Origin: Elusimicrobiota bacterium
Lineage (GTDB): Bacteria; Elusimicrobiota; Elusimicrobia; F11
Length of the DNA: 64,000 bases
Direction: 5' to 3'
NCBI GenBank assembly: GCA_044221725.1
Contig: JBGAON010000002.1
Span: 609,616 to 673,615, forward strand
Made by a program: the position numbers and the translations under genes. Positions within the stretch are counted from its first letter, which is position 1; each line of letters starts with the position of its first letter. This document shows positions 1-64,000 of this stretch, piece after piece. The notes under the pieces were generated by a model. The model had not been told where the DNA came from. It ran no database searches and worked only from the letters and a program-made list of their open reading frames with translations.

Positions 1-1023
1 GCCGGCCTCACGAATCAAATTCACGAGGCGCTCGCGCGCCATCTGCAACGGCGAACTCGCTTTGGCTGCGTGCATTATTTTCTCTTCGCCAATCGTTCCG
101 TCAATGTCGTCAGCACCGTAGTTCAGTGCGATGGACGCCGTTTCTTCGCCCATGGTGACCCAGTACGCTTTGATGTGATCAAAATTATCGAGCAACAATC
201 TCGAAACCGCAATCGTCTTCAGATCATCAATGACCGACGCTTGGCGCTTCACCACTTGTGTCGTGCCTGGTTGGTACGCGAGCGGAATAAACGAAAGAAA
301 ACCGCGGGTCTCGTCTTGCAAATCCCGCAGCTTTAAAATGTGAACGAGCCGTTCATCGATTGTTTCCATGTGACCGTAAAGCAGCGTCGAATTTGACCGA
401 AGACCAAGCTCGTGCGCCGTCCGGTGGACTTCGAGCCACTTGGGCGCTCCGATCTTGAACGGATAAAGCGCTTTGCGCACGCGCTCGCTGAACACTTCAG
501 CTCCGCCACCCGGAATGCAGACCACACCGGCGTCGATCATCAAGGTTAAAATTTCTTTGATGGACTTTTTTTCGCGCCGAGCGAAGAAATCAATTTCAAC
601 AGCGGTGTAGGCTTTCACTTGGATGCTCGGAAACCGATTTTTGATCGCCCGCACCACATCAAGGTATTGATCGAACGTCCATCCGCGATAGAGCCCGCTC
701 ACAATGTGCACTTCGCGTAAGTCGTCGTTTAATTTTGAAAGAATCTCATTGTGCGACATGATATAGGCGTTCGTTCGGTTGGATTTTGTGGCGTAATCAC
801 AGAAATGGCAGGAGAGAACACAAATGTTTGTGGGATTAATTTGCCGGTTCATCACAAACGTGGCGCGGTCGCCCGTTTTTTGTTCTTTGACCCAGTTGGC
901 CATGAACCCGAGGCCATGCACATCATCGGACGCAAACAATGTTTGTCCGTCAGCAAACGACAGACGTTCACCGTTCTGAACTTTGTTCCACAGCGGAGCG
1001 ATGTTCGGATCTTTAATCAACAT
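1..1023 (-). CDS. mqnE: Aminofutalosine synthase MqnE (radical SAM); 3' end runs off the window
   Basis: Not in the ORF track; translated by hand from ATG at 1023: MLIKDPNIAPLW...NRQINPTNICVLSCHFCDY (CxxxCxxC)...FLSFIPLAYQP...LDNFDHIKAYWVTMG...GADDIDGTIGEEKIMHAA. HIKAYW favours MqnE over MqnC. Lies next to ubiD/ubiX/ubiA-like genes. Confidence 0.88.
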   Translation of the reverse strand, partial: MLIKDPNIAPLWNKVQNGERLSFADGQTLFASDDVHGLGFMANWVKEQKTGDRATFVMNRQINPTNICVLSCHFCDYATKSNRTNAYIMSHNEILSKLNDDLREVHIVSGLYRGWTFDQYLDVVRAIKNRFPSIQVKAYTAVEIDFFARREKKSIKEILTLMIDAGVVCIPGGGAEVFSERVRKALYPFKIGAPKWLEVHRTAHELGLRSNSTLLYGHMETIDERLVHILKLRDLQDETRGFLSFIPLAYQPGTTQVVKRQASVIDDLKTIAVSRLLLDNFDHIKAYWVTMGEETASIALNYGADDIDGTIGEEKIMHAAKASSPLQMARERLVNLIREAG

Positions 1024-1036
1024 ATCAGTACCTGTT

Positions 1037-1117
1037 CGTCGCCCTGAAATGTTTCTGTCCAGGGCCCACGTTGCCTTACGGTAAAATGGATCCTGGCTTA
1101 CGACATGCCAGGATGAC
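1037..1117. repeat. Palindromic element family A, copy 1; overlaps the 3' end of mqnL
   Basis: cgtcgccctgaaatg...ccagggccca...tggatcctggcttacgacatgccaggatgac. Supplies the last residues GHPGMS* of the UbiD-family ORF. Confidence 0.8.
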
Positions 1118-2870
1118 CAATTTCGTACTCCTTCCACCGCCGATTCACGAGCTTCACAACATCGTCATTCATGACAAGCGGATCCGGATAACCGGGCTTC
1201 CATGTGGCGTCGATAAAAAGCGGACCCGCGTATTGCGGATGTCCCCGTTTGATGTCGACGTTTCCAAAAAACGTGTCGCGCTCGCAATCAAACCGCGTAA
1301 AAATTCCCCATAAAAGCAGCGTCGGGTCTTCGAGAGGAATATCGTCACTAACGGCGACGACCATCGGCGGTAATGACGGAAAGCTTAACATTTTTTCGAG
1401 AATATCCCGGCCGCCACCGTCGACGCGCAGCACCAACATTGCGTCGTCCACGACCCGCGCATCGCGCACAAGCGAACTCAAACCACCGAGCGTGCTTGGA
1501 TCGAACGTCTCGCGCTTTTGTTTCGGCTTTGAATTCGTTGTCGCGTCAATAACCAACTTGCTGCCGAGGTTCATTTTGAAACTTGTGAAATCAAGTGTAT
1601 CTTGGGACGTGCCGGGCAAAAGAATAAAGTCGTCTTTCGGATCAAAGTTATCGCGAATTGCTTTGAGCACGTCACTAAATTTTCGGGCGTTTACGGTCGG
1701 ATCCACAAGAACGACACACTTGGAAAGCGCCAACTGCCCTTCGCCCAGTGCCCATAACGCGGTCTTGATCGCTTCTTTTTCAAACCGCTGCTTCACGCTA
1801 ATCACGAGCAAATTGTGAAAACCGGCTTCTTGATAGGCCCATAAGTCAACGACCTCGGGATGCATGATTTTCAAAAGCGGCAGCAGCATTTCTTGAACCG
1901 CGTCGCCGATCACTTGATCTTCTTGGGGCGGCTTGCCAACGACCGCAATCGGAAAAATTGGTTTCTCGCGGTGCCAGACGCGATTCACCTTAAAAATTGG
2001 AAACGGCGCGGCCAGTGAATAATGACCGAAGTGATCCCCGTACGGGCCTTCTTGGCGCCGTTCTTTCGGCGGAACGAATCCTTCCAACAAAAACTCCGCT
2101 TCGGATGGCACGGACAAATCGCTCTCCGTGAGTGTCGTAACCCGCGTGGATTCTCCGCGCAGGAACCCCGCGAATGCAATTTCACTAAGCCCCTCGGGAA
2201 GCGGTAACACTCCGCACATCATCAGAATGGGATCCGCTCCAAGAACGGTCACAAGCGGCAATGCCCGACCGGCGGCCTCGGCTTGTTGGTAGTGGTATCC
2301 TCCGCCTTTGCCGATCTGCCAATGCATGCCCGTTTCGCTCTTGTTGTACACGTGCATGCGGTACACGCCCATGTTTTGTTTTCCGTCTTTTGGACTCTTC
2401 GTAACAACAAGTGGGAACGTAATAAACTTTCCACCGTCTTTTGGCCACGACTGCGCAATCGGTAGTTGGTCGAGATTCGCCGGTTCCACACAAAACTTCT
2501 TGACCGGAGCGTGCGTGCGCGCGTCGGGTTTCATTTTGAGTACGCGTAGCGCCGTGTGGCGATTTTTCCACAAACGCTGGGGAGATGGCGGCATAAGGCC
2601 ATCGGCAAACTGCGCGAGCTCCGCTCCCACTTGGGCGGGGGCACGTCCAAGCGCCCAGTCAACACGGCGAGACGCCCCAAGCACATTGACGAGCAATGGA
2701 AACTTTGAACCTTTTACGTTCTCGAAGAGGAGCGCGGGCCCTGCGCGTTTAACCACCCGCGTGGCGATTTCGGTGATTTCGAGGACCGGATCGACCTCGG
2801 CTTTGATGCGCACCAGGTCATTCTTCTGTTCGAGGAACGAAACAAACGACTGTAAATTACGAAAGGGCAT
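1098..2870 (-). CDS. mqnL: UbiD-family decarboxylase (menaquinone futalosine pathway, MqnL-like)
   Basis: EVDPVLEITEI, WPKDGGKFITFP, NMGVYRM, EGPYGDHFGHY and VGKPPQED motifs. Start placed at MPFRNLQSF (2870), overlapping the ubiX stop. Confidence 0.88.
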   Translation of the reverse strand: MPFRNLQSFVSFLEQKNDLVRIKAEVDPVLEITEIATRVVKRAGPALLFENVKGSKFPLLVNVLGASRRVDWALGRAPAQVGAELAQFADGLMPPSPQRLWKNRHTALRVLKMKPDARTHAPVKKFCVEPANLDQLPIAQSWPKDGGKFITFPLVVTKSPKDGKQNMGVYRMHVYNKSETGMHWQIGKGGGYHYQQAEAAGRALPLVTVLGADPILMMCGVLPLPEGLSEIAFAGFLRGESTRVTTLTESDLSVPSEAEFLLEGFVPPKERRQEGPYGDHFGHYSLAAPFPIFKVNRVWHREKPIFPIAVVGKPPQEDQVIGDAVQEMLLPLLKIMHPEVVDLWAYQEAGFHNLLVISVKQRFEKEAIKTALWALGEGQLALSKCVVLVDPTVNARKFSDVLKAIRDNFDPKDDFILLPGTSQDTLDFTSFKMNLGSKLVIDATTNSKPKQKRETFDPSTLGGLSSLVRDARVVDDAMLVLRVDGGGRDILEKMLSFPSLPPMVVAVSDDIPLEDPTLLLWGIFTRFDCERDTFFGNVDIKRGHPQYAGPLFIDATWKPGYPDPLVMNDDVVKLVNRRWKEYEIGHPGMS

Positions 2871-3411
2871 CGTGACGCCAACCGGAGCGAACGGTCGGCA
2901 AGTTGAGCGTGGTGAGCATGTGATCAACGAAACGCGACGTTGTTTCTTCAGCGGACTGCGATTTAAAATAAAACGGTGGGCAGAGCGGCATAATCGTTAC
3001 GCCGAGCCGGGATAATTTAAGAGCATTCTCCAGCGCGATCGCGGACAACGGCGACTCTCGAAGTCCCAGCAGCATGCGGCGTTGTTCTTTGAGCGCCACT
3101 TCGGCCACGCGCGCCACGAGGTTCTCGCCAATTCCGTTCGCAATTCTCCCAAGCGTTGTCAGCGAACATGGAACAATCACATATCGATCAAACGAAATGG
3201 AGCCGGACGCGAACGGAGCGTTCATGTCGTCAGCGGAGAATATTTTTGAGACGTGAGGGGACAAATCGTCGGGACGCAGTCCCGTTTCTTGATGCAGAAC
3301 CGCTTTGCCCCAACGCGAAAGAATTAAAAATTTTTCGCCCGGGCATTGTTTTAAAAATTCAACCGCCACGTTTCCGCCCGACGCACCAGTGATTGCGACA
3401 ACGGTTCTCAT
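2857..3411 (-). CDS. ubiX: UbiX-family flavin prenyltransferase (MqnM-like)
   Basis: VVAITGASG, APFASGS, IVPCSLTTLGRIANG and LKEQR..RESPL motifs; adjacent to a UbiD gene. Confidence 0.9.
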   Translation of the reverse strand: MRTVVAITGASGGNVAVEFLKQCPGEKFLILSRWGKAVLHQETGLRPDDLSPHVSKIFSADDMNAPFASGSISFDRYVIVPCSLTTLGRIANGIGENLVARVAEVALKEQRRMLLGLRESPLSAIALENALKLSRLGVTIMPLCPPFYFKSQSAEETTSRFVDHMLTTLNLPTVRSGWRHDALS

Positions 3412-3414
3412 CGC

Positions 3415-4257
3415 CTAAACTCCTAGAAGCCCTGCAACGATCATAAACAAAACCACAAATCCAATCAGTGTGTTGATCTGAAAGAAGGCAAGATTCACAT
3501 TCTTTGAAAATTGGAATTCAAAATAAAGAAGCACACCAATGATGGCCAAAAGCATCACGGTGATGGGTCCCGACAACCATCCGATGTAAAGTACAAGCAG
3601 AAACAAAAACGCGAGCAAGTGAAACAACCCCGCCAAACGCAGCGAGCGCCGGATACCCCAAGCTGCCGGTAACGAATGAAGCCCGGCGGTGCGGTCAAAC
3701 TGCTCGTCCATTGTCGCGTAGATGATGTCGAAACCCGCCAGCCAAAAAATACTGAACACGCCAAGCACAACGGCCGGTGCCAAACCCTGAAACGATGACT
3801 TCACCGCAAAAAAACCGGCCAAAGGCACGAGCGACCATACGATTCCCAAACCAACATGCGTCCATTTTGTCAGGCGTTTGAAATAGGGATACGCTGTGAA
3901 TCCAACGATCGGCAACCAAGAAAGTCGCAAACAGAAATCCGACAACAGCCACGCTGAAAATAAATAGATCACGAGCGCGATAACACCCAAAGCGGCCGCC
4001 TCCCAGAGCTTCATTTTTCCGCTGCTTAAATGACGATCTTGTGTGCGAGGGTTACGCGCGTCGATGTGACGATCAATAACGCGGTTCAGCACGAGCGCTA
4101 TGATGCGCGCACTGCCGCCCGCCAAAAGAATGAGAAGCGCTTGCCGAAGAGTCGGCCAACCGTCGCCGGCCAACAGCGCTCCCGCAAATAGAAGAGGCAG
4201 CGAAAACAGAGTGTGCTCGATTTTAATGAAACTGGAATAGTTCTTTAGCGACATCAT
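3415..4257 (-). CDS. mqnP: UbiA-family polyprenyltransferase (MqnP-like)
   Basis: KIEHTLFSLP, NRVIDRHIDARNPRT, YPYFKR and WLAGFDIIYATMDEQFDR motifs; multi-TM protein. Confidence 0.88.
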   Translation of the reverse strand: MMSLKNYSSFIKIEHTLFSLPLLFAGALLAGDGWPTLRQALLILLAGGSARIIALVLNRVIDRHIDARNPRTQDRHLSSGKMKLWEAAALGVIALVIYLFSAWLLSDFCLRLSWLPIVGFTAYPYFKRLTKWTHVGLGIVWSLVPLAGFFAVKSSFQGLAPAVVLGVFSIFWLAGFDIIYATMDEQFDRTAGLHSLPAAWGIRRSLRLAGLFHLLAFLFLLVLYIGWLSGPITVMLLAIIGVLLYFEFQFSKNVNLAFFQINTLIGFVVLFMIVAGLLGV

Positions 4258-6534
4258 TTATTGCGCAACGTTTAATTCAGAAAAAACATCCGCCTCGGAT
4301 TCTACGGGAGAGAAAACAGAGGTGATAGGCTTCGTCAAATTAACAGAAAAAAGGCCGAGACTCAAAGGCGGCATGGCCAGCGGCAAGCCCGTGTCACGCA
4401 AGTTTTGGCCCCAGAGCGCAACCGCCGGGCCTCCGGATTCGGGCTGATTGAGCAGCGACTTGATGCTCACACTCCCGTGCAGCGCGTTCGTAAACAAATA
4501 AAGTTTGTTGTTTTCGAATCCGGCCAGCAACGACCGCAGCTGTATCGATTCGTTTTTGAAATTGTTTGAGAAATTTGCGACGGCGACCAACAGCGATTTC
4601 TTGCGCCAACGCGCAAACGCGAGAACTTCGGGATTGCTGCTTTTTAGCAGCAAAAATTTTCCCTTGCGAATCACCGACGCGCGCGCCAAACGGTTAATAA
4701 ATCCGGCGACCTCTTCGGGCATGTTGTTGTCGTGTTGGACCACACCGGGCAAGAGCGTCAATAAAATCGCTGCCAAAACATTTTGGTGGCGGGCAAAATC
4801 TTCGCTCGGAAAAGGTTTGAAGAGCGAATTTAGATTATAAATCCCGCAACGGAGATAATGGGCGGATTCACCGCGCAAGAACGCGCTCAAGTCACCAACC
4901 TTTCCGGTTTGGATTTGATCAAGCACCGTTCGCACAAGCAAATCGTTTTCGTAATAATTGAAACCCATTTCGCGGACCGCGCGCGATTGTTCCGCAATCG
5001 AGTCGGCAACGAACAGAAAATTCGGGAAACGCGCTCTTACATCGGAAATGACATCGGCCCAAAAGAATTTCGAATTCTCACGCGCGTCGTTGTCGTCAAC
5101 AGCGATGGCACGCGAGCGGCGACGAAGTTGTGCGTCAAAAAACTCTTTTGCGTTTTCAATTCGAACCCCCGGCGCAATCTCGGCAAACCGGAGCAATGTG
5201 TCGACCACGAGCGAGCGCAACGCCAACGATGACCGCTCAAACGAAATCGCCTCTTTGCGCAGAAAAATCTGAGTAAACGACAAACTCGGGAACAATCGAA
5301 TACCAGCCTTTGACGCAAGTTGGATTTGTCGACGCAAGAACGACTCGCCGTAATATTCGCTCGGATTGGAGCGTTCGAGCACAAGGCCCGTGGTGGACAA
5401 CCAAACGTAGCGTTCCTGCTGCGCCGCGACGCCACGCCAAAATTCTCGCTCAATCTTTCGGTGCAACACGGCTTGCGTCATCGAAAACGGCCAATGGATC
5501 TCGTGAAACACTTTTCCGAGCGGCTCGAGCGGCCTCCCTTGAATTTTCCGTCGGTTGATCGCGTACCAAAAGGCGCCCAGCGCCAATACAAAAAGAAGAT
5601 AAAAAACATCAGGGGGGCGACTTCGGTTCGAATCGCGCTTCTCGATCCAACTGTTTTGGGGGACCACAACCGGACGAGGCATCGGAATTTCCGTCACTTG
5701 CGGGTTTTCGCTCACAACCGCTTCGGCCAACGGAGATTCCACGGGTGCGGCGGCCACGCGGATTTTCTTGACGGTCTCTGGCTTGTCATTAAATTCTTCG
5801 GACGAGTGTTCTTTTGTGGGTTCGGCAAGCACAAGCCGGCTTGTCGCACGGCCCAACACCATCATCGCGCGTTTGGGCAAATTCGCTTGTTCAACAAACG
5901 CCACGCCGAGAACCTGAATTGTTCCTTGCGGTTTGTTCGCGGTGACGTCGCTCCCAAATTCGATGAATACTTCCGAGACTTCCGACAAATCAACTTTGTT
6001 CCTAGGAATCAAGCGCGACATTGGAACAACCAGCTGTACGGGCTCCGCAGCGGGAAACCCTTGGCGGGGCAACGCATCGGAACGCGCGGCCATTCCATCT
6101 TTTAGTCCCACGCTTAACCGCATCGCTGGACGCGAACACCACACCCAAAGAAGAATCGAATTGTAACGTCGCACATCCATTGGCTTCTGCAATTGAATGA
6201 CACCGCTCGCCCAGCCGGATTTTCCGCTTTGCGTTAGTTTCAAACTCAATCCTTCGTTCATTATGCTCTGACCGCGACGAAAGCCGTAGGTGCTTTGTGT
6301 GGCGCTGCCCGTAAAATGAACGGAGTCGACATGACGGTAACGCAGGAAAAGGGATTGTTGACCTTCCAAACCGTACGGAAGGTTCTGCAGTTTTTCTTGG
6401 AGAGGCGCGGTCATGGGCGGAGCTTCGAATCGACTGTTTGCTCCACTTACCGATGGAGGAAACAGACCGACATTCAACACCAACACACATGTTAATGAAC
6501 AAAATAATGACGGTTTTAGCACGGTTCGATTCAA
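4258..6534 (-). CDS. Hypothetical membrane protein: signal peptide, beta-sandwich-like extracytoplasmic domain, one TM helix, degenerate alpha-amylase (GH13)-like C-terminal domain
   Basis: 758-aa ORF with hydrophobic N-terminus and TM VFYLLFVLALGAFWYAI. C-terminal GVRIENA / FWADVISDVRARFPNFLFVAD / LLVAVANFS resemble GH13 conserved regions with altered catalytic positions. Confidence 0.6.
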   Translation of the reverse strand: MNRTVLKPSLFCSLTCVLVLNVGLFPPSVSGANSRFEAPPMTAPLQEKLQNLPYGLEGQQSLFLRYRHVDSVHFTGSATQSTYGFRRGQSIMNEGLSLKLTQSGKSGWASGVIQLQKPMDVRRYNSILLWVWCSRPAMRLSVGLKDGMAARSDALPRQGFPAAEPVQLVVPMSRLIPRNKVDLSEVSEVFIEFGSDVTANKPQGTIQVLGVAFVEQANLPKRAMMVLGRATSRLVLAEPTKEHSSEEFNDKPETVKKIRVAAAPVESPLAEAVVSENPQVTEIPMPRPVVVPQNSWIEKRDSNRSRPPDVFYLLFVLALGAFWYAINRRKIQGRPLEPLGKVFHEIHWPFSMTQAVLHRKIEREFWRGVAAQQERYVWLSTTGLVLERSNPSEYYGESFLRRQIQLASKAGIRLFPSLSFTQIFLRKEAISFERSSLALRSLVVDTLLRFAEIAPGVRIENAKEFFDAQLRRRSRAIAVDDNDARENSKFFWADVISDVRARFPNFLFVADSIAEQSRAVREMGFNYYENDLLVRTVLDQIQTGKVGDLSAFLRGESAHYLRCGIYNLNSLFKPFPSEDFARHQNVLAAILLTLLPGVVQHDNNMPEEVAGFINRLARASVIRKGKFLLLKSSNPEVLAFARWRKKSLLVAVANFSNNFKNESIQLRSLLAGFENNKLYLFTNALHGSVSIKSLLNQPESGGPAVALWGQNLRDTGLPLAMPPLSLGLFSVNLTKPITSVFSPVESEADVFSELNVAQ

Positions 6535-6646
6535 TCAAAAATCGCTGGAAAAAGCACCCGCGCGATTCGACGGAGAACTGCTTCTTACACCAGCGAAGGC
6601 GTTCCGTGCAGGCGGTGCATTAGACCCTTGAATTCAGGCGAACCCT

Positions 6647-6700
6647 TTTACAAATTGTTTACGACTGCTTAATCGTTTCTTAAGCAAAAAAAACTTTAAT
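6647..6700 (+). promoter_or_regulatory. Four hexamer direct repeats at 11-bp pitch plus -10-like element (OmpR/PhoP-type operator)
   Basis: TTTACA(6647), TTTACG(6658), TTAATC(6669), TTAAGC(6680), then 9 bp, then TTTAAT(6695). Same layout occurs at 23017-23070. Confidence 0.6.
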
Positions 6701-6717
6701 TCCATTTTGGCCTATAC

Positions 6718-9700
6718 ATGAAAAAAATTATCGCCTTCACTATTTGCTTGACGCTTGTCGTGCCAGCGACGTTCGCCGGAAAATCCGACGCGCGCGCCGA
6801 TTTCGCTTTGTCGCAACTCGCGCGTTGGGGCGATCTTACCCTTGTCGGCCCAATCTCTCGGTCCGGCCCGGTCGTTCTTTATATTAAAGACATCCATTTA
6901 AACGCGGACGTCCAATCGAATATTCAAAAGGCAATTGAGGTCTTAGGTCGGTCCGGGCGTATAGGAACGCTAGCCCTCGAAGGCGGTTTTGGCCCGATTG
7001 ATTTGCGGGAGTTTCAAAACCATCCGAACCAATCGGCAGTAAAGCGCGCGGCCATGTGCTTTCTCAAACAGAAATATATTCAGGGCCCCATTGCCGCGGC
7101 ACTAACCGCAGGACGCACAGGCTTTCAAATTCAGGGAATCGATGACCGAACCGCTTATTACGCGAACGTGGAAGCCTATCGGCAAGCAACAAAACAACTT
7201 CCGATTGCGCAAAAAGAATTGTGGCAATGGAAAAGAGAGTTGGATGCAAAAAGATCTGCACAAAAAACGGACGAGCAAGACGCGCTAGGCAACGAAGCTG
7301 ATCAGTGGCGACTGACCAAGAAATTAATCGAATTCACACTCACCAAAGAAGAATGGCACAAGCTTCGCAAAGGTCGAGTTTCCTGCCGCGCGTTCGAACA
7401 GTTTTACGAAGAGGCCGAACGCCGCGACGAAAAGATGGCCGAAAACCTCCGTCCCTTTTTGACCCGCGGAAAAATGATCGTCCTCGTGACCGGGGGATTC
7501 CACGCGAGTGGAATCGAGCAGACGCTTAAAGAATTGAAATGCACGGTTATTCAATTTGTACCCAGGATGAAATCAACCGGCGCGCTCGCCGGCTCGGACT
7601 ATCTGAACGTATTGAAGGAACCAAAAACACCACTTCAAAATTTGCTCTTCCGAAAATCACTGTTTTTACCGCCGGAAGTATGGCCCGAAGAAATGTCCAT
7701 TGCCATGAAACTCGGCGTGCAGGCAATCGAAAACGCCGCGGGCGTCGCTTCAAGAACGGTGGGGAACGCCAATGTCACGGCCAAGGTGAGCGGCGATACC
7801 ATTCGATTCTTCATTGAACGCGCGAAAGAAATTCGAAACACCGCGGAAAAAGTGAGCGGCATCGACGCCTACAGAAAAGTCTTAACGCTTCTGATCGAGG
7901 TCGGCGCACTTCCCGGGAAAGGGAGCAACGATGCGGTCGTTTCTTTCTTGAACGGGGGGGACCTTTTGCTGGCCGAGCAAATGCCCGTATTGGCTATCGA
8001 CAGACATGGCTTTAGCTTAAACGGATTGATTCAGGAATTTGAAGACGTTTCCGGATTCGATGAATCTTCGGTGCGAACGAATTTTAAAGATCCGGGTCCG
8101 ATAAATTTCGAAGAAGCGGACCGAATTGTTCTTGCGATCACGAATTTAAAGAGCCAGGGACTCAATCCGAGATTTCTTTTGTTTAAAAACACCGAGGCTT
8201 TTTTTATGAAAAACCGGGAAGCGGACGGTCTTCCGGTCGGAAGCTCACAAAAAACGTATCAACAGACGCTCGAAGAAATATTCGATCGCGCCGTGGCCGA
8301 CGACGCGACCATCATCCTGCACGAGGACCTGATGCACGGTGGAAGTTCCATAACGCAAAGGGTGCTCGCTGAGCGCGGATTTATAAATGTAACCTCTTCG
8401 CTCATCCCCGACGAAGCGCAACGCTCCCTTTATGAGGAACTCGAACACGTTCCTTTTTTCAAATTGCCGACGTCATCACTGAACGTGCCATTAATGGGCC
8501 GAATTCGAATCTACCGCAAGAAAAAAATTCCACAAAACAATGCCCCTGTCGATAAAATATCTTCTCAGTCCGACAGTGATGATGACGACAGTGGACATTA
8601 TGTTCCGGAAGCATTAGCGAAATTGATGCGCACGTATTTGCCAAGCGAGTCTCGAAATCGAGCCGCCATGGCCATCTTGTACAGGTTCGACGAAATCAAC
8701 AGTCCCGCCCGTCAAAAAACTTTTTTGGACGCTGTCGCCGTTGTTGACCAAGAAATCGCCGCCAAAATAGAACTCGCCTGCCAATCGAAGGGACAAGCGG
8801 GCAAGGAACGCTCTCGCGACAACCAATTGCAACGATTAATGTCCGATGCGAAAGCAATTCTCACGAGTGATCGAGTCGGAACATTGCCGGTTTCGCTTCC
8901 AAATACCGTGAATGTATTAACCACGCATGGATTTATGAAACAGACGGAGATGAAGTCCAAAAATGTTACGGCTCCATCTCTCGGAAAACAGGAAAAGTAT
9001 CGCCTTGCCGATATCGCCCGTGAAACCGGATTGGACAAATTGCCCGGATACAAGCAAATGCTATTGCGCCTGATTAGCTCGCGAACTCTTCCCTACGATC
9101 GACGCACCGACTCCATATTCCTCGGTGATGCACTGAAAATTGGCAGACTGCTAAACGCATTGAATAAAGACGAATATACATTGGCCGAGGTGATCGCGCT
9201 CGCAGACGCAACAGTTGATGATACGACGGCGCGTCAGCTGTACGATTCACTTCTGGAAGAAAAGTTCAAAGCCCCAGACATCCTCGCGAAAAACAGAACT
9301 TTGCAAAAGACGGATGCGTTTGCTCTGGCCTTTCAGTTAACAGTGATTGAAAATTTTAAGGATCCAAAGCCTTATCGCGACGTGCTTCAAGCTATTGGCT
9401 GGCCCGAAACGGCATATTCGCTGCACACTTTCTTCAGGATTTTTCCATCGCATCGCCAAAACGGTGATATCGTTTGGGTCCGGCTCGGAAAAGCCGTGCG
9501 TGTGAACAAAGAGAGCGCAAAAGCACTTTTCGAAGAAACACTCGCGGAAGTCGCCAAAGAATCAAATCGGATCGGCCAGGAATTCGTGTTGCTTTCGCAA
9601 GCGTTCAAAGAAATAGGCAAAAAACTCACGTGGCACAATCTCAAGTTGAGATTGAAGAACAAAGGCCTCGCGAAAGATGTAAGGATAATTGGATCTCTCC

Positions 9701-9828
9701 ATTTTATTACGCGCCGAGCGGTGGAACGGCTGAGGCAATCCGGCACACGTTCCGACCTGAGTTCTCCGTTCGCGAAAAAAGTCCAATCTGATAATCGGGC
9801 AAAAAAATCCGCCGAACAATCGGCGTAA
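6718..9828 (+). CDS. Large exported protein, paralog 1: conserved N-terminal module (to ~aa 320) plus variable C-terminus with HTH-like units
   Basis: Signal peptide MKKIIAFTICLTLVVPATFA. Motifs IKDIH, LEGGF, GIDD..Y.ANV.AY, FYEEAERRDEKM, VTGGFH and KTPL..L....LFLPP are shared with the 16492-23010 protein. Confidence 0.8.
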   Translation: MKKIIAFTICLTLVVPATFAGKSDARADFALSQLARWGDLTLVGPISRSGPVVLYIKDIHLNADVQSNIQKAIEVLGRSGRIGTLALEGGFGPIDLREFQNHPNQSAVKRAAMCFLKQKYIQGPIAAALTAGRTGFQIQGIDDRTAYYANVEAYRQATKQLPIAQKELWQWKRELDAKRSAQKTDEQDALGNEADQWRLTKKLIEFTLTKEEWHKLRKGRVSCRAFEQFYEEAERRDEKMAENLRPFLTRGKMIVLVTGGFHASGIEQTLKELKCTVIQFVPRMKSTGALAGSDYLNVLKEPKTPLQNLLFRKSLFLPPEVWPEEMSIAMKLGVQAIENAAGVASRTVGNANVTAKVSGDTIRFFIERAKEIRNTAEKVSGIDAYRKVLTLLIEVGALPGKGSNDAVVSFLNGGDLLLAEQMPVLAIDRHGFSLNGLIQEFEDVSGFDESSVRTNFKDPGPINFEEADRIVLAITNLKSQGLNPRFLLFKNTEAFFMKNREADGLPVGSSQKTYQQTLEEIFDRAVADDATIILHEDLMHGGSSITQRVLAERGFINVTSSLIPDEAQRSLYEELEHVPFFKLPTSSLNVPLMGRIRIYRKKKIPQNNAPVDKISSQSDSDDDDSGHYVPEALAKLMRTYLPSESRNRAAMAILYRFDEINSPARQKTFLDAVAVVDQEIAAKIELACQSKGQAGKERSRDNQLQRLMSDAKAILTSDRVGTLPVSLPNTVNVLTTHGFMKQTEMKSKNVTAPSLGKQEKYRLADIARETGLDKLPGYKQMLLRLISSRTLPYDRRTDSIFLGDALKIGRLLNALNKDEYTLAEVIALADATVDDTTARQLYDSLLEEKFKAPDILAKNRTLQKTDAFALAFQLTVIENFKDPKPYRDVLQAIGWPETAYSLHTFFRIFPSHRQNGDIVWVRLGKAVRVNKESAKALFEETLAEVAKESNRIGQEFVLLSQAFKEIGKKLTWHNLKLRLKNKGLAKDVRIIGSLHFITRRAVERLRQSGTRSDLSSPFAKKVQSDNRAKKSAEQSA

Positions 9829-9847
9829 CACCTAAAACCAAGTCCGT

Positions 9848-9876
9848 TTGACGGCTTTGGTTGCGTTTGCTACAGT
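9848..9876 (+). promoter_or_regulatory. Sigma70-type promoter for HAD-purA-carAB
   Basis: TTGACG(9848)-N17-TACAGT(9871) with an extended TGn; followed by a small C(TTCG)G hairpin at 9885-9900. Confidence 0.55.
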
Positions 9877-9917
9877 TCCGCAACGCTCGCTTCGGTGAGC
9901 TCGCCCTGACAAACCCC

Positions 9918-11818
<1,901 letters not shown>

Positions 11819-11829
11819 CGTGTCGTGAA

Positions 11830-11902
11830 CGTCATCCTGGCATGTCGTTCACCAGGATCCAATTTAAAAATGGGCTTTGGATAGAGACATTCCAGGGCGA
11901 CG
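11830..11902. repeat. Palindromic element family A, copy 2 (opposite orientation to copy 1)
   Basis: cgtcatcctggcatgtcg..ccaggatccaatttaaaaatgggctttggatagagacattccagggcgacg, between purA and carA. Confidence 0.85.
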
Positions 11903-11912
11903 GCCTCCATTT

Positions 11913-13097
11913 ATGAAAAACAGAACAAAAGGTTATTTAGCGCTCGCCACCGGAAAAATTTTTCAGGGCTGGTGTTTCGGAGCAGAACCATCGGAAAAAT
12001 CGGGAGGCGAGGTGGTCTTCAACACCTCTCTGAGCGGTTATCAAGAAATTCTCACGGACCCATCCTATCAAGGACAAATCGTCGCGATGACGCCCTCGCA
12101 CATTGGAAACTACGGCGTAAATCCAGACGACGTGGAGTCCGGAAAAATTTATCTCTCGGGCTTTATCGTTCAAGAGGAGAGCAATCTTTATTCGAATTGG
12201 CGCGCGACGGGCAGCTTGAATGATTATCTCGCATCCGCCGGCGTAGCGGGACTCACCGGCGTCGACACGCGCGCACTGACACGCTACCTCCGCACGCAGG
12301 GTGCTGTAAGCGGAATCATCTCGAACAACGGCCGCGACCCAAAAGCGTTGATCAAACAGGCGAAAGCGGTGCCGTCACTCGAAGGACTGAATTTGGCGTC
12401 AATGGTATCCACGGCGGAAAAATACAACTGGAACAAAGGCAGCGAAGCGAATGCTGTTCGACCAAACAAGAAAGTTGTCGTGATGGATTTTGGTGTGAAA
12501 CAGAATATTTTGCGTTGCCTTGTGGATCGCGGTTGCGAAGTGACGGTGGTTCCGTCCACAACCTCAGCCGATGAAATTCTCAATGAAAATCCGGATGGGG
12601 TTTTGTTCTCCAACGGGCCCGGCGATCCGGCCGTCGTGAAAGATGGCATCAAGACAATTGAAAATCTTATCAAGCACAGTACCGACCAGAAAGAAAAAGG
12701 GGAAAAGCCAGTCGCGCTCTTCGGAATCTGCCTGGGACACCAATTGATGGGATTGGCTCTCGGTGGGAACACCTATAAATTGAAGTTTGGACATCACGGT
12801 GCGAACCATCCGATTAAGGATTTGGAAACCGGACGCGTCGACATTACGGCTCAGAACCATGGTTTCTGCGTGGAAGGTCAAAAAACGGCGAAAGGCGAGT
12901 GGATTGTAAAAGGAAACAAGGATGCGCTTGTTACGCACATCAATTTGAACGACAACGCAATCGAAGGCCTTCGCCACCGCACGCTTCCGCTGTTTTCGGT
13001 TCAATATCACCCGGAAGCCTCTTCGGGGCCGCACGATGCCAACCATTTGTTCGATCGATTCTTAAACTCAATGGAGAAGGGTCGTCACGCTGGCTAA
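11913..13097 (+). CDS. carA: Carbamoyl-phosphate synthase small subunit
   Basis: GEVVFNT, GYQEILTDPSY, SNGPGDP, GICLGHQ and VQYHPEA motifs. Start set at MKNRTKG because the longer ORF begins inside the repeat. Confidence 0.96.
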   Translation: MKNRTKGYLALATGKIFQGWCFGAEPSEKSGGEVVFNTSLSGYQEILTDPSYQGQIVAMTPSHIGNYGVNPDDVESGKIYLSGFIVQEESNLYSNWRATGSLNDYLASAGVAGLTGVDTRALTRYLRTQGAVSGIISNNGRDPKALIKQAKAVPSLEGLNLASMVSTAEKYNWNKGSEANAVRPNKKVVVMDFGVKQNILRCLVDRGCEVTVVPSTTSADEILNENPDGVLFSNGPGDPAVVKDGIKTIENLIKHSTDQKEKGEKPVALFGICLGHQLMGLALGGNTYKLKFGHHGANHPIKDLETGRVDITAQNHGFCVEGQKTAKGEWIVKGNKDALVTHINLNDNAIEGLRHRTLPLFSVQYHPEASSGPHDANHLFDRFLNSMEKGRHAG

Positions 13098-13114
13098 AAC
13101 GTGCCAGGATGACG
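13083..13114. repeat. Palindromic element family A, short copy overlapping the carA stop
   Basis: cgtcacgctggctaaaacgtgccaggatgacg; supplies carA RHAG*. Confidence 0.65.
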
Positions 13115-13122
13115 AATAAAAT

Positions 13123-16100
13123 ATGCCAAAAAGAACTGATATAAATAAAATTCTCATCATCGGCTCCGGACCCATAATTATCGGTCAAGCCTGCGAGTTC
13201 GATTACTCCGGAACGCAAGCGGTGAAAGCGCTGAGAAAAGAGGGATACAAAGTTGTCCTTATTAATTCGAATCCCGCCACGATAATGACGGACCCGGAAT
13301 TGGCCGACGCCACCTACGTGGAACCGCTCACGGCCAAAGTTCTTGAAGCCATCATTGAAAAGGAACGTCCGGATGCGCTGCTTCCAACGCTTGGCGGACA
13401 AACCGCATTGAATCTCGCGGTGGCTGTCGCGAAAAACGGTGTGCTTGAAAAATACGGCGTCGAAATGATCGGCGCGAACTTGGAAGCAATTGAGAAAGCG
13501 GAAGACCGCCGTTTGTTCAAAGCGGCCATGGAAGAGATTGGGCTCGATCTACCGCGCAGCGGTTTCGCAAAAACACTCACCGAAGCAGAAGAAATCGCGC
13601 AGCAAGTTGGCTTTCCTCTCATTATTAGGCCTTCCTTTACGTTGGGGGGAACCGGCTCAGGCCTTGTCTACACACGCGAAGAATTTTTGAAAGCCGCCGC
13701 AAAGGGATTGGATTTAAGTCCGATTTCTGAAGTTCTCATTGAAGAGTCTCTCGAGGGATGGAAAGAATACGAACTCGAGGTGATGCGCGACAAATCCGAC
13801 CAGTGCATCGTTATATGTTCGATTGAAAACGTTGATCCACTCGGCGTGCACACCGGTGATTCGATTACCGTTGCTCCGGCCATGACGCTCACGGACAAGG
13901 AATATCAAAAAATGCGCGACCAGGCGTTCGCGTGTATCCGCAAAATTGGCGTGGAAACCGGTGGATCGAACATTCAATTTGGTCTTAATCCAAAAACGGG
14001 TCGCATCATTGTGATCGAAATGAATCCACGTGTGTCGCGATCCAGCGCGCTCGCTTCCAAAGCGACCGGCTTCCCGATCGCAAAACTCGCGGCTCTGCTG
14101 GCGGTCGGTTACCGTCTGGACGAGATTTCAAACGATATCACGAAGAAAACGCCCGCGTGCTTCGAACCAACGATCGATTACACGGTCGTTAAAATTCCTC
14201 GTTTCGCGTTCGAGAAATTCTCGGACAGCAATCAACAGCTCGGTACGCAAATGAAATCGGTCGGCGAAGTAATGGCCCTCGGCCGAAATTTTAAAGAAGC
14301 GCTGCAAAAGGCCTTCCGCGGCCTCGAAATCGGTCGCGCTGGCCTTGGTTCCGACGGAAAATCGTTCAACCCGGCCGTGGATCAAGCCCTTGAGGCAAAA
14401 AAGGAAATGACGCCCGAGGCGTGGAGCCAAAAATACGAAGCCGTGGTTCAGTTGTTGCGCGACAAAATCCGGATTCCGAATTCGGATCGACTGTTCGCAC
14501 TGAAGGCGGGCCTTAAGCTCGGCCTCACACGCGATGACATTTTCAATCTTTCGAAAATTGATCCGTGGTTTATTGCGCAAATCGAAGAGTTGGTTCACTT
14601 CGAAGAATATTTGGTGGAGTCCCTCGCCAGCAAACATGAGGGATCAAAAAGCATTCAAGGCGACGTGTTACGCGAAGCAAAAAAACTTGGATACTCCGAC
14701 ATTCAACTGGGTTACTTGTTGGGTCAAACGGAAAAACAAATCCGAGCGATCCGAAAGAAATTGAAAATCGAACCCGTTTACAATTTGGTGGACACCTGCG
14801 CAGCGGAATTTGAAGCGCACACTCCTTATTATTACTCGACGTACGGCGAAGAGAACGAGACAAAGCCGTCCAAGAAAAACAAGGTAATGATTTTGGGGGG
14901 AGGTCCCAACCGCATCGGCCAGGGAATTGAATTTGACTACTGTTGCGTGCACGCGGTTCTCGCGTTGCAAGAAGAAGGCTATGAGACGATCATGGTGAAC
15001 TGCAACCCTGAAACCGTCTCAACGGACTATGATACGGCCGACCATTTGTATTTTGAACCGCTGACGCTCGAAGACGTGTTGAATATTGTTGAGCGCGAGA
15101 AACCGAAAGGACTGATTGTCCAATTCGGCGGGCAGACCCCACTCAATTTGGCGTTACCGTTGGAGGCGGCCGGTGTAAAAATTTTGGGTACGTCCCCGGA
15201 CTCTATTGATCTCGCGGAAGACCGCGAGCGATTTGGTCGCTTGCTCAACAAATTGCAGATTCCGCAGCCGGCGCATGGAATGGCGCACAGTTTCACCGAA
15301 GCGAAAGAAGTTGCCACGCGTATCGGATACCCGGTCATGATTCGCCCGTCCTATGTTCTCGGCGGTCGCGCAATGGAAGTTGTGTACGACGACGCAATGC
15401 TCGAATCGTATATCCTGCGCGCAACATCGCTTTCTTCCACACATCCCGTTTTGATTGATCGCTTTCTTGATAACGCGCTCGAAGTGGATGTGGACGCTTT
15501 GTCTGATGGAACGGATACCTACATCGGTGGCATCATGGAGCACATTGAAGCGGCCGGAATTCACTCGGGCGACTCCGCCTGCATGATTCCGCCACGCAAA
15601 TTGAACAAGGAATCGCTCGACACCATTGTGAGCTACACAAAAACGTTGGCGAAGGCGCTTAAGGTAAAAGGCCTCATGAACATGCAGCTCGCTTTGAAAG
15701 ACAACGTGGTGTACGTGCTCGAGGTAAATCCGCGTGCGAGCCGCACCGTGCCGTTTGTTTCAAAAGCGACAAACGTTCCGCTCGCCAAGCTCGCGGCAAA
15801 GCTCATGATGGGAAAAAAACTTTCTCAAGTTTTACCGAAGCACGTGCTCGGAAAAGATTTTGTAACGCCATGGACCTCGGTAAAGGAAGCCGTGCTTCCG
15901 TGGACACGATTTCCCGGCGTGGACGCGGTGCTGGGTCCGGAAATGCGCTCCACCGGCGAAGTAATGGGAATTGCTGACAATTTTTCTGCAGCTTATGCGA
16001 AGTCACAGGCCGCCGCCAACTCGCCGCTTCCAACGAAGGGAAAAGTGTTGATCAGCCTCAAGCGCAATAACCGCGAACGCGTCATTGATATCGCGCGCAA

Positions 16101-16482
16101 ACTTCACCAATTGGGATTGGGAATTCTTGCCACCGAGGGAACCGCGCTCACGTTCCAAGGAGCCGGCATCCCGGTCGAAATCGTGAAAAAAATTGAAGAA
16201 GGTCGACCAAACGTGGTCGATATCATCACCAACAAAGAAGTGGCCTTCGTGATCAACACTCCGTCGGGCGCGAGCTCTCGCAAAGATGGTTTTGCGATCC
16301 GTAATGCCGCGCTGGGTGCGGGCGTACCGATCATCACCACGGTGGCCGCGGCCGCCGCGGCCACCGAAGCCATTGAATCCATGCAGAAGGAAGATTGGAC
16401 CATCCGCTCGTTGCAGGATTATTACGCTTCGCTCAAAACGAAAGCCAGCAACACACCAAGTAAAACAAAAGTTCGCGCGTAA
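13123..16482 (+). CDS. carB: Carbamoyl-phosphate synthase large subunit
   Basis: [24 protein letters not shown] start, two ATP-grasp halves, C-terminal MGS domain. Confidence 0.98.
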
Positions 16483-16491
16483 GCTGGGTTC

Positions 16492-19400
16492 TTACACCTG
16501 TCGCAAGCGGACGCGTATTCGCTCAAACGTCGCCGGATCTTTAAGTTGTTTTGCGGTCGCTGCAATCGATTCCAAAGCACCTATGATCATCACCACGATA
16601 TTTTCGTCGTGATCGTCATCGCCAAATTCAACCGAAACTTCCTCTGAGGTCACAATGCGATGAAGATGGGACGATGGATTCCATCCGCGAATCGTCCGCA
16701 TCACGGCACACAGCTCCGCAAAGGGCACGATCGAGTTCGCGAGCAACCCTTTCCGATTGTTCGCTCGAATAAACACACCGGCGTGATTCCGGAACGTGCT
16801 GAGGGTATTCAATTCCTGCGCCGTCCGGCCATCTTCCGTGATCACGTAGATGTATATGGGACGTTCCACGGAAGCCGATGCAACCATCGCTTGAATCGTG
16901 TGCAACATTTGGCGTTTGCGGTTTTCTTTAAGTAGCACGACCACGTTCGTGGGCGTGCCATGCACAAACGGAACCACATTCCCATCGATGTCTTGAATAT
17001 CTCTTCGGTGAGAAGCTTCGGTGAGATCCAGCGCCGGATTTTCGTCGACCGCATGCATGGTCGTCGCAGCGGCGAACCTTTCCGAGTTTGTTTTTTTCGA
17101 CCGTTGAGGCGGCCGAACGGGAACCATGTTTCCTTTTTCATCCAGTTCGGTGACGTCACCAAACGCAAAGCTCAGATTTATTTGTAGTTCGTTTGAAAGA
17201 TGCGAAAAATCTGGAAGCGGCTGATTGTTTGTTCGGTACCTACCATTTTCAACACTGAAGTAGTTCGGCAAGCCAAGAAGAAACATGGCAATTCCAAGAC
17301 GCTCGAACGGCGTGACGAGTTGAAACTGCGTCGCCAGATCTTCAACCGAATAGGTCCGCCCATTGTTCATCAATTCCACAAGTATTTCCATTTGCGCGCG
17401 ATGATCGCGGAGCAATTCCGAAATTGCCTTTTTTGCCACAAATTCCATGGCGTTCGAGCTGCGGGGAAATCGAAAATCGGGCCCCATATCCAATTGATCC
17501 ACTATCGATTGAAGAGAGATGCGATGGCGGTTTGTGTCATGCGCGTACTGCACATCGGCCACACCGGAACGACCAAATCGTCGTTGGATGGCGCCCACCG
17601 CGAACGGATTATTTATGCGCGTAAACACAATGCTTCGCTCGGAAATATGGTGAACCGGCGGATGCGATAAAACAAGCGTCAGTTGCTGCTCGCCCCAGAG
17701 CCGCAACCATCGACGGATGGCCGTGAAAAATTCGACTCTTGGAACGGGAATCGATTCTCCAACCACCGGAACAATTGGCTCGTACGAACGGAGGCGAGGA
17801 TCCGTGGCCAAAGCGACGCTCCGACTTAGTTCGCCGTGAACAACGGCAACCTTCCGGGGATTCACGGACCGCACGTATTGCACCAACTCCTCGCCGCTCG
17901 CATGGCCGCTTAACTGGAATGAAAAAATATCCGACCGCAAACGAATTGAGGTTCCGTTTTTGATGAGAATATCATCGCCCTTCTGTGCGCTTAAGATTCG
18001 TGAACCCAGTCCGCTTTCCGGCTGATAGTTCACGAAGCCCAGAACATTATGTGAATGCGCCAGCGTGCGCGGCAAGTAATCCATGATCGCTGAACGCGAC
18101 TGCAACATCCCGGACGTCGCCAACAATATAATCGGTCGTCCGTCGTTTCTTTCCAACCGTTGAAGAACTTTGTTTCGGCCGATTCCCGTTCGTTTCGACT
18201 TCAAATCAAACACGCGGTCGGACTCTTTAATATCAAGTTGATAGAGCTCGTTGAGACTTCCTATCGATCCATCGATGTAAATATCAACGTCGGCCGGAAG
18301 GACGCGCTTTTTCCTCGCGGCAAGAAGTTCAAGCAACAGTTCTTGAGAGCGTCCCAATCCGAGCACGGGGAAAACGACATTCTTGTTGGCCCGCACGGCC
18401 CCCGCCGTGGTATCGATCAGTCGACCAACTTCGTGCGCGCGGCTGCGGTAATCGGTACCGCCGTAGGTGCTTTCGACTATCAACAGATCCGGAGATTCGT
18501 GCGGAAATTCCGCGCCTTCGACGGTCGCTTGATTCTGCAAAAACAAATCGCCGGAAACCGTCACGACACCGGTGATGCTTCCCAGTTCAACCGTGGCCGC
18601 ACCGCGAAGATGACCGGCCCGGTGAAATAAAAGCCACGCTTTTTTTCCAAGTTTTCTTTTTTGACCAAACTCGAGTGGGGTGAGGTAGTGCAGCGTATCC
18701 GTAATATCGGTTCCGGTGACGCCATAAGGCCGCAACGATTGATTTTGCATGCGCAAGTTGGGATGCATCAATTGGATCGTCTCGGGCGTTGCGTAAATCG
18801 GAACATGACGCCCTTTTTCGCGGAGCAACTTGTGCAGCAACGGCAAACTGCCGATGTGATCCAAATGAGCGTGCGTAATAATTATGAAGTCGATATCGTC
18901 GGGAATCATTGAAAAGTCGGGGACGGGACTTTCACTTCCGACGGCGAATCCAACGTCCACCACGCCTTTTACTCCTCCAATCGAAACAAGATGACAACTG
19001 GCTCCGACGGAGCGGGTCCCACTCACGGTCGTCACCAGCGGCGCATCGGGCACCCAGCTTCGCATCCACGGAGAGAGCGGAATTCTTAGCGACACGGAAG
19101 CGAGCACAACCATGGTCACGAGAAGATCATTAATCCGTGCCGCAAATCGGAACGTGTTGACGCGCTTCGAATGCAACCACGGCACCACGGCTTCGGTATT
19201 TTCCTGAAGCCATGGCAAAACGAAACTAAAGAAGCCGAGACTCCTGTTCACTTGAACATGTTCTTTAAGGATTTCCAGAACGATTGGAATTTGGAGTGTG
19301 GCGTGAATGGCGACAACGAAACAAAAAGCAACATCCGTATTCACAAGGAGCGATAGAGAAGAATAGACGACGTTCAGAAGGGAGCCAACGAGAAGAGAAC

Positions 19401-22400
19401 GTAGAAGAACGCGCGCCACGGAACTATCTGTTGCGACCTTTTTTCGATAAAGCGCCTTCGCAATCCAGAAAGAGAGCGCATGCGAGAATCCAAAAAGAAG
19501 AGACGCCGTTAAAATTCTTTCGGCCAGTACCAAAAACAGTCCCAATCGCAACGGCGCGTCCAGCAACATCGCTTGGAACAATCTCGTTTCGAGAAATGGC
19601 GCCGTTACGAACAACACGCCCACCGCGTAAAACAGAAACAACGCGTTGGATCCACCCACGAACCACCGGCGCACAAGCGGATCAAACACGAAGTTCGCCG
19701 GAGTGTCACCGCTCTTTGGCGGTGCAAGCTCGTCATCCGACGCGCGCTCAAGCGCCGAGGTCTTCGACCATTCGAACAACTTTCGCGGATGGGCGTTAAC
19801 GAGACAAGCCACCTGGCGGACAAGATCTCGCGCCTGTCCTCCATAGAATTGGGATAGAACAATAAGCGCAACTTCTCCCGAAAATTGATGAGAACCGTCG
19901 GCGCCCAAAAAATCGTTAACGATCTCTCGTAACACAAATTGCTGCGCACGCGGACTTTTTGCTGAGAGAAACAACCGAATTTTGGCATGCGATTCCATTG
20001 TGTTCATCGCAAGCGCGTCAAGGTTGACAGGGCGACTCTCGATCATTTCGATGATTGCAACGGCCACCGCCCGATAAATGGTCAGATCGAAATCATTTCC
20101 AAAAATCGACGCGACGACATCGCGAATGAAAATTTTTGGTTTGTTTGCGATATCTTTGAACCGACTGGATTGCTCAATGTGGAGCCATTCTTCTGCAAGT
20201 GTCATCTCACGATTCAATCGGACATACACGTTCCACGGAAGACCTACCGCCCAATTCAACAATGGGACGAAAAACGGGCTCTCGGCAAACATGTTTCCGA
20301 ACGATTTTGCTTTTAGGGGATAGGCATGTCGATCGTAGGACAACAAAATCTCCTTAAAGCCATCGGTGCATCCGAGTTGAGACGTATTCATCAAACCTTT
20401 TTCGTCATCAATCACAGCGGTGATCACTGTTCCTCCGGGTCCATTCGTGATATCGAAGAAGTGAACACGCGCAAAACCAAAGCGGTTATCGTTGAAACCA
20501 AAATACCAGCCGTGCTCAAGAAAATACGCCTGATTGACTACTTGCACAAATTCCGAAGCCTTAATATTCCGATCGACCGCCGCCACACCAATTAACTTCG
20601 CCAGCTGATTCACGTCTCGAAAAAACTTTTCCTTCAGGTCGGGTTCAACTTCTGAGTTTCTCCATTCATCGAGGTCCATCTGCATAACGGCGATCTGATC
20701 CAGGATTTCACTGGGCAAATTTTCCAATGGATGGGAGGGTTTAAGCCTGGGCCAAGCGTGACCCCAGACTTCGGGCTTGTAACGAACGAGAACGGTCCTC
20801 TTGGGTGTTTTGTTTTTTTTGCGGGTTTTTATCGGCGGTGGAAAGCCCGCAAAACCCAGCAGTTGCTGCTTCGTTAAATCGAGATTAAGCGTGTCGTCTC
20901 CAGAAAAGAAGTTGCGAAACGTCGGCTTAATTTCTTCTTTGATTTGAACATGGATTTCATACAGATTGACAGAGCCGCCCAGCCTGTACACATCCAACTG
21001 CAAATCGTGCTTATCAATCGCAAACGGCTTGAGAAATGAGGCGACTTCAGAGTGAAGCGCGTTGGAAAACCGTTCCGTGTAATTGTTTTCGGCAAGAAAC
21101 AAATCATCGATAACAGCTTTGAAATCCGGGGGGTTCAGCCAGTTTCCTTGAAAATAAAGTTGAACGGGATCTTTAATCGGCGGGAGTCCGATTTTCCGAT
21201 TAAGCGTTCGGCGAGCCAAATCGCGTCCCGGATGATTTTGCAAATAGCGCAGGACATCTCGAATCCCTGCATCGTCATCGAGCGAAATATCGGCCAGCGG
21301 ACGACCATTGAACTCCGCGAGCGTTCGCGTGACAGCCGGTGCGTTTCTCTGTTTGGCAGAAACGGTTCCTTCTTTGATGTCGACTGATTCAATTTTTTCT
21401 TTTGTGCCTTCGATGTCGACCTGCACCGTTGTATCCGTCGGCCCTTTCCATTCTGCCTTCGTGCTTCCGTCAGAGATTTCGCGATTCTCGAGTATCGGAG
21501 ACGAATTCGAAAAGATTTCGCCGGCGGCAGCCACGGGATCTCTCGCGAGCGATGCTGCGGTTAAGCCGAGGTCCGGCAGTATCGCCTTTTGTAGCGGAGC
21601 CAGGAAAAGCGCTTGGCCATTAAAAAACTTTTCGAGCGGCGTCCTCTTTTGCGCGAATTCCGAAAGATAGGCGGCACCACGAGAGATATCCACCTTTGTT
21701 ACACGCGGAGTGAATTGAATGACGTCGTATCCTGCCGCCGAAAGTTTTTCGGATATCCCAGAAGAATGGAAACCACCAGCAACGAGGACAAAGGTGCCTC
21801 GGACAGCGTACGTCGTACGTCGGATCCGATCAAAAAGATTCTGTGCCATAGCGGCATCTCGCTTCTCTGCGACCTCATAAAACGACTCGAACGGCGCTAG
21901 GTTACCCGTCCGTCGTGGGAGGTACGACGTACGAAGTACGTTGTAATCCTTCCACTCCGCAGCGCTCAGCGAAAAATTCACAAGTTTCTTTGTAAACGCT
22001 AGCGCCTTCGCTTCGCGGACGGTTTTTCGCTCCAGCTCCGTTCGCGTGAGGATTTGGTACGCGTGCGCCTCTGCTCGGCTCATCTCGTCAAAAAGTTTTT
22101 CAGCGGAAATTCGCTCCGACAGCTTTATGTAGCGCGCGTAAGATTCCAGCAATGGATAGTTTGAAAGTTTTCTCGTGGATGAATGGACATACGCGCGCCG
22201 TTCGACTTCAACTTTCGAAAAATCGAGCGCCGATTCCAACGCAAACGCTTCGAGAAAATTGTTTATTTGCTCGCACGACCGGGGGGAAAACAATTTTAAG
22301 GCCGCTAGATAAGCGCCGATCCGAATTTTTCCTTCGCGGTAGGCTTCCACTTGCAAATCAAACATCGCGAGTTTCGGGTTAAATTCTTTCTTTGCTCGCG

Positions 22401-23010
22401 CAATTTCGTTGGACCGCGCCGCTATTTCCTTTTCGATGGCACCGACCTGCTCGCGTGATTCGAGATAAGCATGAACGTTCGCTTGGTACAAGGACGCATC
22501 ATCAACACCGACAATCGCTGGAAAAGTTTTGCCGGATAAAATCCCCGCGTGCATCGCGCCGGACAACTTCCCGACACGAAGGTAATAATCCGCCACGCTG
22601 CGAAGCACCGCCGGTTCCGAAAAATACTGAAACGGTTTCAATTGAACCGGATCAAACGCCCCTTCGAGGAAAATCTTTCGGGCGCCTTTGTCGACGAGAT
22701 ACCGAACGGCGGAGGCAATGTTGCGCTGGGCTTCAGAATTCGCGTGAATATCTTGAATCAGATACACGGTCCCCGCAGACGCAGCGGTTGGTTTCTTTAT
22801 TGATCGGATGAATCCATAGGCTTGCAGACCAGGAAGGGGGGAAATTGTTTTCACCGCGACGGACGATAACAACGATGATCGGTGTTGACCCAACGCCTGC
22901 CGCTCGGCCCAGAAATTCAACTCTGGTTTCGCTCCGAACGTCGTTTCAGCGCCTATTATTAAGGAAAGTACAGCGGCGATCGCCCGCCGCAGGAACGTCT
23001 TTTTAAGCAT
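16492..23010 (-). CDS. Giant exported/membrane protein, paralog 2 (2172 aa): conserved N-terminal module, unknown region, CPBP-like TM segment, MBL/beta-CASP ribonuclease domain, unknown tail
   Basis: Signal peptide; IQDIH, LEGAF, GVDD..Y.ANV.AY, FYEVAEKRDAAM and VAGGFH motifs. RNase motifs THAHLDHIGSLP, AGHLRGAA, SGD, VESTYG, LGRSQE, TSGML, LSGHA and VVHGE at ~17740-19035. Confidence 0.82.
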   Translation of the reverse strand: MLKKTFLRRAIAAVLSLIIGAETTFGAKPELNFWAERQALGQHRSSLLSSVAVKTISPLPGLQAYGFIRSIKKPTAASAGTVYLIQDIHANSEAQRNIASAVRYLVDKGARKIFLEGAFDPVQLKPFQYFSEPAVLRSVADYYLRVGKLSGAMHAGILSGKTFPAIVGVDDASLYQANVHAYLESREQVGAIEKEIAARSNEIARAKKEFNPKLAMFDLQVEAYREGKIRIGAYLAALKLFSPRSCEQINNFLEAFALESALDFSKVEVERRAYVHSSTRKLSNYPLLESYARYIKLSERISAEKLFDEMSRAEAHAYQILTRTELERKTVREAKALAFTKKLVNFSLSAAEWKDYNVLRTSYLPRRTGNLAPFESFYEVAEKRDAAMAQNLFDRIRRTTYAVRGTFVLVAGGFHSSGISEKLSAAGYDVIQFTPRVTKVDISRGAAYLSEFAQKRTPLEKFFNGQALFLAPLQKAILPDLGLTAASLARDPVAAAGEIFSNSSPILENREISDGSTKAEWKGPTDTTVQVDIEGTKEKIESVDIKEGTVSAKQRNAPAVTRTLAEFNGRPLADISLDDDAGIRDVLRYLQNHPGRDLARRTLNRKIGLPPIKDPVQLYFQGNWLNPPDFKAVIDDLFLAENNYTERFSNALHSEVASFLKPFAIDKHDLQLDVYRLGGSVNLYEIHVQIKEEIKPTFRNFFSGDDTLNLDLTKQQLLGFAGFPPPIKTRKKNKTPKRTVLVRYKPEVWGHAWPRLKPSHPLENLPSEILDQIAVMQMDLDEWRNSEVEPDLKEKFFRDVNQLAKLIGVAAVDRNIKASEFVQVVNQAYFLEHGWYFGFNDNRFGFARVHFFDITNGPGGTVITAVIDDEKGLMNTSQLGCTDGFKEILLSYDRHAYPLKAKSFGNMFAESPFFVPLLNWAVGLPWNVYVRLNREMTLAEEWLHIEQSSRFKDIANKPKIFIRDVVASIFGNDFDLTIYRAVAVAIIEMIESRPVNLDALAMNTMESHAKIRLFLSAKSPRAQQFVLREIVNDFLGADGSHQFSGEVALIVLSQFYGGQARDLVRQVACLVNAHPRKLFEWSKTSALERASDDELAPPKSGDTPANFVFDPLVRRWFVGGSNALFLFYAVGVLFVTAPFLETRLFQAMLLDAPLRLGLFLVLAERILTASLLFGFSHALSFWIAKALYRKKVATDSSVARVLLRSLLVGSLLNVVYSSLSLLVNTDVAFCFVVAIHATLQIPIVLEILKEHVQVNRSLGFFSFVLPWLQENTEAVVPWLHSKRVNTFRFAARINDLLVTMVVLASVSLRIPLSPWMRSWVPDAPLVTTVSGTRSVGASCHLVSIGGVKGVVDVGFAVGSESPVPDFSMIPDDIDFIIITHAHLDHIGSLPLLHKLLREKGRHVPIYATPETIQLMHPNLRMQNQSLRPYGVTGTDITDTLHYLTPLEFGQKRKLGKKAWLLFHRAGHLRGAATVELGSITGVVTVSGDLFLQNQATVEGAEFPHESPDLLIVESTYGGTDYRSRAHEVGRLIDTTAGAVRANKNVVFPVLGLGRSQELLLELLAARKKRVLPADVDIYIDGSIGSLNELYQLDIKESDRVFDLKSKRTGIGRNKVLQRLERNDGRPIILLATSGMLQSRSAIMDYLPRTLAHSHNVLGFVNYQPESGLGSRILSAQKGDDILIKNGTSIRLRSDIFSFQLSGHASGEELVQYVRSVNPRKVAVVHGELSRSVALATDPRLRSYEPIVPVVGESIPVPRVEFFTAIRRWLRLWGEQQLTLVLSHPPVHHISERSIVFTRINNPFAVGAIQRRFGRSGVADVQYAHDTNRHRISLQSIVDQLDMGPDFRFPRSSNAMEFVAKKAISELLRDHRAQMEILVELMNNGRTYSVEDLATQFQLVTPFERLGIAMFLLGLPNYFSVENGRYRTNNQPLPDFSHLSNELQINLSFAFGDVTELDEKGNMVPVRPPQRSKKTNSERFAAATTMHAVDENPALDLTEASHRRDIQDIDGNVVPFVHGTPTNVVVLLKENRKRQMLHTIQAMVASASVERPIYIYVITEDGRTAQELNTLSTFRNHAGVFIRANNRKGLLANSIVPFAELCAVMRTIRGWNPSSHLHRIVTSEEVSVEFGDDDHDENIVVMIIGALESIAATAKQLKDPATFERIRVRLRQV

Positions 23011-23016
23011 AGAAGA

Positions 23017-23070
23017 AGTATCTCAAAGTCCGGTTAAAGCAGCCTTAACGACTTGTAAATTTGTTGTAAA
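23017..23070 (-). promoter_or_regulatory. Four hexamer direct repeats at 11-bp pitch plus -10-like element upstream of the giant gene
   Basis: Minus strand: TTTACA(23070), TTTACA(23059), TTAAGG(23048), TTAACC(23037), 9 bp, GATACT(23022-23017), 6 bp, ATG. Confidence 0.6.
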
Positions 23071-23120
23071 AGACACCAATTAAAAACCGATTTAGTCTCT
23101 TCTCTCGTTCAAATTTCTGC

Positions 23121-23149
23121 TTGACGCACCCATGGGTAGTAAATACAAT
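23121..23149 (+). promoter_or_regulatory. Sigma70-type promoter of nrdR-nrdJ-dcd
   Basis: TTGACG(23121)-N17-TACAAT(23144). Confidence 0.7.
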
Positions 23150-23156
23150 TCCGCCA

Positions 23157-23173
23157 ACAACTACAGGTTGTAC
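23157..23173 (+). promoter_or_regulatory. Putative NrdR box
   Basis: acaactacaggttgtac: dyad ACAAC/GTTGT matching the CwAnAnnTwG core of the NrdR-box consensus, at the predicted transcription start. Confidence 0.55.
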
Positions 23174-23191
23174 CAAGAGGTCGAAGGCATA

Positions 23192-23719
23192 ATGAAATGC
23201 CCCCACTGCAATCATCCTGAAGATCACGTTATTGATTCGCGTCCGGTAGAAACCGGCAATGTCATTCGCCGTCGTCGCGAATGCATGCTCTGTGAAAAGC
23301 GGTTTACGACGTATGAACGCCTCGAAGTCATGCCCCTCATTGTTTTAAAGTCCGACAACCGACGGGAGCCGTTCGATCGAGAAAAACTTCGCGAAGGAAT
23401 CTCCCGCGCTTGCAAACACCGCAGCATCACGGCCGAACAAATTGAGAAACTCGTCACCGATGTGGAAACCTCCTTACAAGAAGACTTCGTGATGGAAGCG
23501 CCGAGCAAATCGATCGGCGAACGCGTGCTCGCGAAATTGAAAGATTTGGATCACGTGGCATACATCCGGTTTGCGTCCGTCTACAAGCAGTTCTCCGATG
23601 TGGACAGTTTTTTCCACGAAATCCGCGGTTTGAAACACGAACAAAAGATCAAGAACCGCAAAAATAATCCAATCGACCTATTGGCCACGTTTCTGAACGA
23701 ACCCACCGCTAAAAACTAA
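23192..23719 (+). CDS. nrdR: Transcriptional repressor NrdR
   Basis: MKCPHC..VIDSR..IRRRRECMLCEKRFTTYE zinc ribbon plus ATP cone ending AYIRFASVY. Confidence 0.96.
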   Translation: MKCPHCNHPEDHVIDSRPVETGNVIRRRRECMLCEKRFTTYERLEVMPLIVLKSDNRREPFDREKLREGISRACKHRSITAEQIEKLVTDVETSLQEDFVMEAPSKSIGERVLAKLKDLDHVAYIRFASVYKQFSDVDSFFHEIRGLKHEQKIKNRKNNPIDLLATFLNEPTAKN

Positions 23720-26325
23720 TGCCCAACGCGCAATCTCCCGAAAAACCAACACCGCTCTGGGAGGTCGAGCGTCCAAACACCATCAAGCTGACCGAGAATC
23801 AGCGCAAAGTCATCCAAGACAAATATCTGAAAGGCGCTCCCTCTGTCGAAGCATGGCTCGCCGGCGTCGCGCATAATATCGCGCTTGCCGAGTTGCTTTA
23901 TCATCCTTCGGCGCATCTGTGGGGTCTCTTTGACGGCGTTCGAGTGCTGAAAAAGGAAATGGTTTCGCCAGTGGCGGACGTCTCAGGTCCAAAACTCCTC
24001 CGCTCGTGGTTGTTCCACAACGGGCTGTATTATTCCGATGAACGCGACACGAACTTCCACCGGTTTATCGAAAATTGTGAGAACGCCGCGAAAAGATTCC
24101 CAGAGGCCGAAAAGAAAGTAGCCGAATGGGAAACCCAGTTTTACGATTTGATGGCCTCCTGGCAATTTCTGCCGAACTCGCCAACGCTCATGAACGCGGG
24201 ACGCGACATCCAGCAACTTTCAGCCTGTTACGTGCTGCCAATTGAAGACTCCATGGAAGGCGTCACGAACGCGCTCCAAGCGCAGGCGCTCATTCACAAA
24301 TCAGGCGGGGGAACCGGTTTTTCCTTTGAACGCATGCGCCCGGCCGGCGACCCCGTAAAATCCACCGAAGGTGTGGCATCCGGCGTGATCTCTTTCATGC
24401 AGGTGTTCGACAAAATGACCGGAGTCGTTAAGCAAGGCGGTAATCGTCGCGGCGCAAACATGGGCGTGCTTCCGTACTGGCATCCGGAGATCAGAGAGTT
24501 CGTGCGGCTGAAGGGTCGACCGGGCGTGATGGAGAATTTTAACATCTCGGTGGCAGTTGACGACAAATTCCTGGAATGCGTGGAAAATAATTGGGAATAC
24601 GATCTTTATAATCCACATACAAAAAAATCCGCTGGTCGCGTGTCCGCCCGCGAAATCTTTGACATGATCGTTGAATATGCTTGGAAGTCAGGCGATCCGG
24701 GACTAATATTCATAGATAAAATTAATAATTCGCGCTCAAACCCAACACCGGCGCTTGGGAAGATTGAATCCACCAATCCCTGCGGCGAGCAACCGCTACT
24801 TCCCAATGAGCCATGCAACCTCGGATCGCTGAATCTTTCCGTGTTCGTCACCGGCGAGTTCGGTAAGGCCGAGATCGATTGGGATGGACTAAATACCGCC
24901 GTGACCACAGCCGTCCGGTTGCTGGACAACGTGATTGATGTGAACAATTACCCTCTTCCCGAAATGGAGGCCATGGCCAAAAGCAATCGCCGCATCGGGC
25001 TGGGAATCATGGGATGGGCTGAAACGCTGGCCAAAATGGGAATCGCGTACGATTCGAAAGAAGCGATAGCAACCGCCGAAAAGGTTATGGAATTCATCAA
25101 CAGTGCGGCTTTTGACGCTTCTTGCCGGCTGGCCGACGAACGCGGCGTGTTTCCGAACTGGAAAAACAGCATTTACGACTCCGCGAGCGCGTATTTTGAC
25201 AAGAGTCACTCCGGATCACGCACACCTCGACATTGCGCGCGCACGACGATTGCGCCAACCGGCACGATTGGCTTGGCCGCCGGGCTTCAAGGTGCCGGCA
25301 TCGAACCGTTTTACGCGATGGCTTACACGCGCTACAACGCGCGGGCGCTCGAAGCCATCAAAAACAACATGGCACCGAATCCGCAGGATGTTTTGTTTGA
25401 AGTAAACCCGCTTTTTCGTTCGGTGGCCGAGAAAAACAATTTCTTTGGTCTAGGGGAACAGGAGCTGTGGAAACGCATCGAAGCGAACCAAAAATCCGTT
25501 CGCGGCATTGACGAGATTCCAAAACAGATTCAGGCGCTGTTCGCAACCGCGCACGATGTGGCACCCGAATTCCACGTTCGCATCCAAGCCGCCTTTCAAT
25601 CGCATGTCGACAATGCGGTATCGAAGACCGTCAATCTTCCGCACAGCGCAACGAGCCAAGACGTTCGCCGAATTTACCTGCTCGCGCATGAGCTCGGCTG
25701 CAAAGGCATCACCATCTACCGCGATGGAAGCAAGAAACAGCAAGTGCTGAATCTTTTTTCAGGCACGAAAAAGGTGAAACGTGCGCGCGATCTTTCGTTG
25801 GGCGTGTCATCGGAGTATTACGAAATCAAAACCGGCCACGGCCCGCTCCATGTGCACATTGATTACGATGAAGATGGACCGTACCGAGTTTTTGTAAGTT
25901 TGCCTCCGGTGGGAACGGAAACGTCGGGTCTCGCTTCCATCCTCGGCGTATTGATTTCGAAATACTTGGAGGAAGGCGGCGCCGCATCATCGCTGCTCAA
26001 ACATTTGCAATCCGTGAAAGGCGACCGCCCATACGGACTCGGTGAATTGCGCGTGAATTCCGTGCCGCACGCGATTGGGATTGCGCTTAAGAATCATCTG
26101 CGCAAACACGGCTGGCTCGGTGAAAACGAATCGGAAGGAGAATCGCTCGTTCGCGAAGACGGAAAACCCGCGGTGTTGCCGCCCGAAGAATCGGACAGTT
26201 TGGAATTGTGGAACTTGTCTCAAGTTAGTGATCGTTGTCCGGATTGCTACAGCACAAACATTCGATTTGGATCCGGTTGCTCAGGCCCCGTGTGCAACGA
26301 CTGCGGATATTCGGAGTGTAATTAA
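23719..26325 (+). CDS. nrdJ: Class II (adenosylcobalamin-dependent) ribonucleotide reductase
   Basis: FLPNSPTLMNAG, QLSACYV, GGGTGF, RRGANM, TNPCGEQPL, TTIAPTGT and KGITIYRDGS motifs; C-terminal TSCPD-like domain and CPDC..C..CNDCGYSEC. Confidence 0.92.
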   Translation: MPNAQSPEKPTPLWEVERPNTIKLTENQRKVIQDKYLKGAPSVEAWLAGVAHNIALAELLYHPSAHLWGLFDGVRVLKKEMVSPVADVSGPKLLRSWLFHNGLYYSDERDTNFHRFIENCENAAKRFPEAEKKVAEWETQFYDLMASWQFLPNSPTLMNAGRDIQQLSACYVLPIEDSMEGVTNALQAQALIHKSGGGTGFSFERMRPAGDPVKSTEGVASGVISFMQVFDKMTGVVKQGGNRRGANMGVLPYWHPEIREFVRLKGRPGVMENFNISVAVDDKFLECVENNWEYDLYNPHTKKSAGRVSAREIFDMIVEYAWKSGDPGLIFIDKINNSRSNPTPALGKIESTNPCGEQPLLPNEPCNLGSLNLSVFVTGEFGKAEIDWDGLNTAVTTAVRLLDNVIDVNNYPLPEMEAMAKSNRRIGLGIMGWAETLAKMGIAYDSKEAIATAEKVMEFINSAAFDASCRLADERGVFPNWKNSIYDSASAYFDKSHSGSRTPRHCARTTIAPTGTIGLAAGLQGAGIEPFYAMAYTRYNARALEAIKNNMAPNPQDVLFEVNPLFRSVAEKNNFFGLGEQELWKRIEANQKSVRGIDEIPKQIQALFATAHDVAPEFHVRIQAAFQSHVDNAVSKTVNLPHSATSQDVRRIYLLAHELGCKGITIYRDGSKKQQVLNLFSGTKKVKRARDLSLGVSSEYYEIKTGHGPLHVHIDYDEDGPYRVFVSLPPVGTETSGLASILGVLISKYLEEGGAASSLLKHLQSVKGDRPYGLGELRVNSVPHAIGIALKNHLRKHGWLGENESEGESLVREDGKPAVLPPEESDSLELWNLSQVSDRCPDCYSTNIRFGSGCSGPVCNDCGYSECN

Positions 26326-26334
26326 AGGAATTTT

Positions 26335-26919
26335 ATGCCAGTAAAGTCAGACAATTGGATTATTGAAAACGCTGAAGCGCAAGAGATGATTCGTCCGTTC
26401 GCGCGCGAGCAGGTGAAGCAAATTGAACTTCCGCAGGGAACCTTGCGTCGGCTGATTTCGTTTGGCGTTTCAAGTTACGGATACGATATGCGGCTTGGCA
26501 ACATGTTTCGTGTGTTGAAAACCGATTCAAAGTTCGAGTTGGATCCCAAGAACATTAAGCCCGGGCTTTTTCAAACGGTTCGCGCCGATGATTTCCTCAC
26601 GTTGCAGCCCCACGGACTTGTGCTGGCTCAGACAATGGAATATTTCAAAATTCCGCGCGACATTCTCACAATTTGTTTTGGCAAATCCACGTACGCGCGC
26701 TGCGGCGTTCTTGTGAACGTGACGCCGTTCGAACCTGAATGGGAAGGGCATGCGACGATAGCGATCAGCAATTTGACACCGCTGCCAGTAAAGCTGTATG
26801 CGGGAGAGGGAATTGCCCAATTAATTTTTCTTCAGTCCGACGACGTCTGCGCCGTTTCCTACCGGGATAAAAACGGCAAGTATCAGGCTCAGTTGGAACC
26901 AACAGAAGCAAAAATATAA
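26335..26919 (+). CDS. dcd: dCTP deaminase
   Basis: ISFGVSSYGYDMR, GKSTYARCG, TPFEPEWEG and YRDKNGKYQAQ motifs. Confidence 0.95.
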   Translation: MPVKSDNWIIENAEAQEMIRPFAREQVKQIELPQGTLRRLISFGVSSYGYDMRLGNMFRVLKTDSKFELDPKNIKPGLFQTVRADDFLTLQPHGLVLAQTMEYFKIPRDILTICFGKSTYARCGVLVNVTPFEPEWEGHATIAISNLTPLPVKLYAGEGIAQLIFLQSDDVCAVSYRDKNGKYQAQLEPTEAKI

Positions 26920-26935
26920 ACAAAAAATAAATGTA

Positions 26936-27057
26936 TCCCTCTCCCTTTAGGGAGAGGGTAGGGTGAGGGCAAATACCCCTATTAACTTCTCTTTCCGGAG
27001 AGAAATGAATAGGGTAGTGAACCCCTCTCCCTGACCCTCTCCCTAAAGGGAGAGGGA
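26936..27057. repeat. REP-like element family B: inverted pair forming a ~120-bp imperfect palindrome
   Basis: tccctctccctttagggagagggtagggtgagggc ... cccctctccctgaccctctccctaaagggagaggga, with inner stems ccctatt/aataggg and ttctct/agagaa. Confidence 0.85.
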
Positions 27058-27087
27058 AAGATGAATTATTAATAGGAGTTGTTATTT

Positions 27088-28251
27088 ATGGCCTTTTTCA
27101 TTGGACGTGAACGAGAAGCGCGACGTGCTTATGGATTTGACGAAATCGCACTGGTCCCCGGCGCACTGACCATTAACCCCGCGGAAGTCGATATCTCAAC
27201 AAAAATCGGCAACAACAAATTAGCGATTCCGTTTATCGCGAGCGCAATGGATGGCGTTGTGGACGTAAAATTCGCAATCGCGATGGGAAAATTGGGCGGC
27301 TTGGCCGTGCTCAATTTGGACGGCGTACAAACCCGTTACGAGGACCCCACCGAAATTTTAAGTGAGATTCAACGTGCCGACCCGGAAACGGCCACGGAAC
27401 TCGTACAGAAGATGTACAAAGAACCGATCAAAGAAAAATTGATCGCGAAACGGGTTGAACAAATGAAAAAGGGGGGCATTCATCCGGCCGTCTCGTGCAT
27501 CCCACAAAACGCCGAGAAGTTTGGACCGATCGCGCAAGAAGCGGGCGCGTCATTCGTTTTCTTGCAAGCCACCGTGATCACGGTGCGCCACCAAGCCACG
27601 AATTACAAAACCGTCGACCTGCACAAATTCTGTTCGAAAACGATGAAGATCGCAGTCGTGCTTGGAAATTCCGTGCAATACGATGCGACGCTTGAACTTA
27701 TGCAGACGGGCGCGGCTGGCATCTTGATCGGCGTGGGCCCGGGTTCGGCGTGCACATCACGCGGCGTGCTCGGCATTGGCGTTCCGCAAGTAACGGCGAC
27801 CGTTGACTGCGCGGCGGCCCGCGACTTCCATTTCAAACAAACCGGAAAGTACGTTCCTATCATTACGGACGGCGGCATGAGTACCGGCGGAGACATCTGC
27901 AAATCGTTTGCGTGCGGCGCCGATGCCGTGATGGTGGGCTCGGCGTTCGCTCGAGCGAAAGAAGCTCCCGGCGGCGGTTATCATTGGGGCATGGCCACAC
28001 CGCACCACAATTTGCCGCGCGGCACCCGCATTCGCGTGGGAACCACCGGTTCGCTGGAAGAGATTCTCAACGGCCCGGCCCGCACCGATGATGGAACACA
28101 AAACCTCGTCGGCGCGCTGCGCACCTCCATGGGCTCCGTGGGCGCCGCGAATGTTCGTCAATTCCAATTGACCGAAATTGTGCTCGCTCCGGAAATCAAA
28201 AACGAAGGGAAACTTTTCCAAAAAGCACAGAAAATCGGAATGGGCAAATAA
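27088..28251 (+). CDS. guaB3: GuaB3-family IMP dehydrogenase (lacks CBS domains)
   Basis: RRAYGFDEIALVP, ASAMDGVVD, IGVGPGSACTSRGVLGIGVPQ, ITDGG and HWGMATP..LPRGTRI motifs; AGGAG RBS upstream; directly before guaA. Confidence 0.9.
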   Translation: MAFFIGREREARRAYGFDEIALVPGALTINPAEVDISTKIGNNKLAIPFIASAMDGVVDVKFAIAMGKLGGLAVLNLDGVQTRYEDPTEILSEIQRADPETATELVQKMYKEPIKEKLIAKRVEQMKKGGIHPAVSCIPQNAEKFGPIAQEAGASFVFLQATVITVRHQATNYKTVDLHKFCSKTMKIAVVLGNSVQYDATLELMQTGAAGILIGVGPGSACTSRGVLGIGVPQVTATVDCAAARDFHFKQTGKYVPIITDGGMSTGGDICKSFACGADAVMVGSAFARAKEAPGGGYHWGMATPHHNLPRGTRIRVGTTGSLEEILNGPARTDDGTQNLVGALRTSMGSVGAANVRQFQLTEIVLAPEIKNEGKLFQKAQKIGMGK

Positions 28252-28267
28252 TTTAAGGGAAAGAAAA

Positions 28268-29794
28268 ATGATTGTTATCTTAGACTTCGGTTCTCAGTAC
28301 ACGCAGCTTATCGCGCGCAAGGTGCGCGAATCCAATGTGTATTGCGAGATTCATCCGTTCTCAACAAGCTGGTCCACGATCGCAAAGTTAAATCCATCCG
28401 GTGTCATTCTGTCTGGTGGGCCATCAAGCGTGTACGAGAAGAAAGCGCCGAAGCCGGACAAAGCAATTTGGGACAGCGGGGTACCGATTCTCGGTATCTG
28501 CTACGGGCTTCAGCTCATGGTGGACCACTTCGGAGGCAAAGTGCAGTCGGCGTCCAAACGCGAATATGGTCCAGCGACGATTCAGCTCGCGACATCGAAT
28601 TCGATCTTCACGGACCTTCCGAAAAACTTGCCCGTGTGGATGAGCCACGGCGACGCGGTCACAAAAATCCCAAGCGGTTTTTCGATTCTCGCGAAAAGCG
28701 ACAACGCTCCGTTCGCCGCGATCAAACACGATTCGAAGAAAATGATGGGCGTGCAGTTCCATCCCGAAGTTCACCACACGCCCAACGGCGTCGACATCTT
28801 GAAAAACTTCACGCACGGAATTTGTAAAGACTCGGCCGCCTGGAGCATGAAGTCGTTTGTCGATGAAGCCATCCGCGACGTGCAGGCCCAAGTGGGGAAT
28901 GAAAAAGTCATTCTCGGTCTTTCCGGCGGCGTGGACTCAGCGGTGGCCGCGGCGCTCTTGCACCGCGCCATCGGCCCGCAACTCACTGCGATTTTCGTCG
29001 ACAACGGCGTGCTGCGGTCGGGCGAGAAGGAACGCATCCGCCGCATCTTTGATGGATCGATGGGATCGAATCTGCGGGTCATCAATGCGGGCCCGTCGTT
29101 CCTGAAGAAATTAAAAGGCATGACCGATCCTGAGAGAAAACGGAAAACGATCGGCGCAGAATTTATCCGCGTGTTCGATGCCGAAGCGAAGAAGATTAAA
29201 GGCGTGAAATTCCTGGCGCAAGGCACACTCTATCCGGACGTCATTGAAAGCGTGTCGGTCAAAGGTCCGTCGGCCACGATCAAAACGCATCACAACGTGG
29301 GCGGACTGCCGAAAAAAATGAAGCTGAAATTGGTCGAGCCGCTGCGATTCTTGTTCAAAGACGAGGTGCGTGCACTGGGACGAGAGCTTGGGCTGCCCTC
29401 CGAACTTCTCAATCGCCATCCATTCCCGGGCCCCGGTCTCGCCATCCGAATTCTCGGTGAAGTCACGAAAGAACGCGTGTCTCTGTTGCAACAAGCGGAT
29501 CTCATTGTCGAATCCGAAATTCGCGCCGCCGGCTTATACGATCAATTGTGGCAAGCGTTTGCGGTCTTGCTGCCCGTGAAATCCGTGGGCGTCATGGGCG
29601 ATCTTCGCACGTACGAAAACACCGTGGCCGTTCGCGCCGTGACATCGCTCGATGCGATGACCGCCGACTGGGCCGACTTGCCGCGCCCGGTGCTGTCGCG
29701 CATCTCGAACCGCATCATCAATGAAGTGAAAGGCATCAACCGCGTTGTGTTGGACATTTCATCGAAGCCACCGGCCACCATCGAATGGGAATAA
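28268..29794 (+). CDS. guaA: GMP synthase (glutamine-hydrolysing)
   Basis: ILDFGSQYTQLIAR, GICYG, QFHPEV, SGGVDS and KPPATIEWE motifs. Confidence 0.98.
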   Translation: MIVILDFGSQYTQLIARKVRESNVYCEIHPFSTSWSTIAKLNPSGVILSGGPSSVYEKKAPKPDKAIWDSGVPILGICYGLQLMVDHFGGKVQSASKREYGPATIQLATSNSIFTDLPKNLPVWMSHGDAVTKIPSGFSILAKSDNAPFAAIKHDSKKMMGVQFHPEVHHTPNGVDILKNFTHGICKDSAAWSMKSFVDEAIRDVQAQVGNEKVILGLSGGVDSAVAAALLHRAIGPQLTAIFVDNGVLRSGEKERIRRIFDGSMGSNLRVINAGPSFLKKLKGMTDPERKRKTIGAEFIRVFDAEAKKIKGVKFLAQGTLYPDVIESVSVKGPSATIKTHHNVGGLPKKMKLKLVEPLRFLFKDEVRALGRELGLPSELLNRHPFPGPGLAIRILGEVTKERVSLLQQADLIVESEIRAAGLYDQLWQAFAVLLPVKSVGVMGDLRTYENTVAVRAVTSLDAMTADWADLPRPVLSRISNRIINEVKGINRVVLDISSKPPATIEWE

Positions 29795-29799
29795 GGATT

Positions 29800-29835
29800 G
29801 CCCTCACCCTAACCCTCTCCCTAAAGGGAGAGGGA
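29800..29835. repeat. REP-like element family B, single copy
   Basis: gccctcaccctaaccctctccctaaagggagaggga is the near-exact reverse complement of 26936-26970. Confidence 0.85.
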
Positions 29836-29849
29836 ATGTGATTTCCGAA

Positions 29850-30722
29850 ATGGAATCCGTTATTAATTTGCCTTTGTTTCGGCGGGGGAAGGTCCGCGAT
29901 GTGTACGATCTCGGCTCACAACTTTTGCTTGTGGCAAGCGATCGCATCTCCGCGTTTGATTTTGTTTTGCCGACACCGGTGCCGGACAAAGGAAAAATTC
30001 TCAACGAAATTTCGGCGTTTTGGTTCAAGAAGCTCGACAGAGTCATCGCGAATCATTTGATCACGACCGATGTCTCCAAATATCCGGAAGTTGCCAAACC
30101 GTTTGCGGCGCAGCTGGATCGCCGCTCGATGCTCGTGCAGAAAACCGACAAGCTGGAAGTCGAATGCATCGTGCGCGGTTATTTGGCTGGATCCGGATGG
30201 AAGGATTATCAAAAGACTCGCACAATCTGCGGCATCGAACTTCCGAAAGGCCTTAGCGAATCCGAGAAACTCCCGGAACCAATTTTCACTCCGACAACAA
30301 AAGCGGAAGGCGGCGCGCACGACGAGAACATGACGTTTGACGAGCTCGCCGCACAAATCGGCGCACCGCTCGCGCAAACATTGAAGAAGAAAAGTCTCGA
30401 GCTTTACGAAGCAGGTCGCGCGTGGGCCGAATCGCGCGGAATCATTTTGGCCGACACGAAATTCGAATTCGGAATGATCGGCGGTCAGCCGATTCTCATC
30501 GATGAAGTGATGACGCCCGACTCGTCGCGCTTTTGGGATCAAAAAATATACGCGAAAGGTCGGTCGCAAGATTCGTTTGATAAGCAATTCGTGCGCGACT
30601 ATTTGGAAAGCATCAAGTGGGACAAGAAGCCGCCGGTGCCGGAGCTACCGGCCGAGATCGTTCAAAAAACCAAACAGAAATATTTGGAAGCCTACGAAAG
30701 GATTACGAATGCAAAGTTTTGA
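29850..30722 (+). CDS. purC: SAICAR synthase
   Basis: RGKVRDVY, SDRISAFD, ECIVRGY, ADTKFEFG, DEVMTPDSSRFW and DKQFVRDYL motifs. Confidence 0.97.
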   Translation: MESVINLPLFRRGKVRDVYDLGSQLLLVASDRISAFDFVLPTPVPDKGKILNEISAFWFKKLDRVIANHLITTDVSKYPEVAKPFAAQLDRRSMLVQKTDKLEVECIVRGYLAGSGWKDYQKTRTICGIELPKGLSESEKLPEPIFTPTTKAEGGAHDENMTFDELAAQIGAPLAQTLKKKSLELYEAGRAWAESRGIILADTKFEFGMIGGQPILIDEVMTPDSSRFWDQKIYAKGRSQDSFDKQFVRDYLESIKWDKKPPVPELPAEIVQKTKQKYLEAYERITNAKF

Positions 30723-30725
30723 ATT

Positions 30726-30774
30726 CGTCGCCCTGGAATGTCTCAATCCTGGCTTAAGACGTGCCAGGATGACG
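30726..30774. repeat. Palindromic element family A, internally deleted copy
   Basis: cgtcgccctggaatgtctcaatcctggcttaagacgtgccaggatgacg. Confidence 0.8.
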
Positions 30775-30779
30775 GCTTT

Positions 30780-31250
30780 ATGATCATTGAAATCCACGCG
30801 CGCAAACCGGAATTTGATCCGCTCGCGAAACATGTTCGCGCGGAGCTCATCGAAGCGGGGCACAAACCCGCCGAAGCGGTCGTGCAAACGCAACGGCTTT
30901 ACAAAATCGACGGCAACTTCGATTTGAAAGCGGCCGAAAACATCGCGAACACGTTGCTTGTTGATCCGGTGGTCGAATCGGTGGTCATCGACCATCCGGC
31001 AATAAAAAAATCAAAAAAGAAAGCGACCGGCTTCGTACTCGACGTTTGGCCGAAGGCCGGCGTGACCGATCCGGTCGGAGAAACCGTTGAGAAGGGACTG
31101 AACGATCTTGGTTACTCAAAACCATTTCATGCGGCGTCCGCAATCCGCTACGTATTTCCGAAAATTAAAGACGCGCGCGTCATCGAAAATCTTGCAAAAA
31201 AGGTGCTCGCAAACGAACTGATCCATGACATCCACATCCGAAAAAACTAG
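30780..31250 (+). CDS. purS: Tandem PurS-domain protein (FGAM synthase subunit)
   Basis: Two PurS-like halves (LLVDPVVE; KAGVTDPVGETV...VLANELI); lies between purC and purL. Confidence 0.75.
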   Translation: MIIEIHARKPEFDPLAKHVRAELIEAGHKPAEAVVQTQRLYKIDGNFDLKAAENIANTLLVDPVVESVVIDHPAIKKSKKKATGFVLDVWPKAGVTDPVGETVEKGLNDLGYSKPFHAASAIRYVFPKIKDARVIENLAKKVLANELIHDIHIRKN

Positions 31251-33717
31251 ATCCGCCACACAAATCCCGCTGCTCGAAGCCGACGACGCAGAACTCGAAC
31301 GCATCAGCCGCCAGGGCATGTTGTCGCTCACACTTCAGGAAATGAAAACCATCCAAGCGCACTTCGTCTCACTGGGCCGCCTGCCCACGGACTGTGAACT
31401 TGAAACGCTCGCGCAAACCTGGAGCGAGCACTGCTACCACAAAACGTTTCGGGCGCGCTGCAATTACTTGGAAGAAGTGGTGGATGGCGAAGAACCCCTT
31501 GCTCCGAACGGCTCAAAGCGCTACGAAAATTTGCTTAAAGAAACCATTATGCGCGCGACGCGCGAACTCGGACAACCATGGTGCTTGTCGGTGTTCGAAG
31601 ACAACGCCGGCGTTATCGGGTTTGATGACGAAGACGCCGTTTGTTTTAAAGTTGAAACACACAATCATCCGTCTGCGCTTGAGCCGTACGGCGGCGCAGG
31701 CACCGGCATTGGCGGCGTGATTCGCGATATTTTGGGTTGTGGCCTCGGAGGAAAACCGGTGCTGAACACCGACGTGTTCTGTTTTGGAATGATGGACACG
31801 CCGAACCAAACGCTGCGCGAAGGGATGCTGCATCCGAAACGGATCGCACGCGGAGTTGTAAGCGGCGTGCGCGATTATGGGAACCGCATGGGAATTCCGA
31901 CGTCCAACGGCGCGGTTTATTTCGATCCGGGTTACACAGGAAACCCGCTTGTGTTTTGTGGAACGGTCGGCCTCCTTCCTATCAACGCAATAAAAAAGTC
32001 CGTGCAGCCAGGCGATCTTATCGTGGCCGTCGGGGGCCGCACGGGTCGCGATGGAATCCACGGCGCTACATTTTCATCGGCACCGCTTGAGAAAGGAATT
32101 ACCTCAAGCGTTGTCCAAATCGGACATGCCATCGTTGAGAAAAAGGTGATGGATGTGCAGCTGCAAGCGCGCGCGAAAAATCTTTACCGGTCGGTCACCG
32201 ACTGTGGCGCCGGAGGTTTCTCGTCAGCCGTTGGCGAACTTGGCAAAGAAACCGGCGTGCGGGTCCAACTGGAAAAAGCGCCGCTAAAATATCCGGGCCT
32301 TTCGCCGTGGGAAATTTGGATCTCCGAATCACAGGAACGCATGGTGTTCGCGGTTCCACCGGAAAATTGGAACGCGTTCAGCGCTCTTTTCCGTTCCGAA
32401 GATGTTGAAGCGGTTGTCATCGGTGAATTTACAGCCGACAAAAAACTGACGGTGAATTACGGAAACGAAACCGTGGCCGAGCTGAACATGGAGTTCTTGC
32501 ACGACGGCTGCCCGAAGCTCGAGCTCGAAGCCATCTGGAATTCAAACAAGCACCGCGAAACCTACAGATCCGTCGCCCTGGAAAATCGTAATCCCGGGCC
32601 CACGTCGACCGACGGGAAAGTGGATGCTGGCGTGAAGCAAGCCAGCATGACGATTCCTGAGATTTTGAAATATCTTTTGTCGCATCCCATTATCGCGAGC
32701 AAAGAATCGATCGTGCGGCAATACGATCACGAGGTTCAAGGCGGCAGCATCATCAAACCGTTCACCGGTGTGGCGCATGATGCGCCCACGGACGCGTGTG
32801 TGTTTCGACCGAAGCTGGATACGTGGCGTGGCGTCGCGGTATCGAACGGCTTGAACCCCGAGATGGGAAAATGGGATCCGTACGTGATGGCGAAAGTGGC
32901 CGTCGACGAAGCGTATCGAAATCTGGTCGCCGTCGGCGGGGGGCTTCGCTACGCAGCGATTCTCGACAATTTCTGCTGGGGCGATGCAAAGAATACCTAC
33001 GACCTTGGTGGACTCGTTCGTGCATCCGAAGGCGCGCGGGAAGCCGCTATGGCGTATCAACTTCCATTCATTTCCGGCAAAGACAGCTTCCACAACACGT
33101 GGCGCTCGGCCGATGGCCAACTTCATTCCATTCCGCCAACGCTGCTGATCTCCGCCATTGGCATCATCGATGACGTTCGCGGTTGCGTAACCTCCGGACT
33201 CAAGGGAGCCGAGAATTTGTTGTATCTCATCGGCGAAACGCGAGGGGAACTTCAGGGCTCGCTCATCTATTATTTATTGGGCAATGCCGTCGAGAAAAGC
33301 GGCCAAAAACTTCCAAACGTGCAGTTTGGCGACGCCAAGAGTCTTTACAAGAAACTTCAATCGGCGATGAAACACAAGCTTGTATTGTCGTGCCACGATT
33401 TGTCCGAAGGCGGTCTCGCGGTGGCCGCCGCCGAGATGGCGTTCGGCGGAGACGTCGGCGTCGAACTTTCGCCGACGCTGAGAAACGCGGATTTGACCAC
33501 CATGCTTTTTTCAGAAACCCCGTCGCGTTTTTTGGTGGAAGTATCACCGGAGCATCGCACCGCGTTTGAACAAACGATGGGCGCGCTTTTGGTTGAAGCG
33601 GTCGGCAAGACGACAAAGAAGCCGGCCTTCGTTGTTGTTAAAGAAGGCCAGTCCGTCTTCCAACAGCCCGTAAAAGCGCTGAAAGAAATGTGGCAGCAGC
33701 CGTTAAAAGGTTTTTAA
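31225..33717 (+). CDS. purL: Phosphoribosylformylglycinamidine synthase subunit PurL
   Basis: AQTWSEHCYHK, KVETHNHPSALEPYGGA, DCGAGG, SESQERM, ISGKDS and HDLSEGG motifs. Confidence 0.96.
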   Translation: MTSTSEKTRSATQIPLLEADDAELERISRQGMLSLTLQEMKTIQAHFVSLGRLPTDCELETLAQTWSEHCYHKTFRARCNYLEEVVDGEEPLAPNGSKRYENLLKETIMRATRELGQPWCLSVFEDNAGVIGFDDEDAVCFKVETHNHPSALEPYGGAGTGIGGVIRDILGCGLGGKPVLNTDVFCFGMMDTPNQTLREGMLHPKRIARGVVSGVRDYGNRMGIPTSNGAVYFDPGYTGNPLVFCGTVGLLPINAIKKSVQPGDLIVAVGGRTGRDGIHGATFSSAPLEKGITSSVVQIGHAIVEKKVMDVQLQARAKNLYRSVTDCGAGGFSSAVGELGKETGVRVQLEKAPLKYPGLSPWEIWISESQERMVFAVPPENWNAFSALFRSEDVEAVVIGEFTADKKLTVNYGNETVAELNMEFLHDGCPKLELEAIWNSNKHRETYRSVALENRNPGPTSTDGKVDAGVKQASMTIPEILKYLLSHPIIASKESIVRQYDHEVQGGSIIKPFTGVAHDAPTDACVFRPKLDTWRGVAVSNGLNPEMGKWDPYVMAKVAVDEAYRNLVAVGGGLRYAAILDNFCWGDAKNTYDLGGLVRASEGAREAAMAYQLPFISGKDSFHNTWRSADGQLHSIPPTLLISAIGIIDDVRGCVTSGLKGAENLLYLIGETRGELQGSLIYYLLGNAVEKSGQKLPNVQFGDAKSLYKKLQSAMKHKLVLSCHDLSEGGLAVAAAEMAFGGDVGVELSPTLRNADLTTMLFSETPSRFLVEVSPEHRTAFEQTMGALLVEAVGKTTKKPAFVVVKEGQSVFQQPVKALKEMWQQPLKGF
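32571..32652. repeat. Palindromic element family A, in-frame inside purL
   Basis: cgtcgccctggaaaatcg..cccgggccca..tggatgctggcgtgaagcaagccagcatgacg, translated as VALENRNPGPTSTDGKVDAGVKQASMT. Confidence 0.75.
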
Positions 33718-33719
33718 CC

Positions 33720-34517
33720 ATGAGCACGAAAGCACCGTTATCCACAAAGCTAAAACCGAAAGCACTGATCATCCGCGCGGCCGGTACAAATTGCGACCGC
33801 GAAACGATTCACGCGCTCACGCTCGCCGGCGCGGATTCCCAACTCGCACACATCAATCAATTGCTGAGCGGACAACTGCGCCTGCATCCGTTTCACATGA
33901 TTGTGTTCCCAGGTGGTTTCTCGTACGGGGATGATATTTCCGCTGGAAAAGTTCTCGCGAACGAGTTGCGCCTCAAACTGCGCGATCAACTCGTGCGGTT
34001 TGTGGAATCCAAAAAGCCGGTGATTGGCGTGTGCAACGGATTCCAGATTCTCGTAAAGACAGGGCTTCTGCCAGGCTTCGACGCCCTCGACGAAAAACAA
34101 TCGGCCACGCTCACGCTCAACGACTCGGCGCGCTTTCAATGCCAGTGGTCCGGACTTAAAACCGATAAGTCCGCGGCCAAATGGTTGGACGGCATGCCGA
34201 CCACGTTCGAATTGCCGATCGCGCACGGCGAAGGAAAATTTTTAACGCTCACACCAAAGGTGTTAGCGATATTGAAGAAAAACAAACAAATCGTATTTCG
34301 CTACGCAAAAAATCCGAACGGTTCGCAGGCCGACATTGCCGGACTCTGCAACAAGATGGGCAATGTCGTGGGTCTCATGCCGCATCCGGAACGGTTTGTT
34401 TCGCGCTATCAACATCCGAACTGGACGGGACGCGTGTCACCGAATGGCACCGAGTGGGGAGACGGGTATTGGTTCTGGGAGAAAGCCGTAAACTATGCGA
34501 AACAGTTTGTTAACTAA
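33720..34517 (+). CDS. purQ: FGAM synthase glutaminase subunit PurQ
   Basis: AGTNCD, PGGFSYGD, GVCNGFQIL, IAHGEG and GLMPHPER motifs. Confidence 0.96.
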   Translation: MSTKAPLSTKLKPKALIIRAAGTNCDRETIHALTLAGADSQLAHINQLLSGQLRLHPFHMIVFPGGFSYGDDISAGKVLANELRLKLRDQLVRFVESKKPVIGVCNGFQILVKTGLLPGFDALDEKQSATLTLNDSARFQCQWSGLKTDKSAAKWLDGMPTTFELPIAHGEGKFLTLTPKVLAILKKNKQIVFRYAKNPNGSQADIAGLCNKMGNVVGLMPHPERFVSRYQHPNWTGRVSPNGTEWGDGYWFWEKAVNYAKQFVN

Positions 34518-34557
34518 TTCATCACCCTGGAATGTCACGCGGCGCGATGACGACGCG

Positions 34558-35946
34558 ATGCACGAGGAGTGCGGAATCTCTGCCGTGTATGGAAATCCGG
34601 ATGCAAGCCGACTCGTTTATTTGTCGCTGTACGCATTGCAGCACCGCGGACAAGAAGCGGCCGGTATTGTTACTTACAACGGCGTTGGCATGCACACGAA
34701 ACTTGGCATGGGCCTGGTTGCGGATGTTTTCGATAAACCATCGCTCGAAGAATTGACCGGCAGCCATGCCATTGGCCACGTACGTTACTCAACGGCCGGC
34801 GACTCATCGGTTCGCAATTGCCAACCAATCTCCGTCAACACCGGCAATGGAAAAATTGCCGTAGCGCACAACGGCAACCTCACGAACGCGATTGAATTGC
34901 GCAAGAAGCTTGAAGAGCAAGGCGCCATTTTCCAAACGAACTCCGATACCGAAGTGGTGCTGCACCTGTTCGCGAAATCAAAAGAAACCGGTTTTGTTCG
35001 ACCGTTGCTGGATGCGCTGCGAAAACTTCGCGGTGCTTATTGTTTTGTTTTCATAACGAAGAAAGGAATTCTCGCCGCACGGGATCCGTACGGCGTCCGC
35101 CCGTTGTGCTTGGGAAAAATTGGGCGCACCTGGACCGTGGCCTCGGAAACCAGCGCGTTCGATTTGATCGGCGCAACCTACGTGCGGGACATTGAGCCCG
35201 GCGAATTGGTGGACATTACGGCCAAAGGCGTCACATCGCATGTGATTGAGAAACCACGAAACAAAGCGATGTGCGTGTTTGAATATGTTTATTTCTCGCG
35301 ACCCGACAGCAAGGTCTTCGGCAAAAGTGTTTACGACGTGCGCCGTGAGATGGGGCGCCAGCTCGCGCGCGAAGCGCCGGCTCCGAAAGACACCGATATG
35401 GTCATTCCCATTCCGGACTCCGCGTCCGTTGCGGCCATGGGTTACGCTGAAGAGTCCGGCATTCGCTACGACATGGGCCTGATCCGCAGCCATTATATCG
35501 GCCGCACGTTCATTGAACCGAAACAGTCGATTCGCGATTTCGGAGCGAAGATAAAGTACAATGCCGTCGCTGAAGCGCTCGTCGGAAAAAAGATTGTGTT
35601 GGTCGACGACTCGATCGTTCGTGGCACCACCAGTCGCAAGTTGGTTCGCATGCTGCGACGCGTCGGAGTCAAAGAGGTCCACATGAGAATCAGTTCGCCT
35701 CCCATTATCAGCCCCTGCTTTTATGGCATCGACACGCCCACCACAAAAGAGTTGATCGCGTCGAAACTTTCGATCGAAAAAGTACGCGCTTATCTTGGCG
35801 TTAACTCTCTTGCCTATCTCACCGAAACCGGCATGTTGAACGCCACCAAAATGAACAACAAAGATTTCTGCACCGCCTGCTTCACCGGAAAATATCCGAT
35901 CGCGCTTGAGAAAGGCGTGCAATCCAATAACACGGTGCCATGTTAA
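34558..35946 (+). CDS. purF: Amidophosphoribosyltransferase (Fe-S type)
   Basis: Propeptide MHEE then catalytic CG; LQHRGQE, GHVRYST, VDDSIVRGTTS, PCFYGID and CTACF motifs. Start could be further upstream (34495). Confidence 0.96.
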   Translation: MHEECGISAVYGNPDASRLVYLSLYALQHRGQEAAGIVTYNGVGMHTKLGMGLVADVFDKPSLEELTGSHAIGHVRYSTAGDSSVRNCQPISVNTGNGKIAVAHNGNLTNAIELRKKLEEQGAIFQTNSDTEVVLHLFAKSKETGFVRPLLDALRKLRGAYCFVFITKKGILAARDPYGVRPLCLGKIGRTWTVASETSAFDLIGATYVRDIEPGELVDITAKGVTSHVIEKPRNKAMCVFEYVYFSRPDSKVFGKSVYDVRREMGRQLAREAPAPKDTDMVIPIPDSASVAAMGYAEESGIRYDMGLIRSHYIGRTFIEPKQSIRDFGAKIKYNAVAEALVGKKIVLVDDSIVRGTTSRKLVRMLRRVGVKEVHMRISSPPIISPCFYGIDTPTTKELIASKLSIEKVRAYLGVNSLAYLTETGMLNATKMNNKDFCTACFTGKYPIALEKGVQSNNTVPC

Positions 35947-36018
35947 CGTCGCTCTGGAATGTCTCTATCCAGAGTCCAAGTTTAAATGAATCCCGGCTAA
36001 CGACATGCCGGGATGACG
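35947..36018. repeat. Palindromic element family A copy
   Basis: cgtcgctctggaatgtctctatccagagtccaagtttaaatgaatcccggctaacgacatgccgggatgacg. Confidence 0.85.
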
Positions 36019-36026
36019 ACTGAGTT

Positions 36027-37373
36027 ATGTCCTTGGATTCCGTTTTGGTTATCGGAAGCGGCGGTCGCGAGCACGCGATTGCGCGCTCGCTTAAAGTGAG
36101 TTCGCGTGTTGGAAAGGTTTTTTGTGCTCCCGGAAACGCTGGCATGGCGCTGCTTGGAGAGCAAGTGAATCTCGATGTGACGAACACGAACGCGGTGATA
36201 TCGTTCGTCGAACAGAACTCCATTAAGCTGACCGTGATTGGTCCCGAAGCGCCGCTTGTGGCCGGGCTTTCCGATGCGCTCCGCGCAAAGAAACATTTGG
36301 TCGTCGGCGCCAGCCAAAAAGCCGCGCAACTCGAAGGCAGCAAAATCTTTGCGAAAGAATTCATGGCGAAGTTCAGCATTCCGACCGCCGATTACCGAAT
36401 TTTCACCAATGCGTCCGAAGCAAAAGCGTTTGCGCAGTCGCCGCAGGGAAAAAAGTTTCGCGTCCTCAAAGCCGACGGTTTGGCCGCGGGCAAAGGTGTC
36501 GTGGTTGCGCAGTCATCCGAAGAACTGATCGCGGCGATTTCGGAGATCATGGAGAAAAAACGGTTCGGCTCGGCCGGCGATAAGATTCTTCTTGAAGAGA
36601 CATTGCGGGGTCCGGAAGTGAGCCTCATGGCGCTCACGGATGGAAAAACCGTCCTACCGTTTCCCGCTTCCCAGGATCATAAACGGGTTTACGATAACGA
36701 CCGCGGCCCAAACACCGGTGGCATGGGCGCGTACGCACCAACGGCGTTTTACGACGATGCGACGCGCGTTATTGTGGACAAAAATATCGTTCAGAATTTT
36801 TTGCGCGGACTCGAAGTCGAAGGATTGGATTTCCGCGGAATTATTTATTTCGGTCTCATGCTCACGAAACAGGGACCGAAGGTTCTTGAATTTAATGTGC
36901 GGCTTGGCGACCCGGAAGCCGAAGCCATCTTGCCGCTCATCAAATCCGACATGTACGAAGCGTTCATGGCGGTTGCGAATGGCACGCTTGCCAACGTGCG
37001 GCTCGAACAGAAGAACGGCTTCGCGTGCACGGTCGTGATGGCATCGGGCGGATATCCAAACGCATTCGATACGGGATTCCCAATTAAAGGACTTGAAAAC
37101 GTCGAGAAAGACAATTCTGTTTTCGTTTTTCACGCGGGAACGAAAAAAGACGGCGCCGACGTGGTCACCGCCGGAGGCCGTGTGCTTACCGTCACCGGCG
37201 TCGGAAAAACGGTCGATATGGCCGTCGTCCGAGCCTATCAGGGCGTCAAAAAGATTACCTTCAAGAACAGCCACTTCCGAAACGACATCGCCGGAAAAGT
37301 ACTCAAGAATCGCGCGATTACCTCACGCATCAAGCGCATGAAGGCACGGCACAAAAAAGCCGTCGCGGCCTGA
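36027..37373 (+). CDS. purD: Phosphoribosylamine--glycine ligase
   Basis: [41 protein letters not shown] and [10 protein letters not shown] motifs. Confidence 0.97.
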
Positions 37374-37948
37374 TGCCCATGACGAAAAGCACGAAAACGC
37401 CGCTGCGCATCCGCGAAACAATTCCTGCCACAAAGATTCAGGACGCCATCAAGTCGATGGCGCATTACGTCAGCGAAAAAATTGCGAATCGAAATGAAGA
37501 AGTCGCGCTCGTCGGCGTTCAAACGCGTGGCGTTGTGATTGCGAACCGCGTCGCCGAGATTTTAAGGCAAGAAAAAAATATCGAAGTCTCGGTTGGCGCC
37601 ATCGACATCACGTTGTATCGCGATGACGTCGCGACATCCGGTATCCAATCCATTGTCGGAGAAACACACTTGGACTTCGGCGTTGATGACAAAAAGATCT
37701 TTTTGATTGATGACGTTCTGTTCACGGGCCGAACCGTGCGCGCGGCGCTTGATGAGTTGATGGATTTCGGTCGGCCAAAATCTGTTTCGCTGATTGTGCT
37801 CGTCGATCGTGGCCACCGCGAACTGCCGATCGAAACCGAATTCGCGCCCATAAAGATGGCGACAAAAAAGTCGGAAGCGGTCAACATTTTGTTGAATGAG
37901 ACGGACGGAAAGGAAGAGATTGTGGTGGGGGAACCAATCAACCAATGA
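37373..37948 (+). CDS. pyrR: PyrR bifunctional regulator / uracil phosphoribosyltransferase
   Basis: DITLYRDD, IDDVLFTGRTVRAALD and LVDRGHRELPI motifs. Confidence 0.94.
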   Translation: MPMTKSTKTPLRIRETIPATKIQDAIKSMAHYVSEKIANRNEEVALVGVQTRGVVIANRVAEILRQEKNIEVSVGAIDITLYRDDVATSGIQSIVGETHLDFGVDDKKIFLIDDVLFTGRTVRAALDELMDFGRPKSVSLIVLVDRGHRELPIETEFAPIKMATKKSEAVNILLNETDGKEEIVVGEPINQ

Positions 37949-38976
37949 AACAAGCGCCCGATCGATTGAAAGATCTGCTCGGACTTGAATACTTGAACCG
38001 GCTTCAGATCGAGCAAATTCTCGATCAAACGAAGCCGATGAAACAGCTTTTTACCCGGTCCGTAAAAAAAGCGCCGGCGCTCCGCGGTCACACGGTCGCG
38101 CTCGTGTTTTTCGAACCGTCGACGCGCACGCGCAGCTCGTTCGAACTTGCAGCAAAACGTCTTTCCGCCGACACGCTGAACATCGCAGCCTCCACAAGCT
38201 CGGTTCAAAAAGGCGAATCTCTTCTCGACACCGCGAAAACACTGGAAGCAATGAAAGCCGACTTTCTCGTGCTGCGGCATTCCGCGTCCGGCGCGCCGCA
38301 CCTTATCGCGCGCGAAATAAAGTCCAAAGTCATCAACGCCGGTGACGGATCCCACGAACATCCCACGCAAGGTCTGCTCGACATCTTCACAATTCTCGAG
38401 AAGAAGAAACGTATCGAAGGGCTCAAGGTTGCGATCTTGGGAGACGTGGCGCATTCGCGCGTGGCGCGCTCGAATCTGTGGGCGCTCACGAAGCTCGGCG
38501 CGCAGGTGACCGTGTGCGGTCCCGAGACGCTCATTCCATCGGGCCTGCGCGATATTTTTGGACCGAACGTAACGACAACGAGCCACATTGATGAAGCACT
38601 TAAGGATGCCGATGTAATCAACGTACTCCGACTTCAAATGGAGCGGCAGAAAGAAAATCTACTTCCGTCGATTCGCGAGTACGCGGAGCTATTTGGGCTG
38701 AATCTTTCCCGACTGAGAATGGCCAAGCGCGATTGCATCGTGCTTCATCCGGGCCCAATGAACCGCGGTATTGAGATCACCTCGGAAGTAGCCGACTCTC
38801 ATCAGAGCGTTATTCTCGATCAGGTGACAAACGGAATCGCTGTGCGAATGTCGGTGCTCTATTGGCTGACGGGAAACCCTATTGTACAGCACGTCGTTCC
38901 CGCGCAGGCGGGAACCCAAACGTCTGAAGTGTCTGGGCCCCCGCCTGCGCGGGGGCGACATCCGGAAAAAGAATGA
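37945..38976 (+). CDS. pyrB: Aspartate carbamoyltransferase catalytic subunit; C-terminal extension derived from a repeat
   Basis: FFEPSTRTRSSFE, KGESLLDT, NAGDGSHEHPTQGLLD and HPGPMNRG motifs. Confidence 0.97.
   Translation: MKQAPDRLKDLLGLEYLNRLQIEQILDQTKPMKQLFTRSVKKAPALRGHTVALVFFEPSTRTRSSFELAAKRLSADTLNIAASTSSVQKGESLLDTAKTLEAMKADFLVLRHSASGAPHLIAREIKSKVINAGDGSHEHPTQGLLDIFTILEKKKRIEGLKVAILGDVAHSRVARSNLWALTKLGAQVTVCGPETLIPSGLRDIFGPNVTTTSHIDEALKDADVINVLRLQMERQKENLLPSIREYAELFGLNLSRLRMAKRDCIVLHPGPMNRGIEITSEVADSHQSVILDQVTNGIAVRMSVLYWLTGNPIVQHVVPAQAGTQTSEVSGPPPARGRHPEKE
38893..38959. repeat. REP-like doublet (family C) inside the pyrB 3' end
   Basis: gtcgttcccgcgcaggcgggaaccca-N15-tgggcccccgcctgcgcgggggcgac; translated VVPAQAGTQ...GPPPARGR. 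Confidence 0.8.
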
Positions 38977-40316
38977 CCTCTCTTAATACTCTCATGAAAC
39001 CACACATTGGAAAACTGCTGATCAAAGGCGGGCGCGTGATTGATCCGCGCGAGAACGTCGACAAAGTCACAAACATTCTGATTGAGAACGGACGCGTGCA
39101 CGCGGTGGGCGACCATTTGAACACGCCGGCGTCGACACCAACGATTGACGCGCAAGGAAAAGTCGTGGCACCGGGACTCGTCGATGTGCACGTTCACTTG
39201 CGCGAACCGGGCGGTGAAGCAAAAGAAACGATTGCCACGGGCACCCGCGCGGCCGCCGCCGGCGGCGTAACAAGCGTGGTGTCGATGCCAAACACGACAC
39301 CGCCCATGGACAACGTGAGCGACATTCAATTTGTGGTCGGTCGTGCTGCGCAAGAAGGTTCGGCGCATGTGTATCCGACTGGAACGATCAGCAAGGGGCG
39401 CGAAGGTCAAGAAATGTCTGAGATCGGCGCGATGGTTCGCGTCGGTTGCGTGGCGATCACCGACGATGGAAACGGTGTGATGAACGCGCAGTTGCTGCGC
39501 CGCGCGCTCGAATACACGAAAACTTTCAATATTCCCGTGATGGATCACTGCGAAGATCATCAACTCGCTGCCGGGGGCGTCATGAACGAAGGACCGCTCG
39601 CAACGCGATTGGGGCTTAAAGGAATTCCGCGGCAAGCCGAATATGTAATGGCGAGCCGCGATATCGCTCTCGCCGAACTCACCGGCGGCAAACTTCATCT
39701 TACGCACGTGTCTGTTAAAGAAACCGTTGAAGCGTTGCGGCGCGCGAAAGAAAAAGGGCTCAAGGTTACAGCGGACGTCACGCCGCATCATTTGGTTTTG
39801 ACCGAAGATGCGGTGGCCGAATACATGGCGAACGCCAAAGTGAACCCGCCGCTGCGCACGATGGAGGATGTCAAAGCGTTGCGACAGGCGCTTAAAGAAG
39901 GCGTGATCGATTGCATCGCAACCGATCACGCACCGCACACGCAAGCGGAAAAGGCGCAGGAATTTAACAACGCGCCATTCGGACTCATCGGACTCGAAAC
40001 CGCTTTGCCGCTCGTTATCACGGAGCTCGTGAAGACCGGGACGCTCTCGCTGTACGACGTCATCGCGCGCATGTCCGATGCGCCCGCCCGAATTTTTAAT
40101 TTGCCGGCCGGCACGCTCGCGCCCGGCGCGATGGCCGACATTGTTATTTTTGATCCGGACGCCAAACAAACGTTCACGCACTTTGTGAGCCGCAGCCAAA
40201 ATTCTCCTTTCCTCGGTTGGCAATTGCATGGCGTCGTGGAGCGAACGCTCGTCGGCGGTCAAACGGTTTTCGAAAGGAGCGCCAGCTCTGCCAAACCCCA
40301 TCCAAGCCCTCTATAA
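38973..40316 (+). CDS. pyrC: Dihydroorotase (type I)
   Basis: DVHVHLREPG, AAAAGG, MPNT, KVNPPLR and ATDHAPH motifs. Confidence 0.95.
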   Translation: MTSLNTLMKPHIGKLLIKGGRVIDPRENVDKVTNILIENGRVHAVGDHLNTPASTPTIDAQGKVVAPGLVDVHVHLREPGGEAKETIATGTRAAAAGGVTSVVSMPNTTPPMDNVSDIQFVVGRAAQEGSAHVYPTGTISKGREGQEMSEIGAMVRVGCVAITDDGNGVMNAQLLRRALEYTKTFNIPVMDHCEDHQLAAGGVMNEGPLATRLGLKGIPRQAEYVMASRDIALAELTGGKLHLTHVSVKETVEALRRAKEKGLKVTADVTPHHLVLTEDAVAEYMANAKVNPPLRTMEDVKALRQALKEGVIDCIATDHAPHTQAEKAQEFNNAPFGLIGLETALPLVITELVKTGTLSLYDVIARMSDAPARIFNLPAGTLAPGAMADIVIFDPDAKQTFTHFVSRSQNSPFLGWQLHGVVERTLVGGQTVFERSASSAKPHPSPL

Positions 40317-41412
40317 AACGCTCGCGCAGAATTTCCTTTTTGGCATGGACGCGGAGACCGCGCACAACCTTGCCATCAAGTCGCTGGGCACAATGCACAA
40401 GCTGCCGTTCTTGCTCGACGTCGCGGCCGAACCGTTTTTCAAGGTCGAAGATCCGCGGCTCAACGTGGACATCCGCTCGTTGAGTGTTGCAAACCCGGTG
40501 GGCCTCGCCGCCGGCTTCGATAAAAATGCAGAGTTATTGGATGTGTTACCGCACTTCGGTTTCGGTTTTTTAGAGGTGGGAACCTTTACGCCGCTTCGCC
40601 AAGAGGGACAAAAGCGGCCGCGACTATTTCGTTTTAAAAAAGACCAAGCGCTTCTAAACCGAATGGGGTTTAACAACCCGGGCGTGAAGGTGGCGGCGGA
40701 ACGCCTCAAAAGCAATCTCGATAACAAAGAACGTATTCCTGTCGGAGCAAACATCGGAAAGGGCCGCGACACGATCATCGAGGAAGCGATCGAAGACTAT
40801 ATAACCGGTCTCGATCACGTGCACCCGGTGGCCGATTACATTGTGCTGAACGTCAGCTCGCCCAACACGCCGAACCTGCGTGCGTTGCAAAAGGTGGATT
40901 ACCTGGCAAAAATTTTGAAAACGGTGGCCGAGCGAAATCGCGCGCTCGCCGAGAAAAGCGGCGAGCCTCCAAAATTGGTATTCACGAAAGTATCTCCCGA
41001 TTGTTCGGAAGAAGAACTCGAGGAAATCGCTCGTCTGTCGGTGATTTTAAACACGGGCCTCATCGCAACGAATACGACAATTGATTACACGCGACTCGAG
41101 CACACGCGCAACACAACAACGCAATTGTCTGGTGGTATCAGCGGCAAACCGCTTCGGGCTCGCGCAAACCAAGTGCTAAAGAAACTGCGCATCGCAACAA
41201 AGGGCGTGGTCCCCATTATTGGGGTGGGCGGAATTTTTAGTGCCGAAGATGCGTACGAGAAAATTCAACTCGGCGCTTCGTTGATTCAAATTTACACAGG
41301 ATGGGTGTACCAGGGGCCATCGTTGGTACCGAACATCAACAAGGGACTTCTAAAACTCATGGAAAGAGACGGATTTAAAAATATTCAAGAGGCGGTCGGT
41401 ACGCTCGCATGA
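40288..41412 (+). CDS. pyrD: Quinone-dependent dihydroorotate dehydrogenase (class 2); start uncertain
   Basis: DAETAH, GLAAGFDKN, NRMGFNNPG, NVSSPNTPNLR, ATNTT and GGISG motifs. Start tentatively the CTG at 40288 after AAAGGAG; the ORF track starts at 40228. Confidence 0.93.
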   Translation: MPNPIQALYKTLAQNFLFGMDAETAHNLAIKSLGTMHKLPFLLDVAAEPFFKVEDPRLNVDIRSLSVANPVGLAAGFDKNAELLDVLPHFGFGFLEVGTFTPLRQEGQKRPRLFRFKKDQALLNRMGFNNPGVKVAAERLKSNLDNKERIPVGANIGKGRDTIIEEAIEDYITGLDHVHPVADYIVLNVSSPNTPNLRALQKVDYLAKILKTVAERNRALAEKSGEPPKLVFTKVSPDCSEEELEEIARLSVILNTGLIATNTTIDYTRLEHTRNTTTQLSGGISGKPLRARANQVLKKLRIATKGVVPIIGVGGIFSAEDAYEKIQLGASLIQIYTGWVYQGPSLVPNINKGLLKLMERDGFKNIQEAVGTLA

Positions 41413-42089
41413 AACCGCTGATTCTCGCGCTCGACGTCGACACGGAGAAAGAATGTTTGTCGCTCATCAAAGCCACGCGCAAACACGTCGACGTCTACAA
41501 AATCGGCCCGAGCTTGGTTTTGAAATACGGCCCCGACATTACGAAGCGCATTCGAAAACTCGGCAAACAGATTTTTCTCGACCTTAAGTTTCATGATATT
41601 CCGAACACAATGGCGCGCTCGGTGGCCGAAGCGGCGAAGAGCGGCGTGTACAGTGCGACGGTTCATACATCGGCCGGGTTGGCCGCTTTGAAAATGGTGG
41701 CCGCGGTTAAAGGGCGTCCAAAAGTTTGGGGCGTTACCGTGTTGACGAGCCTGTCGACGCAAGATTTGTCGGAGCTCGGTCTTGATCGCTCACCACTCGA
41801 ACAAGCGAAACGTTTGGCGGAACTTGCAAAGCGGGCGGAAATTGATGGCATTGTGGCGTCGGTCGGTGAGACCGCGGTGTTACGAAAGCTGCTTGGAAAC
41901 AATTTTACGATTGTGACACCGGGCATTCGGTTACCGGAAAATTCGGTGGGGGATCAGAAGCGCGTCGCCACACCATCGCACGCGCGCGAAGCGGGCGCCA
42001 CATTTATCGTCGTGGGCCGACCGATCATTGAAGCCAAAGATCCGGCTCTCATGGCCGAACAAATTATGCGCGATTGGAACCGGCGATGA
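41409..42089 (+). CDS. pyrF: Orotidine-5'-phosphate decarboxylase
   Basis: ILALD, FLDLKFHDIPNT, VTVLTS, TPGIR, DQKRV and VVGRPI motifs. Confidence 0.96.
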   Translation: MKPLILALDVDTEKECLSLIKATRKHVDVYKIGPSLVLKYGPDITKRIRKLGKQIFLDLKFHDIPNTMARSVAEAAKSGVYSATVHTSAGLAALKMVAAVKGRPKVWGVTVLTSLSTQDLSELGLDRSPLEQAKRLAELAKRAEIDGIVASVGETAVLRKLLGNNFTIVTPGIRLPENSVGDQKRVATPSHAREAGATFIVVGRPIIEAKDPALMAEQIMRDWNRR

Positions 42090-42091
42090 TC

Positions 42092-42231
42092 CGTCATTGC
42101 GAGCGAGCATCCATAAAATTTATTAATCACGCTGGCGAAGCAATCTCCACCGAGGATTCGTTCAATTCCTCAGCAGAGATTGTTTCGATCCAATCAATTA
42201 ACGATCGTTAAGGATGGGCCTCGCAATGACG
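42092..42231. repeat. Palindromic element family D (~140 bp)
   Basis: Terminal inverted repeat cgtcattgcgag/ctcgcaatgacg; inner stems cgaagcaatctc/gagattgtttcg and gagga/tcctc. Confidence 0.8.
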
Positions 42232-42243
42232 ACCAATTCGACT

Positions 42244-42819
42244 ATGAATATTCTTGATCAATTTAAATCAAATGGGGCATTGCTCGAAGGCCACTTCATT
42301 TTGTCCTCGGGCTTGCACAGCGATCGCTACATGCAGAGCGCGCTGTTGTTGCAGCATCCGAAAATTGCGGCCGAGCTCGGGCAGAAAATTGCGGAGCATT
42401 TTTCCGGAACCATTGACACGGTGCTTTCGCCGGCGATCGGCGGATTGATCATCGGCCATGAAGTGGCGCGCGCTAAAGGCGTGCGCGCAATTTTTTCGGA
42501 GAAAGACGAACAAGGAAAGCCGGTACTGCGCCGCGGCTTTTCGTTATCCGCTGGCGAAAAAGTGCTGGTGGTTGAAGATGTGATTACGACGGGACTTTCC
42601 ACCGGCGAGGTCATCGGGCTCGCGCAAGCGGCGGGCGCGGAACTCATCGGGGTGGGATCGGTCGTGAATCGCTCCGGAACCGAAAATAGAAATTTGGCGA
42701 AATTCGGCAAACCCGTTTTTTCGTTGCTCAATTTAAAAGTCGAAAGCTGGAAGCCGGAAGAATGTGCGCTCTGTAAGAAGGGAATTCCAGCAGTAAAACC
42801 AGGATCTCGAAAGAAATAA
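42244..42819 (+). CDS. pyrE: Orotate phosphoribosyltransferase
   Basis: LLEGHFILSSGLHS, PAIGG, VVEDVITTG and C-terminal CALC..KPGSR motifs. Confidence 0.95.
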   Translation: MNILDQFKSNGALLEGHFILSSGLHSDRYMQSALLLQHPKIAAELGQKIAEHFSGTIDTVLSPAIGGLIIGHEVARAKGVRAIFSEKDEQGKPVLRRGFSLSAGEKVLVVEDVITTGLSTGEVIGLAQAAGAELIGVGSVVNRSGTENRNLAKFGKPVFSLLNLKVESWKPEECALCKKGIPAVKPGSRKK

Positions 42820-42821
42820 AA

Positions 42822-42853
42822 GTCCCTCCCCACTGAGACAACGTGGGGAGGAC
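42822..42853. other. Intergenic hairpin without a U-tract
   Basis: cctccccac-N9-gtggggagg. Confidence 0.5.
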
Positions 42854-42881
42854 ACAAATTCGAAGGAAACAGGAAAAATAA

Positions 42882-43853
42882 ATGATCACTTACAAAAAAG
42901 CAGGAGTGGATATCGACGCGGGGAATGCGCTTGTTGATCGGATCAAAAAGATGGCGCCGCGCATCGGTGGGTTTTCGGACGGCATGCCGTTGCCAAAAGG
43001 ATACAAGGAACCGATTCTTATCGGCTGCACGGACGGCGTTGGCACAAAACTTGCCATCGCCCAAAGTTTAAAAATCCACGACACGATCGGCTACGACTTG
43101 GTCGGCATGAACGTAAACGATCTCATCTGCTCGGGCGCGAAGCCGCTTTTCTTTTTGGACTATTTCGCGTGCGGAAAATTGGACGTGAATTTGGCGGAGA
43201 AAGTGGTGAAAGGAATTGTCGCCGCGTGCAAAGAATCCGACTGCGAATTGATCGGCGGGGAAACCGCCGAGATGCCAGGCTTTTACAAACCGGGCGAATA
43301 TGATCTCGCCGGCTTCGCAACCGGTGTCGTTGAAAAGAAAATGATCCTTCGTCCCAAAGAAACGCTTCGCGTGGGCGATGTTCTGCTTGGCATTCCATCG
43401 TCCGGTCTACACTCGAATGGGTATTCTCTCGTGCGTAAAGTTTTTTCGAAATCCGAATGGAAGAAAAACGCGCGCACGCTACTGGCGCCAACGCGACTGT
43501 ACGTTCGCCCGGTTTTGGCCGCGCTCAAGAAATTTAATCGCAAAGGTCCGTTTGCCATCAAAGGCCTCGTGCATGTGACGGGCGGCGGATTCCCAGACAA
43601 CATTCCGCGCATCTTGCCCGACCATTTGAGCGCCGACATCGCCGCTCACAGCTGGCCGATCCCGCCGGTGTTCACGGAGATCCGGCGCCGCGCGAATATT
43701 TCATGGGAAGATATGTACCGAACGTTCAACATGGGCATCGGCCTCATCATGGCCGTTTCACCGGACATCGTTGAACCGGTGACGCGCCAATTTAAAGACG
43801 CAGTCTACATCGGCCAGATCACGAAGGGGAAAAAAGACATTCGATATGTCTGA
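42882..43853 (+). CDS. purM: AIR synthase (phosphoribosylformylglycinamidine cyclo-ligase)
   Basis: YKKAGVDIDAG, TDGVGTK, GGETAEMPG, SSGLHSNGYSL, HVTGGG and TFNMGIG motifs. Confidence 0.97.
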   Translation: MITYKKAGVDIDAGNALVDRIKKMAPRIGGFSDGMPLPKGYKEPILIGCTDGVGTKLAIAQSLKIHDTIGYDLVGMNVNDLICSGAKPLFFLDYFACGKLDVNLAEKVVKGIVAACKESDCELIGGETAEMPGFYKPGEYDLAGFATGVVEKKMILRPKETLRVGDVLLGIPSSGLHSNGYSLVRKVFSKSEWKKNARTLLAPTRLYVRPVLAALKKFNRKGPFAIKGLVHVTGGGFPDNIPRILPDHLSADIAAHSWPIPPVFTEIRRRANISWEDMYRTFNMGIGLIMAVSPDIVEPVTRQFKDAVYIGQITKGKKDIRYV

Positions 43854-44481
43854 GCCGAAAAAACGCATTGCGGTTCTCGCTTCGGGCAACGGCTCGAACT
43901 TTCAAGCGCTGCTCGATGCGTGCCAACGCGGTGACATCAACGGCGAAATTGCCGTTCTCGTTTCAAACCAAAAGTACGCCTACGCGCTAACGCGCGCGCG
44001 GGAAGCGCATGTTGAAGCAATATTGTTCGAAGCCGCAAAGTTCAAAACGCGCACGCTCATGTGCTCGAAGATAACGCAAGCGCTCAAGGAACGGAGCATC
44101 GATCTGATTTGCTTGGCGGGCTACATGCTCAAAGTGGAACCGTGCCTCGTGCGGTCGTACCCGAACCGTATCATCAACATCCACCCGGCGCTGTTACCGA
44201 AATACGGCGGCAAGGGGATGTACGGCCGCCACGTGCATGAAGCGGTAATTGCTGCGCAGGAAACAGAATCCGGCTGCACGGTTCATCTCGTAAACGAAAT
44301 ATACGACGAAGGCCCGATCATCGCGCAAGCAAAGGTCCCCGTGTCTTCGGCGGATACGCCCGAAACACTGGCGGAAAAAATTCATGAACAAGAACACAAG
44401 TTGTATGTGTCGGTCGTCAAAGATATCTGCAGCGGAAAATTGGATTTGGATGCGCTCGCAGTAACACTGGAGAAAAAATGA
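43846..44481 (+). CDS. purN: Phosphoribosylglycinamide formyltransferase
   Basis: SGNGSNFQA, LAGYM, INIHPALLP and SGCTVH...DEGPII motifs. Confidence 0.96.
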   Translation: MSEPKKRIAVLASGNGSNFQALLDACQRGDINGEIAVLVSNQKYAYALTRAREAHVEAILFEAAKFKTRTLMCSKITQALKERSIDLICLAGYMLKVEPCLVRSYPNRIINIHPALLPKYGGKGMYGRHVHEAVIAAQETESGCTVHLVNEIYDEGPIIAQAKVPVSSADTPETLAEKIHEQEHKLYVSVVKDICSGKLDLDALAVTLEKK

Positions 44482-45770
44482 TTCCTCGTTATACACGGCA
44501 ACAAATGGCCGCCATTTGGACGGACGAACGACGCTACCGTGCGTGGTTCGACATCGAGGTTTTATCCGCTGAAGCATTGGCGAAAACCGGCAAGGTGCCA
44601 AAATCCGCGATCGCAACGCTGCGCAAAAATGCGCGCATTAATGTTCCACGCATTCTTGAGATCGAAGCGACTGTGAAGCACGACGTTATCGCGTTTCTCA
44701 CGCAACTCGAAGAGTCGATCGGCCCGGCCGCACGCTTTTTGCACATGGGACTCACGTCGAGCGATGTCGTTGATACCGCGCTCGCCGTGCAAATCAAAGA
44801 AGCCGGCGCGCTGCTCGATTTGGATTTGATTCGTTTCATTAACGTGCTTCGCCAGCTTGCGAAAAAACACAAAGACACGCCGATGGTCGGCCGATCCCAC
44901 GGTGTGCACGCCGAACCGATCACGTTCGGAGTGAAAGTCGCCGGTTGGCTTTCCGAAGCCTTGCGCAATCGCGCGCGCTTAACCGAGGCGCGCGAGATGA
45001 TTGCCGTCGGAAAATTGTCGGGCGCCGTCGGAACGTTTGCGCACAATAATCCGGACATGGAAATCTATGTTTGCAAGAAATTGGGACTTAAGCCGGAACC
45101 ACTCGCCACCCAAGTGATTCCACGCGATCGTCACGCACATTTCATGACCACACTCGCCCTCATCGCGGGCATGCTCGAACGCATTGCGACCGAGCTTCGG
45201 CACCTGCAACGGACCGAAGTTCTTGAAGCGGAAGAACCGTTTACGAAAGGGCAAAAGGGATCAAGCGCGATGCCGCACAAACGGAACCCGATTGGATCAG
45301 AAAACATCTGCGGACTCGCGCGCCTCGTGCGTGGAAACGCAATGGCCGCGCTTGAAAATATTGCGTTGTGGCACGAGCGCGATATCTCGCATTCATCGGT
45401 TGAGCGCGTGATTTTCCCGGACACAACAATTCTGTTGGACTACGCGCTGCACCGCATGGCGGGGATTCTTGAGAACTTGCAGGTTTATCCGGAGCGGATG
45501 CTGCAGAACCTCCTGAAGACGCAGGACTTTCTCGCGACACAATCCATTTTGCTTGGCCTTGTCAAAGCCGGTGTTGATCGTCAAAAAGGATACGAGATGG
45601 TTCAGAAAAATGCGCTCGAAGCATGGACGCAACAGAAATCGTTTCGAAAACTCGTCGAGGCTGACAAACGTATTACGGGTGTGTTGTCGAAAAACGATTT
45701 GGCAAAAGCCTTCGATACGTCGCGGCATTACCGGCACGTGAACACTCTGTTTAAGCGAGTGGGAGTATGA
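44478..45770 (+). CDS. purB: Adenylosuccinate lyase
   Basis: MIPRY start, HDVIAF, TSSDVVD, GRSHGVHAEP, GSSAMPHKRNP and WHERDISHSSVER motifs. Confidence 0.97.
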   Translation: MIPRYTRQQMAAIWTDERRYRAWFDIEVLSAEALAKTGKVPKSAIATLRKNARINVPRILEIEATVKHDVIAFLTQLEESIGPAARFLHMGLTSSDVVDTALAVQIKEAGALLDLDLIRFINVLRQLAKKHKDTPMVGRSHGVHAEPITFGVKVAGWLSEALRNRARLTEAREMIAVGKLSGAVGTFAHNNPDMEIYVCKKLGLKPEPLATQVIPRDRHAHFMTTLALIAGMLERIATELRHLQRTEVLEAEEPFTKGQKGSSAMPHKRNPIGSENICGLARLVRGNAMAALENIALWHERDISHSSVERVIFPDTTILLDYALHRMAGILENLQVYPERMLQNLLKTQDFLATQSILLGLVKAGVDRQKGYEMVQKNALEAWTQQKSFRKLVEADKRITGVLSKNDLAKAFDTSRHYRHVNTLFKRVGV

Positions 45771-45806
45771 CGTCGCCCTGGAACGTCTAGGCATTCCAGG
45801 ATGACG
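45771..45806. repeat. Palindromic element family A, short copy
   Basis: cgtcgccctggaacgtctaggcattccaggatgacg. Confidence 0.75.
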
Positions 45807-45814
45807 AATCAATA

Positions 45815-46465
45815 ATGAGCTTCCTTTTAAAACAATTCGAAATCGGCCCGATGCAAAATTTTGGGTACTTGATCGGAGATGAGAAAACAAAGCAAGCGCT
45901 GATTGTTGATCCGGCGTGGGATCCGACGCAAATCGTTAAAGTTGTTTCGGATAACGGTTTCAAGCTGGCGGGCCTCATCGTTACGCACGCCCATTACGAC
46001 CATGTGAACGCGATCGAAATCCTTCTCGACACGTTCGATATTCCTGTTTACGCAAACAAAGACGAGATTGCCTACGCAAAAATCGGGAATTCTATCGTGG
46101 GAAATCTCGGACGCACCGCGACGCCAATGGAAGGCAGCGACAAAATCAAGCTCGGCGAAACCGAAATCGAGTTTTTGCACACGCCCGGCCACACGCCCGG
46201 CTCGCAGTGCATTCGTGTTGGGAACCATTTGATCACGGGCGATACGCTTTTCGTGGGCGGCTGTGGCCGTTCGGACCTTCCCGGGGGAAATGCAGCGACC
46301 CTTTTTAACTCGCTTAAGAAAATCGCCCATCTGCCCGCCGACTTGGAAATTTGCCCCGGCCACGATTATGGCGAAAAACCGCGACGCACGTTGCAAGAAG
46401 AACTTCAAGTTAACCCGTATTTGAGAATGAAGACCGAAGAGTCCTTCGTCGAGGCCGTGAGCTAA
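45815..46465 (+). CDS. MBL-fold metallo-hydrolase (glyoxalase II-like)
   Basis: [27 protein letters not shown] and PGHDY motifs. Confidence 0.88.
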
Positions 46466-46562
46466 AAAAGTTACAATACGATTCGTCGCCGTGGCCCGTC
46501 GACGGATGCAATCGACTCGAGACAATGTAAGCCGGGCCCCAGTACCAATAGATTGGAGGAGT

Positions 46563-48590
46563 ATGCCCACAATTGCTTCAAAGAAACCCAAAAAAGCGAA
46601 CCTAACCGAACTCGCCATTAACACGATTCGTTTCCTCGCGATCGACGCGGTCGAACGCGCGAATTCGGGCCATCCCGGCATGCCAATGGGAATGGCGCCC
46701 ATTGCGTATGTGCTGTGGTCACAATTTCTGAAACACAATCCGAAAAATCCGAAGTGGCCGAACCGAGACCGCTTCGTGCTGTCGAACGGCCACGGCTCCA
46801 TGTTGCTGTACGCGATGCTGCATTTGACCGGTTACGATCTGTCGCTCGAGCAACTGAAAAATTTCCGGCAGTGGCACAGTCAAACTCCGGGCCATCCGGA
46901 ATACGGCGACACGGTTGGTGTCGAAACGACGACGGGTCCTCTGGGACAGGGCTTTGCAAATGCCGTCGGAATGGCGATGGCGCAAAAATATTTGAACAGT
47001 CTGTTTACTCCGAAGGGCAAGCCGCTTCTCGATCACAACATTTATGTGTTTGTCGGCGATGGTTGCATGATGGAAGGAATCACTTCGGAAGCCGCATCGA
47101 TGGCCGGGCACCTCGGTTTGGGCCAATTGGTTGTCATTTACGATGACAATCACATCTCCATCGAAGGAAACACGGCGCTCACGTTTGACGAAGACGTGGT
47201 GGCGCGTTTTAAAGCTTACGGTTGGCACACACAAAGCGTGAAAGACGTGAACGACGTGAAGGCAATTTCAAACGCGATCGCGGCGGCCAAGAAAGAAACG
47301 TCGAAACCGTCGTTTATTTCCGTGCGCACCCACATTGGTTACGGCAGCCCGAACAAAGTGGATACCGGTGAAGTGCACGGCTCTCCGCTCGGAAAAGGCG
47401 AAGTTCTTCTGACAAAGAAAAATCTCGATTGGCCAACCGAACCCGAGTTTTACATACCTGAGGACGTTCTTTCGTTCTACCGCGAAGCGATCGACAAAGG
47501 CCAGAAGCTCGAAAACGAATGGGAGAAAAAGTTTAATCAATGGGCCACGAAGAACCCCGATCTAAAAAAAATGTGGGACCGCCTGGCCTCGAAGCAATTT
47601 CCAGAACGATGGGAAACGCATCTGCCGGATTTTTCGGCCGATGACAAGATGGCCACACGGGTCGCTTCCGGCAAAGTGATCAATGCATTGGCACCGCTTC
47701 TGCCCGAAATGCTGGGCGGTTCGGCCGATTTAGCCCCGTCCACGAGCACGCTGATCAAAGGCGCACCGTCCTTTACCAAGAAAGCCGCCGGAAAAAATAT
47801 TCATTTCGGTGTTCGCGAACACGCGATGGCCGCGGCGCTGAACGGCATGGCGCTGTCCGAAATGCTGATTCCGTTTGGCGCCACGTTCTTTAATTTCACC
47901 GATTACATGAAAGGCGCCATGCGGCTGGGCGCGCTTATGCGACTTCAAACCATTTATGTGCTAACGCACGATTCGATTGGCTTGGGCGAAGACGGACCCA
48001 CGCATCAACCGGTCGAGCAGCTCGCGCATTTCCGCGCGATGCCAAACATGGTTGTGATTCGTCCGGCCGATGCGAACGAAACGGCGTCAGCATGGAAATT
48101 TGCACTCGAACATCGGAATGGACCGGTGCTGCTTATCCTTACACGTCAGAATTTGCCGGTGCTGCACAAGTCACGATATCCAGAAATCGGTCAAGTTGAA
48201 AAAGGCGCGTACGTTTTGTCAGAAGCGAAATCCGGAGATCCGAGCGTCATTCTTATTGCGACCGGGTCAGAGGTGTCGCTCGCGCTCGGCGCGCAGTCCA
48301 AATTGGAAGCCGACGGAATTTCGACGCGCGTCGTGTCCATGCCATCGTGGGAAATATTCCAAGCGCAACCGTCTTTTTATCGCGACGCGGTCCTACCGCA
48401 GCACGTGAAGGCGCGTTTGGCCATTGAAGCGGCGTCCACGTTTGGGTGGGAACGCTGGGTGGGAAACGAAGGCGCTGTGATCGGCATGCACACATTCGGA
48501 GCATCGGCTCCGGGACCGGTTGTGATGGAAAAATTGGGCTTCTCCGTTGATAATGTTGCCGCACAAGCGAAAAGTCTGCTAAACCGATAG
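46563..48590 (+). CDS. tkt: Transketolase
   Basis: [37 protein letters not shown] and [16 protein letters not shown] motifs; GGAGG RBS. Confidence 0.97.
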
Positions 48591-48592
48591 GC

Positions 48593-49132
48593 GTGAACAA
48601 AAAATCGCTAACCCGACGATTTGTTTTGATAAGTCTCGTGACGCTCGCGCTGAGCGCGATCGCCGCGGATCGGAATCCGAAAAATCCAATTACGGAAGAC
48701 GCACCCGACGGTAGCGGCCGCATGTTGGTGTTACCGCAAGACGTGCGCGATTTCTTGCTGAAAGAATTTCCAACCTACCGCGTTCCGAAAGACTCGGAAT
48801 ACAATCCCGAAATGTTGCAGTACTACAACTCAAGGCTCATTGGTGTGCATCCCTGCGTGGCCTGGGGGGACTTTAACGGCGACAAAAAACGAGATTACGC
48901 GTTTCTTATTATCACCGGCGACACAAAATGGGGCCCTCTCATGGAACTCGTGGTACTCAACGGACGAGGCGGAAGCAATTTCGATAGTTACCGCTTGGGC
49001 GAGGTGTACAATTTCAAAGACGATTATGTGAGTTTTGTCGATAACAAGCTTTACAAAGGCCGCTACAAGAAGGGCGGCTGGTATATTAATTGGGATAAGA
49101 AGACGAACAACTACAGCGTCTTAAAGTCGTAG
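48593..49132 (+). CDS. Hypothetical exported protein with an FG-GAP-like motif
   Basis: Signal peptide and GDFNGDKKRDYA motif; GTG start 2 bp after tkt. Confidence 0.65.
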   Translation: MNKKSLTRRFVLISLVTLALSAIAADRNPKNPITEDAPDGSGRMLVLPQDVRDFLLKEFPTYRVPKDSEYNPEMLQYYNSRLIGVHPCVAWGDFNGDKKRDYAFLIITGDTKWGPLMELVVLNGRGGSNFDSYRLGEVYNFKDDYVSFVDNKLYKGRYKKGGWYINWDKKTNNYSVLKS

Positions 49133-49146
49133 CGCTCGCCATTCTC

Positions 49147-49155
49147 TGATACAAT
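49147..49155 (+). promoter_or_regulatory. Extended -10 element upstream of miaB
   Basis: TGATACAAT; no clear -35. Confidence 0.4.
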
Positions 49156-49197
49156 CCGGTTTCGCGCCCGAATATAAACGGATCCCGCGATCACACC

Positions 49198-50544
49198 ATG
49201 AAACTTTTTACTAAGACATTTGGCTGCCAGATGAATTTCGCGGACTCCGACGAGATGACGCGAGAATTTCGTAAGCGCGGATTTTCCGCCGCCGATACCG
49301 AAGAAAACGCCGACGCCATCCTGGTCAACACCTGCACGGTTCGGGATTTGGCCGAACACAAAGCGTCTTCCTTTATTGGCACGCTAAAAGATTGGAAACA
49401 ATCTCACCCAGAAGGAATGATCGTCGTCACCGGTTGCGCGGCGGAACGAGCGAAAGAGGAATTCAAGAAGCGTTTTCCGCATATTGATTTGATTGTGGGT
49501 GCGAAAGACATCACGGAATTTCCGACGGAACTCGACGGACTTTTAAGCCGTCATCCTGGAATATCTCAATCCGGGATCCAATTTAAAATGGGCTCTGGAT
49601 TGAAAATTTCCAGCGCGACGGATGAAGAATCCTTACTGCCGCAAACTGCTTCCTCCGTCGTTCAATACGTCACCATCATGCGCGGCTGCAATTACAATTG
49701 TTCGTACTGCATTGTACCGTCGGTTCGCGGGCGTGAAGTGTACCGCGGTGTTGACGAAATTTTAAAAGACGTGGCCGATCGGGTGAACGAGGGCGCCAAA
49801 GAGATTTGGTTGCTGGGTCAAACGGTAAATTCGTACCGACCTTCGAACTCACCAAAAGTGGGTTACGATTTCGCGGATCTTTTGGGGGATGTTGCCCAAG
49901 TGCCGGGCGCCGAGCGGATCCGGTTTATTAGCCCTCATCCTTATTATATGTCCGACAAATTGATCGACACGATGGCCTCCCATCGAGCAATTTGCGAGCA
50001 CATTCATCTTCCGGTTCAGTCCGGATCCAACGAAATGCTGCGTAAAATGAAGCGGAATTACACACGCGAGATCTACATGAAAGGAATCGCCGCGTTAAGA
50101 CGCGCTATTCCGAACATCGCGATATCGACGGATATCATCGTCGGTTTTCCGGGCGAGAAAGATTCTGATTATCAACAAACACTGAGCTTGGTGAAAGAAG
50201 CGAATTTTGATTCCGCCTACTGTTTTAAATACTCGCCCCGCCCGGGAACTCTTTCCGCCGAATGGAACGACGATGTACCGGAACCCGTCAAGGAAGAGCG
50301 TGTCAATGAACTGCTGGCGCTCACCGACGCGCAAGGAACCGCCAAAGCAGCGGCGTTGATTGGGACCGAACAGGAAGTTCTACTCGAACAAGAAAAAGGA
50401 AATGCTGTGATGCGCGGGAAAACACGTGGTGCCTGGCGCGTTCGCGTGAAAAGCGATTCGCTAAAACTCGGTGAAACCATCAACGTGAAAATTACCGGAA
50501 CGCATTCGAGAGAGTTACACGCCGAATTAGGGGCTAGGAACTAG
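49198..50544 (+). CDS. miaB: tRNA-2-methylthio-N6-dimethylallyladenosine synthase
   Basis: TFGCQMN..DS, NTCTVR, GCNYNCSYC, HLPVQSGS and YSPRPGT motifs; TRAM domain. Confidence 0.92.
   Translation: MKLFTKTFGCQMNFADSDEMTREFRKRGFSAADTEENADAILVNTCTVRDLAEHKASSFIGTLKDWKQSHPEGMIVVTGCAAERAKEEFKKRFPHIDLIVGAKDITEFPTELDGLLSRHPGISQSGIQFKMGSGLKISSATDEESLLPQTASSVVQYVTIMRGCNYNCSYCIVPSVRGREVYRGVDEILKDVADRVNEGAKEIWLLGQTVNSYRPSNSPKVGYDFADLLGDVAQVPGAERIRFISPHPYYMSDKLIDTMASHRAICEHIHLPVQSGSNEMLRKMKRNYTREIYMKGIAALRRAIPNIAISTDIIVGFPGEKDSDYQQTLSLVKEANFDSAYCFKYSPRPGTLSAEWNDDVPEPVKEERVNELLALTDAQGTAKAAALIGTEQEVLLEQEKGNAVMRGKTRGAWRVRVKSDSLKLGETINVKITGTHSRELHAELGARN
49549..49620. repeat. Palindromic element family A, in-frame inside miaB (72 bp = 24 codons)
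   Basis: cgtcatcctggaatatctcaatccgggatccaatttaaaatgggctctggattgaaaatttccagcgcgacg closely matches 11830-11902; encodes RHPGISQSGIQFKMGSGLKISSAT. Confidence 0.85.
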
Positions 50545-50609
50545 GAACGTCTTTATAGTAGGCTCCCGACGGATTTTGGATGGAAAAGCCTTTTCCCTCG
50601 GAGGTTTTT

Positions 50610-51083
50610 ATGAAAGAGCGCCGGAAACACAAACGCCTTCCCGTCATTAAAGATTTGGCCGAACCGATTGAACTCGCGGTCACAAATCCCAAAACCAAGG
50701 ACACGCGACACCTGCCTGGTGTGCTCACAAATCTCTCCGCCGGTGGAATGGATTTGGTTTTGCTCGGTGCTATCGAAGGAAGCCCCGCTATTAAACTGAA
50801 CATGCATTTGCCGGGCTTCGACCGGTTTGAAGTGGAAGGAAAACTTGTGTGGGCGAAACCAAAAGGCAATACGTCTATCGTCGGAATTCAATTCACGAAA
50901 ATCGACGGCGATCACGCGAACCAACTGACCCATATGGCCGAAGCTTTTTGGGAATGCGAGGACCGCATTCGAGAAAAAGCGTCCATAATTTGTTTTCACG
51001 GCTGCACCTATTGGGATCTGTGCGAAAAACCCGCCAAGCTGAAGAATTACCCGAAACCATCGCCCGTTAGCTCGAGAGGATAA
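50610..51083 (+). CDS. PilZ-domain protein with a Cys-rich tail
   Basis: ERRKHKR (RxxxR) and NLSAGG (D/NxSxxG), GIQF; GGAGG RBS before ATG 50610. Confidence 0.85.
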   Translation: MKERRKHKRLPVIKDLAEPIELAVTNPKTKDTRHLPGVLTNLSAGGMDLVLLGAIEGSPAIKLNMHLPGFDRFEVEGKLVWAKPKGNTSIVGIQFTKIDGDHANQLTHMAEAFWECEDRIREKASIICFHGCTYWDLCEKPAKLKNYPKPSPVSSRG

Positions 51084-51177
51084 TCCCGCGGGACCGCCAG
51101 GTCCCGCCGCAATAATAAGGACGTATCTATCAGCCTGCCCCCGGCCGGTGCCGCAATTCCTTACCGGCCTCTAAGCG

Positions 51178-51193
51178 TGTGACTTAAGTCACC
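51178..51193. promoter_or_regulatory. CRP/FNR-family-like palindromic site
   Basis: TGTGA-cttaag-TCACC; contains the perfect 14-bp palindrome gtgacttaagtcac, ~90 bp before the 51285 start. Confidence 0.5.
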
Positions 51194-51284
51194 AAAATAT
51201 CCTGCTTTCTGTCATTGAAATATCACATCGGCCCTTTATCCTCCTTCTCAATATGTCACTTATTACCCTCAGGAGGGGCTAATC

Positions 51285-54200
51285 ATGTTCCATTCCCTAA
51301 CCACGCGGTTGAAAAAGATTTTTGCGGTGAGCGCGATGTCCATCAGCGCACTGAACTTACCGCTCTACGCCAGCGACGTCACCATTCAAGTGCGTGACGG
51401 TAGCAATGCCGCGGTCGCCAACGCCATCGTGTACGCGCTCGTCTACGGGAATCGAGGCCCCGATGGAACGTTCACCCAAGTGGGAACGACCGATGGATCT
51501 GGGAACAAAACATTTACGCTTGATGCGTCGAAGCAATACACGTTCGTCGCAAGCGCCGCCGGAAAGGGACCCATGGCACGCTCGCAGATGATGAGTTCAA
51601 GCGCTTTAAGACTGAGCGGCACCACCACGGTGGGAACCTCGAAATTAACTCTCTCGCAAGACATGTCCACCGGGCGCGGCACGGTCAACGTTTCTGTGCA
51701 AAACGCCACGAGCGGCTCGTTTATCATGGTGAATTTGCGGAAAAAGTCGTCCAACACCGAAGTCCAAATTGGGGGATGCAAAGAATCCGCCGGCAGCTGC
51801 ACGGTCGCTCTGCACAACATTCCGACGGGCGTGTCGGGCACGTACGAAGTTGGCGCATACGATCCCAATTTATTCAATGGAACGGGCGGCGGTGTGGGCG
51901 GAACCGTTTCAACCGATCTCAGCGAAAATGGTTCTGTCTCGGTCACGCTCGATATGGCAAACGCGATGCCACCAAACGTGTCGTCCAATGGCTCGCTGCG
52001 GCCTGACGCGAATAACGCCGTTATTCGACTCTCTCTTCGAAAAACAGGCGACTTAAACACCGTCATTCCAAAAACTTTTGTCGAAATCCTTGTTCTTGAA
52101 AACAGCAACTGGCAGCCGCGCGGTGGCACACAAACGGATGATTCGGGTGTCGCCGAATTCAAAATGGGAACCGGAAGTTACGCGTTTCGCACATCGTTCA
52201 ATTGCCCCACAGGAAGCGCCCCCTGCTACGATGGGCGCGCCTTGCCCGCCACCTCGAGCCCCGATGTGACGATTGCCGGCGGACAGCTGAACACGACGAT
52301 TGTTATCGATCCGCCGATCACCGTGCCGCTCGCAGCCGAAGGAACCGGTGTTCTTCGTGTAAAAGCCGTGAAATCGGGCACAGCGACGGCGATTCCTTAC
52401 GCCAACATAAACATGTACCCCGACTGGAGTCGATGGATGCCGGCAGCGTCGGGCTCCGTCAATTGCGGGTTGGCGAGTCCCGCGGTATCGGGTCCCGCGC
52501 ACGCGCAGAAAAACATGAACGCTTCGGATGGAAGCGCACTCTTTGAAAAACTAAACGACGGCAACTACGTGCTGCAAGTGTGGACACCGTTCGCTCAACA
52601 AGGCACGATATTTAATGCTGGTACCGACGGGGAGTGGAGCAACGGCGGTGGTATTCAAGGTTGCCCTGAAATCGACGGAAGCACGGACAATCTGCGACTG
52701 AACGTTAACGGAACGACAATCAAAGTCTACGACACGAGCGGCGTCGACAAAACGTCGGACTATGTCAGCACGGATTCAAACGGAAAGCCACAGATTCTTG
52801 TGAACGTTGCAACGTCGCTCGACAGTGCGGATGGAAAAGTGGTTGGTACGATCACGTTCCCTGAAGCGACCGACGCGCTCGTTAACATTTCTCTTAGTCA
52901 ATGCGACCAGGACGGTTGCATTGGAAACTTCACCTCTGTGGGTGGCACCGGCACACCGGCGACCACGCGCAATTACGAAATTCGCGTTCCAACAACGAAA
53001 GGATCCAACGCGGCCGAATATTTCATGGAAGTTCGCTGCGAAACCTACGGCCGCGTGTTTGCCGAAGGAAATGAAAGCCGTGTGAAATTCTTAACCGGCA
53101 CAACACAAACACGTGTGGACTTTTCTATGGCGCGTTCCGGAATTGTGGAAGGCTACATCATCAAACCCGACGGATCGCGCTTTATTCCGACCGACGGACC
53201 GAACGGTGGTTGGGCAGGGGTGAACTTCCACGGCGAGCATTCGTGGGCCAATGCTCAGGTGGGGCGTGATGGATTGTTCCATGCGATCGGCCTTTTGCCT
53301 GGCAAATATGAAATTGAACCGCAGATGAGCGGCGGTAGCTATGCGAGCAAAATTCCGTTGGAGACCGTCACCGTTACCGTCGGGACCACGGTGCGCAAAG
53401 ATGCAACGCTGGTCGATGGCCAATATCTAATGCCCGTGTGGAACACCTCAGGACTGCCCAGCCTTCTAGCGGACACATCGCGTGGTTGGGTGCGCGGCGA
53501 AACATACAACGTGATCATGACGAAAGCCGGAAAAACAATCGACTCGCCTTTCTTGACGCGTATGCTCACGCACGGCGATGAGCGGTCGCAGTTCAATATG
53601 AACTTTAATAACCAATGCGGAAACTTCACGGGTTGGTGCCCGCAAGCATTGCCGGTGGGTCTTAGCAGCGATCTTTACGCAATTCGCCAAGGATCCATGG
53701 AACGGGTGGGCAACGAAGACATTTATTCGTACGTGGTATTTTTAAGCAAACTGGAGAACGTCGCAATCGACCCAAGCAAAGCACCGAACCCGCCAAACAC
53801 CGTTACCACGAACAATGGCACCATCAACCCTATTCGAGTTTCGTTCTCTCCATCGTATGGGGGAAGTCTTGTGGAATTCAGCGGTTTGGTTCGAGCCGAA
53901 AACCTCTTCCGGAAAGTGGACTTCGAGAAAATGGACGGAAACTTTGAAAACTTCACGAAGTACATTCCGACGCTTTCGGTCATTGATACGAATGGAAAAC
54001 TTGTAGCGGCCGGCCTCATTACGCCATCGCCCGCGGACGTCGGTGACGGCGCCGCAAAGGGAAAACAAATTGATGCAGCGATTGCCAACAACGACTTCGA
54101 TTCGTTCATCGTGCTTACAAAGGGGATGGAATGGCGCTACCGTGTTCGCGGGATCCCAGCCGCAGCAAAATACATTCTTACGCTCACCTCGCCGAACTAT

Positions 54201-56078
54201 CCCGGTCTCACGAAAGTGGTGGATGGAACGCAAAACCAAGTTTGGAACGTCAACTGGGATGTTGACGGAAAAGCGGGCGGCACCATTGCCGGAGTGATTT
54301 CCGATAGCAATGGCGTGCTCGCTAACGCTAACGTCGAAATTCGTACGCGCGGTGTCACGAAGAGCGTTACGACCGACGCGGTGGGTGCTTACAAGTTCGA
54401 AGGGCTTCCGATCGGCACGTACAAAGTGACGGCCTCTGCCGCGTCGCATGGGCCACGGGCCGAGAAAGATGTGATCTCCGACCAGGAAACCGACACCGTG
54501 AGCATCGCGTTACCGGCCAGCAACGGAACCATTTCTGGAACCGTCTCAAAATACATGGCGTCGTCTGGCGCGCTGTTGAAAGTGGGCGCGGCAAACGTGG
54601 ACGTGTTCGCGTACAACGATACCTATCACGTGGCAAACCCGAGGAAACCGTTGGCGCTTTTAACGACGCAGACGTCGACCGATGGGACCTACACGCTCGA
54701 AGGAGCGGAATCCGGCGCCGTTTACAAAGTAACGTTCAAACTGGATGGCTTTTATCCCGAAACGGTCGAAGCCACCGCGGTCGCAGGAAATTCCGCGAAT
54801 AACGATGCGGTGCTGCGTCAACGCGGGCTTGAAGTGAAAGTGAAAATTCGCCACGACAACGACAACAAACGTTTCTTGGTGGCCATCCTGAACCCGCAAG
54901 CGTTTGAAGATGGAAAGGTTTATTTGAACAAAGGCCGGGCCACGTACGACGCCGCCAGTGCTACGGACATTTCATCGATATTCGAAAAGAACCCGGGTGA
55001 TGGAAGCTTGGCAGGCTATTTGGCCGACACGGACGTGTCCGAAGTAAACAATCTGCACATTGACGCGTTTCCGTCCGATGGCGGCGTGACCGTGAAAAAA
55101 GACCTCACGTTCGGGACAAATATCTCGGGCCGCACGGAACAACCGATCGACAACTTGTTTGTGGCGGCCGATGGGGATAACGATGTGCAAGGTCCGGACG
55201 ATCGCACGACGGTGACAATTCCGCAAGGCACGCTGCAGAACGGAAATGGCACCGACACTCCGACATTGGGCATTGCGTTAAACGACATCTCGAGTGTGGG
55301 CGGCTCAACCGACGACGGCGGGAAACTGATCGGCGATGCGGCGCAAGTTAACCTTAATAACGTGCAAGCGGACCCCGACGGGGAACTGCAAATGAGCTTG
55401 CCGATTGATCCGAACCTCGTTGAAGGTGGCGTAAACGGAGACAACGTGGTCGTCTACAAACAGGATTCCGACGGAAATTGGACCGCCCTTGATGGAACGG
55501 CCGCGTACGATCCGGTCACGCAAACGGTCCAAGTCGGGTTCAATCCTGCCGAGGTTTTAACACAGGCTCCGTTGACGGGCTCCGCCGTTCGAAATCTGTC
55601 GATCGCGAACACCAAGCCGGCTTCCATTGCGGCGATCAAAACCGGCCGGCAGATCAAAAAGAACCCACGCGCCGCCGCCGCGGTGGCAGGCACGTTTGCG
55701 GTCGGTGTGGGAGCCTCGGGTGGCGCAACCGCCATCGGTTACCACCAGTACAACTTTCCGAACCCGTTTAACCTGAAAGACAAAACCGTTGCGGTGCGGT
55801 TTGGAACGACCGGTGTTCCGAGCAGTATCCGCGGAACGTACATTGTCGTGGCTCCGACGGGAGCGGGCTCACCTGAGGTAAAAATTCGAATCTATAACAC
55901 CGCCGGCGACTTGGTGCGCGAACTGAAAGGCACCTGCGCTGCTGGTCAATACAACTACTTCCATTGGGACGGCAGAAACACCTCTGGCGACGATGTCGCG
56001 AGCGGTGTGTATTTCGCCGCGGTCGATGCGCCTGGGGCGCCCAAGAGGGAACCGATCAAGCTGGTCGTGGTGAAGTGA
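51285..56078 (+). CDS. Large exported surface protein with carboxypeptidase-regulatory-like (prealbumin-fold) repeats and a C-terminal FlgD-Ig/T9SS-like sorting domain
   Basis: Signal peptide; repeats such as GTIAGVISD..LANANVEI..TTDAVGAYKFEGLPIGTYKVTASA. C-terminus YNFPNPF..KIRIYNTAGDLVREL..WDGRNTSGDDVASGVYF..KLVVVK. Confidence 0.82.
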   Translation: MFHSLTTRLKKIFAVSAMSISALNLPLYASDVTIQVRDGSNAAVANAIVYALVYGNRGPDGTFTQVGTTDGSGNKTFTLDASKQYTFVASAAGKGPMARSQMMSSSALRLSGTTTVGTSKLTLSQDMSTGRGTVNVSVQNATSGSFIMVNLRKKSSNTEVQIGGCKESAGSCTVALHNIPTGVSGTYEVGAYDPNLFNGTGGGVGGTVSTDLSENGSVSVTLDMANAMPPNVSSNGSLRPDANNAVIRLSLRKTGDLNTVIPKTFVEILVLENSNWQPRGGTQTDDSGVAEFKMGTGSYAFRTSFNCPTGSAPCYDGRALPATSSPDVTIAGGQLNTTIVIDPPITVPLAAEGTGVLRVKAVKSGTATAIPYANINMYPDWSRWMPAASGSVNCGLASPAVSGPAHAQKNMNASDGSALFEKLNDGNYVLQVWTPFAQQGTIFNAGTDGEWSNGGGIQGCPEIDGSTDNLRLNVNGTTIKVYDTSGVDKTSDYVSTDSNGKPQILVNVATSLDSADGKVVGTITFPEATDALVNISLSQCDQDGCIGNFTSVGGTGTPATTRNYEIRVPTTKGSNAAEYFMEVRCETYGRVFAEGNESRVKFLTGTTQTRVDFSMARSGIVEGYIIKPDGSRFIPTDGPNGGWAGVNFHGEHSWANAQVGRDGLFHAIGLLPGKYEIEPQMSGGSYASKIPLETVTVTVGTTVRKDATLVDGQYLMPVWNTSGLPSLLADTSRGWVRGETYNVIMTKAGKTIDSPFLTRMLTHGDERSQFNMNFNNQCGNFTGWCPQALPVGLSSDLYAIRQGSMERVGNEDIYSYVVFLSKLENVAIDPSKAPNPPNTVTTNNGTINPIRVSFSPSYGGSLVEFSGLVRAENLFRKVDFEKMDGNFENFTKYIPTLSVIDTNGKLVAAGLITPSPADVGDGAAKGKQIDAAIANNDFDSFIVLTKGMEWRYRVRGIPAAAKYILTLTSPNYPGLTKVVDGTQNQVWNVNWDVDGKAGGTIAGVISDSNGVLANANVEIRTRGVTKSVTTDAVGAYKFEGLPIGTYKVTASAASHGPRAEKDVISDQETDTVSIALPASNGTISGTVSKYMASSGALLKVGAANVDVFAYNDTYHVANPRKPLALLTTQTSTDGTYTLEGAESGAVYKVTFKLDGFYPETVEATAVAGNSANNDAVLRQRGLEVKVKIRHDNDNKRFLVAILNPQAFEDGKVYLNKGRATYDAASATDISSIFEKNPGDGSLAGYLADTDVSEVNNLHIDAFPSDGGVTVKKDLTFGTNISGRTEQPIDNLFVAADGDNDVQGPDDRTTVTIPQGTLQNGNGTDTPTLGIALNDISSVGGSTDDGGKLIGDAAQVNLNNVQADPDGELQMSLPIDPNLVEGGVNGDNVVVYKQDSDGNWTALDGTAAYDPVTQTVQVGFNPAEVLTQAPLTGSAVRNLSIANTKPASIAAIKTGRQIKKNPRAAAAVAGTFAVGVGASGGATAIGYHQYNFPNPFNLKDKTVAVRFGTTGVPSSIRGTYIVVAPTGAGSPEVKIRIYNTAGDLVRELKGTCAAGQYNYFHWDGRNTSGDDVASGVYFAAVDAPGAPKREPIKLVVVK

Positions 56079-56157
56079 GGTGCGTGCCATGAAGAAACTT
56101 AACGCGATGATGACCGAGAAAGAAATGGAAACCACGGCGATGAAAATGGAGGCGGTT

Positions 56158-57195
56158 ATGAAAGGTTTAGCTCGGGCGACGATGGTGGTGTCGATGATCA
56201 TGTTTGGTTCAAACGGTTTAACCCACGCGACGGGGAAAGGGACAAGCGGCGCACAATTCCTGCGCATCGGCGTCGGCGCGCGCAGCCCGGGTATGGCCGG
56301 GGCTCTTTCGCCCATCGTCGATGACGTGACCGCAATCCACGATAATCCGGCCGGACTCGCGCGCATGGACAAACGCGAAGTGCAACTTTCCTACAACGCG
56401 TACTTCAAAGACACCTCATCCCAATTCTTGGGTTACGCGCATCCGACGGAGAACCACGGCGCGTTCGGACTTGGTATCTCTATGTTCGGCGTGAAAGATA
56501 TTGATAAACGTTCGGCCACCGGCGGCGACGCCGACACGCCGGACCTGGGCAAATTCGACACGCGCGACATGGCCGCGTCGCTCGCCTGGGCCAACAAATT
56601 GGCGCTGGGAAATGGTCGACTGCATTACGGCGCCGCACTGAAATATATTAGTTCGGACTTGAACACCGACAAAGCGGCCACCGGTGCCATCGACATGGGC
56701 GCTATGTGGGATTTGCGCGAAGATGGCGGATTGACGTTCGCGTTGTCCGTTCTCAATCTCGGCGGTCAGCTGAAATTTGCCGAAGAGGGAGACCCGCTTC
56801 CATTGGACATCAAACCCGGCGTCGCGTATCGCATGAAATTTGAACGCGCGGGCCAACTGGCGTTGGCCGTGGATTCGGATATTCTCGTTCACGACGGCGT
56901 GTCGTATGTGCAGCCCGGAATCGAATGGGCGCCGATGCCAATGTTCGCGCTTCGCACCGGTTATCAGTTCGGTCGCGATAATGGGGCCGGTAGCGGTTTC
57001 GCTGCGGGCGCCGGCTTCCGCCTCATGAACATCGGTATCGATTATGCGTTCGTTCCGTTCGGAGATTTGGGCGACACTCACCGGGTGTCCTTGGGCTACC
57101 GTTTTGGCGGCGAGTTTGCTGGATCCATGCGCGGCGAAGCCGAAGCGCCGTCGCACACGAATGCGAACGGCCGGCAAGTGTTGGGGATAGAGTAA
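56158..57195 (+). CDS. PorV/PorQ-like (UPF0164) outer-membrane beta-barrel
   Basis: AQFLRIGVGARSPGMAGA, HDNPAGLA, LRTGY and IDYAFVPFGDLGDTHRVSLGYRF motifs. Start 56158 has GGAGG and gives a normal signal peptide; 56089 is an alternative. Confidence 0.85.
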   Translation: MKGLARATMVVSMIMFGSNGLTHATGKGTSGAQFLRIGVGARSPGMAGALSPIVDDVTAIHDNPAGLARMDKREVQLSYNAYFKDTSSQFLGYAHPTENHGAFGLGISMFGVKDIDKRSATGGDADTPDLGKFDTRDMAASLAWANKLALGNGRLHYGAALKYISSDLNTDKAATGAIDMGAMWDLREDGGLTFALSVLNLGGQLKFAEEGDPLPLDIKPGVAYRMKFERAGQLALAVDSDILVHDGVSYVQPGIEWAPMPMFALRTGYQFGRDNGAGSGFAAGAGFRLMNIGIDYAFVPFGDLGDTHRVSLGYRFGGEFAGSMRGEAEAPSHTNANGRQVLGIE

Positions 57196-57227
57196 CCGAC
57201 CAATTAATTGAGCTGATATTTAGACGC

Positions 57228-57266
57228 AAAAATCCCTCTCACCTTTTTGGTGAGAGGGATTTTTTT
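57228..57266 (+). terminator. Rho-independent terminator (potentially bidirectional)
   Basis: aaaaatccctctcacc-ttttt-ggtgagagggattttttt. Confidence 0.88.
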
Positions 57267-57272
57267 ATTATG

Positions 57273-57301
57273 TTGACTTTTTCCGTCGGAAAATCCACAA
57301 T
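57273..57301 (+). promoter_or_regulatory. Sigma70-type promoter with a palindromic spacer
   Basis: TTGACT-N17-CACAAT; the spacer contains TTTTCCG-T-CGGAAAA (57279-57293). Confidence 0.5.
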
Positions 57302-57361
57302 TCCACGCCTTTTTGGCAATACCCTCGAGCAAATTCACACAACCTAACCTGTGGAGTGTTT

Positions 57362-58045
57362 GTGTCCAAACGCATATTTATTGTCGACGATGAGGCGGAT
57401 CTAATCCGCATTGCCACCGACGTCCTGGAAATGGACGGCTTTTCCGTTTCCTCCGCCACGCACCCGGCGGACGCCCTCCGAAAAATAAACGCGAACCCGC
57501 CCGACATAATTATTCTCGACTTGCGCCTACCCGATATGGACGGTTACGAGGTCGCCAAATTGCTCAAAGCGGATGTGCGAACCAAGCATGTGCCCATCAT
57601 TATGGTAAGCGCAAAATGCGAAGAGACCGACGTCGTGGTGGGATTGGAAGTGGGCGCGGACGACTACATCACGAAACCTTTCCGTCAAAAAGAACTTCTC
57701 GCGCGCGTGAAAACGGTGCTGCGGCGCTTTCACACGGAGCCCGGCCCGCGCAATTTGGTGACGGGACCGCTGTCGCTTAACTGTGGTAATTACACCGCGG
57801 CGCTGCACACGAAACCGGTGCCGCTCACGCTGCGCGAATTTCAGCTGCTCAGTTACTTCGTCGAAATGGAAGGCCGCGTGCTCACGCGCAACAAAATTTA
57901 CGAAACCGTCTGGGGCGTCGACTTTTCCGGTTCGTCGCGCACCATCGACGTGCACGTCGACCAGCTCCGCAAAAAACTCGGCAAATACGCCGACTCCATC
58001 ACCACGCTCAAAGGCATCGGCTACAAATTCGAACTCGTTGAATAA
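57362..58045 (+). CDS. OmpR/PhoB-family response regulator
   Basis: IVDDE, ILDLRLPDMDG, GADDYITKPF, LTLREFQLL and SRTIDVHVDQLRKKL motifs; GTG start after GGAG (57356 is an alternative). Confidence 0.93.
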   Translation: MSKRIFIVDDEADLIRIATDVLEMDGFSVSSATHPADALRKINANPPDIIILDLRLPDMDGYEVAKLLKADVRTKHVPIIMVSAKCEETDVVVGLEVGADDYITKPFRQKELLARVKTVLRRFHTEPGPRNLVTGPLSLNCGNYTAALHTKPVPLTLREFQLLSYFVEMEGRVLTRNKIYETVWGVDFSGSSRTIDVHVDQLRKKLGKYADSITTLKGIGYKFELVE

Positions 58046-58179
58046 ATTTTTCGTTAGCCACACGTCATAGTCATATCGTCACACCGCGCCAGAACAGTCG
58101 GCGCATTACCAACCAACCGCACCCTCCTGCGGGGGACGTAAATTATTTTCTCTTCGAAAAAAGAGAGAGGGAGTTTTTT

Positions 58180-59460
58180 GTGAAAAAAATTGTCGCAATC
58201 GTTACTGTCGTTTGTTGGGTTCCGTCTGCTGTCATGGGAATGGGAACGTCCGGATTATCGAACGAAGCTGCCGTGGGGGCAAAGCCGCTTGGGATGTTTA
58301 ATTGCGTGACCGCGCAGGCGGATGATCCGACCGCGATTTATTTTAATCCGTCGGGTCTTGTGCATGTGGGCGGGTGGAACATGTCGGTCAACGACAACAT
58401 TCTCGACATTCATATGGAAAGGGAAGCGTTCAGCGGCGGAAAAACCAAGGGCGAATCGGAGCCGATTCATGTGCCGAGTTTGTTTTTGAGTTTTGGAGCC
58501 CCTTCTGAGAAAATTGCTTTCGGACTTGGCGTTCATTCGACGTTCGGTCTCGAGACGCGCTGGGGCGCGGAAAGTTTTTCGAAATACACGGCGACAACGT
58601 CAAAATTTCACCTTGTTACGATTAATCCCACAATGGCCGCCGCTCTCAACGAAAAGTGGTCGTTCGGTTTCGGCGTCGATTATTTTCGCGCGTTTGATGT
58701 TGATCTGCAGAAGCGGCTCAGCGTAAGCGCCATCAATGGCGCACCGGCCCCGGACGGCGACGTGCGTTTCACCGCAGACGGTGACGGGTGGGGCGTTAAT
58801 GTTGGAACGCTCTATCGAATAAACCCCAAGCACAGCGTCGGCGCGTCGTACCGATCGCCGGTTCGCCTCGAAATAAACGGCAGCCAAAATCTTTCAGGGA
58901 TGTCCGGAACAGCCAGTTTAGTTTTTGGCGGGCAGAACTATTCGTCCGCCGCGTCCGCGAAAATTGATTTGCCGGCGGAATTTATTTTTGGTTATGCGTA
59001 TCGCCCAATCGAGAAATGGGTGATTGAATCCGACGTGCAATGGACCGGCTGGAGCTCGGTACACGACTTTGGCGTGCAGTTCTCGGAAACAAACCCCACA
59101 CGAAAATCGATCTTAAGCGCTGGCGTGGATCCGCAAACGCGCGAGTGGCAAGACACGGTTTCGTTTGGAGTTGGAACCGCGTACGATTTATCGCGCCGCT
59201 GGACCGCGCGCCTCGGCGGCGGCTATTTGCCGCGCGCGGTTCCCGAAAAAACGTTTGACTCCAGCCTGCCCGACGCAAACCGCTACGAAGCGACCACCGG
59301 CCTCACCTACAAACTTTACAAGACACAATTTCATTTCGCATACAACGCCGCATGGTTTGAGACGCGCTCCGTATCAAACAACGTTACGCGTGGCGCCATC
59401 AACGGGACTTACCGAACGTTTGTGAATTCGTGGTCGCTCGGAATCGAACAGAAATTCTAG
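58180..59460 (+). CDS. OmpP1/FadL-family outer-membrane channel
   Basis: Signal peptide; AQADDPTAIYFNPSGL, FGLETRW, INPTMA, WTGWSS and LPDANR motifs; C-terminal Phe. Confidence 0.88.
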   Translation: MKKIVAIVTVVCWVPSAVMGMGTSGLSNEAAVGAKPLGMFNCVTAQADDPTAIYFNPSGLVHVGGWNMSVNDNILDIHMEREAFSGGKTKGESEPIHVPSLFLSFGAPSEKIAFGLGVHSTFGLETRWGAESFSKYTATTSKFHLVTINPTMAAALNEKWSFGFGVDYFRAFDVDLQKRLSVSAINGAPAPDGDVRFTADGDGWGVNVGTLYRINPKHSVGASYRSPVRLEINGSQNLSGMSGTASLVFGGQNYSSAASAKIDLPAEFIFGYAYRPIEKWVIESDVQWTGWSSVHDFGVQFSETNPTRKSILSAGVDPQTREWQDTVSFGVGTAYDLSRRWTARLGGGYLPRAVPEKTFDSSLPDANRYEATTGLTYKLYKTQFHFAYNAAWFETRSVSNNVTRGAINGTYRTFVNSWSLGIEQKF

Positions 59461-59463
59461 ACA

Positions 59464-61080
59464 ATGATCCATAACTCCCTCGTTTTTCTTCGCTCGTACT
59501 TCGATTACAACTTGATCGGCGTTTTGAATTTCACGGCATTCGCATTGAGCATTTCGGTAGGGCTACTTGTACTTTCAAGAAATCCGACGTCGCGAATTAA
59601 TCGCTCTTTTTTTCTTATTACGCTGACCGGTGGGATTTGGCTGTTCTGCTTTTCGTTGCTTCATTCGGTGCACGATACGAATGATGGTTATCTATGGCTG
59701 AGGCTCTCGTATCTATTAGCAGTCCCATTTATATCACCGTTTGTCTACCTATTCACTTCGTACTGGACGGATACACCACCCTCTAAAAAAACAACCTGGC
59801 TTATATTCCTTACTGCCTCCGCATTCGCACTCACAATGTTTTTCTTTGCGCCATCGATCTGCGACTACCAATATCTTCGTTTCGGGCGATTTACTCACTA
59901 CAAAAGCGATACCTTTGGCCGTCTGTATTTCGTTTTTATCTTGGCATTCTTTTACTATGTAGCGCATCTATCGTTCTTGAAAAGTTTCCGAGCGTGGAAG
60001 AACGCTCAAACGCCCAGTCAGAAACTTCAATATCGGCAGTTCCTCATCGGTTTCGTTGTTGGCTATACGGGCTCGATTGATTTCCTGGTCTCCGCCGGGC
60101 TTCCATTCTTTCACTTCGGATTCATTTCTTTCTCCGCGTTCGTCCTTATTATTGCGTACAGCATTTTTCGCCATCAGTTTTTGGATGTGAATCTGATTGT
60201 AAAGCGACTCTCAATGATCGTTTGCATTTACGCGTTCTTGTTCGCCATTCTTTTGCCGATTGCAGCGCCAATCTTTCACCATTATTTTTCTCAAACGAGC
60301 ACGAACGCGAGCGTATCACTCTTGTTGCTTTCGAGCGTCGCGTTTGGCACGGTGCTATCAACGGGTCCTTTCATTTATGCGTATCTCGTGCGCCACACGT
60401 TTTGGCTCAAAGACAAAGTGACGACCGGGCTTGCGCACGAACTGAAGTCGCCCCTTGGCGCCATTCAAGGTGCTGTCGATGTGCTATTGGCCACACTTGA
60501 ATCGCCCAACACTGACCGAGAAAAAATTCTCAGCTACGCGCACATGATTCGCAACAACGGCAACCGTCTCGAAAGTTTCGTGAAAGACCTGCTGCACGTG
60601 GCGAAAATCCAAGATGGCAATGTAACGTTGATGAAGACCGCAATCAGCCCGATGGATGTGATTGCGCGCGTGGCCGACGCGAACCGACCGCTTCTTGAAA
60701 CAAAAGGCCTGACGTTAAACGTGCGGGGAGAAAAAGATTCGCAACTCTTCGCCGATGCCGAGAAATTCGAACAGATCGTCTCGAACCTCATGTCAAACGC
60801 CATCAAGTTCACTGACAAGGGCGAAATTTTCGTGAATATTGAACGCACGAACGGTCATGTCCGTTGCTCGGTCGTCGACCAAGGCGCGGGAATCCCGACC
60901 GCCGACTTGGAAAAAATATTTGAACGTTTCTACCAAGGCCGCAAAACAACCAAAGGTTCCGGCATCGGCCTCACGATCGCAAAGGCGTGGGTCGAAGCCC
61001 ACGGCGGAAAAATTTGGGCGGACAGCGCGGGAGAAGGGAGGGGAACAACCGTAACGTTCACGCTTCCCGCTCACGCATGA
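59464..61080 (+). CDS. Sensor histidine kinase 1 (N-terminal 7TM domain, HisKA, HATPase)
   Basis: Multi-TM N-terminus with GYTGSIDF and AYSIFRHQFLDV; AHELKSPL, NLMSNAIKFT, DQGAGI and GSGIGL motifs. Confidence 0.92.
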   Translation: MIHNSLVFLRSYFDYNLIGVLNFTAFALSISVGLLVLSRNPTSRINRSFFLITLTGGIWLFCFSLLHSVHDTNDGYLWLRLSYLLAVPFISPFVYLFTSYWTDTPPSKKTTWLIFLTASAFALTMFFFAPSICDYQYLRFGRFTHYKSDTFGRLYFVFILAFFYYVAHLSFLKSFRAWKNAQTPSQKLQYRQFLIGFVVGYTGSIDFLVSAGLPFFHFGFISFSAFVLIIAYSIFRHQFLDVNLIVKRLSMIVCIYAFLFAILLPIAAPIFHHYFSQTSTNASVSLLLLSSVAFGTVLSTGPFIYAYLVRHTFWLKDKVTTGLAHELKSPLGAIQGAVDVLLATLESPNTDREKILSYAHMIRNNGNRLESFVKDLLHVAKIQDGNVTLMKTAISPMDVIARVADANRPLLETKGLTLNVRGEKDSQLFADAEKFEQIVSNLMSNAIKFTDKGEIFVNIERTNGHVRCSVVDQGAGIPTADLEKIFERFYQGRKTTKGSGIGLTIAKAWVEAHGGKIWADSAGEGRGTTVTFTLPAHA

Positions 61081-62657
61081 GAAACTTTGTCGGATATATA
61101 AACAACCCCGCCTTTATTTTCGCGGCATTGTTCACGACGATTGTCACCGGTGTTTTGGTTTTCGCTCACATGCCAAGGTCGCGTCGCCACCAATTGTTTT
61201 TTCTTTTCACAATGACCGTCGCTTGGTGGCTGCTGTTTTGGGGACTGTTTCATTCCACGCACGATATTGGAAAAGCCAAGCATTGGCTTCGCTTCACGCA
61301 CATGTTGAGCGTGCCGTTTATCTCGCCGACCATTTATTGGTTCTCTCTTACGTGGCGCGAAAATTGGAAACAAAACAACATTATTCTGTTTGGGTTCGTT
61401 GCCGCGGCGTTTGTAGCAACATTGCACACTCTTTACACCGACAGAATCTACGATGTCGTACACACCAGCTGGGGAATCATGTGTGTTCTACGATACACGC
61501 CGTTCGGTATCGGTTACTATGCGCTCTTTCAGGGTTTGTTTTGTATCTACGGAGCGCTGACGTTTCGCGAGCTTTATTTGCAATACCGCAGCACGCGGTC
61601 AATCAACGAGAAACAGCAACTGCGCTATTTCTTTATAGCGTTGGCTTTCGGGTACACAGGCGTGTTCGATTTTTTGGCCGTGCTCCATTTCGATACGCCA
61701 CCGTTGGGATACATTTCGGTAACGCTCTTCCTGATTCTGTTTGCGTATGCGTTGGTGCGTCACAATCTTCTCGATATCAATCTGACCTATCAAAAATTCT
61801 CGCTTTTAGCCGTCATCTATTCGTACCTGCTCGGGCTTTTGGTCCCCGTGATATACGTGTTCTCCAAGCGGCACGCCGATTTATGGATTCAATCTCCGGT
61901 GGCCTTGGCGCTTAGCACTGGCGCGCTCATGGGTTTTATTTTGTCGTTGGGTCCGTGGATCTACGCGTACATGACGAAGAAACTATTTTGGATGAGAACA
62001 AAATCGTCGACCGGCCTTGTCCACGAACTCAAGTCACCGATCGGGAATATTCTTTTGGCGTCGGAAAGCCTTTTGCTTGCCTCAAACGGAGAATCAAACA
62101 AAAATGATTACGCAGCGATCATTCAGAAGAACGCCGAACGTCTCGATTCGTTTGTTCGCGATCTCCTTCACGTGGCCCGCGCCTCCGATCAACAAATCCA
62201 GCTTCGCCCGTCACCATTTTCGTTGACAAAGGTGATTGCCGCCGAATGCGAACACCACCAACCGACGGCCGAAAAACAAAACTCAGAATTGATATTTGAT
62301 GCGAGCGAGCCCTTCGAAGTAACCGCCGATCAAGAAAAAATTCGCCAAGTAATTTCAAACCTGTTGTCCAACGCGCTTAAATTCACGAAACAAGGACGCA
62401 TTGCGGTGGCCATCAGGAAAACACCGACAACGCTCCTCTGCGAAGTTCAAGACAACGGCGCAGGTATCCCTTCCAGCGAAATCGATCACGTGTTCGACCG
62501 TTTCTTTCAAGGCAAACACTCCACCAAGGGCTCCGGCATCGGCTTAACAATTGCGAAAGCCTGGGTGGAAGCGCACGGAGGAAAAATTTGGGCGGACAGC
62601 GCAGGAGAAGGGAAGGGGACGACGGTGACATTTGCGTTGCCTGTGGAGAAGTTCTGA
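61077..62657 (+). CDS. Sensor histidine kinase 2 (7TM, HisKA, HATPase)
   Basis: ATGA overlap with HK1; GYTGVFDF, AYALVRHNLLDI, VHELKSPI, NLLSNALKFT and GSGIGL motifs. Confidence 0.92.
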   Translation: MRNFVGYINNPAFIFAALFTTIVTGVLVFAHMPRSRRHQLFFLFTMTVAWWLLFWGLFHSTHDIGKAKHWLRFTHMLSVPFISPTIYWFSLTWRENWKQNNIILFGFVAAAFVATLHTLYTDRIYDVVHTSWGIMCVLRYTPFGIGYYALFQGLFCIYGALTFRELYLQYRSTRSINEKQQLRYFFIALAFGYTGVFDFLAVLHFDTPPLGYISVTLFLILFAYALVRHNLLDINLTYQKFSLLAVIYSYLLGLLVPVIYVFSKRHADLWIQSPVALALSTGALMGFILSLGPWIYAYMTKKLFWMRTKSSTGLVHELKSPIGNILLASESLLLASNGESNKNDYAAIIQKNAERLDSFVRDLLHVARASDQQIQLRPSPFSLTKVIAAECEHHQPTAEKQNSELIFDASEPFEVTADQEKIRQVISNLLSNALKFTKQGRIAVAIRKTPTTLLCEVQDNGAGIPSSEIDHVFDRFFQGKHSTKGSGIGLTIAKAWVEAHGGKIWADSAGEGKGTTVTFALPVEKF

Positions 62658-63862
62658 TGGTGCCGCATCTCATTCTCATGCTGGAAAATTATTTCACCTA
62701 CACGACGCACGGATTTCTGAACGTAGCGGCGGGCACAATAGGTCTGTCTGTGGGACTACTCGTTCTTCTCAACAATCCGAAATCGGAAAAGAATAGAACG
62801 TTCTTCTTAATGACGCTTTCCACCGCTGTGTGGATGTTTATGTTTGGCGCAATCTCTCTTTCGAGAGATATTTCAACGGCTATGCGCTTTCAATCGATGT
62901 CTTATTTTTTCGGTGTGTCTTACATCCCCTCATGCTTCGTTTTGTTCAGTGTCGCATGGTTGCGTCGACAAATGAACAGCCCCTTCATCTGGATTTGCTT
63001 CACCTGGTCGACGGTTGTCGCCATTCCAATGATTTTCTTTACCGACACCGTTGTAAATCTTCAACATTATTCTTGGGGATGGTATCCATACTTCCAACCA
63101 ACCGCAACCGGCCGGCTGTATGCTGCGGTTCTCCTTGTGCCTTTCTTTACGATCGCTGGACTGCTGTTTAGAAACCTTTGGATCGGTTGGAAATCCTCTG
63201 TTTCACCTCAAGAAAAAAAGCAATTCCGCAACCTGTTGATTGGTTCGATCATTGCATACTTTGGTTCTCTCGATTTTCTGACGACATTTCGAATTAACTA
63301 CTATCCATTGGGCTATTTGTTCCTTTCCATTTTCTTAAGCATCGTCGCCTACACCATTGCCCGGCATCAAATTTTCGATATCAACATTCTCATTCGGAAG
63401 TTTGCTGTTATCTTCTTGATTTACGGATTTCTAGCAGCCGGCTTAATTCCCTTGAGCTCGGTCATCATGCACAGAGTGAATCCAAACGAAATCGGGAACG
63501 TCTTAACTTTTGGAGTTCTTGTCGGATTGTTTTTGTCGCTGGGCCCAATGATTTACGCATACCTGCTGCGTCACACGTTCTGGCTGCGCGGCAAAAGCGC
63601 GACAGGTCTGACGCACGAACTTAAATCGCCGCTCAGCACCATTCAAGGCGCCATCGAGGTTTTGCTATCGCAACAGAAAGCGCAACCGAACGATCCCGTC
63701 AAGACGCTCGAATACTTGGAGATCATTGAGAAAAATACGAACCGGCTCGAATTGTTCGTGAACGATTTGCTGAAGCTCGCAAAAATTCAGGAAGAAGATG
63801 TGGTTCTCGAAAAATCCCATTTCGACTTTGCGGGTCTCGTGCAAGAAACCAGCGAAATTTAG
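62657..63862 (+). pseudogene. Sensor histidine kinase 3, truncated before the HATPase domain at a duplication junction
   Basis: 7TM region and THELKSPL present. The TAG stop (63860-63862) is formed exactly where the sequence switches to a copy of 61531 onward. Confidence 0.7.
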
Positions 63863-64000
63863 GGTTTGTTTTGTATCTACGGAGCGCTGACGTTTCGCGA
63901 GCTTTATTTGCAATACCGCAGCACGCGGTCAATCAACGAGAAACAGCAACTGCGCTATTTCTTTATAGCGTTGGCTTTCGGGTACACAGGCGTGTTCGAT
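63861..64000 (+). repeat. Exact direct copy of 61531-61670 (internal HK2 segment), running to the window edge
   Basis: 140 of 140 bases match by direct reading; offset 2330 bp. Confidence 0.95.

Follow-up and report, generated by a model that had tools for sequence, protein, structure and literature searches.

Polymorphic toxin systems such as CDI, Rhs and MafB, and the MARTX toxins, join a constant trafficking part to exchangeable effector modules. The giant proteins of Omnitrophota ('Archaeovorins'; 10.1101/2023.11.21.568195) span 10–147 kaa, and are interpreted in sections of 10.64898/2026.06.07.730766 as inner-membrane-anchored multi-enzyme proteins. We analysed a window of 64,000 nt from an Elusimicrobiota genome (GCA_044221725.1, contig JBGAON010000002.1), which carries two genes, A and B, of a very large and so far unnamed family in Elusimicrobiota (Table 1). 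Tentatively, we place A and B in a polymorphic polyprotein system that belongs to Elusimicrobiota and has relatives in Omnitrophota.

Table 1. Features of genes A and B and of their flanks, in window coordinates
Feature	Position	Strand	Evidence or score
Four-repeat promoter element of A, TTACA-N6-TTAC-N7-TTAA-N7-TTAA, 11-bp period	6644..6683	+	43.9 bits
Signal-peptide-like N-terminus of A (aa 1-20)	6718..6777	+	sequence; crude n/h-region rule
Tiki/EreA/ChaN-fold head of A (aa 46-319), without helical insert; D58, H60, E88, R236, H262	6853..7674	+	
Orphan body of A; Ala tail at end (...AEQSA)	7675..9828	+	
HAD hydrolase gene, conserved flank of variable site with A	9861..10523	+	
carB, conserved flank of variable site with B	13123..16482	+	83-90% identical in G001, G002, G003, G007
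C-terminal tail domain of B (~aa 2004-2172)	16492..17001	-	homologous to tail of syntenic G001 gene
Metallo-beta-lactamase/beta-CASP ribonuclease cargo of B (aa 1335-1756)	17743..19008	-	
Four-TM module of B, CPBP/Rce1-like motif pattern (E.., FGFSH, HATLQ)	19261..19680	-	pattern match
Soluble region of B (aa 550-1110)	19681..21363	-	no Pfam match at E<=1; no congener homologue
Post-head stretch of B (aa 473-549), common to syntenic G001 gene	21364..21594	-	HSP aa 7-549, 40%
Tiki/EreA/ChaN-fold head of B (aa 75-472), with helical insert; D87, H89, E116, R384, H415	21595..22788	-	
Signal-peptide-like N-terminus of B, then the family's FW.ER motif	22927..23010	-	sequence; crude n/h-region rule
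Four-repeat promoter element of B; -10-like box, start codon close behind	23034..23073	-	43.4 bits
nrdR, conserved flank of variable site with B	23132..23719	+	

A constant head and tail around a variable middle

The sequence-only reading had proposed that A (6718–9828, + strand, 1036 aa) and B (16492–23010, − strand, 2172 aa) combine a constant N-terminal module with swappable cargo. Both reading frames and the motif series linking them were recovered at the positions given, and BLASTP aligned the two proteins in a pair of colinear HSPs, the first of 124 aa at 33% identity (E=5e-17) and the second of 162 aa at 35% (E=2e-21). The likeness ended as abruptly as described, at the LFL.P motif (A319/B472, window positions 7674 and 21595), and BLASTP past this point gave no match better than E=1.3. 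Both N-termini have the basic n-region and hydrophobic h-region of a signal peptide; 24 of the 26 paralogues in the source genome passed a crude rule based on these regions. The helical insert reported for the B head is present, but it is the family norm rather than an extra, and A is among the members without it.

The 26 paralogues range from 775 to 8,862 aa and occupy 6.4% of the genome. The head family fills 9,590 clusters of the cluster library, its relatives being Elusimicrobiota, and 21 of 40 relatives' genomes gave 15–43 head matches each, with reading frames of 10,000–12,000 aa in a few. The suspected family, large, polymorphic and constant in its head, is supported, and the opposite case, two copies only with fixed orthologous C-termini, is excluded. 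The reading of a constant N-terminus and a variable C-terminus held for the head alone: the C-terminus is also constant, as an amphipathic, Ala-ended tail, and the middle is what varies. Ala was the last residue in 21 of 26 paralogues; of the other genes, 150 among 1,545 end in this way (Fisher p=8e-17). B is the only paralogue to end in a residue other than A, S or G. Stand-alone heads of 559–613 aa, which lack the Ala tail, occur in some lineages.

A Tiki/EreA/ChaN-like fold, suggested earlier by motif spacing, is supported by structure comparison of an AF2 model of the B head (pLDDT 86). Rows 1–4 and 6 of the VIA search were EreC, ChaN, a Bcr136-type protein, HopBA1 and Bcr135 (Z 9.2–8.1; rmsd 3.6–5.7 over 148–175 residues, with a parallel beta-sheet core), and the best Foldseek rows were EreC and Bcr135 (E 0.013–0.07). 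The Z values alone are middling, and we assign the head to the Tiki clan because one clan clusters at the top of the VIA results. D87, H89, E116, R384 and H415 of B are invariant in 26/26 paralogues at 35% mean identity, and this catalytic set lies at strand ends in the model. Their spacing agrees with the 2His/2Glu+Arg site of RRSP (E3900/H3902/E3930/R4001/H4030), as given in sections of PMC6254334. Neither A (18 bits) nor B (16.2 bits) reached the cut-off of the Pfam models ChaN PF04187 and TraB PF01963 (27.7 bits), and among the other 24 paralogues only L023 exceeded it (30.4 bits, over 49 residues). On the modelled structure, the head is a Tiki-superfamily hydrolase-like domain with a predicted intact 2His/2acid+Arg site.

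Behind the head, family bodies carry the cytoplasm-type cargo that had been anticipated, including sigma70, GGDEF, kinases, hexokinase, glycogen enzymes and SecA, at 24–41% identity to the host's own copies; 12 of the 26 paralogues have no Pfam cargo. The RNase noted in B is a metallo-beta-lactamase/beta-CASP protein with all metal motifs, retaining HxHxDH, motifs III and IV and beta-CASP motifs A–C (HAHLDH, AGH, SGD, ESTYG, SGHA, VHGE) at 23% identity to the host's own paralogue. The HTH-like units attributed to A were not borne out: its body showed no Pfam match at E≤1, no internal repeat and no predicted TM segment, and its sole homologue among 8,000 scored candidates of 569–1,813 aa was itself. 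A crude hydropathy scan places one or more TM segments after the head in 99 of 102 Ala-ended members, and most members are predicted polytopic membrane proteins. Cargo can also precede any TM segment, as do an HD domain (L002), SpoIIE (L007) and the uridine kinase of the TM-free L024. The captured enzymes and regulators are strung between CPBP-like four-TM anchors. The four-TM pattern occurred in 48 of 231 proteins, 57 times in all, and never in reversed sequences. PF02517 matched two of eight modules tested, below cut-off (E 0.001–0.002). Both belong to paralogue L004 and have the full EExxxR/FxxxH/HxxxN set, of which the first motif is degenerate in most modules of the family, including that of B, itself Pfam negative.

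The dispersed insertion among housekeeping genes is real, and the sites are variable between conserved flanks. At the carB–nrdR site, two relatives (G003, G007) are empty and G002 has another gene. A third arrangement, in the congener G001, demonstrates cargo swapping: its gene has a head that is sister to the B head (support 99/99), is 40% identical to B up to aa 549, and has a tail that aligns with the last ~170 aa of B, tail against tail (25%, E=8e-8). The middle, beyond the swap point, shows no homology to that of B and carries GNAT/ARMT1-like cargo. The body at this locus has thus been swapped while head and tail stayed.

Promoter, partner genes and chain motifs

The shared promoter inferred for A and B was found as the same four-repeat element before each gene. 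It also precedes a PorV-TPR/TolC/AcrB/X/AcrB operon, genes for FN3/FG-GAP and PKD surface proteins, and PorV-like genes.

X, a single-copy lipoprotein, tracks the family. Of 161 genomes, 51 have both head and X, 3 have the head alone, 12 have X alone and 95 have neither; kin are not independent in these counts, and shared descent accounts for some of the co-occurrence. X has a lipobox-like Cys and two alpha/beta domains. In VIA, PrgK domain 2 (Z 8.5, with 85 residues aligned at rmsd 3.4) shared the top rank with KH-II and OsmC-type rows, and Foldseek returned nothing at E≤0.001.

The other partner is a second FtsH protease (FtsH2). Of 108 head-negative genomes, 26 have it, and it went undetected in 6 of 53 head-positive ones; in family f25, head, X and FtsH2 occur in the same two of eight genomes. 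FtsH2 adjoins X in 9/9 loci outside f1. Among 14 head-positive loci it does so in 13, six of them with a head gene within four genes; six of the 14 had been chosen because coordinates suggested adjacency. The pair often lies inside head-gene arrays or in a TolC/AcrB operon that carries the family's promoter, and the two genes are also adjacent in one Omnitrophota contig. In the source genome 44 kb separate FtsH2 from X, and FtsH2 gave no match to the promoter. Judged by its motifs, FtsH2 is catalytically intact, with a TM anchor, an AAA domain, Walker A/B, pore loop, SRH, HExxH...D and the third zinc ligand; HExxH was present in 10/10 aligned sequences. The family is linked by co-occurrence and genetics to FtsH2, X and often a TolC/AcrB/AcrB set.

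Two features of the chains themselves stand out. The host ssrA tag, ANSQEMALAA, has an end (...MALAA) that the family's Ala tail resembles. In addition, R[AG]PP motifs number 43 per 349k aa in family bodies versus 2 per 735k aa elsewhere in the proteome, and 21 of 41 fall between TM helices versus 55 of 1,040 controls; A and B themselves have none.

The source genome has T4P, PorV-like genes, RND/TolC and a small cluster resembling a T2SS. Secretins are present in 41/41 genomes and so do not discriminate. The markers of T3SS, T6SS and T4SS (FHIPEP, VipB, VirB4) had no match in this 94%-complete genome. RND/TolC pumps have no known role in the export of large proteins.

A candidate export-and-disposal system and its rivals

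The head family, FtsH2 and X together point to an undescribed export-and-disposal system. As a tentative reading, we propose polymorphic effectors in which the task of immunity genes falls to FtsH2, which would use the Ala tail to destroy copies that have not been exported. The proteins would form a variable arsenal aimed at prokaryotic partners, hosts or prey. Their signal and head would engage an X/RND-associated export route, the head would process the chain or its anchor, and the RAPP/RGPP motifs may pause translation while TM modules are handled. The ssrA-like end of the tail would then mark copies remaining on the cytoplasmic face for FtsH2. No immunity-like gene follows A or B, as had been observed, and neither immunity genes nor orphan cassettes of the polymorphic-toxin kind were found behind the 26 members, whose downstream genes are mostly housekeeping, opposite-strand or family genes (crude gene caller, ORFs of at least 80 aa). 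Since one FtsH2 disposal route would protect against any cargo, it would explain this lack. Some observations run against the proposal. A has no TM segment after its signal, so FtsH2 could contact it only before export, and B is not Ala-ended. Many cargos are ordinary metabolic enzymes rather than toxins, and X is kept in the 12 genomes where no head was found. Also against it are the missing markers of a delivery apparatus, the lack of a known RND/TolC route for large proteins, FtsH2 in head-negative genomes, its distance from X in the source genome, the stand-alone heads with no Ala tail and the absence of R[AG]PP from A and B.

The main rival to effectors, that of resident membrane enzymes, we consider doubtful. 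The polyproteins would stay in the inner membrane with cargo working in the producer's cytoplasm, while the head acts on an envelope signal as sensor or hydrolase and FtsH2/X provide turnover or a regulated release of cargo resembling regulated intramembrane proteolysis. The TM segments of nearly all Ala-ended members suit this arrangement, as do the catalytic motifs kept in cargo such as the B nuclease, the complete CPBP modules of L004, an FtsH2 that faces the producer's cytoplasm, the published interpretation of the Omnitrophota giants and the lack of injection-system markers. It is harder to reconcile with bodies that are not conserved within a genus whose neighbouring genes are 74–91% identical, with cargo that repeats functions the host already has, with TM-free members and with cargo ahead of the first TM. 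In many members, head and cargo also seem to share one face of the membrane. In 15 of 40, no TM segment separates the head from the first four-TM module, and the flanks of that module look cytoplasmic by the positive-inside rule, a poor fit to a plain periplasmic-sensor layout.

A fuller version of the effector proposal is unlikely as a whole. In it, an undescribed Elusimicrobiota/Omnitrophota export class, in which a ring-forming X works with a dedicated FtsH and a conduit of AcrB/AcrB/TolC, would handle Tiki-protease-headed, ssrA-like-tailed polyproteins. RAPP arrest would pace translation, head and CPBP modules would cut the chains, and sigma factors, nucleases, kinases and sugar enzymes would be delivered into prokaryotic hosts or prey, with FtsH2 replacing all immunity genes.

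Less probable still is a variable surface coat, decoy or adhesin family, in which the chains would sit on the cell surface and captured folds serve as fast-changing binding scaffolds rather than enzymes. Extreme divergence, the members without Pfam cargo and the promoter shared with surface proteins and PorV-like genes agree with it, but the B nuclease motifs are intact, cargo is mostly nucleotide- or cofactor-dependent, and the invariant catalytic head and FtsH2 linkage would be left unexplained. A selfish chassis, with promoter, head and tail spreading as a unit that traps gene fragments to little benefit of the cell, would fit the variably occupied intergenic sites, the head from another subclade at the site of A in G002 and an IS-like 321-aa gene directly 5' of two members, but is very improbable given frames of up to 8,862 aa that stay open at such genomic cost, tracking by a single-copy lipoprotein and protease, no transposase within the unit and a hydrolase rather than a nuclease or recombinase fold in the head.

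Comparison with known systems

OmpR-family tandem operators (PhoP/Pho boxes, PmrA, CpxR boxes) are direct repeats with 11-bp spacing upstream of the −10 box. The four-repeat element likewise has direct repeats at 11-bp spacing just 5' of a −10-like box, but consists of four half-sites of two types, and its regulon joins giant exported proteins to envelope export genes. With the Tiki hydrolases (EreC/Bcr135, ChaN PF04187, TraB/PrgY PF01963, HopBA1, RRSP) the head has in common a parallel-sheet core, and their ExH...E...R...H site has a counterpart in its DxH...E...R...GGFH. Unlike them, it has a large helical insert and is usually fused N-terminally to giant polymorphic proteins, and it mostly scores under the curated cut-offs.

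FtsH2 is ~39% identical to housekeeping FtsH (PF00004 + PF01434), lacks its periplasmic domain and is paired with X. With FtsH and its C-terminal degrons (ssrA, LpxC) the family shares a tail whose end is like that of the host ssrA tag. FtsH acts on ssrA-tagged and C-terminal-degron substrates, according to passages of PMC8138137. The RAPP/RGPP motifs of arrest peptides (ApdA, ApdP, SecM-like; PMC12992588) recur beside membrane segments in the family. In those peptides the motif is near the C-terminus of small upstream ORFs, whereas in the family it lies deep within giant proteins, between TM helices.

Polymorphic toxins and MARTX share with the family a constant trafficking part, exchangeable modules, multi-domain cargo and a possible autoprocessing protease. 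Polymorphic toxins place the toxin at the extreme C-terminus, whereas family cargo is internal, bounded by a conserved tail, largely metabolic and followed by neither immunity gene nor orphan cassette array; RTX, FHA and Rhs repeats were not found in the family.

The Omnitrophota giants resemble the family in their signal, many TM helices and an N-terminal region without known domains, and in a palette of starch synthase, hexokinase, WD40, GGDEF, HD, GNAT and SecA. Omnitrophica also contain a head homologue (P0323, E=3e-40). Family members are smaller (0.8–12 rather than 10–147 kaa), occur as 15–40 dispersed copies and, in the source genome, lack the flanking T2SS/Tad or pilus loci of the giants. 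Neither 'Tiki' nor 'TraB' is named in the main text of 10.1101/2023.11.21.568195, and the sections of 10.64898/2026.06.07.730766 covered here describe no conserved head, tail, promoter or FtsH partner. New here are the demonstrated cargo swap, the partners X and FtsH2, the CPBP-like anchors and the RAPP/RGPP enrichment.

Heads, cargo and the replacement of bodies

We recovered both genes proposed by the sequence-only reading, A and B (table), together with their common N-terminal module, across which two colinear alignments (E 5e-17 and 2e-21) end abruptly at the LFL.P motif. This shared part, the head, matched ChaN and TraB below threshold in Pfam. The Tiki/EreA/ChaN-like fold suggested for it agrees with a confident structure model (pLDDT 86), for which Tiki-type proteins ranked at the top of the fold comparisons: VIA-align placed EreC (Z 9.2), ChaN (9.0), a Bcr succinoglycan protein (8.7), HopBA1 (8.5) and Bcr135 (8.1) within the first six of 48,161 chains, a ranking with which Foldseek agreed weakly. 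Searching PDB sequences with the head profile gave no useful match, the best one (E 0.002) falling on a helical segment. Five residues (D87, H89, E116, R384, H415) are invariant in 26/26 heads of the genome at a mean identity of 35%, with the spacing of the 2His/2Glu+Arg site described for the Tiki endopeptidase RRSP (PMC6254334). Fold, invariant residues and RRSP-like spacing together suggest that the head is probably an active hydrolase.

The cargo predictions held in part. The RNase of B is an MBL/beta-CASP nuclease (Pfam) with every metal-binding motif retained; the HTH-like units of A were rejected, with 0 Pfam matches at E<=1 and 0 internal repeats. Among 8,000 scored candidates the body of A found itself alone. 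Three metatranscriptome runs of a single study yielded near-identical contigs that partly covered A and B, at a low, even cover stretch-wide for which DNA carry-over is possible; we therefore do not take them as a sign of expression. Elsewhere in the window, the gene divergent from A encodes an exported or membrane protein with only a weak amylase C-terminal match, and a 1,597-aa exported protein combines carboxypeptidase-regulatory repeats with a FlgD-Ig/type-IX-like tail. The genome holds many such tails and several PorV-like genes; a search for SprA gave 0 matches, as did its controls.

The head is not confined to two copies. Counting paralogues gave 26 head genes, encoding proteins of 775-8,862 aa that total 60,316 aa, or 6.4% of the genome (2.82 Mb, five contigs, 94% complete). 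Of 41 genomes, 22 (this one among them) have heads, at 15-43 matches apiece, a match count that should not be read as a copy number; so do 53 of the 161 genomes of a phylum sample. In a set of 1.84 billion representatives the profile reached 9,590 clusters at E<=0.001. All 78 named head loci from the genome scan belong to Elusimicrobiota, farther homologues are labelled Omnitrophica, FCPU426 and Firestonebacteria, and the three nearest Atlas clusters are for the most part Omnitrophota; source names read 'hypothetical protein'. Pfam cargo was found in 14/26 members and comprised adenylate kinase, dehydroquinate synthase, HD, 2-hydroxyacid dehydrogenase, hexokinase, GH18, PP2C/FHA, WD40, protein kinase, sigma70, glycogen synthase, phosphorylase, GGDEF, uridine kinase, a weak metallophosphoesterase and the B nuclease; 18 family proteins scanned in relatives added SecA, GNAT, methyltransferase and inositol phosphatase. 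The bodies show nearly no relation between members, and cargo domains share 24-41% identity with the host's own copies.

That a constant N-terminal module carries swapped cargo, as had been proposed, is seen directly at the site of B, between carB and nrdR. There a genome of the same genus (G001) has a 3,300-aa member in the same orientation and behind the same promoter, whose head is the sister of the B head among 28 heads (99/99). The two proteins are 40% identical up to residue 549 and 25% identical in the tail (E 8e-8), with 0 homology between their middles, the G001 cargo being GNAT and ARMT1-like: the body has been replaced, and head and tail retained. Among further relatives, the interval holds an unrelated 411-aa gene in G002 and is empty in G003 and G007. 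The site of A, next to a HAD hydrolase gene, is occupied in G002 by a member of a different head subclade (97/86) and in G003 by a long protein that ends in Ala and has SecA and LuxR domains. It is empty in G007, where the homologue of the gene divergent from A directly adjoins the HAD gene, marking the site as empty. No family homologue of either body was found in the five relatives searched; the B body matched housekeeping nucleases only, in 3/5. By eye the G002 gene at carB-nrdR is OmpA-like, so this site also takes up unrelated envelope genes. Separately, a 321-aa IS-like gene, presumably IS30-type, lies directly upstream of two family genes, which therefore have identical DNA ahead of them as far as the promoter; L014 is preceded by a related fragment.

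Heads also occur alone, and a giant occurs without one. Five stand-alone heads of 559-613 aa (G043, G044, G048) have the signal, the FW.ER motif and the catalytic set and lack the tail, which makes them good candidates for biochemistry; one lies immediately upstream of the gene of an Ala-ended giant. The headless giant is Pfam-dark; it has the family signal and an Ala tail, and its gene has the promoter in two copies. Both arrangements suit a processing or export module able to act in trans. Shortly ahead of the tail, HExxH occurs in this giant and in the 8,862-aa member.

Coordinates of the features discussed (G000, genome of the window; L, loci)
Feature	Location	Strand	Remark
A	window 6718-9828	+	1036 aa; shared module ends at 7674
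B	window 16492-23010	-	2172 aa; shared module ends at 21595
TAnAAT-like box	window 23011-23030
Gene divergent from A	window 4258-6534		758 aa
Type-IX-like tail protein	window 51285-56078
tmRNA	G000:C3:323574-323925		tag ANSQEMALAA
Headless giant	L126-L127 (G000:C5:256705-281814)		8,369 aa; directly after TolC/AcrB/X/AcrB operon
18,006-aa exported protein	L130-L132 (G000:C2:219210-273230)
IS-like gene	G000:C2:188164-189129
IS-like gene	G000:C1:244467-245432
Small membrane protein	L140:11105-11530	-
OmpA-like gene	L116:2212-3447		G002
Stand-alone head	L266:7145-8983
Stand-alone head	L267:6849-8531
Stand-alone head	L268:6556-8361
Stand-alone head	L268:9714-11390
Stand-alone head	L269:7641-9338
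Small exported protein	L167:10593-11051
Small exported protein	L169:11322-11747
Small exported protein	L170:4939-5418
Small exported protein	L178:10703-11128
FtsH2-X pair	L188:6918-9432		Omnitrophota contig

Promoter, partner genes and tail

The promoter that A and B were said to share extends to the family, whose upstream regions carry TTACA-N6-TTAC-N7-TTAA-N7-TTAA (score 620 vs 250-284 in three control sets). This four-repeat element may resemble OmpR-family boxes. In most family genes a TAnAAT-like box often lies only 6-9 bases ahead of the start codon, a distance which suggests that the mRNAs may be leaderless. Genome-wide we found 39 promoter sites, vs 4 and 0 in two shuffles; 25 are the family genes used to train the matrix, and the 14 non-family sites include Pfam-dark giants (8,369 and 18,006 aa), FN3/FG-GAP and PKD proteins, the PKD one ending in what Pfam recognises as a type-IX sorting tail, and also three PorV/UPF0164-like genes, one TPR protein and one histidine kinase. 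One site heads an operon of PorV-TPR, TPR, TolC, AcrB, X (a two-domain lipoprotein) and AcrB, which is kept with its promoter in 3/3 other genomes fetched from the same family (f1). N-termini resembling that of the headless giant come after this operon in G004 and G008, and a conserved 126-142-aa membrane protein lies opposite its end in these two and in G000, with a similar gene near TolC in G031. The 18,006-aa protein is exported, Pfam-negative and nearly TM-free, with beta-rich YD-like repeats by eye.

X and head agree in presence in 39/41 genomes. In the phylum sample, where X occurs in 63/161, the first head profile gave 50 genomes with head and X, 3 with head only, 13 with X only and 95 with neither; a second profile, run on 28 chosen genomes, rescued G051 and changed the counts to 51/3/12/95, with 10 of the 12 X-only genomes coming from one genus (1.0-1.4 Mb). 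X adjoins FtsH2, a second FtsH protease, in 9/9 loci outside f1. In FtsH2 the AAA domain and HExxH are intact and the periplasmic domain is absent; its identity to the housekeeping FtsH is 39%. FtsH2 was found in 60/63 X genomes and in 73/161 overall (47/53 head-positive and 26/108 head-negative), and is therefore broader than the family; three head-negative genomes (G027, G040, G090) have it without X. In one family (f25), head, X and FtsH2 occur in the same 2/8 genomes. We fetched 20 FtsH2 loci, 14 of them from head-positive genomes, six of these chosen since coordinates hinted adjacency. Of the 14, 13 have X next to FtsH2, and within four genes there is a head gene in 6 and TolC or AcrB in 5. 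Kinship among the genomes means that such co-occurrence counts overstate statistical weight. A metagenome search with the FtsH2 alignment returned, among the matches listed, ordinary FtsH for the most part; at least 3 of 79 loci were FtsH2-like, two of those adjoining X, and a head was found within the fetched flanks of none of the 79. On an Omnitrophota contig, FtsH2 and X are adjacent between enolase and an Rnf-like operon. The model of X (pLDDT 91) has two alpha/beta domains. Structurally X comes closest to PrgK domain 2 (Z 8.5), level with KH-type folds, which is only a lead. In four genomes a ~142-aa exported protein lies between X and the next head gene.

A genus of small genomes (g45, 0.6-1.4 Mb) has the head in 9/21, with 1-6 matches, and X in 19/21; FtsH2 and X are mostly retained, with the head family sparse or undetected, as if substrates were decaying before machinery. 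Its small genomes and the names of X homologues point to protist endosymbionts (for genome sizes of Endomicrobiaceae, see PMC11257099).

Members end in Ala in 21/26 cases, vs 150 of 1,545 other genes (p 8e-17), and an amphipathic R-x-[IVA]-[AL]-x-[AQS]-A end occurs among 124 Ala-ended members. An HMM built on the tails of 78 Ala-ended library proteins failed to find those of this genome; the domain is too divergent, so our claims are limited to the terminal Ala bias and the B/G001 tail pair. FtsH substrates described in PMC8138137 include ssrA-tagged and C-terminal-degron proteins.

Membrane modules, stalling motifs and rival readings

A 4-TM module with a CPBP/Rce1 pattern recurs in the family (57 matches in 48/231 proteins; 0 in reversed sequences). 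PF02517 gave matches below threshold in 2/8 modules tested, an iterative HMM seeded with the B TM module found 0, and a RAPP-module HMM reached B at E 1.4 only; the putative CPBP identity of the B module is based on the motif pattern. Flanks and middle loop of the module are K/R-rich (0.15-0.16) and the last loop K/R-poor (0.05). By crude hydropathy, 15/40 members have a TM-free interval between head and first module, so head and cargo often seem to lie on the same membrane face, which is odd for a cleaved Sec signal. Two members (L006, at aa ~641, 821 and 1206; L011, at aa ~671) contain internal segments resembling complete signal peptides that end in A-x-A, one of them shortly ahead of GH18; these are possible signal-peptidase cut sites within a polyprotein.

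RAPP/RGPP, ribosome stallers described as strongly excluded from bacterial proteomes (PMC12992588), occur 43 times in 349,362 residues of family bodies vs 2 in 735,140 residues of other host proteins, and are absent from A and B themselves. The anagrams ARPP, GRPP, PPRA, PPRG, RPPA and RPPG number 0-5 each, PRAP 3 and PRGP 8. Sites fall between TM helices in 21/41 cases, vs 55/1,040 random positions. Used inside a protein, RAPP/RGPP would give arrest motifs a new function in making giant membrane proteins.

Our leading reading, which we hold tentatively, is of polymorphic effectors whose synthesis would be paused in translation, whose chains may be processed by the head or the CPBP modules and exported by an X/RND-linked route, and whose unexported chains FtsH2 would dispose of via the Ala tail; the cargo would act on prokaryotic partners or prey. 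As the sequence-only reading had remarked for A and B, gene neighbourhoods show no immunity-like gene behind family members. Markers of T3SS, T6SS and T4SS were not found in the genome (94% complete), and a secretin profile, positive in 41/41 genomes, does not discriminate. That the members are instead resident membrane enzymes with regulated turnover seems to us somewhat less likely. A variable surface coat is improbable, and a selfish chassis more improbable still. GC and GC3 of A and B are just slightly lower than those of neighbour genes, which gives no hint of a recent acquisition from elsewhere. A eukaryotic target for the cargo ranks lower than a prokaryotic one, since the WD40, Ser/Thr kinase and hexokinase domains that would fit it are set against sigma70, GGDEF and SecA cargo, which points to bacteria, and against the thin or undetected family in the likely endosymbionts of g45.

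Meaning and comparison with known systems

Elusimicrobiota and Omnitrophota are described as having unusually many huge proteins without assigned function (PMC11573180). The family offers fixed handles on the making, export and control of such proteins, namely five invariant catalytic residues in the head, the tail and promoter, two single-copy partners and a stalling motif, all small enough for tests in laboratory strains without culturing the organism. If effectors are indeed disposed of in this way and FtsH2 reads the tail, this would amount to one general means of self-protection for a polymorphic arsenal, in contrast to systems with one immunity per toxin.

Among top-ranked papers, our literature search turned up no description of the head family or the FtsH2-X pair, though supplements on giant proteins may list such domains. 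This is a real, undescribed system, with a mechanism that is a proposal. It works like polymorphic effector systems but falls outside them because its cargo is internal, its tail constant, and it has neither an immunity gene nor a known secretion partner. We found no description of head, tail, promoter or FtsH2-X pair in the text of the papers on Omnitrophota giants (10.1101/2023.11.21.568195; 10.64898/2026.06.07.730766); these giants are nevertheless the closest known relatives in design, with cargo types and membrane architecture in common.
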